In this document: piece after piece, positions 1-58,313 of the stretch
Numbering within the stretch: position 1 is the first letter of the stretch
Layout of the letters: every line of letters starts with the position of its first letter
Program-made: the position numbers and the translations under genes
NCBI GenBank assembly: GCA_043809585.1
Contig: JBDROZ010000082.1
Coordinates: forward strand, 1 to 58,313
DNA length: 58,313 nt
Source: Candidatus Eiseniibacteriota bacterium
Lineage (GTDB): Bacteria > Orphanbacterota > Orphanbacteria > Orphanbacterales > Orphanbacteraceae
Direction: 5' to 3'
The notes under the pieces: generated by a model
What the model saw: the letters and a program-made list of their open reading frames with translations, nothing else
Databases searched by the model: none
Told to the model about the DNA's origin: nothing

Positions 1-195
1 TCGACCGGGGGCCGGCTTGGCGGCGATCCCCTCCGCGCCGTGCGTGTCATGGCGTGCCCGCCATCGCCGGACCGACCGCCGATCCACACCCAGCTCACGG
101 GCCACCTCACAGGGAGCCCAACCCTCCTCCAGAAGTTCCAAAGCCCGACGCCGACGCTCTTCCAAGAACTCCGGACTGCCGTGTGGCCTCATCAT
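1..195 (-). CDS. IS630-family transposase, N-terminal HTH (partial, runs off window)
   Basis: Manual minus-strand translation MMRPHGSPEFLEERRRRALELLEEGWAPCEVARELGVDRRSVRRWRARHDTHGAEGIAAKPAPGR resembles an IS630 HTH N-terminus; GGAGGTGG RBS upstream; absent from the ORF track because it is open at the edge. Confidence 0.8.
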   Translation of the reverse strand, partial: MMRPHGSPEFLEERRRRALELLEEGWAPCEVARELGVDRRSVRRWRARHDTHGAEGIAAKPAPGR

Positions 196-242
196 CCACC
201 TCCTGCCCGGAGCATAGGACTTTATTTATGCGATTGTCAATA
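1..242 (-). mobile_element. IS630-family element, left end
   Basis: AT-rich terminus TATTGACAATCGCATAAATAAAGTCC (minus strand) begins at a TA dinucleotide (241-242), the IS630 target; transposase starts 47 bp inside. Confidence 0.65.
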
Positions 243-410
243 GTACGTGGGCCATGGCTCGCGGTCTCCTCTCCGGGTTGCCGGGATTCGGAATCGGGGG
301 GGGGGAGAACCCGGCGGCGCCGGGTCCTACGGGATGAATATAGGAAATTTCGGGGTCCGGTTCACGGGCGGAGCCGGGCGCTCCGGAATCCCACCGTCCG
401 AGGCTCCCGG

Positions 411-800
411 CTATCGGGCCTTCTTCATCAAGCTCCATTTTCCCCCGCCCCGGCACGCGATATAAAGGAAGAGGAAACAGTAGACCACGGCGAGTTCCCC
501 CTTGTTGATGGCCGGGAAGAAGGCGGATCCGAATTGGAATTTCCAGTGGAACTGGATGTAGGCCACGGCCATGGTGCCGCTCGCGAGAAAGGCCGCGTAT
601 CGCGTGCCGAGACCGAGCATGATGGCGAGACCGGCCACGAGTTCGATGAGCCCGCCGATCCAGAGCTGGGACCCGACGGCCGGCGTCGAATCCCGCAGGA
701 CGCCGAAGATCTTCTGGACGCCGTGAAAAGAAAACAGGAATCCCGACACGATGCGAAGCAGCCCGTAGGCATGGTCCGCGTGCTTTTCTAGCCCTCTCAT
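411..800 (-). CDS. DoxX family membrane protein
   Basis: LLRIVSGFLFSFHGVQK...GLIELVAG...TRYAAFLASGTMAVAY...GELAVVYCFLFL...GGGKWS; start taken at MRGLEK after a GAAGGAGG RBS. Confidence 0.9.
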   Translation of the reverse strand: MRGLEKHADHAYGLLRIVSGFLFSFHGVQKIFGVLRDSTPAVGSQLWIGGLIELVAGLAIMLGLGTRYAAFLASGTMAVAYIQFHWKFQFGSAFFPAINKGELAVVYCFLFLYIACRGGGKWSLMKKAR

Positions 801-1121
801 TCTCCCCCCTTCCTTGGTCGGTGCCGAGTTCGGCTCATCCCGGCCGCCCACGAGGCGGCCGGAGGGTGAAACGGACGTACCCTCAGACCCGGTGCGGCGT
901 CCCGATCATGGCCGGTCGGGTCTCCCGTTCCCTCCACCTCCCTCCGACGGCTCGGGGGGCCGGCAAAAGGGTCTCTTTCCCGGAATGTAGTCCCGGCCAA
1001 GCGATCCCGCACGGAGGATTCTCGGGGGACGGGGGGTAAAACGCCTTCCGTCCCCATAGTTCCCTCGGGAATCAGACCCCGGAGGAGTTCTCTACCCGAT
1101 GAGGGAAACAGGGGATCCTAA

Positions 1122-1308
1122 CCTTGATCTTTCATAAAATCTCGGCTCAAAACGCTGACGCTCGCATGATAGCACGCCATCTGCGACAGTGCTCGCATTC
1201 ACCAATGCTCACATATCGATGGATATGCTCTGCTTGGTGAATGCTGCGCGCTGCCGCATCTGACGCACTCTCACGCGTTTGCTCTCGAGATTTTATGAAA
1301 GATCAAGG
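1122..1308. mobile_element. MITE (187 bp) with perfect 23-bp TIRs and CTAA target duplication
   Basis: CCTTGATCTTTCATAAAATCTCG at 1122-1144 and its exact reverse complement at 1286-1308; CTAA on both sides (1118-1121, 1309-1312); no ORF; lower GC than flanks. Confidence 0.88.
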
Positions 1309-1379
1309 CTAACTTTCGAAACCGACTGACGAGAGGGGGAAGACCGGTCCAGCCATCGAGGGCCCCGACGACACAGGTA

Positions 1380-2519
1380 TCAATCACCCCAGGTAAAGGT
1401 CCCGTTGACCCGGAGCAACCAATCTGTTTCCAACTGGGGACCGTTCAGGGACTGGTAGAGGGGCGTGCCGAACTCGACCTCCAGACCCTTGTTCTTCAGA
1501 ACGCCCTCCGGGGAGAACAGGCTCGTTCCGAGGAAGACGTCCACCCGGCTTCCTCCCTGGAGGGATGGATCCGCCGTGGGGACCATGGCCGGATCCAATT
1601 CAGGATCTGCGCCATGGACGTTTCCCCTGTTCTGTCCCTCCACCCGAAAGGTCACGCCCACCTCGTTCCTGATCGTGCGGGTGACCCAAGTGGTCAGATC
1701 ATACCGGTTACCCAACCGGTAGTCGTTGTCGTTCACCCCGGTTCGAATCTCCGCGTGTAGATTGATCCCGCGGAGCCAGTCCTGTGTCACCTCTTGATAG
1801 GTGATGCCGGGCAGAAGGTCCCAGGTGCCGGAGCCGAGCTGCATCGGGTAGGGGAGCTTCTGGTCCGGCCCCATGGGTGTATCATCCCGTCGGTCGATGG
1901 AGCCGGTGGGCATGCCCATCGACACTCGAAGATGGAGGCTTCGCTCTTCATCAGCGTAGAGGCGATGAATACCGCCGAATATCAGGTCTCCGATTCCCTC
2001 CGACCGGGTATCGAACTCGACCCCCATCCGGTTTCTGTGATCCATGGAGATCCGCTTGTAGGGGAGCAGCCCCATCAGGGTGATCCTGTCGGAAAGACCG
2101 TACATCACCCCCGTCATGTGCGTGGTCATGACCATTCTCGTGGGGGTGACCGAGAAGTCATTCAGGACTTCCTGTGGCGACATGCTCTTGGTTCCGTCGA
2201 GAATCCCCTCCATGCCCATGGCCATGAAGTGGTACATGATCATCCACTCACCCCGGCTGTGAATGTGGCTCCCCAGAACGGTTGTCGGGCGATAGACCTC
2301 CAATTCGAGAAGATCCTCCAACGAGAGCTCGGTGAGGTCCATGTACCCCCGTCCGGGGGCAGGCTGGCCCGGTTTCAGCTTCGGGGCGGGCGCCGCCAGG
2401 CAGGCTTCGCCGGACCAAAGGAAGATCGCCGGGAGCACTGCTACAGCGATGAAACTGCGCGCCCCCCTGGACGAGCCTATTGTCTTCAATCCCCGCCCCC
2501 TGTATCTGGTGGGCCGCAA
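1380..2519 (-). CDS. Putative outer-membrane beta-barrel ('transporter' family, His/Met-rich)
   Basis: Signal-peptide-like N-terminus; HIHSRGEWM, GIGDL, PTGSI, LPYPMQLGSGTWD, PLYQSLNGPQL motifs; aromatic C-terminus; start uncertain. Confidence 0.65.
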   Translation of the reverse strand: MRPTRYRGRGLKTIGSSRGARSFIAVAVLPAIFLWSGEACLAAPAPKLKPGQPAPGRGYMDLTELSLEDLLELEVYRPTTVLGSHIHSRGEWMIMYHFMAMGMEGILDGTKSMSPQEVLNDFSVTPTRMVMTTHMTGVMYGLSDRITLMGLLPYKRISMDHRNRMGVEFDTRSEGIGDLIFGGIHRLYADEERSLHLRVSMGMPTGSIDRRDDTPMGPDQKLPYPMQLGSGTWDLLPGITYQEVTQDWLRGINLHAEIRTGVNDNDYRLGNRYDLTTWVTRTIRNEVGVTFRVEGQNRGNVHGADPELDPAMVPTADPSLQGGSRVDVFLGTSLFSPEGVLKNKGLEVEFGTPLYQSLNGPQLETDWLLRVNGTFTWGD

Positions 2520-2990
2520 GCGCGACTAGAAGCAGTGTCGGGGTTTCGGTGGACCGCCCCGATATTCATGAATATCGGTTACACGTTTCGAACCTTGAGG
2601 GCGGAGCCGGCCTGAAGATTTGCGCGCCTGGTGGACCCGAATCAGGGAGCGGGCAACGGGCCTGATGACTTCTTTGTGCTTGCCGACTACCGCACAACCC
2701 GTTTTGTTACAACCACATACGTTATAATTCGCCGGGTCGTGACTGGAGAAAGTGTGGCAAGCGGGAGGCGACGGGAGCCTTTGGCCTCAAGAGATAACCG
2801 GGATTAACCGAACATTATGCCATTCAGACCTACCTCATCCCATTCTTGGGAGGGAACGTGAGGGTCCGTGGGAAACGGTGGTGATTGGCTCTCGAGATTC
2901 AAGACTGGATCAACCATCCGAACACCGTGCGATGCCCGCGTCAGCGCGAATCGCCGCGCCGGATGAGAGGGGCAGGAGGGATACGATAAC

Positions 2991-5579
2991 ATGACCGATC
3001 GTGTAGCCCAACCGGCCGACACGGAGCGGCCTGCCTTCCGAACGCGGAGACGACTTGTCGCGGCACTGCTCGCGTTGGGTTCCACCCTGTTCTTGGCAGA
3101 GTTCGCAGTGCATCAGTTCCTGTCGCTCCTGCCGTTGCGCAACACCTGGAAGATTGCAGCCGACGGTTTCGCGCTGGCAGTCCTGGCCACGCCGATCCTG
3201 TACATGCTCGGGTTTTCCAAGTTCGGGCTGCTCGGCTTGACGGCCATGCGTCGGACCGCGGGGCCCGAAAGACGAATGTGGGTGGCCCTCACAGCCTACA
3301 TCCTCTTGGTGCTGCTGGTCGCGGGTTCGTACCTGATGCTTCACTCCGGGCAACAGGAGAGCGTACGGGTAATCAACTTGGCGAGCAGACAGCGGATGCT
3401 TACACAGCTCATCACCAGGGAGGCGATATTCGAGACCTTGGAACTGGCCCATGCAAGAGTGGCGGGGCGCGAACCTGAAAGGTTGTCGAAACTGGCGGAG
3501 CCCTCGGCCCGGTTTCGCCGGGTGCTCCACGGACTGATCGGAGGCGACTCCGAGCTCGGACGGCCCCCCCCCCCCTCAGACGAGGCAGCTAGGCAATTCA
3601 AGACGGTCGAGGATGCGTGGCACCAACTCTCGGAGCTCGTACAGCAAACCGCCGCGCCTTCAAGTATGAATGAAGCCAGCGCCTACGTCACCGCCATCTC
3701 GAACACCGCCGATCGGCTCGTGGCGGAACTCGACCAGGCGGTCCTGTTCCTGCAGAAGCACTATGAGAACCGTACGAAACAGCTCGATCTCATGCTGGGC
3801 CTCGCCATCATGGCCGCGATCGCCATCGCACTGCTGCTCGCGTTCACCATCGCCCAGGTCTTGAGTTACCGCCAACGGGCAGAAGAATTGCTCGCCGATG
3901 AGGTGCGGCTGGGCCAGTTGCGTGAGAAGGAACTCCTCCGGACCAAGGAGGCAGCAGAGGCCGCCAATAAGGCAAAGAGCGAATTCCTCGCCAACATGAG
4001 CCACGAGATTCGCACGCCCATGAACGGGGTCATGGGGATGGCGGGGCTGCTCGCGGATACCGACCTGACGCAGGAGCAACGCGATTACGTTAATACCATA
4101 CGCTTCTCGGCCGAGGCGCTTCTCACCATCATCAACGATATTCTCGATTTCTCGAAGATGGAGGCCAATGAACTCGATCTCGAGACGCTCGACTTCGACC
4201 TCCGCACCGTGGCCGAGGAACCGATGGACCTTGTAGCGGAGAGCGCTTTGTCGAAAGGCCTCGAGCTTGTTCTCTGGATCGCACCGGGAGTGCCGGAGGC
4301 GGTGTCGGGCGACCCGGGCAGGATTCGGCAAATCCTCCTCAACTACCTCGGCAATGCCGTCAAGTTCACCTCCGAAGGGGAGGTCGTGGTGCGCATCGAA
4401 ACCGTGGAGGAAACCGACGACTCCGCTCTCATCCGATTCGAGGTGCAAGACAGCGGATCCGGTATTCCTACCGAGTCCCAGGTGAAGCTCTTCCAGCCCT
4501 TCTCCCAGGTGGATGGATCCTCGACCCGAGAGCACGGCGGCACCGGCTTGGGACTGATGATTGCCCGGCGACTCGCCGAGCGAATGGGGGGAGAGGTCGG
4601 ATTGGAGAGTGAACCCGGCAAGGGAAGTACCTTCTGGTTCACGGTAAGGGTTGAAAAGAGGGAGCCGTCGCGGCAAAGCGTGCGGGTCATGCCGGTGGTA
4701 GAACTGTCAGGTGTGAGTGTCTTGGTGGTCGATGACAGTCCGACCAATCGGTGTGTGCTCGAGGAGCAACTCAGGGCATGGGGCATGATCGTCGACTCGG
4801 TCGCGGGCGGTCCGGAGGCGATTGAACGTCTCAATCCCGCCCTCGGCACCGCCTCATCCTACCGGCTTGCGCTGCTGGACCACGACATGCCCGGCATGGA
4901 TGGCCTCGAGCTGGCCCGGGAGATCAGGGCCGTCCCGGAGCTGACCGAATTGCCTCTGGTGCTCCTCACTTCGAGCCCGGGGCGAGGGGGCTGCGCGGCC
5001 GCCGAGGAAGTCGGCTTTGTGGCCTGTCTTCGAAAGCCCGTTCACCAAGGAACACTGCGCGACTGCGTTTCCGAGGCGCTTGGGCTTATTACCGCTCAGC
5101 CCCCGAAGCGCCGGGAGACTTTGACTGCCGAGCATACCTTGGCAGAGGATGCCACGCCGCCACGTCCCCGCATTCTTCTTGCAGAGGACAATCCGGTCAA
5201 TCAGAAGCTCGCTTCCCGGCTCTTGAAGAAACTGGACTACCGGGTCGATGCCGTGGCTAACGGCCGGGAGGCTGTAGAAGCCGTTAAGAACATCCCGTAC
5301 GACCTTGTGGTGATGGACTGTCAAATGCCGGAGATGAATGGCTACGTGGCGACGGGGGAGATTCGCCGACTCGAAAACGGCGAACGCCACATTCCGATCA
5401 TCGCCATGACGGCGAATGCCATGAAGGGAGACCGGGAAAAATGCCTCGAGGCCGGGATGGACGACTACTTGAGTAAGCCGGTCAGTTTTAAGGAACTTGC
5501 GGAAGTGCTCCGACGGTGGACTTCGAACACCGAATCTGAGGCAACAGCACCCTTGATAAGAAACTCCATTCGCCGCTGA
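2991..5579 (+). CDS. Hybrid sensor histidine kinase/response regulator with NarX/PilJ-like sensor domain and two REC domains
   Basis: [12 protein letters not shown] (P-box-like); [16 protein letters not shown]-box; N, G1, F, G2 boxes; two receiver domains (LLDHDMP, VMDCQMP). Confidence 0.95.
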
Positions 5580-5732
5580 GGATAGCACACCCTCCCCTCG
5601 CCCACCTGGCGGCAGTCGGCTCCACACTCGACGGGAACCGCGACCGGCCCCGGGGCTCCGGCATCGGTCGCGGAACGGGGGAACTCTCATCCTCCTGCCG
5701 GCGGAAACCCTCTCCCCAGGCAATTCCGGACG

Positions 5733-5773
5733 CATTTCCGGGGACACGCATTTCCGGGGACATTTCCGGGGAC
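5733..5773 (+). repeat. Three copies of CATTTCCGGGGAC
   Basis: Copies at 5733, 5749 and 5761; related motif ATTTCGGGGGACAC at ~22403. Confidence 0.8.
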
Positions 5774-5996
5774 GCCACACTTAATACGGTTTCGAAAAGT
5801 GACGGGAGAACAAGAAGAGGCTCGGTCCTCCTGCGTGTCCCGTCCCGGGATAGCTCTCGATCAACTCAGCATGTTACAATGGGTTCCGAGACTGAAACAG
5901 GGGAATTCCGAGTACACGATACCGAATTCGTTTCCGAAATACACGAGAGAAGAAGAGGGACGGCCCGGACCCGGCGACTATCCCCGATTCAGTGCT

Positions 5997-7379
<1,383 letters not shown>

Positions 7380-7687
7380 GTCTTCCTTGGTCCGGCATTG
7401 TACAAATCTCTACCCGCCGGACGCGTGGAAAAGAAAGGACCGCGTGGATCGCGGCAAACGAAGAAATGTAACTACATGACAAACATACACCATGGAACCG
7501 GGGGCGCAAGGAAAAAGAACGTCCGGACGCCCGCGAACCCGGAGGAACCGGAGGGGCGAGAGGCCGTTTTCGGGACGCCGCTCTCCGCAAAGCCCGCTAC
7601 CCGCCGCCAGCCCACGTCGAGCAGGTCCCGGGGCAACTCGCCGCAGAACGACGAATTCCAAGTCGGGAATCGGTACGTGTCCCCGAA

Positions 7688-9334
7688 TTACCCGCTCTCT
7701 GTCCGGCACTCGGCCAGCACGGCCTCGCGAAGGTCCGCCGCGGCCGACGACTCGGCGGCGACCACGAAGTCGGCGCCGGCCGCGCGCAGACGATTCGCGT
7801 CGGAGGCGTAGGCAGTGCGGCCGATGATGCGGAGCCCGGGCGACAGGCGGCGGGCGGTCCGGACCCCCCGGATGGCGGCGTCGGTGTCGTTGACAGAGAC
7901 CACCAAGGCCCGGGCGTGGTGGATCCCCAGTTTTTCGAGGACTTCGTCGCTCGTGACGTCGCCATAGCAGGCGGTCAGGCCATCGGCGGCAGCGCGCCGG
8001 ACGTTCTCCGGATTGAGGTCGAGAACCACGCCGGTGAATCCGCGTTTCCGGAGGGCCCGCGCGACCTCCCTGCCGCCCAGACCGTAGCCGACGATCACCA
8101 CGTGTCCCGATAGGGTCTCGGCGCCCACTGCTTCCTCCGGCGACAGGATATCGAGCCGGCGGCCTACCCACCCGAGGCGGTCGGCCCCCACGGCGATATG
8201 AGGGCCAGCGGCGAGCAGCAGGGGCGTCACCGCCATGGAGAGGATAACCGCCACCGTGAAGGGCTCCTCCACCGCGGCCGGTAAGAGCCCTTTTCCGGCC
8301 GCGGCCCGCATGAGGACGAAGGCGAACTCGCCGACCTGGGCCAAGGCCGTCCCCGTGAGCAGCGCCGTGCGCGGCGGGAGGCGAAGCGCGAGGGCGGTCA
8401 CCGTGACCAATAGCGCCTTGCCGAGCACGATCGCCGCGAATAGTCCCGCGATGGTCGTCGCGTCGGACACGATCAGCCGGGGATCGAGGAGCATGCCGAC
8501 GGAAACGAAGAAGATACTGGCCAGGACCTCGCGGAGGGGGATCAGTTCCGCCATCGCCTGGTGCCGGTACTCGCTTCCCGAAACCACCAAACCGGCGAGA
8601 AACGCTCCGAGGGCGAGGGAGATTCCGGCCGCGGATACCGCGTAGGCCGTACCGAAGCAGATGAGGAACACCGCCAGGACGAAGAGGTCCCGCTGGCGTG
8701 TGCGGGCGACGAAGTCGAGAAGGCGCGGCACCACCAGCAGGGAGAGAATCAGGACACCGCCCAGAACCGCGACGCCGGTGGCCAGGGAAAGGAACGCCGC
8801 CGCCCGTGCCCCGGCCACCCCCGCGAGCAGGGGAATCGCCAATGCCATCGGCACCACCGCCATGTCCTGGAAGATCAGGATGCCGAGGGCGAAACGGCCG
8901 TGAGGGGCGTCCAGTTCCCCCCGGGAGGCGAGCCCCCGGAGGACGACCGCTGTGCTGGACACGGCGACGAGACAGCCGAGGAAGATCGACGGCCCCACGG
9001 CGAGTCCCGAAGCCCGGGCGACGATCATGGCGGCGGTGAGCGTCAACCCGACCTGAAGGGCGCCTCCGACCAGCACGGGCTGCCAAAGGCGCCGGACCCG
9101 CTCGAGCGACAGTTCCAGGCCGATGCCGAAGAGGAGGAGCACGACGCCGATCTCGGCGAGAACCTCGACATCGTGAGAGTCGGCGATCAACCGAAACGCA
9201 TGGGGACCGACGAGCACACCGGCGAGAATGAATCCCGCGATGGCCGGCAGCTTGAGGCGCCGGAGCGCCGCCACCACAATGAGGGCCACCGCAAAGATGA
9301 CCACCAGATCCGCGAGGAATGCGAACTTGTTCAT
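7688..9334 (-). CDS. CPA2 family cation:proton antiporter with TrkA-N domain (Kef-type)
   Basis: AEIGVVLLLFGIGLE, ILIFQD, LGAFLAG, LAQVGEF; C-terminal IVGYGLGG...YGDVT Rossmann fold. Confidence 0.93.
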   Translation of the reverse strand: MNKFAFLADLVVIFAVALIVVAALRRLKLPAIAGFILAGVLVGPHAFRLIADSHDVEVLAEIGVVLLLFGIGLELSLERVRRLWQPVLVGGALQVGLTLTAAMIVARASGLAVGPSIFLGCLVAVSSTAVVLRGLASRGELDAPHGRFALGILIFQDMAVVPMALAIPLLAGVAGARAAAFLSLATGVAVLGGVLILSLLVVPRLLDFVARTRQRDLFVLAVFLICFGTAYAVSAAGISLALGAFLAGLVVSGSEYRHQAMAELIPLREVLASIFFVSVGMLLDPRLIVSDATTIAGLFAAIVLGKALLVTVTALALRLPPRTALLTGTALAQVGEFAFVLMRAAAGKGLLPAAVEEPFTVAVILSMAVTPLLLAAGPHIAVGADRLGWVGRRLDILSPEEAVGAETLSGHVVIVGYGLGGREVARALRKRGFTGVVLDLNPENVRRAAADGLTACYGDVTSDEVLEKLGIHHARALVVSVNDTDAAIRGVRTARRLSPGLRIIGRTAYASDANRLRAAGADFVVAAESSAAADLREAVLAECRTESG

Positions 9335-9443
9335 GCGCGATCCGCCAATCGAGAAGAAAGGCCCCCTTCACGAAGGAAGCTGCGTCACTCCGCCCGCGAC
9401 AGGCCTCATCAATCAAACAGGTACTGTGTTCCCGGACTTCTGC

Positions 9444-9502
9444 GGCCAACCCCGCCTCAGCGGCGGAGTGCACCGCCGTCCGCCTGCATCCGCTTGCTAT
9501 TC
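9444..9502 (-). other. attC site (degenerate; last in the array)
   Basis: Minus strand GAATAGC AAGCGGATGCAGGCGGACGGCGG...CCGCCGCTGAGGCGGG GTTGGCC, overlapping the NTF2 gene stop. Confidence 0.6.
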
Positions 9503-9898
9503 CGTCCTGATTCGCTCCAGGATCTCATGCATCCGATGCTGGTTCGCGTATAGCTGCCAGATCGCCACAAGATCCGAATCGACGACGACCCGCCACGCCG
9601 CCGGGACGATCCAGTGGTTGTCGGGCGTTAGTTCCCCGTTCTCGACGATCGTCCCGCTGGCCCGGCCCAACAGAACCACTGTATCCGCGGCCTCGAACCG
9701 TTGAAACACCTCGATCCGAAGGTCGGGCACGAGCTTGAAATGCTCCCGCCAGCCAGAACGCATCCCCTCCCGCCCTACATGCTCGGATCCATCGGCATCG
9801 ATGAACATATGTTCCGGAGTCATCAGGCCGACCAGCCGATCGACTTCGCCCGAGTTGATGGCCGCTACGAAAGAGCCAGCTACTTCCAAAGGAGTCAT
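9497..9898 (-). CDS. NTF2/SnoaL-like protein (cassette)
   Basis: FVAAINSGEVDRLVGLMTPEHMFIDADG...GREGMRSGW...WQLYAN. Confidence 0.85.
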   Translation of the reverse strand: MTPLEVAGSFVAAINSGEVDRLVGLMTPEHMFIDADGSEHVGREGMRSGWREHFKLVPDLRIEVFQRFEAADTVVLLGRASGTIVENGELTPDNHWIVPAAWRVVVDSDLVAIWQLYANQHRMHEILERIRTE

Positions 9899-9919
9899 GC
9901 GGCTTCCTTTCCACCATCG

Positions 9920-10043
9920 ACCTGACGCCCGGCACCAGCTGAGCCGCGAAGCGTGCGCGCAACGTTGGCTTCACCTGCGGGCGTGGCCGGCGCAGGCCAG
10001 AAGCGTGACAGACTCGACCGGGCCGTGCAAGCGCTTGTTATAA
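9920..10043 (-). other. attC site (composite: one full attC plus an extra right arm)
   Basis: Minus strand TTATAACAAGCGCTTGCAC...GCAGGTGAAGCCAAC GTTGCGC, then GCTTCGCGGCTCAGCTGGTGCCGGGC GTCAGGT. Confidence 0.7.
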
Positions 10044-10072
10044 AGCCCTCGTCGGCGAAGCCATTCCTCTCT

Positions 10073-10996
10073 CTATGCGCCCGAATACAGCGCCGTGCTC
10101 AGGTACTTCATCCCCGAATCCACGGCCACTGTAACCACTGTGTCGTCGGGTCCGAGACGTTCGGCGACCCGCAGCGCCACCGCCACATTTCCTCCCGTGG
10201 AAGTGCCTGCGAAGATGCCTTCCTGCCGGGCAAGGCGCCGGGCGGTCGCCATCGCTTCCTCGGTCGATATCGTCTGGATCTCGCTCGCGAGTGTTTCGGT
10301 CCACAACGGCACGATGAACCCGGCGCCGGTGCCTTCGATCTTGTGAGACCCGCTCGGTCCGCCCGACAACACGGCCGACTCCTCGGGCTCTACCGCGACG
10401 ATGTGCACCGCTTCGTCGTGGACTCGAAGACGTGTGGAGATCCCCCGCAACGACCCGGCGGTGCCGACGCTCTGGACGAAGGCGCCGACCCGCCCGCCGG
10501 TCTGCTCCCATATCTCCTCGCCCATCCGCTCGTAGCTCGACAGCTGATCCGTATTGTTCAGCTGATCCGTCCAGTAGCTGCCGGGCGCGGAAGCGAGTCT
10601 TCTCGCGGTCTCGATCATCTCGAGAGTCAGGGCCTTCGTCGTCCCGCCGGTCGGACTCTCGACAAGCGTGAGGCGTGCGCCCAGCGCCGTCATGTGGACC
10701 CGTTTTTCCTCGCTGAATGCCTCCGATGTCACGATCTGAAGAGGGATGCGCTTCGCGGCGCACACGAAGGCGAGCGACACGCCCGTGCTTCCCCCCGTGT
10801 ACTCGACCACCGAACCGCCCGGCCGCAATCGTCCATCCGCCTCGGCCGCCTCGACCATCGCGAGCGCCATCCGGTCCTTCATGCTCCCCGTCGGATTTTC
10901 GTATTCCAGCTTGACGAGAACCCTGGCACTCGACTCAGGAACCATATGCCTCAGTGGAACGAGACTCGTCCGGCCGATGGTGTCGAGCACCGTCAC
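10073..10996 (-). CDS. Cysteine synthase family PLP enzyme (cassette)
   Basis: TIGRTSLV, KLEYENPTGSMKDR (PLP lysine), HKIEGTGAGF, EGIFAGTSTG, DSGMKYLST; GTG start at 10996 with AAGGGAG RBS. Confidence 0.92.
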   Translation of the reverse strand: MTVLDTIGRTSLVPLRHMVPESSARVLVKLEYENPTGSMKDRMALAMVEAAEADGRLRPGGSVVEYTGGSTGVSLAFVCAAKRIPLQIVTSEAFSEEKRVHMTALGARLTLVESPTGGTTKALTLEMIETARRLASAPGSYWTDQLNNTDQLSSYERMGEEIWEQTGGRVGAFVQSVGTAGSLRGISTRLRVHDEAVHIVAVEPEESAVLSGGPSGSHKIEGTGAGFIVPLWTETLASEIQTISTEEAMATARRLARQEGIFAGTSTGGNVAVALRVAERLGPDDTVVTVAVDSGMKYLSTALYSGA

Positions 10997-11021
10997 CCTC
11001 TGTTCTCCCTTCCTGCGATGA

Positions 11022-11900
11022 TCACCGGCTCCGGGTCGGTTGGACCAAGAGGTCCCCGGGGGATGTCTTCCACATGTTGGCCTGACAAGAAAGCGGCCAC
11101 GTGACAACCGAGCCCGTCGGCCCCACACGCCAGACAGACTGTTCGCGGTCATCTTTCGAAGGCCGTTTCGGACTCTCTTGGAATACCTCCCATTCATCGG
11201 GAATGAGGACGACCGTTTCGGGAGTAGGATCTGCGATCCCCATGTTATCCACGGCTCGCACGCTGAACATCCAGTACACGGCAATCTCGGGCCCGAGGAC
11301 AAACACGCTCTCGGCAACGACAACCGAAAACCAGCCGCTTTGTACGAAGTCGACCTCGGTTTGGATGTCGTAGTGGTCGATCGAGCCGTCGGGATCCCAC
11401 CCAAACCAATACATCCTGAAGGCGTAGTTCCCGTTTGTGTCGCTCTCAGCCGGATTGAAGCTGAGCGCCGTCTCAGGAGGTATATTGGGGGAAGCCAGGG
11501 TGAACGCGTTGATGGCCGTGTATGTTGTACCGGCTCGGCTGTAGGCCCTGCATTGGAACAGATACTCCCTATCGAACTCCGCATCGGGCAGCGCCAGAGT
11601 GACGCCCACACACCCGTAGCCATCTCCTGCGCTCACCGATCCGCTCGCATGTGCCAGCACCAGCGTCGTGTCGTAGAGACAGTCGCAGAGCGTCGGAAGC
11701 CCTCGCGGGTCAACCTCGAAGCTGACGGCTACGCCAGAGCCGTCGTCCCAGACCGACGCGGGCGGGAAGATGACAGGCGGCTGCCCGCTCTCGGGGCAAT
11801 TGCAGCTGGTATCGCCGCAGCCACCCACGACCATCCCTAGAGAAATCAAACAGACTACGATGCAGCCGACGATCACCGGTGTTCCGATCTTGTAGCGCAT
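11022..11900 (-). CDS. Secreted/lipoprotein with beta-sandwich (FN3-like) domains
   Basis: Hydrophobic leader ending VVGGC; NIPPET...WFGWDPDGSIDHY...FSVRAVDNMGIADPTP motif. Confidence 0.65.
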   Translation of the reverse strand: MRYKIGTPVIVGCIVVCLISLGMVVGGCGDTSCNCPESGQPPVIFPPASVWDDGSGVAVSFEVDPRGLPTLCDCLYDTTLVLAHASGSVSAGDGYGCVGVTLALPDAEFDREYLFQCRAYSRAGTTYTAINAFTLASPNIPPETALSFNPAESDTNGNYAFRMYWFGWDPDGSIDHYDIQTEVDFVQSGWFSVVVAESVFVLGPEIAVYWMFSVRAVDNMGIADPTPETVVLIPDEWEVFQESPKRPSKDDREQSVWRVGPTGSVVTWPLSCQANMWKTSPGDLLVQPTRSR

Positions 11901-11980
11901 AGACTCCCCTTCCCTCTCCTACCAAGTGGTCCAGCGCCGCTTATCTGCGCGCGCCGACGAGCATCAAGTCCAACGGTTCC

Positions 11981-12910
11981 TTATTCCCTCGGCTTCCTGA
12001 CGGGGCGCTCCTGCTGGACCACGCGCGAGACTCCAGTGGCCACATCGTACCAAAACGGCGCTCCGAGCCCCGCCAGCACTCCTGTGATTATGATGCCCAC
12101 CACCCACATTGCCCAGCCACCGATGTTGTTCCTCCGCTGGAAGTCCTTGGATTCCCCTTCCTGAAACCCAGAGTGCGGAAAGTAGGACCAGCCTATGAGC
12201 AGGTCCAAGCTCGAGAGCGCGTCGAGATCCTCTTGGCTGTCCCTCCAGGCCTGCTCGAGATCTTCCTTGGTGATCGGAGAATTGCCATTCTCCTCGTCAA
12301 GGGACGCAACCAATGCGTGATAATTCTCAGCGAAAGCCTCACTCTGCGCAATCACGCCTTGGCGCATGGCTTCGTTCCTGATGTATGAATCCGCGATGCG
12401 AACACCATCCATGTTGAACGCGACCGCGAGGAGGAGCGCCACGACGGTGGCCCATCGCCTCGAGTACTTTCGAAACGATTCCGTGAACCTATCCCCAACG
12501 ATTTCGTAACGTCGTCCCAGTTCATCGAAGACGCCGCGGGCTTCGTCGCCAAGTTCTGTCAGCATCTCCTGACCTAAGCCAGACCGTTTCAGCCGCTCCG
12601 TGAGCTCGTCGGTCGACACACTGACAAGCGTGGCCAGTTCATCTCCGCCAAAGAGTTCGGACTCACTGAGATTATTGGCTGTTGTCGTTAGTTTGTCGGC
12701 GACCCCGTCAGTCAATTTCCTCTTGAGCCTATTCACTTCCCGCTCGATGACCGGCCGGGCTTCCTTATCGAAATACTCCGTCAACATCTTTTGCAGCTCC
12801 GCGTTGCGCAGCTTGGCCGTATTCCGCAGGAGACGAACGATCTGTGTGACGACCGTGGCTACCACGAGCATCGTCAGGGCAAATGCGAGGGCTGCATCGA
12901 GAATAGGCAT
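11981..12910 (-). CDS. Hypothetical membrane protein (N-terminal TM, helical middle, C-terminal TMs with GLGAPFWYD)
   Basis: Long ORF, GGAGG RBS before MPILDAA, three hydrophobic segments. Confidence 0.8.
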   Translation of the reverse strand: MPILDAALAFALTMLVVATVVTQIVRLLRNTAKLRNAELQKMLTEYFDKEARPVIEREVNRLKRKLTDGVADKLTTTANNLSESELFGGDELATLVSVSTDELTERLKRSGLGQEMLTELGDEARGVFDELGRRYEIVGDRFTESFRKYSRRWATVVALLLAVAFNMDGVRIADSYIRNEAMRQGVIAQSEAFAENYHALVASLDEENGNSPITKEDLEQAWRDSQEDLDALSSLDLLIGWSYFPHSGFQEGESKDFQRRNNIGGWAMWVVGIIITGVLAGLGAPFWYDVATGVSRVVQQERPVRKPRE

Positions 12911-13080
12911 GGCGACCTCCAATTCCGATGGAAGGCATCCGAATCCGGGCAGTGCTTTCTGCTTGCGCCTCCTTGTTGCTCCAGAGGATCAACCTCGATC
13001 TTGCAGAAACCTCGGCCCTGATTTCGGTGGGCGGGACCCAGGGGGTCAGGGCCGACTTGCTCAAACAGTCTCCGCGCGCC

Positions 13081-13410
13081 TCACAGGATCTTGATTGCGT
13101 CAAACACCTTGTCTACGACGGCAAGGAACTTCCCGACGGCCTTGACCAGGTCCTTCACCTTTTCGATGTCCTTGATCGCCTGGTCCAGGTCGGCGCCGGC
13201 ATCGAGGACCGTTCCGATCCGCTTGTCGACATTCGCCGTCGTCTCTTTGAACAGCAGGCGCCCGGCCATCATCACGCGAAAACTCAGCTCTTCCATCTCC
13301 CGAAGAACATCCTCTGCCTCTTCTTGATCTTTCGTCTTGCCGAGGCGCTTCGCGAGGCCCTGATGGGCTTCGATCAGCTGCTTGTGAAGCTTCTTGACTT
13401 CTGAGTTCAT
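13081..13410 (-). CDS. Small alpha-helical/coiled-coil hypothetical protein
   Basis: GGAGGT RBS; ATGA overlap with the upstream gene; amphipathic C-terminal helix. Confidence 0.8.
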   Translation of the reverse strand: MNSEVKKLHKQLIEAHQGLAKRLGKTKDQEEAEDVLREMEELSFRVMMAGRLLFKETTANVDKRIGTVLDAGADLDQAIKDIEKVKDLVKAVGKFLAVVDKVFDAIKIL

Positions 13411-14318
13411 TGTGTACCTCCGCTGGTCGAGCCTCCCGCACGGCGGTCGCGAAAGAGTTTCGCCTGTTCTCGGTAGGCTTTGTACTCGTCCTGAACGAGC
13501 TGAATCAGAGCCGCCGCGGACACCCGGCGGCCTTGGGCAAGCTCCCGATGCGCGTTTGCCAGGGCCGCAAGTGAGACACCAACCGAGCCAAGCTGCCGGT
13601 CCTGCATGTCCCGCTCGTCCAGCGCGTCAACGTAGCGAAGCACCGCAGCATGCTTGGCGTCGATGCTCGAGGCGAGACGGAAGTCCGTGGCGTCGATCTT
13701 CCCCAACACGTTTGTCCAATACGTCCTCACGGTGCCTCTCACCCCGAAAGAACTGTCGCCGACTGCCTCGACCATTGCGCGGAAGACTTCTTGTATGGCG
13801 GGGTCTGCCTTGCGGATCACTTCGAGGGCGTCCCGCTCTGCCCGGAGATTGACCAAGAACCCGCCTAACTTCATGAAAGCGGCGGATATTCCGGCCGGAA
13901 GCTGTTCCCCGCGCGAGGCTTCGATCCTTTCACCGAGAGCCGAAAGCTCCCCTTCGACGCCGGAGCGTTGCTCTTGGTCGAGCAGCCGCTCGAGCTTTTC
14001 TGCATAGGAATCGATGAGGACGAACGCCCGGTGCCACTTCGTAATATCGTCCGATGCAAGACCTTCGAAGAACAGCTCCTCCGTCAGGGCATCCTGTTTG
14101 ACCGCCCGCTCGATCTGCCGGCGGCGCAGGAAGCTGTTGGCGTCCGCAAATGCGGCCGACGACTGCTGGTCCACCAGTAGAACGCCCTGGCGGAACGGTG
14201 CGATCACGTCCCTCGACGGGGCCGTAGCACAGCCGGCGACGGCGAGTAGTGCGACGCCGAGCAGAAGAGTGATCAGGCCGCTGCCCGCTATCCTACGGAG
14301 TTTCTCGCTCGTCGTCAT
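13407..14318 (-). CDS. Alpha-helical lipoprotein, hypothetical
   Basis: Lipobox LAVAGC after a hydrophobic leader; GGAGGT RBS. Confidence 0.8.
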   Translation of the reverse strand: MTTSEKLRRIAGSGLITLLLGVALLAVAGCATAPSRDVIAPFRQGVLLVDQQSSAAFADANSFLRRRQIERAVKQDALTEELFFEGLASDDITKWHRAFVLIDSYAEKLERLLDQEQRSGVEGELSALGERIEASRGEQLPAGISAAFMKLGGFLVNLRAERDALEVIRKADPAIQEVFRAMVEAVGDSSFGVRGTVRTYWTNVLGKIDATDFRLASSIDAKHAAVLRYVDALDERDMQDRQLGSVGVSLAALANAHRELAQGRRVSAAALIQLVQDEYKAYREQAKLFRDRRAGGSTSGGTQ

Positions 14319-14347
14319 AAGGGGACCTCCCGTGCTTTGATTTCTAG

Positions 14348-14467
14348 GCCGAACGCCTCGCGTATCGGCCTGAGGCGAAGGGTGGTGCGGGGGGTGCCGG
14401 CGCGAAGCGCCCTCCTCGCGGCCCAGGTGACACTTCAGCTATAGCCGCCTGGATACGCTAGTTAGAC
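14348..14467 (-). other. attC site
   Basis: Minus strand GTCTAAC TAGCGTATCCAGGC...GGCCGATACGCGAGGC GTTCGGC; GCGTATC/GATACGC arms. Confidence 0.82.
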
Positions 14468-14523
14468 TGCACCCAGAAGGGGCTCCTGGACTCTCCCGCA
14501 AGCCGCGCTCACGGGCACCGCCA

Positions 14524-16098
14524 CTATGATTTCGGAGAGACACCGACCCCTTGGCACGCTTCCCTGAATCGTCTGTTATGCCCGATAACGACAGGGTACT
14601 CTGCGGTCCGGTCGTAGACGCAAAACTCCCAATCGCCCTCGTTGAGCCCTTCTTGGCACCGCGAGATAATCCCGTCCATGGAGTCATTCGTGCACCCAAT
14701 CCAGAGCGACAGCGGATGCTCCCGTATGAAATCCTGCCAAGACTCTGCGCGATCGAAGATGAAGTGGCACTTTCCGACCTCCACGGGACAGTCGATCTTC
14801 GAATCGTGCATGAATACGATCGTGGGTGCCTTCACTCTGTAGAGGCACCGTTTGAACAGCTTGTTGCTGTAGCTCCCAACATGAAAGCCCCGACAACTCT
14901 GAAGGTCTCCAAGCACCCTCTGGTCCTCCGAATACGGCCGCTTCGTCTCGGGCTTCATCGCTTGGATCTCTTCACCAAGCTGAAGGCCCGACATTGCAGC
15001 GAGAATCAGGGTGTCCTGTGGCGTGGACTCGTCTCCAAACACTTGAGACACAACATCGTCTATCATGGCCTCGGCATCGGGGTCAGACTCAGCCAGAGGT
15101 CGGAGGCTATAGTCCGGAGGGCGATTGCGATTGGTGAGGGGACCATACATGCCTGCGTACTTCTCGTCCGGCGGTCCCTCTGGAGCCGGATGGCACATGA
15201 CTCCGGAACACAGCCACAGGTAGATATGTGCTAGTGCGTTGTTGGTAAGCACAGATGGTCGAGGGCGGTGATCGAGAGACTCTGCTCTAGTAGGCAGCCT
15301 CTGGGCAAGGAGCAAGCTCACGTGAAATAGCGTGCTGCCCGATTCGATAAAGATCCTCTCGTACTTCTCTTGGATGTCGGCACCGTGTACCTCCTCGAAG
15401 GCAGCGGCCAGCGCCTCCTTCTTACTCTTGTCCGTCGATAGTCGTCCCTCAACGGTCTTGAACTCACCCAGCTTGCTGACGATGTCCCTCAGTCCCTGGT
15501 GCTTCGCGTAGACCCTCAGCACGTCACTGGTCTGCATGTCCTGTTCGAGGATGTATCCGGGTACGTCGTGCCGCTTGCTGAAGAAGCCGTAGAGCCAACG
15601 GTCTATCTGCGCGCTCGAGGTGAAAGGGACACAGTAGGGCTGATCTGAGTGGTCTTCGAAGCGCTTGCGAAGGTTCCAGTACAGGTCTTCATTGCTAAGC
15701 TCCGCAGCCTCTTTAGGACCAGAGAGCTTCTCGCGCTCGGCCCTCGCCTCATCTGCGTCCAACAGGAACGCGATTATGGGCAATCCGCATTCCTGCGCCC
15801 ACGCAAGCTCGATCTCAACGTAGCCCAGCCCCGCCTGGCCGTCCTTATCGAGGGGTCTCGTCCCGTAGCGGTGACCGATGATCAAAACGAAGTACTGGGA
15901 TGACTTAACCGCCCGACGGATGACCGTTTCCTTGTCCTTGGTGTCCGGAGCGTAATTCTCCAAGCACACCGGCAGGTGTCCGGCATCGATGACGGCTCGA
16001 GCTGCCGCGCGTCTATGTTCCCAAAGATCGCGGAAGGTACTGCTTATGAAGACTTGGTACTTCCTGTCGACTTCAGGGCGCTCGCCACCGATCTCCAT
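14524..16098 (-). CDS. DUF4062 domain protein fused to a DeoR C-terminal sensor-like domain (cassette)
   Basis: KYQVFISSTFRDLWEHR...YFVLIIGHRYG...YVEIELAWA (DUF4062); later IFIESGSTL...SVLTNNALAH resembles DeoRC IFLDSGTT...VTNSL. Confidence 0.75.
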   Translation of the reverse strand: MEIGGERPEVDRKYQVFISSTFRDLWEHRRAAARAVIDAGHLPVCLENYAPDTKDKETVIRRAVKSSQYFVLIIGHRYGTRPLDKDGQAGLGYVEIELAWAQECGLPIIAFLLDADEARAEREKLSGPKEAAELSNEDLYWNLRKRFEDHSDQPYCVPFTSSAQIDRWLYGFFSKRHDVPGYILEQDMQTSDVLRVYAKHQGLRDIVSKLGEFKTVEGRLSTDKSKKEALAAAFEEVHGADIQEKYERIFIESGSTLFHVSLLLAQRLPTRAESLDHRPRPSVLTNNALAHIYLWLCSGVMCHPAPEGPPDEKYAGMYGPLTNRNRPPDYSLRPLAESDPDAEAMIDDVVSQVFGDESTPQDTLILAAMSGLQLGEEIQAMKPETKRPYSEDQRVLGDLQSCRGFHVGSYSNKLFKRCLYRVKAPTIVFMHDSKIDCPVEVGKCHFIFDRAESWQDFIREHPLSLWIGCTNDSMDGIISRCQEGLNEGDWEFCVYDRTAEYPVVIGHNRRFREACQGVGVSPKS

Positions 16099-16140
16099 GG
16101 CCGACTCTCCCTTCATCTAGTGCATGCCTCGGTCGGCGCA

Positions 16141-16230
16141 GTATGACGTGTAGCGTGAGCCGCTTCGCGTTGGCCGCAGCGCGAAGCGGCACGGCTTACC
16201 CGAAGTTCGCGCTCCACGCCCTTGTTCGGC
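16141..16230 (-). other. attC site
   Basis: Minus strand GCCGAAC AAGGGCGTGGAGC...GCTCACGCTACAC GTCATAC; internal GCCGCTTCGCG/CGCGAAGCGGC stem. Confidence 0.78.
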
Positions 16231-16285
16231 AAGACAACCCCCATACCCGACGAGTCTGATCGGCCTGCCTGGCCCGGCTCGCAGG

Positions 16286-16633
16286 TCAGCGGATCTTCTT
16301 CAATCCCTCAACGAGGTCGAGACGCAGGGTGAAGAGAATGCCTTGGCCCGGGGCGTGCAAGTCGCCACACAACGACCGGACGACTTCAATCGCCTTTTGC
16401 AGTGTGTCTTCGTCTTGCACGACAGCGAAGACCGTCTTGTTGGTGGCCTTGCCCTTCGCCAAGACGCTCTTGATCGTCTGCATTGCGGGCACGTCCGCTC
16501 CACTTTCGACCAAAATCCTGCCCATACCGATACTGTCCACCACAGTCGTACCGGTCACACCGGCTTCGGCGAAACCCTCCAGCAATTCAGCAAGCCGTTC
16601 CGTCTGCTCCAGAACATGAACTAGCAGATGCAC
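16286..16633 (-). CDS. PII-like (GlnB-fold) protein
   Basis: GVTGTTVVDSIGMGR...NKTVFAVV...GDLHAPGQGILFTL pattern of non-canonical PII-like proteins. Confidence 0.75.
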   Translation of the reverse strand: MHLLVHVLEQTERLAELLEGFAEAGVTGTTVVDSIGMGRILVESGADVPAMQTIKSVLAKGKATNKTVFAVVQDEDTLQKAIEVVRSLCGDLHAPGQGILFTLRLDLVEGLKKIR

Positions 16634-16701
16634 ATCACACCTCTTTCCCTCTTCGTGCTTCCGAAGATGCCTCTCATCATTGGAACGGCTCTTCCTCCCC
16701 G

Positions 16702-16965
16702 CTACGACGCCTCGTTCTCCGTGCGGTTACACTCCATCTCATAGTCTGAGATGAGCGATTCCATGACCCGGTGATACGCATTCTGATGGGAACTCAACTC
16801 CTCTACTCTACTCGCAAACTCCTTGTGTTTCATTTCATCATCGAGGACGAGCCACAATTCGGCCAGCTTCTTGATGTTGATCTCTGCATCGTGTCGCATC
16901 TGTTTGAGTTGCGAGATGATGTCTCTTGATCTTTCCAGCAGTGTCTTTTCTGGCTGATCGGTCAT
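16702..16965 (-). CDS. Small helical hypothetical protein (cassette)
   Basis: AAGGAGG RBS; follows the attC R' box. Confidence 0.7.
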   Translation of the reverse strand: MTDQPEKTLLERSRDIISQLKQMRHDAEINIKKLAELWLVLDDEMKHKEFASRVEELSSHQNAYHRVMESLISDYEMECNRTENEAS

Positions 16966-16988
16966 GATTCCCTCCTTCTGAATTGAAT

Positions 16989-17130
16989 GCCTAGCGCGCG
17001 GCGGATCAGCCGCGCGGACCCGAGAAAGCGCAGTTTTGGCAGGGCCGCGCAGCTGCCGCGCCCCGGTTTACCACCCGCTGAATCCCTGGTGCGGATGCCG
17101 GGCGCGGTCTGCTGAAGTGGCAAGTTATGA
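16989..17130 (-). other. attC site
   Basis: Minus strand TCATAAC TTGCCACTTCAGCAGACCGCG...CCGCGCGGCTGATCCGCCGCGC GCTAGGC. Confidence 0.75.
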
Positions 17131-17133
17131 GGC

Positions 17134-17688
17134 TTACGGAACCTCAAACACTACCTCCACAGCATCGGGAACAAGCTTCTGAGCCGCCGCGAACTCGTCG
17201 CTCGGTCCGCCTCGGTAGAAACTCCCCAAGAGCCTGATATGACCGGGGCACCCCGCGTAGTCGGAAACACCGAAGCGAAGAAGCAGCGTATCGCTGTAGA
17301 CCTCCCCCCCCTGTAAGTCCACGAGTCGGCCCCCAAAACCCTCATTACGCCACATCGCCGGATCGGCGTAGAAGAAGATCGCAGCCGGATCACAGAGGGA
17401 ACGCGGCTCCTTCCGCTGATACCCACCAAGAAATACAAACCGGCCATACAGATGCACAGGATCTTTGGATACGTTCATAGCGCGGGCGATCACACGCACT
17501 GAATCGATGTCACCGACAACATGACGCTCCACCATTGAACTAAAGGCCAGTCGGGACGACAGACGTGCGCTGTCCTCAGGCGTTCTTCCGCTCTCCCCAC
17601 ATCGCATCGACCCCGAACACGATGCTTGCACCGCACACCACAAGAGGCACAAACCCACCACGAGACGTCTCCGCGTTGTCATCCTCAC
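17134..17688 (-). CDS. Hypothetical lipoprotein (cassette)
   Basis: Basic then hydrophobic leader with QASC; fills the space between two attC sites. Confidence 0.65.
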   Translation of the reverse strand: MRMTTRRRLVVGLCLLWCAVQASCSGSMRCGESGRTPEDSARLSSRLAFSSMVERHVVGDIDSVRVIARAMNVSKDPVHLYGRFVFLGGYQRKEPRSLCDPAAIFFYADPAMWRNEGFGGRLVDLQGGEVYSDTLLLRFGVSDYAGCPGHIRLLGSFYRGGPSDEFAAAQKLVPDAVEVVFEVP

Positions 17689-17692
17689 GACC

Positions 17693-17790
17693 TCCCAACG
17701 GCTTGCAGTTCACCCGCAGCCGCCACCTTCCAATCGAACGCCACTTGTCTGAGCGGGGTGGCGGCTGGCGGGTGCAACTGCTAGTTAGAG
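17693..17790 (-). other. attC site
   Basis: Minus strand CTCTAAC TAGCAGTTGCACCCGCCAGCCGCCACC...GGTGGCGGCTGCGGGTGAACTGCAAGCC GTTGGGA; long stem with extrahelical bases. Confidence 0.9.
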
Positions 17791-17800
17791 GACCGAGCGG

Positions 17801-18541
17801 CTACTCAGAATCCGTGGTTCCGTCCGTCCATCTGACGGCGAGTCCCATGATCTGCCATCCGGACAAAGAGGTCATCGCTGGGTTCTGCACGACGTAACCT
17901 CCACCGACGGTTCCAGAGCCTCCATAGACTGGGACCCAGGTTGTGGTTGGTGGATGCCAGTAGCCGCTTACGCCGGAACCGCAGAAACACTCAACGATGG
18001 CGTCAGCCTGCAGTCCCGCCGCTTGTTTCTGAAGTTCCTGAACTGCCTTCGACCAGTTCGTCGCCTCAATTGTGTAGTAGAATGCCCCGTTGGGCGCTCT
18101 CTTGTCTGTTCGCAATACACCGTATTCCGCCGTACCCCACGTTTGTCGTTTCAGCATCTTCGGCTTGATTGAACTGTAGACCTCGCCCACTGCAACGAAC
18201 TCCCTATCTGGCGGACCGACCGAATGGGAATGTTCCGACATCCCCTCAGACTCGGACAGAATCGATGTGAGCTCCTTTGGATCCACAAAACGTCTCGGGT
18301 CCAGATTCGGAGCACTGCTAGCGTATCCTGTTGGAAAGCGATGCACATACGGGTCAACTGCTTCCAACGTCGAAAGGTATAGGTGGACCGGCGTATAATC
18401 GTCCGGTAGCACGGTCTCCGATTGCGCAACGTCGTACCGCCGGAGCCCACCCTTGCTCGCACAGCCGATTACGGTGAGCACAACTAGCAATAGAGACACC
18501 GCCTCGCGTCCCGACCAGGATCGTCCCACGAGTGTCACCAT
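17801..18541 (-). CDS. Hypothetical lipoprotein (cassette)
   Basis: Lipobox VIGC; LQKQAAGLQADAIV...GLAVRW resembles YbjQ-like folds; bounded by attC sites. Confidence 0.7.
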   Translation of the reverse strand: MVTLVGRSWSGREAVSLLLVVLTVIGCASKGGLRRYDVAQSETVLPDDYTPVHLYLSTLEAVDPYVHRFPTGYASSAPNLDPRRFVDPKELTSILSESEGMSEHSHSVGPPDREFVAVGEVYSSIKPKMLKRQTWGTAEYGVLRTDKRAPNGAFYYTIEATNWSKAVQELQKQAAGLQADAIVECFCGSGVSGYWHPPTTTWVPVYGGSGTVGGGYVVQNPAMTSLSGWQIMGLAVRWTDGTTDSE

Positions 18542-18592
18542 GGGAGCCCCTTTCCTTTTCACCTCGAGATCTCACTAGCGGATTCTCAGTTC

Positions 18593-18646
18593 CTCTAACG
18601 CTCAGCATCAGCTGCGGCGCGAAGCGTCGTCAGCTGCATGCTGTTG
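18593..18646 (-). other. attC site, main part (split by IS; remainder at 20292-20299)
   Basis: Removing the IS restores CTCTAAC GCTCAGCATCAGCTGCGGCGCGAAGCGTCGTCAGCTGCATGCTGTT GTTCGGC (+ strand), a short classical attC. Confidence 0.9.
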
Positions 18647-18733
18647 ATACTCATCAAGGCCCCCTGGGGCCTACCCCGATTTCGGGGTAGGCTGGTGGTG
18701 TCCAGTATCCACCCAACCCAGGAGGTGAAAACC

Positions 18734-19777
18734 ATGAGATTCTACACCGGACAACACCAACACTACTGCGGTGTCGATCTACACGCCCGATCGATCTACG
18801 TCTGTGTTCTCGATCGGGAGGGGAACACGGTGTTGCACCGGAACTTGTGTGCCAACCCCGATGTCTTCCTTCACGCCGTCCGGCCCTTCTCGGATGATCT
18901 CGTCGTCGGCGCTGAGTGCATGTTCACCTGGTACTGGCTGGCCGACCTCTGCCGGGACGCCGGGATCCCCTTCGTCCTGGGACACGCCCTCTACATGAAG
19001 GCGATCCACGGCGCCAAGGCCAAGAACGACCGCATCGACTCGGCCAAGATCGCCGCACTCCTCAAGGGCGGGACCTTCCCGGTCGCCTATGTCTACCCCC
19101 GGGAGTGGCGATCCACACGAGACCTCCTCCGAAGGAGGCTCCACCTCGTCCGAAAGCGCGGCGAGCTCGTCGCCCACATCCAGAACACCTACCACCAGCA
19201 GAACCTCCCCGCCCCCTCCGCCAAGCTGCGCTACCGCGCCAACCGCGCCGGCGTCGCCGACGTCTTCCCCGACCGCAGCGTCCAGAAGAACGTCGCCGTC
19301 GACCTCGCGGTTGCCGACCGGCTCGACCAGGTCATCCGCGACCTCGAGTCGTTCTTGACGCGCCGGGTCAAGGTGCACGACCCCGACAACTTCCACCGGT
19401 TGCGATCCATTCCCGGCGTCGGGAAAATCCTGGCCATGACCTTCCTTTACGAAATTCACGACATCGACCGCTTCCCGAGGGTGCAGGACTTCTCCTCCTA
19501 CGCACGCCTCGTGAAATGCGCGCACGAGTCGGGTGGCAGGCGGTCGGGAACCGGCGGGGCCAAGATCGGGAACGCCCACCTCCGCTGGGCCTTCGGCGAA
19601 GCGGTCCTTCTGATGCTGAGGGAGAGCGAGGAGCTCAAGAAACGGCGCCGTCGCCTCGAACGGAAACACGGAAAGGGGAAGTCGCTCGCCATTCTCGCTC
19701 ACAAGCTCGGGCGGGCAGTCTACTTCATGATGAAACGGAAGAGGGTTTTTCAGATGGAACGCTTTCTGGCGGCTTGA
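18734..19777 (+). CDS. IS110-family DEDD transposase/recombinase
   Basis: GVDLH, GAE, KNDRID catalytic residues; SIPGVG; HESGG; GNAHLRWA; ILAHKLGR; AGGAGGT RBS. Confidence 0.95.
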   Translation: MRFYTGQHQHYCGVDLHARSIYVCVLDREGNTVLHRNLCANPDVFLHAVRPFSDDLVVGAECMFTWYWLADLCRDAGIPFVLGHALYMKAIHGAKAKNDRIDSAKIAALLKGGTFPVAYVYPREWRSTRDLLRRRLHLVRKRGELVAHIQNTYHQQNLPAPSAKLRYRANRAGVADVFPDRSVQKNVAVDLAVADRLDQVIRDLESFLTRRVKVHDPDNFHRLRSIPGVGKILAMTFLYEIHDIDRFPRVQDFSSYARLVKCAHESGGRRSGTGGAKIGNAHLRWAFGEAVLLMLRESEELKKRRRRLERKHGKGKSLAILAHKLGRAVYFMMKRKRVFQMERFLAA

Positions 19778-19789
19778 GGAGCCACCCAT

Positions 19790-20260
19790 ATCGGAGGGAG
19801 GAGAGTGAGCCCAACGTCTAACTGGAGCCGCCAACGGCCAAGCCCGATTCGACCGCCATCTATAGGGAACTCGAGTCCATCCGTGGTCGTGGGATTTTTG
19901 CCGGGCAGCCCCTGCGCTTTGATTGGACGCTCTCCTTCGCTCCGTGTTCAGGACGGCATTCTCTTCGGCTCTGCCCCTCCCCCGAGCCCGCGCATAACTG
20001 GACGGACGAGCTCGGCTCGTCGAACCCGACTCTTGAAAGGGACGGTTTGAGGGCACGAACGAGCTTCTAGGGCGCGAGGTCATCCGGACTCGCTCAGCCG
20101 ATCTCGGCCGGCTTACCAGCTGACGAGCTCTCGGTGACGATCCTCGATGAGTGTTTGGTGCGGAGCCCGATCTCCGCACCCACTGTGAAGCGAAGTCAGG
20201 ACGTCGAGAATGACCGGACACCATCGTCGCCTCTCTCGCAAGACGGTGACTCAGGGGGAA
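19790..20260 (+). ncRNA. Candidate bridge/seek RNA of the IS1111-type element
   Basis: Structured region downstream of tnp lacking a credible ORF; repeated GAGCCC-N5/6-TAACTGGA...TTGA..GGACG modules; boundaries approximate. Confidence 0.6.
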
Positions 20261-20268
20261 CTTTTTCC

Positions 20269-20293
20269 TTGCGCCCCGGGGGCCTTATGAGTG
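20269..20293 (+). promoter_or_regulatory. -35 half of a circle-junction promoter
   Basis: TTGCGC at 20269-20274; on circularisation an 18-bp spacer leads to GATACT from the left end (18646-18651). Confidence 0.5.
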
Positions 20294-20324
20294 TTCGGCG
20301 CCTCTCGTAAGCAGGACTCGTACA

Positions 20325-21257
20325 TCACATCCCCTCAAGCCTTAGGAACTGGACCGCATTGTTGTAGAGGATGTCCCGCTTTTCCTCCTCGGTCAGGAAG
20401 GCGGCTGATTCGATCCCATCCACAGCCATTCCGATGGCCTCAGGCCACTCCATCTGGTCTGATCCAAAGAGTAGCCGCTTGCCGAGGCCGGCTACGATGA
20501 GTTCCCGCAGGTAGTCGTAGAATTCCTGCCGAGGCAGGATCCAATTGATCGTGGCAAGATCGAGATAGACCTGCGGGTACACTGATAGGATCGCCTTCGT
20601 TTCCTGGAGGTACGGCGCCCCGCCATGCATCAGGTAGATGCGCAACCGCGGGTGTCGAATGAGCACTTCCTCTACGAAAATCGGATTTCCGAGCGTGACA
20701 CGGAAGTCCGGGCAGCATGGGTCGTATGGTGTCCCCGGGGGGCCGATGCCTGTGTGGATCCCGACCGGGATGTCCATTTCCTCGGCGAGGGCGAAGTAGG
20801 GTTCCATGACAGGGTCGTTGGGCGCAATGCCCAGGTGTTGCGGGACTAGCTCGCCCAAGACTTGGACGCGCCCCGCTTGTATCTCGGCGCGCAGCGCCGC
20901 GAGATCGGGCAGCGGGTTCCCGGGGTACATGAATGCGGCCGGTATGATTTTGTCCGGGGCGACCTCGCGCCACTGGCGGACGGTTTCCGCTGGCCCGCTT
21001 GTGACAGCCTTCACGATGTTGTAGCGCTCGAGCGCCACCAAGGACATGTCACGGAGTTCGGCGCTCGTTCTCGCGGTGGAAGGTTCCCCAGTGACTGGAT
21101 TCACTGGAGGCGGCTCTCCATCGTGCAACGGGTAGGCATGAAGGTGCATGTCGATGATGGGAGGTCTAGGGTTGTCGGTTGCAGTTTGAGCTGCTGAGGG
21201 ATCAAAGCAAAGTGCAACCACAACAAGGAAGAATGGAAACGCGTTCAGTATTCGCAC
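20325..21257 (-). CDS. Secreted amidohydrolase-2 family protein (first cassette)
   Basis: Signal peptide; IIDMHLHA, LGE, PVGIHTG, YLMHGG, LLFGSD, DILYNNA. Confidence 0.92.
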   Translation of the reverse strand: MRILNAFPFFLVVVALCFDPSAAQTATDNPRPPIIDMHLHAYPLHDGEPPPVNPVTGEPSTARTSAELRDMSLVALERYNIVKAVTSGPAETVRQWREVAPDKIIPAAFMYPGNPLPDLAALRAEIQAGRVQVLGELVPQHLGIAPNDPVMEPYFALAEEMDIPVGIHTGIGPPGTPYDPCCPDFRVTLGNPIFVEEVLIRHPRLRIYLMHGGAPYLQETKAILSVYPQVYLDLATINWILPRQEFYDYLRELIVAGLGKRLLFGSDQMEWPEAIGMAVDGIESAAFLTEEEKRDILYNNAVQFLRLEGM

Positions 21258-21287
21258 GAGATCTTCCTTCGAGCCGGCGTGGCAGCC

Positions 21288-21300
21288 GCCGAACTAACAG
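21288..21300 (-). other. attI-like crossover site
   Basis: Minus strand CTGTTA GTTCGGC; GTTCGGC is the exact complement of the first cassette's R'' (GCCGAAC) and has no attC stem upstream. Confidence 0.7.
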
Positions 21301-21506
21301 TCTCTTCCCCTGCCTGCAGGATGTGCTGCAAGGACGGCTTGTTTCCCTTTACGGGTGGAGGCCGCCCGCGCCCGCAACTACCGGTACCCCATCCGGTAGG
21401 AAACGATCAGGGCATGTCGTGTATCCGGATGTGCCGCGAGATGCCTCAGAGGGTCCGAATACGCGGGCGAAGCCCCTTCCGACGAGCTTCCCTTGCCCTC
21501 GGGGCT

Positions 21507-21878
21507 TCATGGCTCCCGATCCAAAGGGCTGCGCGCTCCACGGCCGCCCCGGTTGAGGACGTGCGTGTAGACTATGGTTGTGCTCGCATCTCGATACCCG
21601 AGCAGTTCTTGGATCGTACGGATGTCGTTGCCCGCTTCCAGCAGATGAGTCGCGGAGGAGTGCCTGAATGCATGGCAAGTCGCCCCGATGTGCGCCTCCT
21701 CCGTTCGCGGACTATAGTGGCGCGCACGGATCACGTCGCGGACCTCGTCGAAGAGGCGGGGTTTGGGGAAGGGAGATCGATCCTCGCGGACGAAGGAGGT
21801 CGGCGGAAGCACTGGATAAGGTGGGGTTGGGTAAGCGGTTACTGTCGAAGAGGTCGCGATCATCTCAGCTCCCCCCAC
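21507..21878 (-). pseudogene. intI: Integron integrase with a large in-frame internal deletion
   Basis: N-terminal [24 protein letters not shown] joined directly to C-terminal [55 protein letters not shown]. Confidence 0.9.
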
Positions 21879-21939
21879 CCGATGCCGAACTTCGACAAAG
21901 TATAAGCCTTGCGAAACATTCGTGTCAAAGGGATTTGGG

Positions 21940-22264
21940 CTAGGTTATGCACAAATCTCCTACTGCGATCTCGGATCGCCGCCTGCGAAGCCTCCTTTCC
22001 GTCGCCGCCTCCTCGACGGGGCCCGTCGGGCGCTTGGACTTATCGCGACCGCTAGGAGCGATAAGTGATAGCGCCCGGGGGGAGGCTCTTATGACTACGC
22101 CTCCGGTGGCGGAAGTCCGACCGCGCCGGGGTACCCGCCACAGCGGAGCAGTGGCGGGCCGGCGCCGGGAGTACCCGGAGCGCGGAAGCGCGAAGGGTGA
22201 AAGTCAGCTTCTCGGCAGGCCATCCGAGCCCTCGTGACGGAGATTCATGCATAATCCAGGCTAG
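21940..22264 (+). repeat. Fold-back MITE/REPIN-like repeat, copy 1 (expanded loops)
   Basis: CTAG at both ends; TTATGCACAAATCTCC...GGAGATTCATGCATAATCCAGG; 21945-22018 identical to 58187-58260. Confidence 0.85.
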
Positions 22265-22774
22265 GCCGCGGCGGGGAGTCGGATAGGGGGCCTTTCGGAA
22301 CCAGATACCCCTCCGCTTCGCTCCGGGAGAATCTGGTACCGAAAGGGGCACGTTCGCCAGCGCGCGGCACGGGCGGTTTCTACGTCGGGCGCCCGGATGG
22401 CAATTTCGGGGGACACGAAACAAGTTCATGTCCCCCGAATACGCTCGTCGTGCTGCGGCGACCGAGCCCGGGTACCCACCGGAGCCGCAGGGGGAGGTGG
22501 GTGGGCGAGGAAGCATCCGGAGCGCGGTAGCGCGGAGGATGATGCCTACAGCCCTCCGGGCTCGTACGAGTAGCGTTGCGCGGACCGCCAACAACTCCCC
22601 GGTTATGCCCCGACCCCTCCCGATGCCGGTCCGCCCGCCGCCGCACGCAGAAGAATTGTAACTGTCCCTGGTACCTTCCCCCGGTTCATCCTTCGATACA
22701 CCGCGGCCCTTGGCCGCGGCACTCAGGACGAACGGGGGGAGGGAACTACGGAATTGGGTTTCCTGGATCCCCTT

Positions 22775-22868
22775 CGCGGGGATGACAATTGGATACTGCG
22801 CGGGGGTAGGCTCTGCGGGGATGACAATTGGACACTGCGCGAGAGCAGTCTACGCGGGGACGACAATC
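22775..22868 (+). repeat. 39-bp period tandem repeat (2.4 copies) with REP-like GCGGGGATGAC core
   Basis: YGCGGGGAYGACAAT at 22775, 22814 and 22853. Confidence 0.8.
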
Positions 22869-22940
22869 TTATGAAATCGGCGGGAAGGCGGGACGGAGGA
22901 GGTCCGCACTCCGGTTCTCTCCCCTCCCCTCCTCTCCGGA

Positions 22941-23120
22941 GGCCCGGGGCCGCGGGGTCGGGCCGTAGCGAGGCTCGGGAGCGTGCGGCGAGAGGACTGT
23001 TCGGACGAGCCGCCACCCGCAATCGTAGCCTTAGCTACGATGAGGATGGCGGCGACGGAGAACTGTTCTCGCAGCCCACGATCCCGGGCCGCAGTAGGCC
23101 CGACCCCGCGGTCACGGGCC
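22941..23120 (-). repeat. Fold-back repeat, copy 2
   Basis: Outer IR GGCCCGGGGCCGCGGGGTCGGGCC / GGCCCGACCCCGCGGTCACGGGCC; core GGACGAGCCGCCACCCGCAATCGTAGCCTTAGCTACGATGAGGATGGCGGCGACGGA. Confidence 0.8.
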
Positions 23121-24619
23121 TAAGCGTCCATGTCCGTCCACTTCTTCGCCATCTGGCTGAAGATGACGAGGGCGACGATCGCCCCGACGCCGATGGCGGC
23201 GAAGGGGAGCCAGACATGGTACTGGGGCGAGTAGGTGTTCCAGAGGAGCTGCGTCACCTCCACGGCGTCCTTGCCGGTGAGCTCTTGGAGCCTCACGAAC
23301 GCTTCGGTCCGGGGGACGCCGGTCACGGCTTCCAGGGACTTGATCTTGCCGTCCCAGGCGGCCGCGCCGGGGATGAGGCCGTTCTCGGCCATGTACTTCA
23401 GCGCGAGCGTCGCCTTCTCTCCGTAGTGTCCGTAAAGGTAGCCCGCCATCTTGGAGCCGACAAAACCGCCGATCCCGACGGGGATGTTCACGTAACCGAG
23501 GAAGAGGGCCTTCTTGCCGGGGGGCGCGATCAGCCCGAGGTATTCATTCTTCTTCGGCCCCGTCATCATCTCGCCCGTCGAGAAGAAGACGATGCCGAGA
23601 AGGAGCACCCAGCCGAAGCCGGTCATCCCCGCGATGAGCACGCCTCCCGTGGCGATGGCCATCCCGATCACCATGCACTGGAGCACCCGCATCCGCCGCA
23701 CCAGCCACGACAGAGGCACCATGAAGGCGATGATGAAGATGGCGTTCAAATTGAGCAGAATCTGCTGCGGCACCATGACGCCGCGGCTCGTCTCCACCCT
23801 CCACTGGTCGAAGGGGAGGATTCGCGCGACCGGGGAACTGTCGACCCAATCCTCGATGAAGTTCGGGTGCAGATCCCACAGCTGGTACATCATGAGCCAG
23901 AAGCAGGCCATGATGAGGAGCCAGGCGACGAGCCGCGGCTCGACGATGTTCTTCATGGTGCGAAGGAAAACGGCTCCGGGACTCTCCGTCTTGTCCGCCC
24001 CCGACTGCACGTCCTTGAACGTGAAGAGCATGATGTAGTTCAGCGCCGTCACCATCGCCGAGGCGGTGAACAGATTCCGCCACGTCCCTTGGGTGTGCGG
24101 ATCGCCGAGGATCGCCGTCGCGAGAAACGGGCCGATCGCCGCGCCGATGTTCACGACCCAGTAGAAGATCCCCCACCCGACCGACGAGTTCTTCTTCGTC
24201 AGGTTCTGGGCGAGCGACCCCTGCAGCGCCGGCTTGAAGAGCGCCGTCCCGCTCGCGAGCACGATGACGCCCGCGAAGAACCCGAAGTAGGTCCGGAGGT
24301 TCGCCATCATCAGATAGCCGATGATGTTCATCGTCACCGACACGAAGAGCGTCTTCTTGTATCCGTAACGGTCCGCGTACCCGCCGGTGAAGGTCGGCAG
24401 GATCGACTGGAAGATGAACCACCAGGCGTAGATCGTCCCCTTCATGGCCGCCGTGAAGTGGAGGCCGCCCGGATCGTCCGCCTGCATGATGTAGACCGGC
24501 ACCACCGCCCGGACGCTGAAATAGGCGAGACGCTCGAACATCTCGATCGAGTTCAGCAGCCAGTAGGTTCGGCCGAAGGTCCGTTTCTTCGTCTCCGTGG
24601 GTGCGTTCGCGTCGCTCAC
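23120..24619 (-). CDS. MFS transporter, POT/peptide-transporter-like
   Basis: EMFERLAYF (ExxER motif), GGYADRYG, LFKP, FYWVVNIG; GTG start at 24619. Confidence 0.88.
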   Translation of the reverse strand: MSDANAPTETKKRTFGRTYWLLNSIEMFERLAYFSVRAVVPVYIMQADDPGGLHFTAAMKGTIYAWWFIFQSILPTFTGGYADRYGYKKTLFVSVTMNIIGYLMMANLRTYFGFFAGVIVLASGTALFKPALQGSLAQNLTKKNSSVGWGIFYWVVNIGAAIGPFLATAILGDPHTQGTWRNLFTASAMVTALNYIMLFTFKDVQSGADKTESPGAVFLRTMKNIVEPRLVAWLLIMACFWLMMYQLWDLHPNFIEDWVDSSPVARILPFDQWRVETSRGVMVPQQILLNLNAIFIIAFMVPLSWLVRRMRVLQCMVIGMAIATGGVLIAGMTGFGWVLLLGIVFFSTGEMMTGPKKNEYLGLIAPPGKKALFLGYVNIPVGIGGFVGSKMAGYLYGHYGEKATLALKYMAENGLIPGAAAWDGKIKSLEAVTGVPRTEAFVRLQELTGKDAVEVTQLLWNTYSPQYHVWLPFAAIGVGAIVALVIFSQMAKKWTDMDA

Positions 24620-24991
24620 TCGTATCCCCTTGTGGCTGGTCCGGTGGGGGTTCCGGAGTTCAGGGTCGTACCGGCAACGATGGGCCGGAGGCGGCCCCGA
24701 ACCGGATGGGCGGGAAGTCCCGAAGATCATACACGGAGAGGGCCGTCCATGTCTTCCGTTTCGCAACGAGTTGATATCGCAGTGGATGGAAACCGCCGCC
24801 CCGGATGGAATCCGCCGCCCCCCCGTGAAGGTGGATCACAGGAACGCATTCGGGTCCCGGCCCTCTCCCTCCCTTTTCCTTTATCCGCGGCGCCGGACGG
24901 AGTAGCGTTCGTGCCGGGACCGAACGCTCGGCCGAGATGATCCAAGAAACTCAGACGTCTTGTCGGATTAAGGTCAGAAAAGGAGAGAATC

Positions 24992-25903
24992 ATGTTCCTC
25001 ATCGTCATCCCGATCGCGGTCTTCCTCTTCTTCGCGGGGATCCGGATCATCCGGCCGACCCAGCGCGGGCTCGTGGAGCGGCTCGGGAAGTACCGGCGCT
25101 TCGCCCAGCCCGGTTTTCACTGGATCATTCCCCTCATCGACCGGATGATCAAAGTGAACGTCACGGAACAGATGATCGACGCCATGCCCCAGGAGATCAT
25201 CACCAACGACAACCTGAACGCGAGCGTCGACGCCCAGGTCTATTTCAAGGTGCAGATGGACGAGGAGAGCGTGAAGGCCTCCCAGTACAACGTGAACGAC
25301 TACGAGTACCAGATCGTGAACCTCGCCCGCACCACGCTCCGGAATATCATCGGGACCCTCACGTTGAAATCGGCGAACAGCGAGCGTGACCGGATCAACG
25401 GGGCGCTCCTCACCACCCTCAGCCAGGAGACGAGGAACTGGGGGATGGACATCGTCCGGACCGAGCTGAAGGAGATCGATCCCCCCAAGGACGTGCAGGA
25501 GACGATGAACAAGGTCGTGAAGGCGGAGAACGAGAAGATCGCCGCCCTCGACTACGCGAACGCCGTGGAGCGACAGGCGGACGGAACCAAGCGGTCGGAA
25601 ATCAAGAAGGCCGAGGGGATCCGGCAGGCCAAGATCCTGGCGGCCGAGGGGGAGGCGGAGGCGATCAGGCTCGTGAACGAGGCGGCGAACAAGTATTTCG
25701 TCGGAAACGCCCAGCTCCTCCGCCAGCTCGAGACCGTGGAGCGCGCCCTCCGGGATAACGCGAAGATCGTCATTCCGGCCGATTCCGAACTCGTCAACGT
25801 GATCGGCGAGATGGCGGGCGTGCTCCCCCTACGGCGGGGCAAGAGAGAGGAGGAGGGGGAAGGGACGGGGCGCCGGCTTTACGGGGACGACGAGAAGATG
25901 TAG
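24992..25903 (+). CDS. SPFH/stomatin-like protein
   Basis: GLVERLGKY...PGFHWIIP..D; QEIITNDN; TTLRNIIG; AEGEAEAI. Confidence 0.93.
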   Translation: MFLIVIPIAVFLFFAGIRIIRPTQRGLVERLGKYRRFAQPGFHWIIPLIDRMIKVNVTEQMIDAMPQEIITNDNLNASVDAQVYFKVQMDEESVKASQYNVNDYEYQIVNLARTTLRNIIGTLTLKSANSERDRINGALLTTLSQETRNWGMDIVRTELKEIDPPKDVQETMNKVVKAENEKIAALDYANAVERQADGTKRSEIKKAEGIRQAKILAAEGEAEAIRLVNEAANKYFVGNAQLLRQLETVERALRDNAKIVIPADSELVNVIGEMAGVLPLRRGKREEEGEGTGRRLYGDDEKM

Positions 25904-26940
25904 GCGTCCACCACCGTGCGGGCGAGGTGGGCGATCGCCTTCTCCAGATCGTCCACCTCGGACTCCGACCGGGTGATGAAGATCGCGAGGGCGACGTGCC
26001 CCCGGCCGTCCGGCAGTTCGACGATGCCGACATCGTTCACCGTCTGGAGCCCGCCCCCCCAGATCGTTCCGGTCTTGTGGGCCGGCCCTTCGACGCCGGG
26101 AGGAAGCAGCCCGGCGAGACGCATCAAGTTCGCGCTCTCCCTCATCGTCCGGAGAAGAAACTCCCTCTCTTCCCCCGCCACGGCCTCGCCGGTCCAGATC
26201 TCGCGAAGCAGCTCCGCCATCGCCCGCGGGGTCGAGGTGTCCCGCACGTCGAGAAAGGCACGGTACGCCGCGGCCGAGCGCCGCCCCTCGGGGATCCGCG
26301 CGACCGCCGCCTCGTACGCCTCCCTCGTGTAGGCGTCGTCCGCGACCAATCCCTCGGCCCCGTCGGAGGCGAGGACGAGCTGCAGCGTCGAGCGGTCGAT
26401 CCGGAGGTCCCGGATCCCGAGTTCCCGGACGCGCGCCGTCACCGCCTCCGGCCCGCCGGCCGCTCGAAGGACGAGATCCGTCGCCGTGTTGTCGCTGATG
26501 AGGAGCGAGAGACGGAGGAGGTTCCGGAGCGACAGCGCGGCGCCGGGCGCCTCGATCCAGTCGCCGAAGATGCCGCTCCCCGGGCGGACGTCGTGGGCGC
26601 CCACGACGACCATCGAGTCGAGGTCGACCTCCCCCCGGGCGGCTCGGGCGAGAAGGGCCGCCGCGATCGGGACCTTGTAGGCGCTCGCCATCGGAAAGCG
26701 CTCGTCCCCGCGGTGGGTGAGCCACGTCCCCTTCTCGAGATGGAGCGCCGCGACGCCCACGTCCCCCGGAACGGTCCCGGCGATCCGGGCGATCTCCCGC
26801 TCCGCGGGGGTGGGCCCAGGGGGCGCCGCCGCCGGCGCCTGGCCGGAGACGGGCCAAGGAAACCCGAGAAAGAGGACCACGAATGCGAGCGGAGCCCATC
26901 CCCTCCGCGCAATAGGCCGGATCATTCCCTTCATCGTCAT
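25879..26940 (-). CDS. Class A beta-lactamase-like serine hydrolase
   Basis: FPMASAYK, SDN, DTSTP, HKTGT motifs; signal peptide; ATGA-coupled start. Confidence 0.88.
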   Translation of the reverse strand: MTMKGMIRPIARRGWAPLAFVVLFLGFPWPVSGQAPAAAPPGPTPAEREIARIAGTVPGDVGVAALHLEKGTWLTHRGDERFPMASAYKVPIAAALLARAARGEVDLDSMVVVGAHDVRPGSGIFGDWIEAPGAALSLRNLLRLSLLISDNTATDLVLRAAGGPEAVTARVRELGIRDLRIDRSTLQLVLASDGAEGLVADDAYTREAYEAAVARIPEGRRSAAAYRAFLDVRDTSTPRAMAELLREIWTGEAVAGEEREFLLRTMRESANLMRLAGLLPPGVEGPAHKTGTIWGGGLQTVNDVGIVELPDGRGHVALAIFITRSESEVDDLEKAIAHLARTVVDAYIFSSSP

Positions 26941-27338
26941 TCCCATTCGGTCGCGTAGATCCGATCCACGTAGTCGAGTCGCGCGAGCCGGAGAAGCACC
27001 TGGCGGAACCCCGGCTGCCCCGTGTTGCCGACGCAGAGGAGGGCGCCCTCGCCGCAGCCGGCCCGCCCCCGGACGCCCGGCATGACCCGGAGAGAGGGGT
27101 CGATCGCCTTCACCTCGGCGAGAAGATCCTCCCTCTTCGGCACGCAGAACTCGTAGTCGAGGGTGCGCGCCCCGTCCGGCGGGCCGTAGAGCCCATCGCC
27201 GCGGAAACGGGCCAGGTCGAAGCCGATCTTCCTCCTCGCCATGGCGTCGATTTCCCGCGACGTCGGGGGGGGCGCGGCGCAGCCGAGAAGCGCCGCGGCG
27301 GCGAGAAGGGCCCATGGAGCGACTCGGATCCGCTTCAT
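26937..27338 (-). CDS. Hypothetical lipoprotein
   Basis: Lipobox LLGC; GLYGPPDG...DYEFCVP...GRAGC...LCVGNT; ATGA overlaps on both sides. Confidence 0.75.
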   Translation of the reverse strand: MKRIRVAPWALLAAAALLGCAAPPPTSREIDAMARRKIGFDLARFRGDGLYGPPDGARTLDYEFCVPKREDLLAEVKAIDPSLRVMPGVRGRAGCGEGALLCVGNTGQPGFRQVLLRLARLDYVDRIYATEWE

Positions 27339-27667
27339 CGACCTTCCTCCCCGGGTGTCCAACGGAAACGCCCGAGATCGATGCGACCCTTCCCGTCGAA
27401 CTCGATCCCCTCCCGCTCGAGAAGCATCCGCTGCCAATCATCGTTGCCCGGGCGTGTCCGCTCGCTCACCTTGCCGGCGGCGTTCACCACCCTTTGCCAC
27501 GGCACGTCGTGATCGTCCGGAAGCAGCTTCAACGCCCGCCCCACATGCCTCGGATTCCTCGCCCCCGCCATCGCCGCCACCTGCCCGTACGTCGCCACCC
27601 TCCCCTCGGGGATGCTCCGCACCACCTCGAACACCGCATACGCATAGGGCGGGATTCCATGAGCCAT
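27335..27667 (-). CDS. Alkyltransferase-like (ATL/MGMT family) protein
   Basis: IPEGRVATYGQVA, RHVGRAL, VPWQRVVN (Trp in place of the catalytic Cys). Confidence 0.9.
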   Translation of the reverse strand: MAHGIPPYAYAVFEVVRSIPEGRVATYGQVAAMAGARNPRHVGRALKLLPDDHDVPWQRVVNAAGKVSERTRPGNDDWQRMLLEREGIEFDGKGRIDLGRFRWTPGEEGR

Positions 27668-27684
27668 GAATCATGTCCTGTCCG

Positions 27685-27968
27685 GTTCCGCTTCCTTCCG
27701 TCCCTTCCGTTCCTCCCGCTCCTTCCGTCCCTTCCCCTTCCTTCCGCTTCCTCCCGTTCCTTCCGCTCCTTTCCGGCGGCCCGGGTCACGGGAGGGGCCA
27801 GGGGGATGACAAATCAGTCTCTCCCCCCTCCGCTCCGTATCTAGCCTGGAGCGGGGACGGGGATCCTCCCGCTTCCTCCCGTCCCTTCCGCTCCTTCCTC
27901 TTCCTTCCGCTTCTTTCCGGTTCCCTTTGGCTTCTTCCGGGTCCTTCCGGGTCCCTCTGTTCCCCTTC
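27685..27968 (+). repeat. Pyrimidine-rich low-complexity tracts (CCTTCCG-like units)
   Basis: Two CT-rich tracts, each followed by GGCCCGGGTCACGGGAGGGG (27778, 27971). Confidence 0.75.
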
Positions 27969-27970
27969 GT

Positions 27971-28155
27971 GGCCCGGGTCACGGGAGGGGTTCGTCGCGA
28001 GGGTTCGGAGCGCGTGGCGAGAAGAAACTCTGGACGAGCCGGCACCCGGAATCGTAGCCGTAGCTACGATGAGGATGCCGGCGAAGGAAGAGTTCCTTCG
28101 CAGCCCGCGATGCGAACCCGCAGCAGAACCCCTCCCGTGATCCGGGCCAGGCTAG
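27971..28155 (-). repeat. Fold-back repeat, copy 3
   Basis: IR GGCCCGGGTCACGGGAGGGGTTC / GAACCCCTCCCGTGATCCGGGCC; same core ATCGTAGCCGTAGCTACGATGAGGATG; ends in CCAGGCTAG. Confidence 0.82.
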
Positions 28156-28634
28156 TCATCGATGGCCACGATCGCTTCGACCACCACCGGGAAGTTCAGA
28201 GGAAGCGCCGCCACGCCGATCGCCGAGCGGGCATGCCGCCCCGCCTCCGGACCGTACAGTTCGAGAATCCGGCCGGAAAAGCCGTTGATCACGTTCGTCA
28301 TGAGCGAAAAGCCGGGATCGGCGTTCACGAGACCCCGCACCCGGAGCCACGACGTGACCCGGTCGAGGTCGCCCAATTCCCGCTTCAAACTCGAAAGCAT
28401 GGAGAGCGCCGCCTGCCGGGCCGATCCGGTCGCGTCCTCGATCGAGACCTGGCTCGGCACCCGGCCGAAAGGACCGAGGGGGGAGCCGTCCGACTTCAGC
28501 GGCCCGTGCCCGGACACGTAGACCGTCTTCCCGTGGACCCGCACCCACTCGAAGCTGAAATGCACGCCCGGCGGGGGCTTGTGAATGTCCGGCAGCTTCA
28601 GTCCCCGCTTACTCAACTCCGCTTCGATACGCAT
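28152..28634 (-). CDS. RidA/YjgF family protein
   Basis: VYVSGHGP, GDLDRV, VINGFS, GRHARSAIGVAALP...VVVEA. Confidence 0.92.
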   Translation of the reverse strand: MRIEAELSKRGLKLPDIHKPPPGVHFSFEWVRVHGKTVYVSGHGPLKSDGSPLGPFGRVPSQVSIEDATGSARQAALSMLSSLKRELGDLDRVTSWLRVRGLVNADPGFSLMTNVINGFSGRILELYGPEAGRHARSAIGVAALPLNFPVVVEAIVAIDD

Positions 28635-28689
28635 GATCTCTCTCCTGTGCCTCCCCCTACGGCCCCGGCGCGGGGTCCGGATCGGGCCA

Positions 28690-28820
28690 TTTCACTTCCG
28701 CCGCCGAAGACGACGCCGACTCCCCGGCCCGCGAGCTCCCGGCCGAGGGCCGCGGCCTCCGCCTTTCTCCCGTCCGTCGCCGCCATGCTCGACCCGGCGT
28801 ACACGCAGGTCCATTCCATG
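28690..28820 (-). pseudogene. LOG family (TIGR00730-like) N-terminal fragment
   Basis: MEWTCVYAGSS...AAALGRELAGRGVGVVFGGG matches the LOG N-terminus; similarity then stops. Confidence 0.6.
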
Positions 28821-28853
28821 TCGGAGACAAACCTCTCCGGACATCCCCCTCGA

Positions 28854-29306
28854 TCAGAGGAGAGGAATCGTCCACCGGTTCCGAACGACCCGCCGGAAAC
28901 CGCGCCGCTCGTACAGGCGCTCCGCCCGGGCGTGTTCCTCGTCCACCTCGAGATCGACGGCCCGGCATCCCGCCTCCCGGGCCGCGCCGAGCACCGCCTC
29001 CAGGAGCCTCTTCCCCACCCCTTCCGAGCGCCGCTCCGGGAGGACGTACATCTCTTCGAGCCAGGCGCACGGCCCGCCATGCTCGAGGGTCCAGTTCCGG
29101 GCGAGATAGGCGAAGCCGACCCCCTCCCCGGCGTCCCTCGCGATCAGGAAGAGGCCTCGCCCGGCGTCCGCGAAGGCGCCGTCCACCGCCCCCCCCGCGA
29201 CCGTCTCGTCGAAGGGGATCCGGTGCTCGGCGAATTGTCCCTCCAGAAGCCGGAGGATCTCCCCGCGGTCGCCCGCCGTCGCCGGTCCGATGACGACCTC
29301 CGCCAT
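28854..29306 (-). CDS. GNAT family N-acetyltransferase
   Basis: LEEMYVLPERRSEGVGKRLL, ARAERLYERRGF. Confidence 0.92.
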   Translation of the reverse strand: MAEVVIGPATAGDRGEILRLLEGQFAEHRIPFDETVAGGAVDGAFADAGRGLFLIARDAGEGVGFAYLARNWTLEHGGPCAWLEEMYVLPERRSEGVGKRLLEAVLGAAREAGCRAVDLEVDEEHARAERLYERRGFRRVVRNRWTIPLL

Positions 29307-29325
29307 CCCCTCTCTCCCCCGGCGG

Positions 29326-31491
29326 CTAGAGCCGGTTCAGATTTCCGCCGAGAATCGCCTTCATCTGGAACGGCTTGAAGCCCCCCCCGTCCCGGAGCGC
29401 CTCGATCCAGGGCCAGACCTCCTCCTCCGGTGACGCCGCGAGCCAGGGGACGAGGTCGACGTGCACCCGGTCCCACCCGAGGCGGCCGATCTCCGCGGCG
29501 ATCTCCCCGGCGTCCGTATGCCCTTCGAGGCTCGCCACGAAAAGCACGCCCTTCCGGGGGAACGATTCGGGATCGTCGATCCGCTCCCCCCGACCCGGGA
29601 AGAAGCGCACGTACGCCTTCCCCTCCGCCGGGAAGCGTTCGGGGTCCGCCTTCGCCGCCGGCACGAGGAGGGCCACCCCCTCGCCGGCGAGATCCTCGAG
29701 GTATTCCGTCTCTTCCGAGACCGGCTGCTCCCCGAGCCACCGCGTGAAGCTGACGTGCATGTCGCCGAGAAGGTGGACGTGGTCCTTCGACACGCGCCCC
29801 CCGTCCCCCTCCTCGAGCCCGAGAAGGACCGAGCGTTTTCCGCTGCGCGCCTCCGTCTGGACCTCGCCGAGGGAGTAGACGAGGGCGAGCGAGTCGCCGC
29901 CGGTCCGGATGCGGAGATCGCCGAGGGCGGCGATGAACGGCTCCCGGGGGAAATCGGCCGCGTCGAACCAGCGGACCCGTCCCCGGACGAACCGGGGAGC
30001 GCCCCCGTTCATCGTCATGCGCCCGTCGAAGTCGACCTGGTCCGATGCGTGGAGAAGGGTTCGCCCCGCCCTATGGTCGACGAGAAGGGGCGCCGGATGG
30101 TCCGCCAAGGTCCGGAGCCACCCTTCCGCCATCCGCCCCACCGATCCGAGCACCTCGGCGCTCACCCACTCCGTGTCGTCGTCCACGGAGTGGTAGAACC
30201 GGTGCTCCCCCTCGCTCCAGACGTTGAAGACCGGAATTCCCTTCCATCGGAAGGGGGCGTGGTCGCTCCCGTCCCCCCAGGGGCGGGCGATGCGAAGGCT
30301 GTCGGCCCGGGCGGTATCGAGGGAAGCGCGGAAGGAATCGAGCATCTCGTAGTACCCGTCGGCGCCGATCCCGACCTTGCCGTCGCCGTGGCCGCCCATG
30401 TCGAAGTTGACCATCGCCACCGCCGTCCCGAGGTCGAAGCTCGGTTCGTCGGCGAAGGCGATCGAGCCGAGGAGCCCCTGCTCCTCGCCGGCGAAGGTAA
30501 TGAAGACCATGGTCCGTTTCGGAGGGGGCCCCGCGGCGAAAGAGCGGGCGAGCTCCATGACGATCGACGTCCCCGATGCGTTGTCGTTCGCCCCGTTGTA
30601 GACCCGGCCGAACCCGTCCACTCCGACATGGTCCATATGGCCGCCGATGAGGACGATCTCTTCCCGGAGATCGGGATCGGCGCCGGGGACGCGCCCCGCC
30701 ACGTTCCTCGCACGGCCCTCCGGGACGGGGGCCACGTCGGCGCGGAACCGGAGCCGCCTCCCCGTCTCGAAGGGGACGGGCCCCTCTTTCAGCTCTGCTT
30801 TGTAGCGAGACCGGTCGGAACCGGTCCCCCGGAGAAGGTTCTCCACGACCCGGGCGGAGACGGACGCCATCGGCACACCGGGGAAGTACGACCCGCCGTG
30901 GATCGCCGCCCCCGCCACGGCCCGGTCCCCCCGGCTGAAGAGGACCCCCACCGCCCCGCGGCGGACCGCTTCGGTCACCGTCGAGTCCCGGGCACCCGCC
31001 TCTCCCCAGTCGTATCCGTTCTCCGGCGTCCCCCGATGGATCAGCACGATCCTGCCGGAGACGTCCGTGTCGCCGTAGTCGTTCCACTCCCGCCGCCCGT
31101 CGGCGAGACCGTGGCCGGCGAAGACCACCTCCGCCTCGATCTCGCCGCTCCCCGAATTAGTGAGGAGCGCGAAGTCGTCCCCGCAGAGGAACTCGACGGG
31201 TCCCAAGGGGCCCTCCACGAGGACGAGGGAGGCGCCCCGCTCCTCGGTAACGAGCATGGGAAGTTCGTGGAAGAACGTACCCCCGTCCCCCGCCGGCCGG
31301 AGGCCCCACTCGGCGAACCGGGCGGCCACGTACTCCTCCGTCATCCGCCCCCCTTCGAGCCCGCTCTTCCGTCCCCGAAAACCGTCGGCGGCGATCGCGT
31401 CCACGGTTCCTTTCGCCCGGACGCCGTCGAAGGCGGCCGCGGCGGCGGGAACGAGCAGGACCGCGATCAGGGGAGAGATTCGAAGGCTCAT
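29326..31491 (-). CDS. Secreted M28 peptidase with PA domain and C-terminal extension
   Basis: GGHMDH, GANDNASG, FAGEEQGLLGS, NFDM, SDHAPF, YHSVDD; PA domain VVFAGHG...DVSGRIVL. Confidence 0.9.
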   Translation of the reverse strand: MSLRISPLIAVLLVPAAAAAFDGVRAKGTVDAIAADGFRGRKSGLEGGRMTEEYVAARFAEWGLRPAGDGGTFFHELPMLVTEERGASLVLVEGPLGPVEFLCGDDFALLTNSGSGEIEAEVVFAGHGLADGRREWNDYGDTDVSGRIVLIHRGTPENGYDWGEAGARDSTVTEAVRRGAVGVLFSRGDRAVAGAAIHGGSYFPGVPMASVSARVVENLLRGTGSDRSRYKAELKEGPVPFETGRRLRFRADVAPVPEGRARNVAGRVPGADPDLREEIVLIGGHMDHVGVDGFGRVYNGANDNASGTSIVMELARSFAAGPPPKRTMVFITFAGEEQGLLGSIAFADEPSFDLGTAVAMVNFDMGGHGDGKVGIGADGYYEMLDSFRASLDTARADSLRIARPWGDGSDHAPFRWKGIPVFNVWSEGEHRFYHSVDDDTEWVSAEVLGSVGRMAEGWLRTLADHPAPLLVDHRAGRTLLHASDQVDFDGRMTMNGGAPRFVRGRVRWFDAADFPREPFIAALGDLRIRTGGDSLALVYSLGEVQTEARSGKRSVLLGLEEGDGGRVSKDHVHLLGDMHVSFTRWLGEQPVSEETEYLEDLAGEGVALLVPAAKADPERFPAEGKAYVRFFPGRGERIDDPESFPRKGVLFVASLEGHTDAGEIAAEIGRLGWDRVHVDLVPWLAASPEEEVWPWIEALRDGGGFKPFQMKAILGGNLNRL

Positions 31492-31623
31492 GTCCGCGAC
31501 TCCTTCGAGGAGGAAGAAGGGAAGCCAGTACGAATGTACCATACCGGGGAGGACGATCACGGGCAAAGACCGGAGGTCCGAACGGGGAGGGAGTGGGCGG
31601 CGAATGGGGTGAGACGGACCCGG

Positions 31624-31953
31624 TCAGATCCGGGCCCCGGTGATCGCGAGGAGGAGGACCGCGGCCGAGAAGAGGGCGGTCGGGACGCCCGGCATGAGGA
31701 CGACTCCGGCCGCCATCAGGCCGAGGAGCAGAACGTTTCCGACGGAGACGAGCACCCGGTTTCGCCGGGTCCGCTCCCCGGCGCTCCAGAGAATCATGTT
31801 GAGGATGCCGGTGGTGATCGCCGCGAGACCGGTTCCGGCGAACCAGATCGCCTCTTCCCCCGGCTCGCGGAAGAACACGAAGGTCGAAGCGGTATGGACG
31901 ACTCCGATCGCCGTGACGGCGAGGGTCGCCGCTATGTGGAGCGTGCGGATCAT
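31624..31953 (-). CDS. Small 4-TM membrane protein
   Basis: MIRTLHIAATLAVTAIGVVH...; four hydrophobic segments. Confidence 0.65.
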   Translation of the reverse strand: MIRTLHIAATLAVTAIGVVHTASTFVFFREPGEEAIWFAGTGLAAITTGILNMILWSAGERTRRNRVLVSVGNVLLLGLMAAGVVLMPGVPTALFSAAVLLLAITGARI

Positions 31954-31988
31954 GATCGTCGACTCCCGCCGCGGTGCCGGCCGCTCCC

Positions 31989-32555
31989 CTATTCTTCCCC
32001 CTCCAGGATGACCCCCTCCCGGAGACGATAGAGCTTTCCGCACCTGCACGGCACGCCGGGCGTCATCTTCAGGCCGCACTCGCAGACGTACCCCCGCATG
32101 CGGGCGGGATTGCCGATGACGAGGGCGTGGTCGGGGACGTCCCGGGTGACCACGGCACCGGCGCCGATCATGGCGTTCCGGCCGATGGTGACGCCGCAGA
32201 CGATGGTGGCGTTCGCCCCCACCGATGCACCTTCCTTGATGCGGGTCGGCAGGAAGGCCTCGGGGCCCTTCTTGAACTTGCAGCGGGGCAGGAGGTCGTT
32301 CGTGAGCACCGCGTTCGGGCCGAGGAAGACGTAATCCTCGAGGACCACTTTGTCCCAGACCGACACGCCGTTCTTGATGGTGCAGTGGTTCCCGAGGACG
32401 GCCCCCGACTCGACGAAGCTGGTCTCGCCGATGTTGCAATCCTCGCCGACCACGGCCCCCTTCATCACGTGGGCGTAGGCCCATACGCGGGTTCCCTTGC
32501 CGACCTGGTCCGATTCGCAGAGGCCTTTCTCGTGAACGAAGACGTCGTCCGCCAT
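31989..32555 (-). CDS. Hexapeptide-repeat sugar N-acetyltransferase (WbpD-like)
   Basis: GTRVW, LTNDLLPR, GANATIVCG, GAGAVVTRDVP, GNPAR, C-terminal CxC motifs. Confidence 0.9.
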   Translation of the reverse strand: MADDVFVHEKGLCESDQVGKGTRVWAYAHVMKGAVVGEDCNIGETSFVESGAVLGNHCTIKNGVSVWDKVVLEDYVFLGPNAVLTNDLLPRCKFKKGPEAFLPTRIKEGASVGANATIVCGVTIGRNAMIGAGAVVTRDVPDHALVIGNPARMRGYVCECGLKMTPGVPCRCGKLYRLREGVILEGEE

Positions 32556-32650
32556 GAATGGTCACTCCCGCTGATGGATGGGTGATCGTACTCCGGACTA
32601 GCGGGGAGTCTATCCCACCCGCCGCGCCGGGCCAAGAACAGAATGGGCCC

Positions 32651-34561
32651 TTACTTTTCGATGTAGCCGAGGGCCTTCAGCTCTTCCAGCGTTTCATCGT
32701 CGAGGGCGCCCCGGATCTCGGGGCCCTTCCCCTCGTGGAGCCGGATCCACGCCTCGATCTCGGCCCGCATCGCCGCCGCCCGCCCCGGCTCCTCGGCGAG
32801 GAGGTCGGCGCGCTCCGCCGGGTCCTTCTCGAGATTGAAGAGCATGTGCGGCTCGTCGGGGGACCAGACGTACTTCCAATCGTCCCGGACGAGAGCCCGG
32901 CGGTCCGGCCCGAAGACCACCGCTTCGGCGATCCCCGCCCGGTCCTCCCGCTCCTCGCCGGTGAAGAAGGGCGCGAGGGAGGCCCCCTCCATCTGCCGGG
33001 GGGTGTCGATGCCCGCGAGACACAGGAGCGTCGGCGCGAGATCGATGGCGCGCACCGAATGGGGGAAGATCCCGCCGGCCGGCACCCCGGGCCCCCGGAA
33101 AACGAGAAGAAGGCGGAGTTGCTCGTCGAAGAGCGTGTGACCATGGCCGACCCCGTAGAGACCCCGGGGATCCCGGTAAGCCGCGGCCTGCTGCGCCGCG
33201 TGGTCCCAGAACTCCTCGCCATGGTCGGTCACGACGGCCACCACCGTCCTCTCGTCCAGGCCTCGATCCTCGAGCCGGGCGAGGACGCGGCCGATCTGGT
33301 CGTCCATGTACCGGATGCAGCCGTCGTAGACGGCGATCTTATGCTCCCGAAACTGCTCGAACTCCTCCCCCTCGAGACCGGCGCCGTCCGTGAATCGCCA
33401 CTCCCAGATCTCCTCGTTCGAGTGGGGCCGGCCCGTGGAGGTCGGGAAGATCCGGTCGTACGGGGCGGGGGGGCGGTTCGGGATGTGGGCGTCGTTGAAG
33501 TGGAGGAAAGCGAAGAAAGGACGGTCTTCGACCCGCTCCAGTTCATCGAGGAAGGCGTCCGTCGTCTCCCCGGCGGGGCGAATCTGCACGCGCCACGAGT
33601 CGTACCCCTGCTGGAGGCCGAATCGGAGGTAGGTGTTCGTCGCCTCGCAGAGCGTGGCGTATCCCCGGTCCTTGAAGATCTCGGCCAGCGTCGCCCGGCT
33701 CTTCGGAAGATAGGGGACGTAGTCCCGGGAAAGGCGGCGGACCTCGGTCCCGATGTAAGCGCCGTGGGTCGACGGGTAGAGGCCGGTCATGAGGGACGCG
33801 AAGGAGGAAAGCGTCCAGGGCGCCTGGGAGAGGGTGCGGACGAAGAGGGACCCGTCGGAAGCGAGGCGCGTGAGGGCGGGGGCGGTCTCCCGCGGGTATC
33901 CGGCGAGAGTGAGATGGTCGTTCCGGGTCGTGTCGAGGGCGATGACGAGGACGTTCACGGCCCCCCGGGGCGCCCCGCCGGCGAGAAGACCGGCGGCGAA
34001 GGCGGCGAGCGGCCCGATGAGGGCGGCCGAAGCGAGGCGTCCGGGGACGCGAATCCCCCGGCCCTCGCCGCCGGGGAGAACCAGGGGCCGGGCGATCCGG
34101 CGGAGAACCAGGACGGCGATGATGACGGCCCCCGCGAGGCAGGCGTTGCCGAGGATCACCGATCCCGAGTCCTCCCAAGGCACCGAGCGGGTGTTCCGCA
34201 CCTCTTTCCAGAATCCGGTAAAACCGTACCGGTTGATCCGGAACGCGAAGTGGAGCCAAGCGCCGAGCCCCGCGGCCCCGACGGCGATGCCGACGGACCG
34301 GGCCCTCCGCCGGACGGGGAGGGCGCGGGCGGCGGCGAGAAGAACGAGCCAGAGAAGGGCGGAGGCGAGGAAAGCCGGAGCGACGGACCGGTAGATCCCG
34401 GCTCCGGCCCCGAAGAGGAGCCGCCACTCTCCGTGGGCGGCGTATCCGTGGCGCGCCACCTCGACGGACCAGAGAACGAGCCCCGCGAGGGCCCACGCGA
34501 AGACCGCCGGGACGAGCCAACGGATCCAAACGGGCGCCGATCGTTCCTTCACTCCGTTCAC
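32651..34561 (-). CDS. Membrane-anchored sulfatase-like protein
   Basis: NVLVIALDTTRNDH, WTLSSFASLMTG, DAHIP, YDGCI, TDHGEEF, LKALGY; N-terminal TMs. Confidence 0.88.
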   Translation of the reverse strand: MNGVKERSAPVWIRWLVPAVFAWALAGLVLWSVEVARHGYAAHGEWRLLFGAGAGIYRSVAPAFLASALLWLVLLAAARALPVRRRARSVGIAVGAAGLGAWLHFAFRINRYGFTGFWKEVRNTRSVPWEDSGSVILGNACLAGAVIIAVLVLRRIARPLVLPGGEGRGIRVPGRLASAALIGPLAAFAAGLLAGGAPRGAVNVLVIALDTTRNDHLTLAGYPRETAPALTRLASDGSLFVRTLSQAPWTLSSFASLMTGLYPSTHGAYIGTEVRRLSRDYVPYLPKSRATLAEIFKDRGYATLCEATNTYLRFGLQQGYDSWRVQIRPAGETTDAFLDELERVEDRPFFAFLHFNDAHIPNRPPAPYDRIFPTSTGRPHSNEEIWEWRFTDGAGLEGEEFEQFREHKIAVYDGCIRYMDDQIGRVLARLEDRGLDERTVVAVVTDHGEEFWDHAAQQAAAYRDPRGLYGVGHGHTLFDEQLRLLLVFRGPGVPAGGIFPHSVRAIDLAPTLLCLAGIDTPRQMEGASLAPFFTGEEREDRAGIAEAVVFGPDRRALVRDDWKYVWSPDEPHMLFNLEKDPAERADLLAEEPGRAAAMRAEIEAWIRLHEGKGPEIRGALDDETLEELKALGYIEK

Positions 34562-34757
34562 GCCGCCATGCTAGCAGGGAACGGGGAGAGGGGGAACCCC
34601 CGAGAGGGCTCCCTCCCGATCGGACCTAACGAGACCCGCCGAGGAGACGTTCGTCCCCTTCTTCCAGGCCGCGGACCGGTTCGAAGGGCGCTCCCACGTC
34701 CCCACCTTCCTCTCCGGCATCCTCTACGACAAGATCATCGAGGCCCGGCGGTGGAGC

Positions 34758-35066
34758 TTACGGTTTTCCCTCGAGCTTCGATTCGACGCTCCTCACCTTG
34801 TCGAGCATGGTCTGGGGCCGGTCGGTGCGGGTCCCGGCTTTGACGACCGTCGACACCCGGGGGGCGCCCATCTCGTGGACCACCTCGTGGCATCGTTTGA
34901 TGGCGGCGAACACATCGTCCCACTCCCCTTCCACGTTCGTCCCGTAGGCGTGGAGGTGGTGGGAGAGTCCCGCCGCCTCGAGCACCCGGTGGCAGGCGGC
35001 GACGTACTTCGAGACCGACACGCCGACGCCGAGAGGAACGACGCTGAAATCGGCGATCACATGCAT
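34758..35066 (-). CDS. MTH1187/YqgV family thiamine-binding protein
   Basis: FSVVPLGVGVSVSKYVA, HAYGTNVEGEWD, GAPRV, RTDR. Confidence 0.92.
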   Translation of the reverse strand: MHVIADFSVVPLGVGVSVSKYVAACHRVLEAAGLSHHLHAYGTNVEGEWDDVFAAIKRCHEVVHEMGAPRVSTVVKAGTRTDRPQTMLDKVRSVESKLEGKP

Positions 35067-35241
35067 GGCGTACCTCCGTTTCCCGGCGACTCCGCCGGAA
35101 TCCTTCCACGACCCCGAGGATCACACGGGCGGGGAACGCCGGGGCGCCGCCGAATCTCCTCGGCGAAGCGAAGGACGGCGCCGGCGCGAATCCCGACCCG
35201 TCCCGTCCGGCCTTCGCGTTCATTCCTCGTGAAACCCTCCG

Positions 35242-35784
35242 CTATTGACGGACTCGGAGGCCCGGCACGTCGGGGTCGTCGGGCGACAATTCCTGAAAGC
35301 GGGCGAGCCGCTCCTCTCCGTCCTTGCTTGTTTGCATGACGAAGCGAAGCTGCCGGGCGCTAAGGCCCCCTTCCCCCTCCGGCCGGACCACGAAGAGGTT
35401 GCCCATGCGCAGATCGAACACGTCCCCCCCTCCCTGAAGTTCCCATCCTTCGACGAGATTAAGGGATCCTTGGAATGGGGCCGGCCCGCCGCGCAAGTCG
35501 AACTCGAGGGTCATCCGATCGGGCGTACCGCCCCAACGGAAGCCGTGGGAGGATCCTTCGTCGTCCGGAACGCCGGGCTGCAAGATCAGGAGATGAAAGA
35601 TGTCGCGCTCTTCCGACCAGGATCCGCTTTGCTCCCGGACCGCGCCGCGGGCGGTGAAGATCAGGCCGCCGTCGAGGGCGATGGTCTCGCTGCCCGCGTT
35701 CCGATAGGGACTCGACTCTCCGCAGGCGAGGGACACGAGGAGCGCCCCCAGGATCGCCGCCCTGCTCCCATTCACTTGTCTCAT
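35242..35784 (-). CDS. Hypothetical lipoprotein
   Basis: Lipobox SLAC after a hydrophobic leader. Confidence 0.6.
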   Translation of the reverse strand: MRQVNGSRAAILGALLVSLACGESSPYRNAGSETIALDGGLIFTARGAVREQSGSWSEERDIFHLLILQPGVPDDEGSSHGFRWGGTPDRMTLEFDLRGGPAPFQGSLNLVEGWELQGGGDVFDLRMGNLFVVRPEGEGGLSARQLRFVMQTSKDGEERLARFQELSPDDPDVPGLRVRQ

Positions 35785-35948
35785 CCTGTTCCCCCCCGCC
35801 GGCACGGCCGAGGGTTCGGCTCCGCTCCGGCACCCCTATCGTAACACCATGAGGGGTCGATCGCGAACCGCGGCGGCCGAACCCGCCTTGACCCGGCTCC
35901 CTCCGGCGGGTAGCCTGGACGGATCCCGGCCCCCCCGAGGAGCACCCC

Positions 35949-37841
35949 ATGAGCCGAGACGGGTTCGCGCCCTACATCCCCGCCGAGAAGAGGATCCCCG
36001 AAGCGACGGTCCGGGCGATCGCGCTCGGACTTCTTCTCGGCCTCGTCATGACCGCGGCGAACACTTACCTCGGTCTCTACGCGGGCATGACCGTGTCGGC
36101 GTCGATCCCCGCGGCGGTGATCTCCATGGGCATTCTCCGGGGAATTCTCCGCCGGGGAACGATCCTCGAAAACAACATCGTGCAAACCGTCGCCTCGGCG
36201 GGCGAGTCACTCGCCGCGGGGATCATCTTCACCGTGCCGGCCCTGGTGCTGACCGGGGCATGGCACGGCTTCCGCTACTGGCCGGTCACGCTGATCGCCG
36301 CCCTCGGCGGGCTCCTCGGCGTCCTCTTCATGATCCCCCTTCGCCGGGCCCTCATCGTCGAGGAGAAGGAGCTGATCTATCCGGAAGGGCTCGCCTGCGC
36401 GGAGGTGCTCGTGGCGGGCGAGAAGGGGGGCTCGGGGATGGCGACGGTCTTCTCCGCCATGGGCGCGGGCGCTCTCTTCAAGATGCTCGTCGGCGGGTTC
36501 TCCCTCGTCCGGGGGACGGTGGAGGGGGCGGTGCAGGCGGGGCGCACGCTCCTCTACTTCGGGAGCGACATGTCCCCCGCCCTCCTCGGCGTCGGCTTCA
36601 TCGTCGGGCCGAACGTGGCGGCCCTCGTGTTTCTCGGCGGCGCCATCGGATGGCTGATCGCGATTCCGATCGAGGCGGCGCTGCACGGGATTCCCGCGGG
36701 GGTCGGTCTCGCGGAGCACGCGAACGATCTCTGGGACAAGCAGATCAGGTTCATGGGCGTGGGCGCCATGATCGTGGGCGGGCTCTGGTCGATCGTGGGC
36801 GTGCGGAAGGGGATCGTGCAGGGGCTCCGGGGGAGCGTCGGCGGTGAGGCGGGAGCCGCGGGAGTGGAGGAGGATCGCCTCTCCCGGAACATCCCGGCGA
36901 AGCAGATCGGGCTGCTCCTCGCACTCACCCTCCCCTTCCTCTTCGGCCTCTACGTGCGCCTTGCCGGAAGTCTCTCGGTGGGACTTCTCGCCGGCGTCGT
37001 GATGGCGGTCTCGTCGTTCTTTTTCGTGGCGGTGTCGAGCTACATCGTGGGGCTCGTGGGGAGTTCGAACAACCCGGTGTCGGGGATGACGATCTGCACC
37101 GTGCTCTTCGCGTCCCTCGTGATGCTGCTCTTCGGGATGAGCGGCACCGCGGGGATCATTGCGGTCCTCGGCATCGCCGGCGTGACCTGCTGCGCCGTCT
37201 GCACCGCGGGCGACGTGTCCCAGGACCTCAAGACCGGGTACATCCTCGGGGCGACGCCCCGGAAACAGCAGTGGAGCCAGGTGGCCGGGGTCATCCTGCC
37301 GGCGTTCATCATCGCGCCGATCCTGACGGTGCTCCACACGGCGTACGGCATCGGGGACGGGCTCCGGGCGCCCCAGGCGACGCTCTTCGCGAGCCTGACG
37401 GAGACCCTCTTCCGGGGGGGCGAAATGCCGTGGGGGATGATCAGCGCGGGGGCGGCGATCGGCGTGGGGATCATCGCCGTCGATCTTCTCCTGAAAGCCC
37501 GGGGGGCGGCCTTCCGGGCGCACATCATGCCCGTGGCGGTCGGCATCTACCTTCCCCTCTCCCTCTCGACGCCGATCCTGCTCGGCGGGATGGTGAGCTG
37601 GTTCGTGGGGCGGGCCCTCTCGGGGCGGGAAGAGGGGGCGCGGACCCGGGTTCAGAACCGGGGTCTCCTCTTCTCGTCCGGCCTCGTGGCCGGGGAGGCG
37701 GTGACGGGCGTGATTCTCGCGGCGCTCATCTTCTTCGGCCTCGACCTGCCGGTCACCCTGTTCGACTCGGGAGCCCTCTCGATCCTCCTCTTCGGGGGGG
37801 TGGTCCTCCTCCTCGGGGGCGTGGCGCGGCGCGCGGCCTGA
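35949..37841 (+). CDS. OPT family oligopeptide transporter
   Basis: YLGLYAGMTVSASIPAAV, ENNIVQT, YPEG, GSSNNPVSG, QDLKTG, APQA. Confidence 0.95.
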   Translation: MSRDGFAPYIPAEKRIPEATVRAIALGLLLGLVMTAANTYLGLYAGMTVSASIPAAVISMGILRGILRRGTILENNIVQTVASAGESLAAGIIFTVPALVLTGAWHGFRYWPVTLIAALGGLLGVLFMIPLRRALIVEEKELIYPEGLACAEVLVAGEKGGSGMATVFSAMGAGALFKMLVGGFSLVRGTVEGAVQAGRTLLYFGSDMSPALLGVGFIVGPNVAALVFLGGAIGWLIAIPIEAALHGIPAGVGLAEHANDLWDKQIRFMGVGAMIVGGLWSIVGVRKGIVQGLRGSVGGEAGAAGVEEDRLSRNIPAKQIGLLLALTLPFLFGLYVRLAGSLSVGLLAGVVMAVSSFFFVAVSSYIVGLVGSSNNPVSGMTICTVLFASLVMLLFGMSGTAGIIAVLGIAGVTCCAVCTAGDVSQDLKTGYILGATPRKQQWSQVAGVILPAFIIAPILTVLHTAYGIGDGLRAPQATLFASLTETLFRGGEMPWGMISAGAAIGVGIIAVDLLLKARGAAFRAHIMPVAVGIYLPLSLSTPILLGGMVSWFVGRALSGREEGARTRVQNRGLLFSSGLVAGEAVTGVILAALIFFGLDLPVTLFDSGALSILLFGGVVLLLGGVARRAA

Positions 37842-37928
37842 TCATCACCATCCCCCCGAGGCCCCTTGTCCCCCGGCCGGCCTCCCGGTATGCTCTCCCC
37901 GATCGTGGAGCGAATGCGTGAATCGAAC

Positions 37929-40715
37929 ATGAGAGGAGTCATCGTGCGACGCGCTCGAACCGCCGGCCCCTGGGTCATCGCCCTTCTGCTGCTTCCCGTC
38001 TTCGCGGAAGGGGCGGGTCATCGCTTTCTGGAGAAGGTGCTCGAGGAGCGGGAGCGGATCGAGTCGGAGCTGTACGCGCCGGAGACGGAAGCGGGGGAAA
38101 CAGCCCGGCTTCTCGTGGTGTTGGGGCGCTACGCGGAAGCGGAGAGTCTCGTGGCGGCCCTCCCGGCGGGGTCGGCCGGCGAGCGTCTCGATTCGCTCTG
38201 CCGGCGGGCCGAAATCGGGCTCGCCCGCTACGAATTCGCCGAAGCCGAAAGCGCGCTCGTCCGGGCGGAGGCGATCGACCCGGGGGGCGAGGATCCGTTC
38301 CGGCTTCGCATCGACCTCTTCTTCCGCAGGGACGACCTGGCGCGGGTCGACGCGATCACGGCCCGGCGGCTCGCCGCGGTTCCGACATCGCCGGCCGCCC
38401 TCCTCGGCCGTGCGGACCTCGACTTCGAACGGCTCCGCTTCGTCGAGGCGGCGCGGGGATACGAGGAAGCCCTCGCCCACGCCGTCCGCCCGGGGGACGG
38501 CGTGCGGGCCCTGGACGGCTTGATGCGGGTCGCCTACCGGCGGAATGATTTCGACGGCGCCACGGACCTCGCCGCGCGCGCTCTCGGCGCGGGACCCCCT
38601 ACCCCCGGGCTCCTGAACGGGATCGTGTCCGTTCTCATCCGTATCGGGGACGTGTCCGGCGCGGCCGATCTCGCTCGGGAGGCGGTGCGGTGGGACCCGT
38701 GGAACGAGCGGGCCCACTACATCCTGGGCAACGGCTACGCGAAGCGGAACTACACCGAGCTGGCCGCCGCCTATCCCGCGGCTTTTTCGGCGGAGGGTTC
38801 GGAAGCCGAGCTGGCGGCGATCCGCGGGCTTCTCGAAAACGGGCGCCGGGAGGAAGCGAGGGTGGGCCTCGCGGAGCTCCGGAAGGCGCGGCCCGCGAGC
38901 GTCGACGCGGATATCCTCCTCGGTTCGCTTTTCTGGGAGGAGGGGGAAGCGGACTCGGCGATCGCCTGTTTCACGGCGGCCCTCGAAAAGTGCCCCGACT
39001 ACGGGAGGGCCCACAACGGATTCGCGAAGGCGATGGAGCGGAAGTTGCTTCGCGTGAACGTGCACGCCCCGCGCTGCGAGCGGGAGCTGGCGGAGACGCC
39101 GTGGCCGGAGGTTCCGGGGATCGAGCGGTTCGTCGTCAATTACGGCGCCCTCTCCGAGCGCCACCGGAAGCGGGTCGCCATTTCCGTGGCGCCTTGGGCG
39201 CCTTTCGTGCCGGTGCTCGTCGAGGCGGGCGCGACGTTCTACATCAAGCCCCTCTACGAACGGCTTTCGGAGACGCCTCACAACCAGCTCCTCAGGGACG
39301 GGAGGATCTCCTACGACTCCCGGCTCTGGGACGACGTTCGCGGATGCGGCGGCTATCACACGGTGACCGGCGTGGAGGACGTGGAGCGGACGGTCTTCCG
39401 GAAATACAACACGGTGCTCCACGAACTCTCCCATCAGGTTCATTACATCCTGACTCCGGAGGAGAAGCGGGAGATCCAGGAGGCGTACCGGGCGGCGAAG
39501 GAGCGGGAGACGTCCGGGCGCGAGACTTTCCTTTCCCTCTATCAGGGTTCGAGCGTGTACGAGTATTTCGCGGAGGGGGTGAACGCCTATTTCTCGCCCC
39601 GCCGCGACGAGTACGACAGCCGGGAGATCGTGAGGGAGCGATTGGAGTCGCTCGATCCCGATCTCGTGGAGCTGGTGGAGTGGGTCCTGCGCGCGGAGGA
39701 CGGGTCGAGGTACTACGTGCCCGCTTTCGTCGTCTCCGCGTACGACCGCATCGAAAACGGGCGCCCCGAGGAAGCGCTCCCGTTGATCGAGAAGGCCCTC
39801 TCCCGGTCGGGCGAGGACGAGTCGGCCCTCTGCGCCCTCGCCTACACGCGGAACCTTCTCGGCTCCCCCCGGGAGGCGGAAGAGGCGGCGGTACGCGCCA
39901 CGAAGGCCCACGGCGCTTCGGCGGATCCGTGGATCGAAAACGGGCGGGCCGTTTTTCATCGAACGGGAAGCCGGTCCGACGAGATCGCCGTTCTGCTCCG
40001 GGCGCGGGAGGAGGTCGATCGAAGCCAACGGTTCCTGATCGAGCTCTCTCTCGGCGACGCCTACCTCGGCCGGGGCGACTTGGGCAAGGCGGAAGAGTCC
40101 TACCGCTGGGTGCTCGGCTATCAGGAAGACCATCCGGACGCCTTGTGGGGTTTGGCGAAGACCCACGGCCTCGCGGCCGACTCGGAGGAGGCGGATCGGT
40201 ATTTCGAAAGGGCGATCCGGCGGAGAAACGGGATCGTGGAGCTCCGCGCCGATTACGCCCGGTACCTGACGCGGCAGGGAAGGTTCGAGGAGGCGGAGCA
40301 GCAGATCGGCGAGGCGAGGCTGCTCGATCCGAAGAGCAGCGACGCCGAAACGGCGGCGGGGCTGCTCGCCATCTACCGGAAGGACTGGGCCGAGGCGGGG
40401 CGGCGGTTGGTCGACGCGCTCGCCCTCGCGCCCTACAACGATCTCGCCACGATCTTGCTTGCCCACGCGTGGGTGGCATCGGGCGACGCCGCCCGGGCGG
40501 GGGAATTGCTCGACCCCCTGCTCGCCTCGGTGGACCGTGGGGATCCGCCCGAGTTCCTCTACATCGAGCGAAAGGGACGGTACGAGGAGATCCACCGCTA
40601 TCTCGCCGAAGAGCGATGGCTCCTGTACATGACCGCGTCCGAACTCGCCGCCGCCCGCGGCGACTCGGCCACCGCCCGCAACCACGAACGACTCATGAGC
40701 CAAGTCTTCCGCTGA
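37929..40715 (+). CDS. Secreted TPR protein with a central HExxH zinc-peptidase domain
   Basis: Signal peptide; many TPR-like repeats; NTVLHELSH...YEYFAEG. Confidence 0.82.
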   Translation: MRGVIVRRARTAGPWVIALLLLPVFAEGAGHRFLEKVLEERERIESELYAPETEAGETARLLVVLGRYAEAESLVAALPAGSAGERLDSLCRRAEIGLARYEFAEAESALVRAEAIDPGGEDPFRLRIDLFFRRDDLARVDAITARRLAAVPTSPAALLGRADLDFERLRFVEAARGYEEALAHAVRPGDGVRALDGLMRVAYRRNDFDGATDLAARALGAGPPTPGLLNGIVSVLIRIGDVSGAADLAREAVRWDPWNERAHYILGNGYAKRNYTELAAAYPAAFSAEGSEAELAAIRGLLENGRREEARVGLAELRKARPASVDADILLGSLFWEEGEADSAIACFTAALEKCPDYGRAHNGFAKAMERKLLRVNVHAPRCERELAETPWPEVPGIERFVVNYGALSERHRKRVAISVAPWAPFVPVLVEAGATFYIKPLYERLSETPHNQLLRDGRISYDSRLWDDVRGCGGYHTVTGVEDVERTVFRKYNTVLHELSHQVHYILTPEEKREIQEAYRAAKERETSGRETFLSLYQGSSVYEYFAEGVNAYFSPRRDEYDSREIVRERLESLDPDLVELVEWVLRAEDGSRYYVPAFVVSAYDRIENGRPEEALPLIEKALSRSGEDESALCALAYTRNLLGSPREAEEAAVRATKAHGASADPWIENGRAVFHRTGSRSDEIAVLLRAREEVDRSQRFLIELSLGDAYLGRGDLGKAEESYRWVLGYQEDHPDALWGLAKTHGLAADSEEADRYFERAIRRRNGIVELRADYARYLTRQGRFEEAEQQIGEARLLDPKSSDAETAAGLLAIYRKDWAEAGRRLVDALALAPYNDLATILLAHAWVASGDAARAGELLDPLLASVDRGDPPEFLYIERKGRYEEIHRYLAEERWLLYMTASELAAARGDSATARNHERLMSQVFR

Positions 40716-40760
40716 TCCCCTCCTCGGGGACGGACACCGGTGCCCGTCCCGGGCAATGGA

Positions 40761-41396
40761 TCAGCGGGGGGAGCCTACGGGAACGAGGTAGAGGGGCTCT
40801 TCGTTGTCGGGAAGCTCCAAGAGGTTCTGGAGTTCCCGGTCCTCGAACGCCGCGACCGGCGTCGAGCCGAGACCGAGGGTGACCGCCAGGAGATGAATGT
40901 TCTCAGCCGCATGACCGGCCTCCATGCGCACGTACCGGACACCCCGCTCACCGTAGCGGTTCGTCGTGCGATCGTAGTCGGCGACGATCACGATCGTGAA
41001 CGGCGCGCCGGCGATCCACTGCTGGGCCAGCGCCGCCGCCGCGACTTCGCCTCGCAGGTCCCGATCGCTCACTCTCGTCAAACCGTGCGGGGTCGGCCGG
41101 TACTTGTAGAGCCCGGCCGGCAGTCCATCCACTTCACCGGCGATCAGATAGAGGATGAGCGGGTAGGTCCCTCCCGCCGACGGGGCGGCCCGAGCGCCCC
41201 CTTCCTCCGTGATCCCCTGCCCCGCCCACAGGAGCCGGCCCACGTGGTCCAATCTCGCGGGCCCGGGCAGGAACTTCCGGATCGAGCGCCGCCGCCTGAT
41301 CGCATCCTCCACGGAGTTCAGGTCCGCCCCACCCGGCTCCGGCAACGCGATCTTCACGGCCCTCGGCCGTCCACCATCCGCCTTTTTCATCACCAT
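40761..41396 (-). CDS. SagB/ThcOx family nitroreductase-like protein
   Basis: RRRSIRKF, LLWAGQG, RAAPSAGGTYP, YGERG.RY, EAGHAAENI. Confidence 0.9.
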   Translation of the reverse strand: MVMKKADGGRPRAVKIALPEPGGADLNSVEDAIRRRRSIRKFLPGPARLDHVGRLLWAGQGITEEGGARAAPSAGGTYPLILYLIAGEVDGLPAGLYKYRPTPHGLTRVSDRDLRGEVAAAALAQQWIAGAPFTIVIVADYDRTTNRYGERGVRYVRMEAGHAAENIHLLAVTLGLGSTPVAAFEDRELQNLLELPDNEEPLYLVPVGSPR

Positions 41397-41439
41397 TCCC
41401 CCCGGCGCGGAAGTCCGGTCCGCCGGCCTGATCCGCCCC

Positions 41440-41799
41440 TCAGGAGATATTGACGACCTTCCGGGCCTTCCACTGGGCGGCGATGATGTCCGTCATTCCC
41501 CCCACCGTGCCGACCCGCACCCGATCCGCGATCCCGTAGTGATCGAGGCACGTCTTGCAGAGAATCAACGGCACCCCCTTCGACTCGATGGAGCGAAGGA
41601 CCTCGAGCACCGGGGATCCGTCGGTCACCAGCTTCACGCCGTCCGTGAAGAACGCGACCGCGCCCGGGAGCATGTCGTTCTGGTCGAGCAACGTCAAATA
41701 GGTGACGATCAGCTTCCGGCGAAGCGCGTCGTCCCCCCGCCCCATACCGTCGCTCGTGATCTGCAAGAGAATCGTGGGATCTCCCGAGATGCCCGGCAT
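41440..41799 (-). CDS. DsrE/YedF-like sulfur-relay protein
   Basis: DGMGRGD, FFTDGVKL, CKTCLDHYG, VGGMTDI. Confidence 0.85.
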   Translation of the reverse strand: MPGISGDPTILLQITSDGMGRGDDALRRKLIVTYLTLLDQNDMLPGAVAFFTDGVKLVTDGSPVLEVLRSIESKGVPLILCKTCLDHYGIADRVRVGTVGGMTDIIAAQWKARKVVNIS

Positions 41800-41891
41800 G
41801 GGAGTCTTCCTCCGTTTCAATCTTCCGAAGATGTCCCGGTTCTTCGAGGATCCCTTCCATCATACGGCGAACCGGGGCCTTCGAGCAGGGG

Positions 41892-42974
41892 TCAGGAATG
41901 GGAGGGCGGTTCCGCTCCGGACCCCGGACGATGCATGTACAGTGTCTGGGTCGGATAGGCGAACTCGATTCCTTCCGCCTCGAACCGCCGGTAGATCTCG
42001 AAGTTGATCGCCTGCTGGACATCCATGAACAGATTGTAATCCCGGTCGAGCACGTAGTAGACCGCTTCGATGTCGAGAGAAGACGGCCCGTACTCCTTCC
42101 AATGACACCGGTCGAAGCGCACTCCGTCCCGGCTCTCGATCGCGTCCCGCACGATCGCCGTCGCCCTCGCCATCTTGTCCGGCGTCGTCTGGTAAGTGAC
42201 GCCGAGCGTGAACAGGACCCGCCTCTCCCTCATGCGCTTGAAATTCCGGATGCGGCTCCCGAGCAGGTCCTGGTTCGACATTACGATCTGCTCGCCCGTC
42301 AGGCTCCGGATCCGGGTCGTCTTCAAGCCCACGTACTCCACGTTCCCCATGAAGTCCCCCACCACCACGAAGTCGCCGATCTCGAACGGCTTGTCGAGGG
42401 CGATCGACACGGAGGCGAACAGATCGCCGAGGATGTTCTGCGCGGCGAGTGCCACGGCGATGCCGCCGATGCCGAGCCCGGCGATGAGGGTGCTCACCTT
42501 CACCCCCGGGATGTTGTCGAGGGCCATGAGAATCACGATCGAGAAGAGAATGAGCCGGAGGAAGAACAGGATCATCCGGGTGGTTCCCCGGTTCGCCTGG
42601 TCCTCGCCGAATTTCTTCTCCTGATACCGAAGAATGGCGAGAGAGAGGATCCCGTCCGCCCAGAGCCCCGCCTGCAGGAGGACGACGATCACGACGGCCG
42701 CCTGAACCCACGGCATCGCCTTCCCGGTCATGCCGACGCCCAGGAAACCCGCCGAGAGCGCCACGATCGTGAGGAGGGAGAAGCGGGTCCGCCGGAGCGC
42801 GACGTCGAGAAAGCTCCCGGTCGCCCCCGGCATCGCCACCCGCCGCGCGGCGACCCGCCCGAGGACCGCCTTCACGACCCGGAGGAGAACGAGAAAGAGA
42901 ACGGTCACCCCGAGGGCCGAGGCCCACTCCGCGACGGTTACCCCCGCGATCGCACGATCCCAACTCAACGTCAT
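41892..42974 (-). CDS. MscS family mechanosensitive channel
   Basis: AGLGIGGIAVALAAQ, DKPFEIGD, GLKTTRIR, GIEFAYPTQT. Confidence 0.95.
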   Translation of the reverse strand: MTLSWDRAIAGVTVAEWASALGVTVLFLVLLRVVKAVLGRVAARRVAMPGATGSFLDVALRRTRFSLLTIVALSAGFLGVGMTGKAMPWVQAAVVIVVLLQAGLWADGILSLAILRYQEKKFGEDQANRGTTRMILFFLRLILFSIVILMALDNIPGVKVSTLIAGLGIGGIAVALAAQNILGDLFASVSIALDKPFEIGDFVVVGDFMGNVEYVGLKTTRIRSLTGEQIVMSNQDLLGSRIRNFKRMRERRVLFTLGVTYQTTPDKMARATAIVRDAIESRDGVRFDRCHWKEYGPSSLDIEAVYYVLDRDYNLFMDVQQAINFEIYRRFEAEGIEFAYPTQTLYMHRPGSGAEPPSHS

Positions 42975-43103
42975 CTCCTCCGGCCGGGAACCCTACGGAC
43001 TAGAGAAATGATAACGGAACCGCCCGCCTCTTCCAAGGGTGCGGATTCCGTCGACCAGGCGGGAACGGAGGCGCGGCGCCCTCCCCCCTCCCCGCTTCGA
43101 GGA

Positions 43104-43832
43104 TCATCGCAACGTCTGAACGAACCAGGCGGTGATCGCGGGGATCAACGCGGGATCGTGATCGAAGAGCGGCGCGCCGTGGGCGTTCCCCTTGTACAGG
43201 ATCATCTTCGTTCCGGCGCCCCGCGAGCTCTTGAACAAGCGCTCCGTCCGCTGATAGGTGCCGCGATCCTCTTCGGACGCGATGAGCAAGAGCGGAATCG
43301 CCCGCCCCTTCTCGAATTCGTGAATGGTGTCGTCGTCGATCCACGGCACACTGGACGACAAGAAGGCGACCGACCGAATCGAGGGCCGTTTGATCGCCTG
43401 AAGAAGGGCCTGGGATCCGCCGCAACTCGCGCCCAGGATGCCGACCCGCGCCCCGTCCACTCCCTCCCGGGAGAGGAGCCACTCGTAAGCGGCGTCCACG
43501 TCCTCCTCGAAGAGCGGCCAGAGATCCTCGCTCCGAGATTCAAAGTCCGGGATCTCGTCGGTCACGCTTTCCCCGAATCCGCGGAAATCGACGGTGAGTG
43601 CGTGGACGCCCGCCGCCGCCAGGGACCGGGCGAGTTCGCCGTACGCCGACCGGTCCTTGTTGCACTGGTGAAGGAGGAGGACCGCAGGACCCTCCCCTTC
43701 TCCCGGATAGTAGGTGCCCTTCAGAACGAAACCGCCGGCGCCGGTCAAATCCACCGGCACCGGTACCGGTACCGCCGACGCGCCGAAGGCGAGGGCGATC
43801 ACTCCGCACAACGGGAACATCCATTTCCTCAT
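43104..43832 (-). CDS. Secreted alpha/beta hydrolase
   Basis: VLLLH, DFRGFGES, GASCGG nucleophile elbow, AHG. Confidence 0.88.
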   Translation of the reverse strand: MRKWMFPLCGVIALAFGASAVPVPVPVDLTGAGGFVLKGTYYPGEGEGPAVLLLHQCNKDRSAYGELARSLAAAGVHALTVDFRGFGESVTDEIPDFESRSEDLWPLFEEDVDAAYEWLLSREGVDGARVGILGASCGGSQALLQAIKRPSIRSVAFLSSSVPWIDDDTIHEFEKGRAIPLLLIASEEDRGTYQRTERLFKSSRGAGTKMILYKGNAHGAPLFDHDPALIPAITAWFVQTLR

Positions 43833-43890
43833 CGTACCGTCTCCATCTCTCTCCCCGCCGGCGCCGTCGATCCCCGCGGAGCCTCCCGCC

Positions 43891-44349
43891 TCACACTTTC
43901 GACTTCTTGCCGGTCCAGCTCTCCACGTCGACGCGGATGATCACCATGGCGTCCACCGGGCCGTCGTCGTACGTGAACGGACCCTCCCCGTACTGGGCCA
44001 TCAGAACGTCCAGGGCCTTCCGCTTCTCGTCCGGGTCGTTCACGATTTCCGCGTTCCCGTAGCCGATGACGCTCCGGTACCGGGCCCCCCACCCGCAGGC
44101 TTTCCCGGCGACCACGATCTCGGAGTCGACGTCGACCTGGAAGCAGACCCGCCGGTTCCGGCGGATCATCTCGACTTTCCTCCCCTCCGGCGCCGAATGG
44201 AAATAGAGTGTCCTCTCTCTGTACCCGTAGTTCAGGGGCACCAGGTACGGCTCTCCTCCGTCGGCGAGGGCCAGCCGGCAGACCTTGCCCGCGGCGAGGA
44301 TCGCCTCGATCTCCCGGGGGTCCCGGATCTCCTTCTCTTCCCGCCTCAA
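43891..44349 (-). CDS. Pyridoxamine 5'-phosphate oxidase-like (NimA-like) flavin-binding protein
   Basis: RREEKEI, PYLVPLNY, LYFHSAPEGRK, YRSVIG, TGK; TTG start. Confidence 0.88.
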   Translation of the reverse strand: MRREEKEIRDPREIEAILAAGKVCRLALADGGEPYLVPLNYGYRERTLYFHSAPEGRKVEMIRRNRRVCFQVDVDSEIVVAGKACGWGARYRSVIGYGNAEIVNDPDEKRKALDVLMAQYGEGPFTYDDGPVDAMVIIRVDVESWTGKKSKV

Positions 44350-44467
44350 CTTCGACCCTCCGTCCCGAAGGTGGCTGCTTGGCCATATGGCCATATAACC
44401 ACGAAACTATATCTTTCCATTGGTGAAGTGCCTCCCTCCGAACGGCGGGCCGCCCTCCGACGGGTCC

Positions 44468-44992
44468 TCAGAGATACCGCTCCCCCACGACCTCCACATG
44501 ATGGATTTCGTGCCCCGCGATGATCCAGGGCAAGGCCCGGACCGAGACTTCGACGCCGCTCGCGCTCCCCCGGCGGCCCCATGCCTCCTCGGGGAGCCCG
44601 GCGAAGAGCGCGACCGTCGACGCCCTGACCGAGCGAAACTCCCCGACCAGATCCGCGAGGGACCTCCGGCCGAACGCCCCCGCGGGGACGTAGACGTTCT
44701 CGTCGAAACCGGGGAGCGCCGTGCCATCGCCCCGCGCGAAGCGGAGGGCCCGGTAGGAGAAGACCCGCTCGCCGTCGATCAGGTGCCCCAACACTTCCTT
44801 CACGGTCCATTTCCCGGGGGCGTATCGATGGTCCCCCTTCGATTCCTCGAGGCCGCCGAAGAATCGGGCCGTCGTAGCGATCCGGTCCCGAAGCGTCTCG
44901 ATGATGTTCCCATCGGGGACCCGCTCGATATAGCGGCCGAAGTAAGGAACGTGATCCAAAGGACCGGGTCTTGTCGCGAGCCATTCGCCCAT
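44468..44992 (-). CDS. DinB family protein
   Basis: RYAPGKWTVKEVLGHLIDGERVF, LPGFDEN, AGHEIHH. Confidence 0.92.
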   Translation of the reverse strand: MGEWLATRPGPLDHVPYFGRYIERVPDGNIIETLRDRIATTARFFGGLEESKGDHRYAPGKWTVKEVLGHLIDGERVFSYRALRFARGDGTALPGFDENVYVPAGAFGRRSLADLVGEFRSVRASTVALFAGLPEEAWGRRGSASGVEVSVRALPWIIAGHEIHHVEVVGERYL

Positions 44993-45287
44993 GTTTCACC
45001 TCCGACGGCGGGGCATGATCCCCTGTCGAGTGAGGGGATCACCGACCACGAAGCATACGCCGTCGGCCACGGCGTTTCCACCCCTCCGCTCCGGTTTCCG
45101 GGAGGCGTCGCTGGAACATGCTCCGGCGACAGGCATTGCGGAATTTCTCCGGGGCCCGGCCTTCCGGCACTTCCCATGCAATCCCCGTTTTTCGCCCGGG
45201 ATGCGCGGGAGGTCCGGCAGGGCGACGGATGGAGGAGTGCCCACGTCCGGCCGGCGCCGGACCCTCCCGTAGGAAGGTGAGGTGGCC

Positions 45288-46178
45288 ATGAGTTCGAAGA
45301 TCCGAAGGACCGGAGCAGTGATTCTTCTTCTCGGCGGAGCGGCGTTCACTCCCCCGGCGGGGGCCGATCCGGTCCTCCCCCCGGAAGAGGGCTGGACCCT
45401 GCCCGCGGTGATCCCGATGAGCGAAGGGGCGACGGCTTATGTCCACGGCCGTGCGTTCCGGGGAACGGTGACGTTCTACCGTGACCGGAACGACACGATT
45501 CGTGTGACCGACGGGGCGCGGGACGTGGCGGTGTGGCCTCGCCCGCTCCCGCCCCCGTCCCCCCCGAACGTGGAGGAGATTCGGCGGCGGTTCGGCGCCG
45601 TGCCCTTCGTCCGGGAGCGGACCGGCGGTGGAAGCGGCGAGGAATGGGCCGCGGCCCGCGAGGCGTTTCTCGATCTCCGGCGCCGATTCTCGGTGGACCT
45701 GTCGGCGGCGTACTGGGACCACATGGACGCCCACCTCGGCGACCGGGCGGGCGCCCGGAGCCGAGGGGAGCAGGCCATGGCGCCGTACCGCCCGCACCTC
45801 GACGACGGGCGGGGCGCTTTCCGGTGGGAAGGAGAAGACCTCATGGTCTACTGGCGGGGCCTCCCCGAGGGGGAGCTGGTCTTGATTCATGGGGGTCGGT
45901 TCCGCGGGGACGACCCGAGGCGCCGGTCCCGGTTCGCGGACGGCGAAACGGCGGCCCGGAGGATCGGCATCTTCGCCCGTCACGCCTCGGGCACCGGAGC
46001 CGGGGAGTGCGTGGTGATCGTGATCGGTCCCCGGGGCATGCGTGCGTCCACCGGATGCGGTCCGGGATCGGCGCACGCCCAGATCGAATCCGCCCTGGGA
46101 GGCGGAGATACGGAAGGGCCTCTCACGGCGCATGAACTCCGCGAGATCGTGGCCTCGGCGCCGGAAGGGGGGCGATAG
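45288..46178 (+). CDS. Secreted hypothetical protein
   Basis: Signal peptide ending AGA; RBS; stop 1 bp before the next gene. Confidence 0.6.
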   Translation: MSSKIRRTGAVILLLGGAAFTPPAGADPVLPPEEGWTLPAVIPMSEGATAYVHGRAFRGTVTFYRDRNDTIRVTDGARDVAVWPRPLPPPSPPNVEEIRRRFGAVPFVRERTGGGSGEEWAAAREAFLDLRRRFSVDLSAAYWDHMDAHLGDRAGARSRGEQAMAPYRPHLDDGRGAFRWEGEDLMVYWRGLPEGELVLIHGGRFRGDDPRRRSRFADGETAARRIGIFARHASGTGAGECVVIVIGPRGMRASTGCGPGSAHAQIESALGGGDTEGPLTAHELREIVASAPEGGR

Positions 46179-46179
46179 C

Positions 46180-48738
46180 ATGAGCGTATGGTGGAAGAGA
46201 ATCTCCGCTGTCCTACTCTTCTCCGCGATCCTCGTTTCGGGGGGGGCCGGGGAAACTCGGGGAACGCCGGGCCGGGCGGCCCAGTTCGTCTGGATATGCG
46301 GCGAAGAGTGTTGCACCGGCGTCCAACTCCAAGCGTTCCCCGAGGCCGTGGATTATTGGAACGTCCAGGGACCGAACAACTACGTCTACGAAGAAAGCGT
46401 CTACGACGACTCACCGATCATCACCGTGACCAATCACGCGGAGCTGATGGAGGGCGCGAGGCTTCTGGCCATGATCACCCACGGCAGCGAGGAAGGGTGG
46501 TACGCGGCCGAGTACTACGCCACCCTCGATTCGGCCTACGCGGCCCTCGACCGGTACCGTGCCGCGGGACTCGACGATGACCGGGTGAGGCTCGGGTACA
46601 CGCAGGCGGGAACCGAAGTGCTGATGGTCTCCCGGGAGTTCGTCGAGTGGCACGCGGGGAATCTCGGATCCCGGGCGATCGCCGACCTCTCCTGGTGCCA
46701 TTCGGCCTCCATGGCGGAGGCGTTCTTCACCATCGGCGCCACGTCGGTCATGGCCTACGCGAACACCGTCACCCTCGGGCGGGTCTGCCGCAACTTCGAG
46801 ACCCGGTGGAACCGGCTTGGTTGCCGGGAGGATGAGGACGGGGTCTATCCGAGCACGGCGCTCGGGGCGAACCGGCTCCCGGAGGCGGTCCTTCTCTCCG
46901 CCACCGGGACGTACGCCGACTCGGTGAACTCGATCAACCCGAACTGCGACTGCGACAACTGGTCCGCCCGCATTCTCGAATGGGGCATCGACCGGGGAGG
47001 CCGGGTTCTCTTCGTCACCAACTACGAGCGGAGAACGGAGGCGTTTCGAGTTTACGGGTTCCGGGGGAACGAGAGATCGCTCCTTGCCGAGCTCCCCCCC
47101 CGAGGGGACTCGAGCGGCCGTGTCACGGTCTACGAAGCCGCCGTGAGTCCCGGATACGAAAGGTACCAGGTGGCGGAAATCGACGGCGGGCGCCGGTGGC
47201 GGACGGCGTCGGACTGGAAAGAGCCGGGCGACTTTCCCGCCCGCCTCGAGGAGATGGCCGCGAGGGCCGGCGAGGATCTGGGATCGATCCGGGGAGAGCC
47301 GGCCCGGGAAGGCCCGCGGGGTCCGGCCGTCCTCAGCTCCGGCGCATGGGGGGACGCGGCGGTATACGCACCCGACTCGGCGTGGGCCGCGCCTCTTCTC
47401 GCCCAGCTCGCCTCCCAGGGGCTCGAGGCGGTCCTCTACATCGGGGACGGCTCGCCCGAGGACATCACCGCCGCCTACTCCTACACCCACTCTTCGAACG
47501 TCTCGAGGAACGGGGAGATCGGGGAAGACAGGTATCCCGTCTGGCCGGGGCCGGAGCTCTATCTCGTCGGGCGCTCGTCGGACGGATCGGTTCGAACCGG
47601 ATCGTGGCCGGACGACGAGTGGGAGAATTGCAATCAACCCTCCTGCCGCGGGGACTTCGACTACACCGACGTCGACGGCGACGGCCGGCCGAACGGTCCG
47701 GTCTCACGAATCTTCGCCGTGTCCTCCGAGGAGGTGGCCCGGTACGTCCACTTCTCGGAACTGTACAACGAGAGCGGTTCCGGCGCTTCCTCCACGGTCC
47801 TTCTGTGCGCGGGGGACCTCGACTACGGAAGCGGCGGCTCCTTTCCCGGTCCCGACCTCTGGCTCGACAGGGTCGAGTCGGGGCTCGCCCGGATTCCCGG
47901 GCTCGGACCGGCGGTCCGATTCCGCCGTTCCGGGTACGGGTCTTCCGAGGAGGCTTCGGCGGCGGGCACGGCACTGGTCAACGCGGGGGTCCGGCAAATT
48001 TGGGCGATGGGCCCCCTCTCCGGCTACCGGAGGATTCCGTCATCGGTCTTTTTCGGCACCAACTTCGACGCCGACTCGCTCGTCAGGGACCAGGCGTTCA
48101 TTCTCTTCGCCCCGGGGTGCGAGGTTGCCGCCGATTGGGGTTTCGCGGCGACCTACGATCTCCTCCTCAGAAAGCTGATGACGAACGCACCCGGCCACAC
48201 CGGATGCGCCGGCGCCGTCGCCCACTGGTCGGGCGGTTGGGGGTCGAAGCATGACACGTGGGCAAGCTACGTTCTCGAGAAGTACATGGACGCGGAACCG
48301 GGGGATCCGATCTCCCTCGTACTCTGGCGCGCCTTCATCCGATGCACGGACGACTGCCCCTGGATGGTCGACTACTGCCGGTCGGCCGTTTACGTCGGCG
48401 CCCGCACCCTGGTCCGGGGATCGGAGGTCGCGGTGCGGCCGGGCGCGGGACCGGCGGCGACTGGTCTCGATCTGCGCGTGAGTCCGACGGTGACGAGAGG
48501 AGGAGGGATCTCCATCCGTTTCCAGGCACCTTCGGACGGGAACGCCTCGGTCCGGATCTACGACGTTCGGGGGCGGCCCGTCCGAACTCTGGGCGACGAA
48601 CGGTTCGGGCCCGGACCGGGCGAAGTCCTCTGGGACGGACGGGACGACCGGGGCCGGGATGTCGGTTCGGGGATCTACTTCGCCCGCGTTCGTTCCCCCC
48701 GCGGAAGCGAGGCGCGGAAGATCGCGGTGATTCGATGA
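46180..48738 (+). CDS. Secreted protein with clan CD/gingipain (C25)-like domains and C-terminal FlgD-Ig domain
   Basis: THG...SWCHS; DVDGDGRP...VSRIFA; IYDVRGRPVRTL...WDGRDDRGRDVGSGIYF. Confidence 0.75.
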   Translation: MSVWWKRISAVLLFSAILVSGGAGETRGTPGRAAQFVWICGEECCTGVQLQAFPEAVDYWNVQGPNNYVYEESVYDDSPIITVTNHAELMEGARLLAMITHGSEEGWYAAEYYATLDSAYAALDRYRAAGLDDDRVRLGYTQAGTEVLMVSREFVEWHAGNLGSRAIADLSWCHSASMAEAFFTIGATSVMAYANTVTLGRVCRNFETRWNRLGCREDEDGVYPSTALGANRLPEAVLLSATGTYADSVNSINPNCDCDNWSARILEWGIDRGGRVLFVTNYERRTEAFRVYGFRGNERSLLAELPPRGDSSGRVTVYEAAVSPGYERYQVAEIDGGRRWRTASDWKEPGDFPARLEEMAARAGEDLGSIRGEPAREGPRGPAVLSSGAWGDAAVYAPDSAWAAPLLAQLASQGLEAVLYIGDGSPEDITAAYSYTHSSNVSRNGEIGEDRYPVWPGPELYLVGRSSDGSVRTGSWPDDEWENCNQPSCRGDFDYTDVDGDGRPNGPVSRIFAVSSEEVARYVHFSELYNESGSGASSTVLLCAGDLDYGSGGSFPGPDLWLDRVESGLARIPGLGPAVRFRRSGYGSSEEASAAGTALVNAGVRQIWAMGPLSGYRRIPSSVFFGTNFDADSLVRDQAFILFAPGCEVAADWGFAATYDLLLRKLMTNAPGHTGCAGAVAHWSGGWGSKHDTWASYVLEKYMDAEPGDPISLVLWRAFIRCTDDCPWMVDYCRSAVYVGARTLVRGSEVAVRPGAGPAATGLDLRVSPTVTRGGGISIRFQAPSDGNASVRIYDVRGRPVRTLGDERFGPGPGEVLWDGRDDRGRDVGSGIYFARVRSPRGSEARKIAVIR

Positions 48739-48751
48739 GACAAGGGACCGG

Positions 48752-49510
48752 TTAGCGGCCATCCGCTTCGCCGGTCATCGGCACGAAACGGACGGGAATC
48801 ACGGTCCGCCTCCGGACCTTCCCGTCCTCTTTTCGTAGGACGACCAACTCCTGATACACATCCCCCACGGGAAGGACGAGCCTTCCCCCTTCGGCCAGTT
48901 GCTCGATCAGGGGCTCGGGCACGTGGTCCGGCGCGGCGGTCACGATGATCGCGGGGAAAGGGGCCTCCTCGGGCCAGCCCCGGTATCCGTCACCGGTCCG
49001 GACGTTCGCTTTGCGGATCCCCGCCGCCTCGAGGTTCCGGCGGGCCAAGTCGGCCAGCTCGGGGATGATCTCGATGGTGAACACCGTGTCGGCGATCTCG
49101 GCAAGGACCGCGGCCTGGTAACCGGAGCCCGTGCCGATTTCGAGAACCTTGTCCCCCGGTTCGAGTTCGAGGAGTTCGGTCATGAGGGCCACGATGTAGG
49201 GCTGGGAGATCGTCTGCCCGTGGCCGATCGGGAGGGGGTTGTCGTCGTAGGCGCCGGCGGCCATCTTCTCCGGCACGAAGAGGTGTCGCGGCACCGCCGC
49301 CATGGCATCCAGAACACGCGGGTCCTTCACCCCCCTCGCCTCGATCTGCTTCCGGACCATCGCCTCCCGGCGCGCCCGGTGCTTATCCTCCGCATTCATC
49401 GCCCGTCCCCCTTCCCCCGCCTCGGTCCCGCCGCAGACGGCCAGGAAAAAGAGGAAGAGCGGGCCGAGCCAAGTGTCGGCGCGTCGAAACGCCCGCGATT
49501 CCATTCCCAT
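48752..49510 (-). CDS. pcm: Protein-L-isoaspartate O-methyltransferase
   Basis: VPRHLFVP, GQTISQPYIVA, VLEIGTGSGYQAA, IIVTAAP, VRFVPM; start uncertain. Confidence 0.95.
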   Translation of the reverse strand: MGMESRAFRRADTWLGPLFLFFLAVCGGTEAGEGGRAMNAEDKHRARREAMVRKQIEARGVKDPRVLDAMAAVPRHLFVPEKMAAGAYDDNPLPIGHGQTISQPYIVALMTELLELEPGDKVLEIGTGSGYQAAVLAEIADTVFTIEIIPELADLARRNLEAAGIRKANVRTGDGYRGWPEEAPFPAIIVTAAPDHVPEPLIEQLAEGGRLVLPVGDVYQELVVLRKEDGKVRRRTVIPVRFVPMTGEADGR

Positions 49511-49520
49511 TCTCCTTCCT

Positions 49521-52229
49521 TCATCGATCGAACCCACCCGCTTCCCCCCGCTCGGAGGGAGGATCGAGGGTCAGCGGTGTGGCCCCCCGATCGAGCAGGC
49601 GCAGGAAGAGCGGCTCGTGGCAAGTGAACAGAAACACCTGCCGACGCTCCGCGATCCGGTCGAGGATCTCGAGGCCCCGTTCGAGGCGTTCTCGATCCCA
49701 ATGGGCGAAAACCTCGTCGAGAAAAAGGGGGAGCGCCTCTCCCCCCCCCTCGAGGTGCTCGAGCAGGGCGAAACGGAGGCTGAGGAAGAGCTGGTCCAGG
49801 GTTCCACGGCTGAGAGGGGCCCCCGCGGGAATCGGGCCGTCCCCGCCCCGGGGAACCACTTCGAGCCCTCCTTCCCCCTCCGGCGCGAAGAGATCCGGGT
49901 AGCGCCCCCCCGAAATCGCCGCGAAATGCTCCTTCGTACGGAGGATGATATCCGGCTCGTGCTCCGCCCTGTACCGCCGGTCCCCTTCGCGCACGATCGC
50001 CGAGAGGAGGACGAGACGATCCCGCTCGTGGCACGTTTCGGCGAGCTCCTCCCGGAGCGCCAGCCTTTCTCCTTCGATCTCGGCCGCCGACGGTTCCGCT
50101 TCCTCGGCCTCTAGACGGGTTCGAAGCGCTCCGATACGCCCCTCGAGATCGCGAAGAACTTCGTCCATCTCGTCCTTCCGCGCTTCGCGGCGGAGAATCT
50201 CCTCCTCCGAGAATTCCTCGATCCCCTCCTCCGTCGCCGTCCGGATCTTCCTGACTCGCTCCTCGAAGTCCTCGCCTTCCCGTAAGAGCCGTTCGCGGGC
50301 TTCGAGGGCGTTCGCCCGGGCCCGGCGTCTCCGATCGAGCGCGGCGATGCACGCCTCCCGGTCCGTTTCCCCGAGGGATAGCAGCTTCTCCTCAAGCTCG
50401 TCTCTTTCCTTCCGGGCCGAACGCAGCCTGTCCTCGAATCGGGGTATCTCCAATTTCAGATCTTCGAGGTTCTTTCTCCCCTGCTTGTCCGCTCTTTGAG
50501 CGTCCCCGGCCTCCTGGAGCAATCCCTCCAACTTTTCGACCGCCCCGGAAGGGGACGCGCTCTCGATCGAGAACTCCTTCGCGAGCGAGAGAAGATCCTC
50601 CGCGCCCTTCTCGACCTCCCGTCTTCTCTCGGCCGCATGGGCGCCGGCGGAGCGCCAACCGGCGAGGGCGTCGGCGAGGTCGCGCACGACCCGGGCGAAC
50701 TTCTGGTCCGGATCTTCGAGGAGGGAGGGGAGGACGGGGAGGTCCCCGAAACTCCTCCGGACCTCCTCCCGCGCCTTCGCCTCGTCGGCCATCGAGGCCC
50801 GCAGCTCCTCCTCCCGGGCCGAGAGGAGAGCCCGATCCCGGGCGATCGACAGGGTCTCCCGCCGGGACCACACGAACAGGATCAGTCCGGCGATCAGCGA
50901 GGAGAAACCGGCGCCCCAGGCGATCCAACGGGCCGGCGGGGTGAACAGGAAGGAAGCGGCGAACAGGGCGACGCCCGCCCCGGCGAGAAGAACGCCCGGA
51001 AGAAGGGACGGGGAACGGGGCGGCGGCGGAGTGGCGCGCATCGTCGTTTCGTCGTTCTCCCGTTTCTGACGAGCGTTCCGGTAAAGGTCGATTCTTCCCT
51101 CGATCTCGGCGGCCGGAATCCCGGGAAGATCAAAGACCATGTCCGGGCGATCGAGGAGCGCCCCGGCCCGCTCCCGGAGCACCTTCCTCAAGGCGAGAAC
51201 GTTCCGGTCCTCCTCTTCCAAGGACTCCCGATCCCGGACCAGGCGCTTTCCCCGATCGATCCCCTCTCCCACTTCCTCTCGCCGGTCCATGACGCGGCGG
51301 AGGGAATCGTCGAAGGCCCGGATATCCCGGTCCGCCCCCGCTTTCTTCTCGATCTTCTCCCGGAGGGTCTCTTCCCACTCCCCGATTCGCTCTTTCCGGT
51401 CCTTCAGGAAATCGCGGGGATCCGCCGGCAGGGAATCGAACGCGCCGATGTCCCCGGCCGTCTCCTCGTCGCGGCAGATCGAATCGACGGCGGCGCGGTC
51501 CTTCTTCAGTTCCCGAAGCCGCTCGATCTCCGCCTTGATTTCGATCCTTTCCTCCTGCACGCGCTCCCGCTCGGCGCGAAGTTCCTCGAGCTTTCCGCGG
51601 GACTCCCGGATCTCCCGGTCCCGGTCACGGGCCTTCTTCGCCGCCTCTCCAAGCGCGTGGATGCGCTCCTCCAGCTCCTTCGCCCGCGGACCCTTTCGCC
51701 GGTCGGGCCGCCAGAGGGCATTCGCCTCGCCCTCCAGATCGGAAACCACCTCTCGGGCCGGGCGGATCCCGTCCAACCCCGATCCGCCGATCATCCGGTC
51801 CTGAACGTCCCCCCACGTTTCCCGGGGAAACTCCAGGTCCTCGCGGGCGAGGGTGTAAATGCTCTCGTACACCTTCTTGTTCACCGCGGTCACCGCGGGA
51901 AGGGGCCGGTTGACAAGGGGGGATTTCGCGCCGTTCACGGAGAAGTCGCCGCGGACGGTGCCGAGCAGCCTCCGGGTGAGGCAGAGCGTTTCACCGGACC
52001 GCAGCTCGATCTCCAACGCACCGCCGAGTTCGGCGCCGCTCCACGGCGCGTAAGGATGCCTCTCCCGGGAAGCCGGTTCGAAACCATAGAGGATTTCGTA
52101 GACGAAGCGCCGGAGCGAGGTCTTTCCCGATTCGTTCGGCCCGAAGACGATCACCTTGGGGCCGAGATCCTCGAACACTCTCTGTTCGAGCCCTCCGAAC
52201 CCGTGGACGTGGATCTTGCGGATCCTCAC
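49521..52229 (-). CDS. YhaN-like SMC/Rad50-type ATPase
   Basis: GPNESGKT Walker A, coiled coil, LSRGT signature, FLDEVFAHWD, FTCH; GTG start overlaps the upstream stop. Confidence 0.9.
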   Translation of the reverse strand: MRIRKIHVHGFGGLEQRVFEDLGPKVIVFGPNESGKTSLRRFVYEILYGFEPASRERHPYAPWSGAELGGALEIELRSGETLCLTRRLLGTVRGDFSVNGAKSPLVNRPLPAVTAVNKKVYESIYTLAREDLEFPRETWGDVQDRMIGGSGLDGIRPAREVVSDLEGEANALWRPDRRKGPRAKELEERIHALGEAAKKARDRDREIRESRGKLEELRAERERVQEERIEIKAEIERLRELKKDRAAVDSICRDEETAGDIGAFDSLPADPRDFLKDRKERIGEWEETLREKIEKKAGADRDIRAFDDSLRRVMDRREEVGEGIDRGKRLVRDRESLEEEDRNVLALRKVLRERAGALLDRPDMVFDLPGIPAAEIEGRIDLYRNARQKRENDETTMRATPPPPRSPSLLPGVLLAGAGVALFAASFLFTPPARWIAWGAGFSSLIAGLILFVWSRRETLSIARDRALLSAREEELRASMADEAKAREEVRRSFGDLPVLPSLLEDPDQKFARVVRDLADALAGWRSAGAHAAERRREVEKGAEDLLSLAKEFSIESASPSGAVEKLEGLLQEAGDAQRADKQGRKNLEDLKLEIPRFEDRLRSARKERDELEEKLLSLGETDREACIAALDRRRRARANALEARERLLREGEDFEERVRKIRTATEEGIEEFSEEEILRREARKDEMDEVLRDLEGRIGALRTRLEAEEAEPSAAEIEGERLALREELAETCHERDRLVLLSAIVREGDRRYRAEHEPDIILRTKEHFAAISGGRYPDLFAPEGEGGLEVVPRGGDGPIPAGAPLSRGTLDQLFLSLRFALLEHLEGGGEALPLFLDEVFAHWDRERLERGLEILDRIAERRQVFLFTCHEPLFLRLLDRGATPLTLDPPSERGEAGGFDR

Positions 52230-53452
52230 CGGTCCTCCCTCCACATTCGTCGGACGACGTCCGCCTCCGCCCCCTCGAGAAGAGCGCGAAGGTACGCGCC
52301 CCGTTCCTCTTCGTTCCGGGAGACGAAGCCCGCGAGAGTCTCGGGCGCGATGCCGTCCCACGACCCCCGGCCGCTCCGGAGACCTTCCACGAGGTCGAGC
52401 ATGGTTTCGACGGGACCGACCCGCGCCGAGTCGGCATCGAAGACGCCGCGGATCCGGTCGGGCCGTAAGGAGAGGTGGGCGATCCCGGAATCGAGCAAGA
52501 GGTCCCCCTCGAGATCCTCCCGGACGGACCGGTTCCGGACCTGGTCGACGAGAGGGCTCTCGCCGGAAGGGAAGAGGGCGAGGAGCGTGCCGGGGCCGAA
52601 CCCGCGCCCCTCGATCTCCTCGAGGAACTTCGCCCGCAGGGCTTCCACATTCTCGATCCCCGAGACGTCGACGTCCATCTCTTCCCATGTCATCGGAGCG
52701 GTCGGCCGGAACTCGATCGACGGCGGGAGCCCGGGGGCGGCTTCCACCAGCAGCACCCCTTTCGGTCCCGTCTCTTTCCGGCTTCGCCCGAAGACGCTCC
52801 CCGGGTAGCGGGCGGGCGGATCGGCCCCCATTTCTTCCGCCTTGTGAATGTGGCCGAGGGCCCAGTAGACGTAGCCTTTCCCGCGGAAGTCGGCGGAGGC
52901 GCAGGGGGCGTACCGGGCATGATCGGGGGCGGTCACGCTCCCCTCGACGGAGGCGTGGAGGAGGGCGATCTCGGGAATCGCCCCGAGGGCCCGCGGGAAA
53001 AGGGCGGCCAGATTCTCCCCCACGGCGCCGTTCTCGTGTCCCGCGCCGGTGACGGCCCCCACGACGGTCCCCTCTCCGGACACCTCGATCCGCCGGGGAG
53101 CGGCGGTGTCGAAGAGGACCGCGTTCGGAGGCCAGCCGATCGCCCGGCCGGCGCCCCCCGCCGCGAGAGGATCGTGGTTTCCCGTGGCGTAGAGGAACTG
53201 GATGTCCGCGTCCGCCAGGCGGCGGATCTCCCCGAGAACGAACAACTCGTCGCTCACCGTCGGAGAGGGGCTGTCGAAGAGGTCGCCCGCGACGAGAAAG
53301 GCGTGAACCCGCTCCTCGATCGCGATCGACACGGCCCGGGAGAAGGACTCCCGGATCGAATCGATCAGCCGCTTGCGGATGGCCCCGTCACGGTTGACAA
53401 AGGACGCTCCGAGATGGACATCGGCGGTGTGGATGAATCGAAAGGTGTTCAT
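52226..53452 (-). CDS. YhaO/SbcD-like metallophosphoesterase DNA repair nuclease
   Basis: HTADVHLG, AGDLFD, GNHD, WALGHIH, YPGS. Confidence 0.92.
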   Translation of the reverse strand: MNTFRFIHTADVHLGASFVNRDGAIRKRLIDSIRESFSRAVSIAIEERVHAFLVAGDLFDSPSPTVSDELFVLGEIRRLADADIQFLYATGNHDPLAAGGAGRAIGWPPNAVLFDTAAPRRIEVSGEGTVVGAVTGAGHENGAVGENLAALFPRALGAIPEIALLHASVEGSVTAPDHARYAPCASADFRGKGYVYWALGHIHKAEEMGADPPARYPGSVFGRSRKETGPKGVLLVEAAPGLPPSIEFRPTAPMTWEEMDVDVSGIENVEALRAKFLEEIEGRGFGPGTLLALFPSGESPLVDQVRNRSVREDLEGDLLLDSGIAHLSLRPDRIRGVFDADSARVGPVETMLDLVEGLRSGRGSWDGIAPETLAGFVSRNEEERGAYLRALLEGAEADVVRRMWREDR

Positions 53453-53539
53453 GCCGCCTCCACGCTCAGTATAAGGGAGGGGCGGCGGAAGCGTCAGCCT
53501 TTCCGGCGGCGGGGCGCGACCGCGCCCCTATCGCTTCCC

Positions 53540-54193
53540 TCAGGGGGAGTAGGCGGAGACGCGGCGGACGGAGGCGAAGAAATCGTAGGAGGCGCCCCGT
53601 CCGCACGGATCGACCGCGATCTCGTCGGCCCAGATGAGAAGCGCCCCCTCCGGCGCCGATCCCGGCAGGTTCGACAGCCCGACCGTCCGCTCACCGGCGT
53701 GCAGGGCGGCACACCCTTCACCCCCCTCGTCGGAGGGGTTGCCCTTCAGTACCATCCGGGGCCTCGGGGGCTCGTTTCCCTCAACCACGACGAGGGTGTC
53801 CACGAGCCGGCACGCGCGGATCACATAGACGCCGGCGTCGAGGGGCGGGAGGGCGAGGCGTCGCTCGCCGTAGACGACGACCGTGGGGCAGACGCCGTCC
53901 GGAGGGGCGTCGCTCTTCGCCGTGCCCGAGACGACGATTTCGCTGCCGTCCACTTCGAGACTGATCTTTTCGAGGTACCAGCAACCGTTCGTGCCGACGA
54001 GAAACTCGACGTCGATCGAGTCGGCGTTTCCGTGAGGGGCGATCGGGGTCTCGAACCGGAGAAGCTCGACGTCGATGGAGCGGTAGCTCGGACCCGAATC
54101 GGGATCGGTGAGGCACCCCGCGAGGAACGCGGCGGCGATCCCCGCCCCCGCGGCGAGCAGAAACCTCCCCCTCGTTTTCGCCATTCTCGTCAT
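53540..54193 (-). CDS. Hypothetical lipoprotein
   Basis: Lipobox LAGC; NGCW...CPTVVV. Confidence 0.65.
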   Translation of the reverse strand: MTRMAKTRGRFLLAAGAGIAAAFLAGCLTDPDSGPSYRSIDVELLRFETPIAPHGNADSIDVEFLVGTNGCWYLEKISLEVDGSEIVVSGTAKSDAPPDGVCPTVVVYGERRLALPPLDAGVYVIRACRLVDTLVVVEGNEPPRPRMVLKGNPSDEGGEGCAALHAGERTVGLSNLPGSAPEGALLIWADEIAVDPCGRGASYDFFASVRRVSAYSP

Positions 54194-54210
54194 CGTCGCC
54201 CGCCCCGGAA

Positions 54211-54606
54211 TCAACTCTTCACCGTCACCGTCTCCACCGCCGGCGGATCGTTCAGGTACCGCTTCACCGTGCACATGTCCGCCGCGCGAACTATAGCCTT
54301 CTCGTACTTCTCCGGGAAGCCCTCGGGAAGACGGATCTCGTGACGGATCCGGGCGACGCGCCTCCCCGATTCGTCCTTCTCGAGACGGGCGGTGACGCGT
54401 ATCCCTTCCGTGGGGAGGCCCCGGCTCTGGCAGAAGCCGAGCACCGTGTACGCCGTGCACAAGCCGATGGATGCGAAGAAGTAATCCACCGGCTCCGGCG
54501 CCGTGTTCTCGCCGCCATGGTCCTCGGGCTGGTCCGTCTTGTGGACGAACCCGTTCAGTTCGGCTTCGACCTTCTTGCCTCCACCGAATCGCATGTCCAT
54601 GATCAT
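54211..54606 (-). CDS. OsmC family protein
   Basis: TDQPEDHGGENTAPEP...ASIGLC...ADMCTVK. Confidence 0.9.
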   Translation of the reverse strand: MIMDMRFGGGKKVEAELNGFVHKTDQPEDHGGENTAPEPVDYFFASIGLCTAYTVLGFCQSRGLPTEGIRVTARLEKDESGRRVARIRHEIRLPEGFPEKYEKAIVRAADMCTVKRYLNDPPAVETVTVKS

Positions 54607-54777
54607 CCTGGTCTCCTCGCGCCCGCCCTCCCGGAACGTTCCCCGGGCCCGGCGCCTCCCCGTCGCCTCGGTTCTCGCCCCCGAGTATACGCGGATCCTG
54701 CCGGGACCGCCGTGGCAATCTGTGCTACCCTTTCGCCGGACGTTGCCGGTCACGATTGTCCCACGGGGGCGAAGCCG

Positions 54778-55707
54778 ATGATCGAAGTGCGCGGACTCCG
54801 GAAGAGTTACGGCGACCTCCTCGCCGTCGACCAGGTCTCCTTCGCCGCCGGAACGGGGGAGATCTACGGCCTCCTCGGCCCGAACGGCGCCGGGAAGACC
54901 ACCATCCTCTCCATCGTCTCGGGGCTTCTGAAAGCGGACGCCGGATCGGTCATCATCGGCGGCGTCTCCCTCGAGGCGGACCCCCGCCGGGCCAAGTCGA
55001 TGCTCGGCGTGGTCCCCCAGGATGTCACGCTCTACGAAGAACTCTCCGCCCGGGAGAACCTCCTCTTCTGGGGGAAGATCTACGGGCTCGGCGGCAAGGA
55101 CCTGGACGGGCGCATCCAGGAGCTGCTCGCGAAGGCCGGCCTCGCGGAAAAGGCGAAGGCGCCGGTCCGTTCCTACTCGGGGGGCATGAAACGCCGCCTC
55201 AACCTCCTCACCGGCCTCGTCCACCGCCCCAAGGTGCTGCTCCTCGACGAGGCGACGGTCGGCATCGATCCCCAGGGACGCCTCGCGATCCAGGACATGG
55301 TCCGGGAAATCGCCGGCTCCGGGACGACCGTGATCTACACGACCCACTACCTCGAGGAGGCGGAGAACCTCTGCCGCCGCGTCGCGATCATGGATCACGG
55401 CCGCATCCTCGTGGAAGGGACCATCCCGGAGCTCATGAAGCAGCAAGGGGAAGGAGAAGTGGTGGCGATCTCCGGCGCCTTCGGCGAAGGGGAGATCCGC
55501 GCCGCGCTCCAAGGGCGGGAGGAGATCGAGATCCACCATCTCGAGGAGGGGCGGGCGCTCCTCTCCGTTTTCCTTCCGGGGCCCGAGGTGTTCCGCCTTC
55601 TCGACGGCCTGCTCGCCCGCATGACCACGGTGGACGAGATCTCGATCCGGAAGCCGTCGCTCACCTCTCTCTTCATCAAGCTGACGGGAAGGGAGATCCG
55701 GGATTGA
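54778..55707 (+). CDS. ABC-2 type exporter ATP-binding protein
   Basis: GPNGAGKT, YSGGM, LLDEAT, TTHYLEE. Confidence 0.95.
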   Translation: MIEVRGLRKSYGDLLAVDQVSFAAGTGEIYGLLGPNGAGKTTILSIVSGLLKADAGSVIIGGVSLEADPRRAKSMLGVVPQDVTLYEELSARENLLFWGKIYGLGGKDLDGRIQELLAKAGLAEKAKAPVRSYSGGMKRRLNLLTGLVHRPKVLLLDEATVGIDPQGRLAIQDMVREIAGSGTTVIYTTHYLEEAENLCRRVAIMDHGRILVEGTIPELMKQQGEGEVVAISGAFGEGEIRAALQGREEIEIHHLEEGRALLSVFLPGPEVFRLLDGLLARMTTVDEISIRKPSLTSLFIKLTGREIRD

Positions 55708-56969
55708 GAGCGATCGCCCCACTGATCGCGAAGGACCTTCGGCGCCGCCGCCACGCTCCGTTGAATCTCCTGCTCACCCTCGCCTTCCCCCTCGCCCTCC
55801 TCGCCATCATCGGCCTCGCCTTCCGGCCGGGAGACTCGTCAAGGCTCCCGTCGATCCGGCTCCTCGTCGAGAACCGGGACGGCGCGCTTCTGGGCAACTT
55901 CGTGAGCGGCGCGCTGCGGAATGAGCGGATGGCGGAGTTCTTCGAGGTCGTGGCCGTCGACCCGGGAACGGGGGAAGAAATCGTCGCGGACGGGGACGCG
56001 TCGGCCCTGCTCGTGCTCCCCGAAGGGATGACCGACAGCCTCCTCGCCGGGGGCCGCGCGACGCTCACTCTCGTGAAGGACCCCGGCGGGGTCGTCCTTC
56101 CGGGAATCGCGGAGAGCTTCGGCGAGCTCCTCGCCCTCGTCCTTTCCACGGGCACCAAGATCCTCGGCGAACCGCTCCGGGAGGTCCGCTCCCTCTGGGA
56201 CGGGGACGGTTGGCCCGCGGACGAGACGGTCGCCGGTCTGGCGGTGACGTTTCAGAACGGTTTCCGGCGGGCCGAGGGGATCTTTCTCCCGCCCGCGATC
56301 GGCGTGAAGAAAGTCAAAGTCGTCGAAGCGGGCGTGGAGGGGGATGACGAGATCGGGGGCTTCAACATCTTCGCCTATCTCTTTCCCGGCATCGTGGTGC
56401 TCGGCCTCCTCTTCGTCGCCCAGATCTCCATGCGCGACCTGGTCCGGGAGCGGGAAGAGGGGCATCTCGCCCGCATCCTCTCGAGCCCGGTCTCGATGTC
56501 GGACCTCATCGCATCGAAGCTGATCTCCACGATTCTCCTCCTCGGGATCTGCCACGGCCTGCTCGCGGCGATCGCGGGCCCCCTCTTCGGCATCCGGTGG
56601 GGGAACGTCCCCGCGTCGATCCTCCTCGTCGCCGCCGAGGGCCTCGCCGTCACCGGTCTTCTCGCGCTCCTCTTCTCGATCGTCCGGACCGAGCGCCAAG
56701 GGCACGCCCTCTCGTCGGTGGTCATCCTCGCCATGTCCCTCATGGGGGGGAGCATGGTGCCCACCGAGTTCTTCCCGAGCGGATTCCGGGCGGTGACGCG
56801 GATGACCGTGAACTACTGGGCGATCGAGGGATTCCGGGAGGTGCTGATCGGGGGGGGCGGCGTGCCCGAGATTCTCCCTCACCTCGCCGTGCTCACCCTC
56901 TTCGGCGTGGTGACCGCGGGGGGGGCGGCGTTCCTCCTCCCCCACCGGATCCGGAGGGCCGGGGCGTGA
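55704..56969 (+). CDS. ABC-2 type exporter permease
   Basis: IAKDL start, large extracytoplasmic loop, EREEG, TM bundle; TTG start overlaps the upstream stop. Confidence 0.88.
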   Translation: MRAIAPLIAKDLRRRRHAPLNLLLTLAFPLALLAIIGLAFRPGDSSRLPSIRLLVENRDGALLGNFVSGALRNERMAEFFEVVAVDPGTGEEIVADGDASALLVLPEGMTDSLLAGGRATLTLVKDPGGVVLPGIAESFGELLALVLSTGTKILGEPLREVRSLWDGDGWPADETVAGLAVTFQNGFRRAEGIFLPPAIGVKKVKVVEAGVEGDDEIGGFNIFAYLFPGIVVLGLLFVAQISMRDLVREREEGHLARILSSPVSMSDLIASKLISTILLLGICHGLLAAIAGPLFGIRWGNVPASILLVAAEGLAVTGLLALLFSIVRTERQGHALSSVVILAMSLMGGSMVPTEFFPSGFRAVTRMTVNYWAIEGFREVLIGGGGVPEILPHLAVLTLFGVVTAGGAAFLLPHRIRRAGA

Positions 56970-58120
56970 GACGGATCTTCGTCATCGCGGCGAACGACTG
57001 GAGGCTCGCCCTCCGGGACAGGCAGGCCATGCTCTGGATGTTCCTGATGCCCCTCCTCTTCATCTTCGTCTTCGGCAATCTCGGGGGGGGCGGCGGGGAG
57101 CGGAAGAAGAGGGACCTTCCGGTGCTGGTGGAGGACGAACGGTTTCTCGGAGCCGCGGTCTTCGACGCCCTCGAGGACGAGACCTGGGCCCCCCTCTGCG
57201 TCTCCCGGGACGATTCGCTCTTCGCGAACCTCACGCTCTGGATCGAGGTGCCGGCCGGTTTCACCGACTCGGTCCTGGCCGGCGAGGGGTCGACGATCCG
57301 GATCATGGAGAAGGAAGGGGCGTCGGCGCAGACCCGGGAAGGGTACGCCATGAACGCCCGCATGGCCGGGATCCGGGTCCTGACGAACCTCTTCGCCTTC
57401 CCCGATTCGGCCCTCGCCCTCCTCCCGGACGAGGAGATCCGCCCGATCTACGACTCCCTCGCCGGCCTTCCCGAAGCGGTGATCCTCGAGTCGCGCCTCG
57501 CCGAGGGGGCCCGGGAACTCCCCGACGGCTACCTTCTCTCGGTGCCGGGCAACCTGATCATGTTCGTGCTGATCGTCGCCCTCACCGGAGGCGCGGCGAC
57601 GGTCGCCGCCGAAGCGGGCCGGGGCCATCTCCGGCGGCTCGGGGCGAGCCCGGCGGCGAGGCACGAGGTCTTTCTCGGGAAGCTCTTCGGATCGGCGCTC
57701 ATCGCCCTCACCCAGATCGCCTTTCTTCTCGCGGCGAGCGTGCTCCTCTTCCGCATCGACTGGGGGAACGACCCGGTCGGGCTCGGACTGGTGCTCCTGC
57801 TCTTCGCCCTGACGGCGGCGTCGATCGGCGTCTTCCTCGGGCTTCTGGTTCGGAAGCCGGAGACGGCCGCAGCGGCGGGCGTGCTCACGACGCTCGTCAT
57901 GGCTTCTCTCGGGGGCTGCTGGTGGCCCCTCGAACTCGTATCGGACACCATGCGGACCGTGGGTCACCTCTTCCCGACGGCGTGGGCCCTCGGCGCGCTC
58001 TTCGATCTCGCCGCCTACGGGAAGACCACGGCGGAGATCGCGCCGAAGCTCTTCATGCTCCTCGCCTATGCGACCTTTTTCAGCGTCCTCGGCTCCCGCC
58101 TCCTCCGCTTCGACAGATAA
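56966..58120 (+). CDS. ABC-2 type exporter permease
   Basis: RDRQAMLWMFLMP, LGGCWWPLE, PTAWA; GTG start overlaps the upstream stop. Confidence 0.88.
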   Translation: MRRIFVIAANDWRLALRDRQAMLWMFLMPLLFIFVFGNLGGGGGERKKRDLPVLVEDERFLGAAVFDALEDETWAPLCVSRDDSLFANLTLWIEVPAGFTDSVLAGEGSTIRIMEKEGASAQTREGYAMNARMAGIRVLTNLFAFPDSALALLPDEEIRPIYDSLAGLPEAVILESRLAEGARELPDGYLLSVPGNLIMFVLIVALTGGAATVAAEAGRGHLRRLGASPAARHEVFLGKLFGSALIALTQIAFLLAASVLLFRIDWGNDPVGLGLVLLLFALTAASIGVFLGLLVRKPETAAAAGVLTTLVMASLGGCWWPLELVSDTMRTVGHLFPTAWALGALFDLAAYGKTTAEIAPKLFMLLAYATFFSVLGSRLLRFDR

Positions 58121-58176
58121 CGACGCCTCAGGTAGTCGTGTGCGTCACGCAATTCACGTCAACGGAAACAACGGAA

Positions 58177-58313
58177 CTAGCCTGGATTATGCACAAATCT
58201 CCTACTGCGATCTCGGATCGCCGCCTGCGAAGCCTCCTTTCCGTCGCCGCCTCCTCGACGTAGTGCATGACTACGCCTCCGGTGGCGGCTCGTCCAAGTC
58301 GGCTTCTCGTCAG
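58177..58313 (+). repeat. Fold-back repeat, copy 4 (cut by window end)
   Basis: Starts CTAGCCTGGATTATGCACAAATCTCC; 74 bp identical to copy 1. Confidence 0.85.

Follow-up and report, generated by a model that had tools for sequence, protein, structure and literature searches.

The locus studied here raises the question of whether three adjacent genes encode one membrane-acting system or have merely come to lie side by side. The genes, referred to below as A, B, and C, are co-oriented on the minus strand of a decayed integron array in the genome of an uncultured member of the Eisenbacteria, and were analyzed together with the whole stretch of 58,313 nucleotides that surrounds them (the window). 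A previous interpretation made from the DNA letters (the sequence-only reading) proposed an uncharacterized tripartite envelope complex. In the present study, the trio was not found to be conserved as a unit, and, therefore, we regard the locus, on balance, as a two-gene module (AB) adjoining an independent stand-alone membrane gene (C), namely, two unrelated units in the array.

Genes and boundaries of the array

Gene A (14318..13407, minus strand) encodes a 303-aa protein, gene B (13410..13081, minus strand) a 109-aa protein, and gene C (12910..11981, minus strand) a 309-aa protein from the ATG used by its homologs; the list of open reading frames gives C as 313 aa from an upstream TTG. All three are genuine genes with many conserved homologs at E<=0.001, amounting to 34 proteins for A, 41 for B, and 192 for C, with the own protein counted in each case. 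The sequence confirmed several features described in the sequence-only reading: the three genes are co-oriented, GGAGG is located 6-8 nt 5' of each ATG, and A shares an ATGA overlap with B. When the three proteins were scanned against Pfam, NCBIfam, and PADLOC, only noise and no family match was returned.

Regarding the 170-nt spacer between B and C (12911..13080, minus strand), which carries the ribosome-binding site of C, neither the strict nor the relaxed scan recognized an attC-like site, in agreement with the earlier claim that no attC separates the genes. The spacer contains a 10-bp GC-rich stem, GGCCCTGA.../...TCAGGGCC, the RNA fold of which was no better than those of shuffled sequences (z -0.33). 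Since no terminator-like or promoter-like site was detected in this spacer, A, B, and C may be co-transcribed in the window.

An attC-like element (14467..14348, minus strand) separates A from its upstream neighbor, a gene for a 530-aa protein with an N-terminal DUF4062 (14524..16116, minus strand; Pfam PF13271, E 4.2e-18). This element, obtained in a relaxed AAC...GTT fold scan, begins with GTCTAAC, ends with GTTCGGC, folds at -22.3 kcal/mol over 120 nt, and is probably the 5' boundary of a cassette that starts with A. It has the decamer TCTAACTAGC in common with the best attC-like hairpin of the array (17790..17693, minus strand), which runs from CTCTAAC to GTTGGGA and folds much better, at -29.6 kcal/mol over 98 nt; the decamer occurs at just these two sites in the 4.24-Mb genome. 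A dispersed REP-like repeat was considered as the origin of the attC-like hairpin and rejected because the hairpin is unique in the genome. The array also holds an internally deleted remnant of an integron integrase (21507..21878, minus strand), in which only the last 56 positions of TIGR02249 were matched (E 8.7e-28, 97.6 bits versus a cut-off of 265) together with positions 127-169 only of Pfam PF00589. Thus, a 5' attC-like boundary and an integrase are both present in the array, but the integrase is not intact.

The proposal that the cassette is entered at an R' box at 14348-14354 was upheld for its attC-like 5' end, whereas the box itself, GTTCGGC, differs from GTTRRRY at position 4, and the attC expected after C was not found. 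The 80 nt between C and the next gene (11901-11980) contained no attC-like candidate that would end a cassette after C; a gene for a 292-aa protein and a cysK-like gene follow C in close succession, and another attC-like sequence is not reached until approximately 9925-10010. Of the two scans, a strict RYYYAAC...GTTRRRY pattern search and the relaxed fold scan, the strict one gave only one pair in the whole window, which was inside a coding region (3006-3080). The relaxed scan scores coding regions as well and, therefore, supports only three intergenic sites.

Integrons are described in the literature as carrying gene cassettes whose functions are unknown, with phage defense encoded by some of them (bioRxiv 10.1101/2024.07.02.601719; PMC12614218). 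The window resembles such cassettes in its co-oriented array, attC-like hairpins, integrase remnant, lack of known protein families, and absence from sister genomes, with A and C both absent from nine other Eisenbacteria genomes. It differs from them in retaining only a remnant of the integrase, in having boxes that deviate from RYYYAAC/GTTRRRY, and in showing no recognizable attC either in the B-C spacer or downstream of C and no PADLOC match. C was probably set beside AB by cassette traffic or by the loss of an intervening attC.

Conservation and predicted binding of A and B

A was expected from the sequence-only reading to be a lipoprotein with a LAVAGC lipobox and B to be a small helical protein with an amphipathic tail, and both descriptions proved accurate. 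The lipobox cysteine of A, Cys30, is invariant in all 27 aligned homologs, and, of the 120 more distant relatives available at full length, 95 matched a strict lipobox-like pattern; among the printed N-termini of the remaining 25, most have a cysteine-containing box as judged by eye. The AlphaFold2 model of A (pLDDT 77, pTM 0.74) is all-helical and consists of an elongated soluble bundle of approximately 270 residues. B is all-helical and has no signal peptide, and it is amphipathic near its C terminus, with a hydrophobic moment of 0.61 for residues 85-102.

A and B form a conserved, translationally coupled pair. In each of the 10 metagenome loci, one of which is truncated by the end of its contig, B immediately follows A, and ten A matches and ten B matches agreed in the length of the longest contig. 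B also immediately follows A on pPAES01, a conjugative plasmid of Prosthecochloris, and, at only ~30% identity, the plasmid and window versions were aligned by hhalign with probabilities of 99.6% (A) and 99.3% (B). The 415-aa gene that precedes the plasmid pair is without relatives at the remaining AB loci.

AB is a rare module with a patchy distribution that is carried by mobile elements. It was found in the integron array of the window, on the conjugative plasmid, and in an island that also bears an integrase and a HigB-like toxin pair; in locus L042, a tyrosine integrase and a Gp49/HTH pair are upstream of AB. In a collection of 72,556 plasmid records, the A family was found on pPAES01 only, and no relative of A was detected among viral contigs or in a phage collection. 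No further AB loci were revealed among 401 genomes of Myxococcota and 400 of the class of G011 by searches for A that scored five candidates per genome, with one genome left unscored. The A family itself comprises at least 304 clusters at 50% identity in a profile search and has no Pfam model. What the locus offers is a small, rare, testable two-gene module of mobile elements with a lipoprotein family of this breadth.

The prediction of complexes suggests that A and B are likely to bind each other. The A-B scores of 0.82, 0.82, and 0.80, against 0.00 for the best control, are model outputs built on alignments that we made ourselves; the partner pLDDT was at least 79, and at least 78% of contacts agreed between runs. 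In calibration, the mark used was reached by 116 of 157 solved complexes and by 2 of 215 mismatched pairs. In the predicted docking, a conserved N-terminal helical hairpin of B (residues 1-56) is placed on a groove of A formed by residues 64-95, 141-145, and 181-215, and the predicted interface takes in residues at or beside the most conserved columns of both proteins.

Gene C as a neighbor of the pair

C was previously described as a membrane protein with N- and C-terminal transmembrane segments ending in GLGAPFWYD, and this description was correct in part. The protein is membrane-spanning, but has three hydrophobic segments (approximately 1-29, 154-173, and 262-288) rather than terminal ones alone, and GLGAPFWYD occupies residues 281-289 of 309. 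NxD and AGLGAPFWYD are its conserved motifs. The AlphaFold2 model of C has a pLDDT of 80, and the fold gave no match above Z 7.0 in the VIA-align wide search and no PDB match at E<=0.001 in Foldseek.

Homologs of C form a widespread stand-alone family; they were examined at 40 genome loci from many phyla, where the neighboring genes are variable and mostly housekeeping genes. Within ~6 kb of these homologs, neither A nor B was detected at any of the 40 loci (tblastn, E<=0.01), a count that leaves out the closest relatives of C, P0002-P0011 (65-72% identity). An A-family gene was absent from all three whole genomes carrying C. Conversely, C was not downstream of AB in any AB locus other than the window, no match to C was found in the 72,556 plasmid records, including the AB-bearing pPAES01, and no A match agreed with any listed C match in the length of the longest contig except in the window itself. 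No relative of C was detected among the viral contigs. A, B, and C also fall into separate BLAST clusters.

Based on these distributions, AB and C are very likely separate units. A C-family gene was present within 3 kb in two of 11 AB loci, namely, the window and L048, in which a distant C-like gene lies 2.2 kb upstream of AB; this frequency is above chance for two rare families, and may reflect a loose link or merely a shared pool of island cargo. C itself is, in this reading, a stand-alone inner-membrane protein that belongs to a large uncharacterized family and most likely acts as a homo-oligomer.

Possible roles of the pair

Regarding the function of AB, the most likely reading, which we offer tentatively and by analogy, is that of a binder and neutralizer pair of the effector-immunity or toxin-antidote type. 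A would be made with a Sec/lipoprotein signal, cleaved at its invariant cysteine, and, as its lipobox suggests, attached by its lipid either to the outer membrane or to the external face of the cytoplasmic membrane. B would be translated by coupling at the overlapping ATGA, and its hairpin would pack into the conserved groove of A, leaving the C-terminal amphipathic helix free. The lipoprotein may thereby hold a membrane-seeking small protein in an inactive form.

Effector-immunity and toxin-antidote pairs with a lipoprotein as the immunity partner include Tse/Tsi pairs of the Type VI secretion system (T6SS) and NisI, a lipoprotein that confers immunity to a lantibiotic. AB is similar to them in consisting of adjacent, co-oriented genes that are kept as a pair down to ~30% identity on mobile DNA, in the predicted direct binding of the products, and in the combination of one exported lipoprotein with one small protein devoid of a signal peptide. 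It differs in that it shows no sequence or fold kinship to them and the lipoprotein gene comes first. AB has no recognizable toxic domain, and there is no T6SS sheath gene in the genome of the window; VipB/TssC (PF05943) was found neither in this genome, which is 97.5% complete, nor on pPAES01.

The arrangement also raises a problem of compartments. Because A has a lipobox, B is leaderless with no earlier in-frame start, and a twin-arginine motif is not conserved in the 27-sequence alignment of A, the two proteins are expected on opposite sides of the membrane, although they are confidently predicted to bind. The export of B by hitch-hiking with A through the Tat pathway was considered and rejected because the twin-arginine motif is not conserved. 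An explanation for how A and B meet could reveal a new pair of the toxin/immunity type or an unrecognized way in which a helical protein without a leader is exported.

A further reading, which we consider unlikely, regards AB as the core of a modular system, in which a swappable, co-oriented gene for a membrane-directed effector follows B, with C taking this position in the window. The gene downstream of B is known in seven independent AB contexts, and its product is a co-oriented membrane- or lipid-directed protein in four of them: C in the window; a 176-aa protein with four transmembrane segments in L042-L045, which is kept even though the upstream genes differ; a 135-aa protein with three such segments in L047; and a Zn-dependent phospholipase C (PLC)-like protein in L048. 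The lipase-like alpha/beta hydrolases encoded immediately 5' of A in L044 and L049, as well as the C-like gene upstream in L048, also point in this direction. However, the other three contexts do not fit, with an AbrB-like gene after a gap of 575 nt in L049, a gene on the opposite strand in L051, and a radical-SAM maturase on pPAES01. Membrane proteins account for approximately a quarter of bacterial genes and are common among accessory genes, and, therefore, three or four membrane genes after B in seven contexts are not significant. Moreover, the gaps after B are 88-250 nt in contrast to the ATGA overlap between A and B, and homologs of C live without AB at all 40 loci. In a further form of this modular reading, which recasts the tripartite idea of the sequence-only reading and appears quite unlikely, the locus would be an undescribed envelope module of mobile elements, such as an abortive-infection or exclusion device, in which A holds the leaderless B at or across the membrane.

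The tripartite envelope complex proposed in the sequence-only reading, either a three-gene defense system or a multi-component alpha-pore former resembling the ClyA, Ahl, Hbl, and Xax toxins, is very unlikely. It is suggested by the co-orientation and close spacing of three genes that each have a ribosome-binding site, with no attC, terminator, or promoter detected between them, by the helical nature of all three products, two of which are envelope-located, and by the weak alignments of A in VIA-align, which scored Z 8.0 for AhlB (163 residues, rmsd 3.9) and Z 7.5 for MakB. However, since homologs of C do not co-occur with AB, an outcome that the sequence-only reading itself had named as a refutation, a complex of the three is unsupported. 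The alignments to AhlB and MakB are at noise level, being tied with those to GPCRs and designed helical bundles and below the bar of ~13 for helical bundles, and, thus, give no specific support to the pore-former idea. The best score of A in the VIA-align wide search was Z 10.7 for a designed bundle, and ClyA, Ahl, and Xax-type toxins were not within its top 50. Foldseek gave no PDB match to A at E<=0.001; the best rows for the ClyA family had E values of 0.21-0.49 and TM scores of 0.12-0.27, with ClyA itself at E 0.21 and TM 0.15. Profile searches of PDB sequences (A1, A2, and A3) returned designed helical proteins and chance rows only.

ClyA-family toxins (ClyA, AhlB/AhlC, MakB, and SmhA) are similar to A in being elongated soluble helical bundles, whereas A is a lipoprotein and its partner genes are not paralogs. 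In addition, the short turn of A at residues 187-191 is not a hydrophobic tongue because it is polar and located at the predicted B interface. The components of ClyA/Ahl/Hbl/Xax toxins are far larger than the 109-aa B, and two or three homologous components of comparable size, maintained as a set, were not found here, given the size of B, the separate BLAST clusters, and the occurrence of C without AB. Concerning phage defense, no PADLOC family was matched at E<0.001 (PADLOC-DB 2.0): there was no row at all for A, and the best rows were a JetC coiled-coil match for B (E 0.0041) and PD-Lambda-5_A for C (E 0.021). Setting the three-part membrane system aside spares effort on a false lead.

Least probable of all is that A acts in the periplasm on behalf of a neighboring secreted lipase or hydrolase, either as a helper or as an immunity lipoprotein, by analogy with lipase-specific foldases and T6SS immunity proteins, with B as an accessory adaptor. 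This reading is suggested by the alpha/beta-hydrolase genes that immediately precede A in L044 (DUF900) and L049, and by L048, in which AB is followed at once by a PLC-like gene and preceded by a GH46 and PG-binding gene. However, no hydrolase flanks AB in the window, L042, L047, or pPAES01, a Pfam scan of A at E<=1 listed no lipase-chaperone family, VipB/TssC is missing from the genome, and it is B rather than any hydrolase that strongly conserved linkage pairs with A.

Irrespective of AB, C represents a broad family with three transmembrane segments and the strongly conserved NxD and AGLGAPFWYD motifs that extends over many phyla, lacks models in Pfam, NCBIfam, and PADLOC, and has no relative of solved structure; for now, the A/B and C families are ordinary "hypothetical" families. 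The ESM Atlas returned unnamed clusters only for the queries searched. One structural neighbor cluster of C in this atlas has PG_binding_1 in 40% of its members.

Genes A, B and C and the conserved A-B pair

Three co-oriented genes were read on the minus strand of the window, namely, lipoprotein gene A (14318..13407, 303 aa), small helical protein gene B (13410..13081, 109 aa) and membrane protein gene C (12910..11981, 309 aa). As noted in an earlier sequence-only reading, GGAGG precedes each ATG (by 6-8 nt) and the A stop and B start overlap as ATGA; the B-C spacer is 170 nt. A starts with a signal peptide whose lipobox reads LAVAGC. Neither a signal peptide nor an earlier in-frame start was found for B in the window sequence, and its C-terminal end is an amphipathic helix (hydrophobic moment 0.61, residues 85-102). 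Regarding C, its hydrophobic segments number three (residues ~1-29, 154-173 and 262-288); the terminal two had been recognized, the internal one had been missed, and the motif GLGAPFWYD, with which C was said to end, occupies residues 281-289 of 309. In the C alignment, an invariant NxD closes the second segment and AGLGAPFW lies inside the third. Including the window's own protein, matches at E<=0.001 amounted to 34 for A, 41 for B and 192 for C, and all three are real genes, each with its own conserved family.

The pairing of A with B was shown to be conserved. Scanning metagenome contigs with the A alignment yielded 10 loci, in all of which B was directly downstream of A, in most cases overlapping it by the same 4 nt (the contig end truncates one copy), and 10 A matches and 10 B matches paired up by identical size of the longest source contig. 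On the conjugative Prosthecochloris aestuarii plasmid pPAES01, a lipoprotein sharing 28% identity with A precedes, by 14 nt, a 114-aa protein sharing 32% with B (hhalign probabilities of 99.6% and 99.3%, respectively). C was downstream of the AB pair in none of the 10 metagenome loci; in one of them, L048, a 288-aa protein distantly resembling C is encoded 2.2 kb upstream of A.

C was also shown to be independent of AB. The C alignment, scanned against 185,579 species genomes, gave 40 loci in many phyla, with hosts including Planctomycetota, Acidobacteriota, Limisphaerales, Anaerolineales, Rhodothermales, Gammaproteobacteria and Bradyrhizobium. A or B was found near C in 0 of these 40 loci (tblastn E<=0.01, flanks of ~6 kb), the neighbors being mutually unrelated and mostly housekeeping genes, and three whole genomes carrying C lacked an A-family gene throughout. 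The complete plasmid collection contained no match to C, and, with the exception of the window, no listed C match paired with an A match by size of the longest source contig. The sequence-only reading, which proposed a tripartite envelope system, had itself named non-co-occurrence of homologs as the outcome against it; this is what was found for C, while A and B do co-occur. The tripartite system is not supported, and C is most simply regarded as an oligomeric inner-membrane protein acting alone.

Integron setting and cassette boundaries

The proposed integron frame, with an R' box at 14348-14354, is reasonable despite attC-like boxes that deviate from the textbook consensus, because we found an integrase remnant, attC-like hairpins and a shared decamer unique to the genome. 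The remnant (21878..21507, minus strand) is a tyrosine recombinase with an internal deletion, in which an N-terminal piece is fused straight onto the last 56 residues, and these match the integron-integrase model TIGR02249 (E 8.7e-28). On its 3' side, a series of small genes on the same strand is broken by an IS110-family transposase gene; this cassette-like array lies downstream of the remnant on one strand, whereas most integrons are divergent. A relaxed structural scan placed intergenic attC-like hairpins on the minus strand at 18649..18593 (57 nt), 17790..17693 (98 nt, -29.6 kcal/mol) and 14467..14348, the latter two of which open with the decamer TCTAACTAGC, with no further copy in the 4.24-Mb genome. 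The 98-nt hairpin is not repeated in the genome, which ruled it out as a dispersed repeat. The transposase gene (18638-19777, plus strand) abuts the 57-nt hairpin, and this may be an IS1111-attC-type insertion, in keeping with the behavior of that family; a related 33-nt sequence returns at 9922-9954.

Consistent with the sequence-only reading, attC scans and folding of the B-C spacer revealed no attC-like site. None was found in the 80 nt from C to the next gene either, and a cassette ending after C is therefore unsupported. This next gene (11022-11900, minus strand) directly adjoins a cysK-like PLP enzyme gene (10073-11011, minus strand) and encodes a 292-aa protein with a hydrophobic, Cys-rich N-terminal start and a domain of ~100 residues common to large proteins in all 10 Eisenbacteria genomes. 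A PALP-domain gene lies directly upstream of the C homolog in another locus, L006.

Predicted A-B complex and comparison with pore-forming toxins

When mature A (residues 31-303) and B were modeled together with alignments of both, the complex scored 0.82, 0.82 and 0.80, and the best of three controls 0.00; the partner pLDDT was at least 79 and contacts agreed by at least 78% between runs. The calibrated mark was reached by 116 of 157 solved complexes and by 2 of 215 mismatched pairs. The predicted interface involves residues 1-56 of B, containing its most conserved stretch, and residues 64-95, 141-145 and 181-215 of A, with several invariant columns within or adjoining. This modeling, which had been suggested for the trio and was performed on A-B, lends in-silico support to putative binding between the two proteins.

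The AF2 models of A (pLDDT 77, pTM 0.74) and C (pLDDT 80, pTM 0.65) were fair, and Foldseek returned no match for either at E<=0.001. The best VIA-align rows for A were designed helical bundles (Z 10-11). AhlB (Z 8.0, rmsd 3.9, 163 residues) and MakB (Z 7.5) were level with GPCRs and under the tool's bar of ~13 for helical bundles; therefore, the suggested likeness to alpha-pore formers appears to mean a long helical bundle and nothing more. C gave no VIA-align match above Z 7.0, and profile searches against PDB sequences found no meaningful match.

Mobile settings and possible roles of the AB pair

A is rare and patchy. Among 1.84 billion representatives, its profile collected 304 clusters (50% identity), with lengths almost always of 280-330 aa; of 120 listed relatives of full length, 95 showed a lipobox-like motif by a strict pattern. 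A was not found in 401 Myxococcota genomes or in 400 genomes of the class of another genome, G011; the nine other Eisenbacteria genomes lacked A and C. Viral contigs contained no member of either family, and the phage collection no A match. The settings of A are mobile or accessory: the integron array of the window, the conjugative plasmid pPAES01 with an adjoining Schlafen/AlbA_2 protein and nuclease, an island that also encodes a tyrosine integrase and a Gp49/HTH pair (L042), a locus with a CI-type repressor, and the L048 gene run with MBL-fold, C1-peptidase, GH46/PG-binding and PLC-like members.

A is probably exported and lipid-anchored, with B production kept in step through the coupling; the N-terminal hairpin of B would dock on A, leaving the amphipathic helix free. 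Tentatively, AB may be a binder/neutralizer pair, akin to effector-immunity or toxin-antidote systems, that mobile elements carry as cargo; against this, a T6SS sheath gene to deliver B was not found in the host genome. A modular system in which the downstream membrane effector is swappable appears rather unlikely, and a helper function for neighboring hydrolases very improbable; the rest of the weight falls on roles that we cannot name. Judging from their sequences, A and B would be assigned to different compartments, and this paradox is the most attractive point to follow. Joint export of B with A by the twin-arginine route was rejected; the motif is not conserved in the A alignment.

Neither AB nor the C family has a model in Pfam, NCBIfam or PADLOC, in which A, B and C gave noise-level matches only, including in the PADLOC check proposed for phage defense. 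Their kinds are familiar: cassette or island cargo of unassigned role and, by prediction, a binding gene pair. Integron cassettes with defense genes are described in the literature (bioRxiv 10.1101/2024.07.02.601719; PMC12614218), as context and not as evidence for A, B or C.

Among the AB loci examined, a C-family gene accompanies AB only in the window and L048. The latter (64-8413, co-oriented) encodes an MBL-fold protein resembling PADLOC LmuA/Avs1a, the C-like protein, a C1 peptidase, GH46 with PG_binding_1, A, B and a Zn-dependent PLC-like protein. On pPAES01 (locus L054, 2186-9007), a thermonuclease-family gene and a Schlafen/AlbA_2-HATPase_c_4 gene precede a 415-aa gene peculiar to that locus, 9 nt upstream of AB, and a Nif11-type peptide maturase and its precursor follow. 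TIR-like genes recur around the A and C families in three cases, perhaps by coincidence or because islands share such cargo: a DUF4062 protein upstream of A in the window (14524-16116, minus strand), a DUF4062-like N-terminus directly after a C homolog (L013, ~3108-3323) and half a TIR_2 domain fused ahead of an A-family member (P0273, 411 aa).

Elsewhere in the window, CT-rich 9-10-nt repeats form 8 copies of a 57-nt register (27673-27940), and a 170-nt element occurs as two copies 73% identical (22940-23121 and 27970-28149), each with 24-25-nt inverted repeats 132 nt apart; these may be REP-like repeats. An AT-rich inverted repeat of 37 nt, 84% complementary and with its arms 119 nt apart, lies in GC-rich surroundings at 1119-1311.

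Follow-up and report, generated by a model that had tools for sequence, protein, structure and literature searches.

Bridge and seek RNAs are under development as programmable recombination tools and, to our knowledge, nearly all mechanistic work on them concerns the IS110 group (IS621, ISCro4). In the IS1111 group, the seekRNAs of ISEc11, ISPa11, ISKpn4 and ISPst6 are described as encoded downstream of the transposase gene (tnp), as is the candidate RNA analysed here, and the stretch matching the target top strand is described as lying 5' of the stretch matching the bottom strand (PMC11187229). The lengths reported for these RNAs fall into a short class of 82-96 nt and a long class of 148-172 nt (PMC13604230, as far as its account extends). 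In the literature on IS1111 bridge RNAs, seekRNAs and attC sites, a search covering text came upon no paper on a duplicated target-like loop. The locus described here contains such a loop within a larger, multi-domain arrangement.

The window, by which we mean the whole analysed stretch of 58,313 nucleotides, carries an IS1111-group element of 1,650 bp at 18646-20295 (all feature coordinates refer to the + strand). These boundaries are assigned because homology with a second copy of the element on another contig of the same genome (C23, 87% identity to the window copy) starts and stops there. In the pairwise alignment, homology begins at TTGATACT / TT-GATACTCATC, with the boundary directly after TT, and ends directly after ATGAGTGTT. 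The left end (18646..18669) consists of the 10-nt tip GATACTCATC followed by the sub-terminal inverted repeat AAGGCCCCCTGGGG (18656-18669), which is the reverse complement of 20275-20286. At the right end (20275..20295), ATGAGTG and the TT core come after the sub-terminal inverted repeat CCCCGGGGGCCTT (20275-20287). The original prediction had placed the true right end plus core at 20287-20295, and both the alignment with C23 and 50 complete relatives bear this out, with the end at 20295. A TT core is present at both junctions of the window element, and TT is found at the right end in all elements.

The transposase gene (18734..19777) encodes 347 amino acids with matches to DEDD_Tnp_IS110 (PF01548, E 2.2e-13) and Transposase_20 (PF02371, E 2.8e-20). 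It leaves 88 nt of non-coding sequence upstream of its ATG and 518 nt downstream of its stop codon (19778-20295). The sub-terminal inverted repeats (AAGGCCCCC.. / ..GGGGGCCTT) are set back 10 nt from the left tip and 9 nt from the right tip, and are found in 89 complete relatives; the IS1111 group is recognised here by sub-terminal inverted repeats of 7-17 bp, back from the tips. The element belongs to the IS110/IS1111 type. The predicted assignment, an element of this type with its RNA region downstream of tnp, is upheld by the Pfam domains, the sub-terminal repeats and the long 3' non-coding region.

Relatives of the element are numerous. Among genome contigs, 274 of 307 candidate stretches encode them, and the best 80 of the 274 were kept for analysis; metagenome contigs contain at least 571 (571 of 599 candidate stretches), of which 80 were likewise kept. 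The 165 loci in total include 89 complete elements, defined as those with both ends recognisable by one rule, while the remaining loci are cut by contig ends or fail the end rule. The non-coding region after the stop codon measures 441-637 nt in the relatives, and a layout of three domains recurs in all 89 complete relatives examined. The same layout is present on plasmids of Vibrio campbellii ATCC BAA-1116 and Alteromonas macleodii MIT1002 (pMIT1002), and in a metagenome-assembled genome of Ca. Manganitrophus, where it is again plasmid-borne.

Judged by comparison among these relatives, the 3' non-coding region is a conserved, covarying set of domains with RNA-like predicted structure. Single sequences carry little of this signal. 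Folding energies are no better than those of shuffled sequences for the whole region (z -0.30), module 1 (-0.87) or module 2 (-0.73), the sole exception being hairpin H3 (z -4.11, described below). Rfam yields no match in the region beyond one chance-level miRNA match (E 5), and mutual information between all non-coding columns and the flank positions of 44 elements returns only noise. Alternatively, the region might hold no RNA element at all, being either protein-coding, through an 81-aa ORF at 19805-20050 or a 481-aa antisense ORF, or an unconstrained spacer. Such ORFs do exist in this GC-rich sequence, but Pfam finds no family for the 81-aa or the 481-aa ORF, the relatives differ in length by numbers other than multiples of three, and what is conserved are helices, with compensatory changes, so that we regard this explanation as extremely improbable.

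All of the sequence strings named in the original prediction are present at the positions it gave. Two of them, GAGCCC-AACGTC-TAACTGGA at 19807-19826 and GAGCCC-GCGCA-TAACTGGA at 19984-20002, share the scaffold GAGCCCN{5,6}TAACTGGA, which occurs twice in the 58-kb window against an expectation of 0 (matches in 0 of 100 shuffles). A further string, ATGAGTGTT, occurs exactly twice, at 20147-20155 and 20287-20295, against an expectation of 0.05 (two matches in 0 of 100 shuffles). The two scaffold copies lie in modules 1 and 2, and the first copy of ATGAGTGTT lies in the third domain.

Module 1 (19796..19939) is the target-binding domain. Within its outer stem follow a CC/GG mini-helix (19810-11 paired with 19925-26) and an internal loop, with a stem-loop innermost. 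Its closing strands, as predicted, include GGAGAGTG at 19800-19807 and CGCTCTCC at 19928-19935. In an alignment of 45 of the 50 complete elements then known, with five second sites of the same IS left out, 92.0% of cells in the module 1 helices are paired and double changes are seen in 18 of 18 pairs. Control helices, in which the partner strand is shifted by 1-3 columns, reach 36-51%.

The internal loop of module 1 is composed of two strands that follow the DNA on either side of the insertion. The 5' loop strand (19815..19822) contains CGUCU as candidate right-target guide, AA as complement of the core, and a C able to pair with the last G of the right end. Across elements it has the form ..G-Y-C-U-A-A, the complement of TT-A/G-G-G/A-C on the right-flank top strand. 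Compared with each element's own right flank (TT-RGGC), it scores 3.74 of 5 with wobble pairs allowed, against 3.54 for shuffled pairs, with none of 3000 shuffles as high. Compensatory changes in this strand are found in L003, L028, L030 and L060, where the flank starts with C, AT or AGC. The 3' loop strand (19913..19923) contains UGCGCU as candidate left-target guide, UU as core, and GAU, identical to the first 3 nt of the left end. Over positions -7..-3 it has 2.39 of 5 bases in common with its own left flank, where shuffled pairings give 1.54 (z 7.2; 0 of 3000 as high). For both strands the signal appears in register 0 only, and is strongest at -4 and -5. These tests comprise 77-80 distinct element/site pairs, and their shuffles ignore relatedness among the elements, a point that the register slides answer only in part.

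Sites predicted from the module 1 loops resemble the real site in most of the elements listed. At its own site, the window copy matches with one mismatch and one wobble in the right guide, and with little beyond the core in the left guide. The right guide CGUCUAA is a perfect 7-mer match to TTAGACG, the continuation of the flank hairpin in other contigs (see below). Module 1 is thus, on the agreement of its loop with both flanks, the target-binding loop, with its base pairing to DNA being predicted. We postulate that the 5' strand, ..CGUCU-AA-C, would pair with the target top strand at TT-RGGC, and that the 3' strand, reading left-flank bases-UU-GAU, would do so with the bottom strand across left flank and core. 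As the left end starts with the same GAU, both strands would be fully paired with the two new junctions after strand exchange, which would correspond to a handshake role.

This assignment refines how the loop had been divided. The TAAC treated as scaffold in module 1 reads instead as U-AA-C, namely the last base of the target guide, the complement of the TT core and the partner of the right-end G. Within the segment called variable, AACGTC, the CGUC does belong to the guide, while the preceding AA is free loop.

Turning to the target itself, insertion across 81 distinct sites is site-specific, without target duplication, and with a shared core dinucleotide. The logo of these sites reads TC(G)GCTGCA-N5-TT^AGGC(G)GC, with positions -16..-8 best conserved. 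The core at the left junction is TT in 49 sites, AT in 12, GT in 9, CT in 7 and TG in 4. The conserved block at -16..-8 matches none of the RNA segments compared with it, and the inner-stem strand of module 1 displays no covariation with the target block at -18..-7 (z at most 2.1).

In the window, the left flank, which is the left half of the target, is an imperfect hairpin repeat at 18595..18645, with the TT core as its last two bases (18644-18645). The palindrome CAGCATCAGCTG...CAGCTGCATGCTG can be read directly, and the flank has the shape of a bulged hairpin spanning CTCTAAC through G-TT. Metagenome runs X2 and X3 yield further contigs with 18595/18597-18646 as a shared 50-bp unit, continued by TTAGGCC.. 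or TTAGACGG.. In addition, the genome encodes an integron integrase on another contig (C42; 395.5 bits, cut-off 265). An attC is an imperfect palindrome bounded by RYYYAAC and GTTRRRY within a cassette array, and elements inserting there make up the IS1111-attC group. The flank hairpin, the unit shared with other contigs and the integrase would fit an attC-like target. Against it, ISKpn4 is described as inserting at another point of attC, AA*CG (PMC13604230, in the part of that account concerned with its target).

The proposal that GTCTAAC in module 1 represents an attC R-box fits some of the observations. It is the complement of GTTAGAC, which fits GTTRRRY, and it matches unoccupied copies of the flank repeat. 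Across the 81 sites, TT followed by RRRY occurs in 38, but the full GTTRRRY occurs in only 2. Searches for further attC-like or target-like sequence were negative within their scope: a simple attC-like scan of the window found none, the left flanks of the 81 sites have no excess of simple stems, a BLAST search of the flank hairpin against the assembly returned no second copy, and target-like patterns in the host genome form no repeat family. A loose motif scan for the hairpin loop gave 428 matches and was uninformative. The generic pattern GCNNNTTAGGC is rarer than its control in the genomes of five relatives; as a separate observation, it clusters a few kb apart in two of these five. Contigs from three DNA runs contained neither an empty site nor a circle junction for the window copy.

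Comparison of the window copy with C23 separates the parts of the RNA region from each other. In the module 1 loop, the two copies differ by CAAC versus CUCU in the 5' strand and by CU versus UC in the 3' strand, while their module 2 loops are identical. In C23, the third domain and the right end both carry a G to A change, so that ATGAGTGTT in the window corresponds to ATAAGTGTT in C23. Changing module 1 loops, constant module 2 loops and a matched change of 9-mer and right end suggest three roles for these sequences: reading the target, something constant, and reading the donor.

The second domain (19968..20202) is closed by helix H0 (19968-19973 with 20197-20202) and holds module 2 together with junctions that contain donor-matching strands. 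In 43 of the 50 elements, the other seven being left out, its 29 pairs in seven helices were assessed: pairing holds in 90.4% of cells, double changes are present in 14 of 29 pairs, and slid controls reach 34-56%. One pair of H0 switches between UA (20), GC (13) and UG (9). Inside H0, helix H1 pairs 20063-20067 with 20187-20191 (GAAGC) and covaries as GUUUC/GAAAC, GCUUC/GAAGC, GAUUC/GAAUC and AUUUC/GAAAU. H1 encloses a three-way junction, in which helix H2 (20069-72 paired to 20141-44, closing a variable arm) and hairpin H3 are joined by the strand CG-AUGAGUG-UU-U.

The third domain, D3 (20145..20158, CG-AUGAGUG-UU-UGG), lies between H2 and H3. Seven of its nucleotides repeat the final 7 nt of the right end; TT follows as the core, and then UGG, which resembles the start of the right flank (A/G-G-G). 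Located within a junction supported by covariation, this "third domain" is therefore a junction strand. Hairpin H3 (20157..20180, GGUGCGGAG-CCCGAU-CUCCGCACC) has a minimum free energy of -20.2 kcal/mol, the z of -4.11 given above, and a variant GGUUCAG/CUGAACC in L028. Counted by column, its covariation is weak, with 71.5% of cells paired, owing to poor alignment of the 3' half.

In 32 of 44 distinct elements, D3 carries exactly the 9-mer with which that element ends on the right; eleven have one difference and one has two, and L074 has no clear D3 9-mer. The mean number of mismatches is 0.39, compared to 1.02 when ends are shuffled among elements, a procedure that ignores relatedness among them, and none of 5000 shuffles is as good. 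Rare right ends are accompanied by a matching rare 9-mer, as for ATATATGTT in L069, AAGGGTT in L035 and ATGAGTGTT in the window. While the match itself is observed, we read D3 as a putative donor guide for the right end. As D3 has the top-strand sequence, the partner of its RNA would be the bottom strand at the right end and core.

A weaker second donor contact may lie just before H1. The strand before H1, together with the 5' strand of H1 (20054..20067; single-stranded at 20054-20062, GCUUC at 20063-20067), is a candidate left-end guide. Left-end positions 6-10 find a partial complement in the 5 nt preceding H1, which score 3.56 of 5, compared to 2.70 after shuffling among elements (0 of 5000 as high); the signal is weak and located away from the core. 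In clades where the two ends differ, this strand tracks the left end and not the right end. The window copy itself matches at only 3 of 5 positions. The neighbouring strand is paired inside the RNA in H1, and its opening would meet two conserved U-T mismatches. We propose that about five bases just outside H1 could contact left-end positions 6-10.

Since a guide identical to the top strand unavoidably leaves a copy of the end in the DNA, D3 may also be considered as DNA. The contig of L086 contains the full right end and, directly after it, an exact 80/80 repeat of the 137-nt tail that follows D3, up to the contig end. With a right end joined to post-D3 sequence, it appears that the DNA copy of D3 can behave as a right-end-like recombination site. 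An explanation built on this observation would make D3 mainly a DNA feature, an internal second right end letting the last 137-140 bp move or duplicate, similar to the A'/B' boxes of ISPpu9, which is described as forming several circles from its repeated end boxes (PMC12288879, in the portion of the report on circle formation). The duplication is nevertheless found in 1 of 79 elements examined, on one short metagenome contig; most of the sub-terminal repeat is missing from D3 (GCCUC versus GGCCUU), and no left-end-like box follows it. We consider a mainly DNA role very unlikely. As the DNA copy comes with any such guide, this role is compatible with D3 as donor guide and does not replace it.

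Module 2 (19975..20053) is located on the 5' side of this donor-reading region. It consists of the helices CCCUC/GAGGG, CC/GG and CCC/GGG, an internal loop, and an inner hairpin (20005-20022). The internal loop (19990-19998 and 20025-20038) reads G-CGCA-UAA-C on its 5' side and CCCGACUC-UU-GAAA on its 3' side. The closing helix CCCUC/GAGGG (19975-19979 with 20049-20053) has 99.5% of its cells paired, and the three-pair helix switches CCU/AGG with CCC/GGG (the CCY/RGG pair being UA in 23 and CG in 20). Covariation does not bear out the closure by TGCCC/GGGCA that the original prediction gave to this module; it backs CCCUC/GAGGG instead, and 19968-19973 pairs with 20197-20202 as H0.

Module 2 repeats the architecture of module 1, with closing stem, CC/GG, three-pair helix, internal loop and inner hairpin, and its loop keeps the core-proximal CUAA in the 5' strand and UUGA(A/U) in the 3' strand. 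A covariance model of module 2 (R1) matched 40 of 40 and then 88 of 89 complete elements, and the element missed in the larger set, L083, was matched at E 0.00088 in a smaller search. The same model does not match module 1 (at most 2.8 bits); the term paralogue therefore rests on shared architecture and motifs, and not on scored homology.

This likeness raises the question of what module 2 might read. It could be a second programmable target loop, conferring a second specificity or reading the other arm of a folded attC-like hairpin, as had been proposed. Apart from the shared architecture and core-proximal bases, this reading is favoured by an IS110 element in which a truncated target-loop RNA is reported, in a preprint, to cooperate with the bridge RNA (10.1101/2025.10.25.684509). 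Furthermore, a weak and register-specific similarity connects the 3' strand of module 2 to the part of the left flank adjoining the core (1.79 of 5 against 1.38 shuffled, z 4.2). It comes from two positions: -2, where U or A goes with a TT or AT junction, and -3. At -4 and -5, however, the left flank agrees with module 1 over module 2 by 36 to 5 and 23 to 9. For the 5' strand, there is no match to the right flank, with a score of 1.59 of 5 (1.63 when shuffled), or to the left end as donor (1.30 against 1.25). When the strands of both modules were compared with 100 nt of flank on each side, the best matches were not above those of shuffled sequence, save one borderline case (6 of 300). For the 14-mer site that module 2 would specify, the host genome contains no instance at 0-1 mismatch, and 168 at up to 3 mismatches against 219 for the control; within the loci this 14-mer has chance-level matches only, in no consistent place. 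Three close copies (L001-L003) occupy three different sites with the same module 2 loops. With loops that follow no target, distal flank or predicted genomic site, neither a second specificity nor a two-arm reading of a folded attC finds support, and we hold a second programmable target loop to be quite unlikely.

Pairing between the RNA's own loops was considered as well: the module 2 loop strands, compared with each other and with the module 1 loops, do not exceed shuffled sequence.

Module 2 could also be the real donor-binding loop and a second recombinase platform, with D3 an auxiliary or vestigial copy of the right end. One protein should recognise two like scaffolds, and the D3 junction differs from modules 1 and 2; moreover, UAAC and UUGA(U) could pair with G-TT-G and TT-GAT of the circle junction. 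Outside those 4-5 bases, though, module 2 has no part that varies with the ends. At -3 its loop never has the donor G, and the C of CUAA is never complementary to left-end base 2; these mismatches therefore rule out a donor loop by pairing. D3 in turn tracks the right end (in 32 of 44 elements, as above), unlike a vestige without selection or repeated conversion. We find the donor-loop explanation decidedly improbable.

With its architecture kept and no DNA partner found, we therefore read module 2 as a presumed degenerate duplicate of the target loop inside the donor domain. In this role it might act mainly as a second recombinase-binding platform next to the donor strands, making at most a short-range contact with the left flank beside the core.

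As a whole, 19778-20295 probably encodes a long multi-domain bridge or seek RNA with a target loop, donor-matching junction strands and an extra look-alike loop. This RNA would be co-transcribed with the transposase gene or transcribed just after it. The prediction of a bridge or seek RNA with a donor-matching segment is thus supported in its main lines, by the covarying domains, by module 1 as the target loop and by D3 tracking the right end. The expected covariation of loop bases with target and donor is present between module 1 and the flanks and between D3 and the right end, and is absent from module 2 save for its weak left-flank link.

A bolder arrangement, which we regard as a rather unlikely possibility, would divide the region into two guide units: module 1 as a stand-alone target RNA, and the H0 domain as a second unit that joins a relaxed module 2 to the donor-reading junctions, providing three DNA-reading sites. 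If true, a direct-transfer or excision pathway would be possible, or one in which the left flank and the donor are held together, and module 2 would represent a third, separately evolvable loop.

The candidate RNA would present a larger architecture, in which the target loop is clean, the strands reading the donor sit in junctions, and a target-like loop occurs as a duplicate. Should module 2 prove to be a protein platform or a third reading site, it would inform how IS1111 recombinases assemble on their RNA and offer a further design handle. The copy of the right end within the RNA gene and the tail duplication of L086 bear on how self-targeting may be avoided or exploited. The subfamily is widespread, with the 274 relatives from genome contigs and at least 571 from metagenomes noted above, and with members on plasmids of cultured Vibrio and Alteromonas.

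Compared to the described seekRNAs of ISEc11, ISPa11, ISKpn4 and ISPst6, module 1 has the same strand order, with the top-strand match preceding the bottom-strand match (PMC11187229, by its description of these RNAs). Set against the lengths reported for seekRNAs, in a comparison by description only, the non-coding region here is 518 nt long (441-637 nt in relatives), and module 1 alone accounts for about 140 nt. A closed domain of about 235 nt is added, carrying the look-alike loop and the right-end copy. The predicted IS1111 bridge RNAs (PMC11208160, Fig. 6 and Extended Data Fig. 10), compared by text and legends, are alike in placing donor-matching bases in a multi-loop and the RNA in the right end.

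The bridge RNA of IS621, as described in PMC11208160 and PMC13626964, resembles the candidate RNA in having one target loop with separate donor bases, in reading both strands around a shared core dinucleotide, and in its handshake guides, extra bases that fit the partner DNA after strand exchange. The handshake-like stretch here is 3 nt (GAU) and on one strand only, in contrast to that of IS621 (PMC13626964). Further differences emerge against the description in PMC11208160: the RNA is encoded 3' of the gene here and 5' in IS621, the strand order is reversed, and the core is TT here and CT in IS621. The donor bases lie in junction strands of a multi-branch domain, whereas IS621 has a simple internal loop, and a third loop of target-loop architecture is present here. 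ISPpu9, an IS110-group element described as having an extra module with both end boxes and an sRNA gene, is alike in that a repeated end box, inside the element or beside it, allows alternative recombination products, comparable to the tail duplication of L086; in the present element, the repetition is confined to the right-end half and falls within a putative structured RNA (PMC12288879, within its description of the end boxes). Altogether, the architecture appears to differ from bridge and seek RNAs as described in the kind of layout, and not in the kind of system.

The target block TCGGCTGCA, spanning positions -16 to -8 relative to the insertion junction, displays the highest conservation within the target across the sites of 81 elements, which come from several phyla. 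No tested segment of the RNA was found to track this block. Upstream of the element, the 50-bp hairpin at 18595-18646 is the sole part of the window common to other metagenome contigs (sequencing runs X2 and X3), which run on beyond it as TTAGGCCGCC.. or TTAGACGGCC... Such contigs resemble copies of the target repeat in which no element has inserted. In the genomes of two relatives, matches to GCNNNTTAGGC cluster on one strand, a few kb apart (G005:C1:855275-862430 and G002:C1:2652841-2670685). The pattern recalls repeated-site arrays.

An integron integrase match is located on another contig of the host genome (G000:C42:41560-42500, minus strand), scoring 395.5 bits, above the family cut-off. 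Two similar hairpins (GATGGCGCGGCGCGAAGCGTCCGCGCCATC) lie near C42:38304 and C42:41332, at most 3.3 kb from the 3' end of the integrase, and TTAGAC follows one of the two. Partial integron-integrase matches are found in the window (21516-21683, minus strand, 88 bits) and on contig C23 of the same genome (27163-27318, 69 bits). Both are short and below the cut-off, and within the integrase model they align to its C-terminal part; they are positioned approximately 1.2 kb and 6 kb from the respective IS copies.

The second IS copy of this genome (L002) occupies C23:33783-35479. Its transposase gene carries a 1-nt deletion (GGGC-GGACC, alignment A1, column ~571), so that a single tblastn frame extends over no more than residues 71-346. 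L002 is probably a broken copy, although its non-coding region is intact.

In the metagenome contig L086, the sequence following the internal right-end copy is repeated exactly (80/80) at 1796-1875, immediately beyond the right end; the 137-nt tail is here duplicated in tandem. In four relatives (L034, L039, L060 and L081), the variable arm that helix H2 closes contains a shared insert of about 120 nt, featuring the conserved stretches CCGACGAGCA and CCCATTCTCG (alignment A3, columns ~160-290). On a Vibrio campbellii plasmid, another IS110-family transposase gene is annotated, and the relative (L083:68-1084) lies downstream of it at a distance of approximately 340 bp.

Near the right tip, a TTGAC(A)-like box is present at 20269-20274 of the window (TTGCGC) and at the equivalent place in relatives, in most elements 21 nt before the tip. 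Were the two ends joined in a circle, this box would be placed opposite the left-end GATACT across 21 nt, a long spacer by the standards of sigma-70 promoters.
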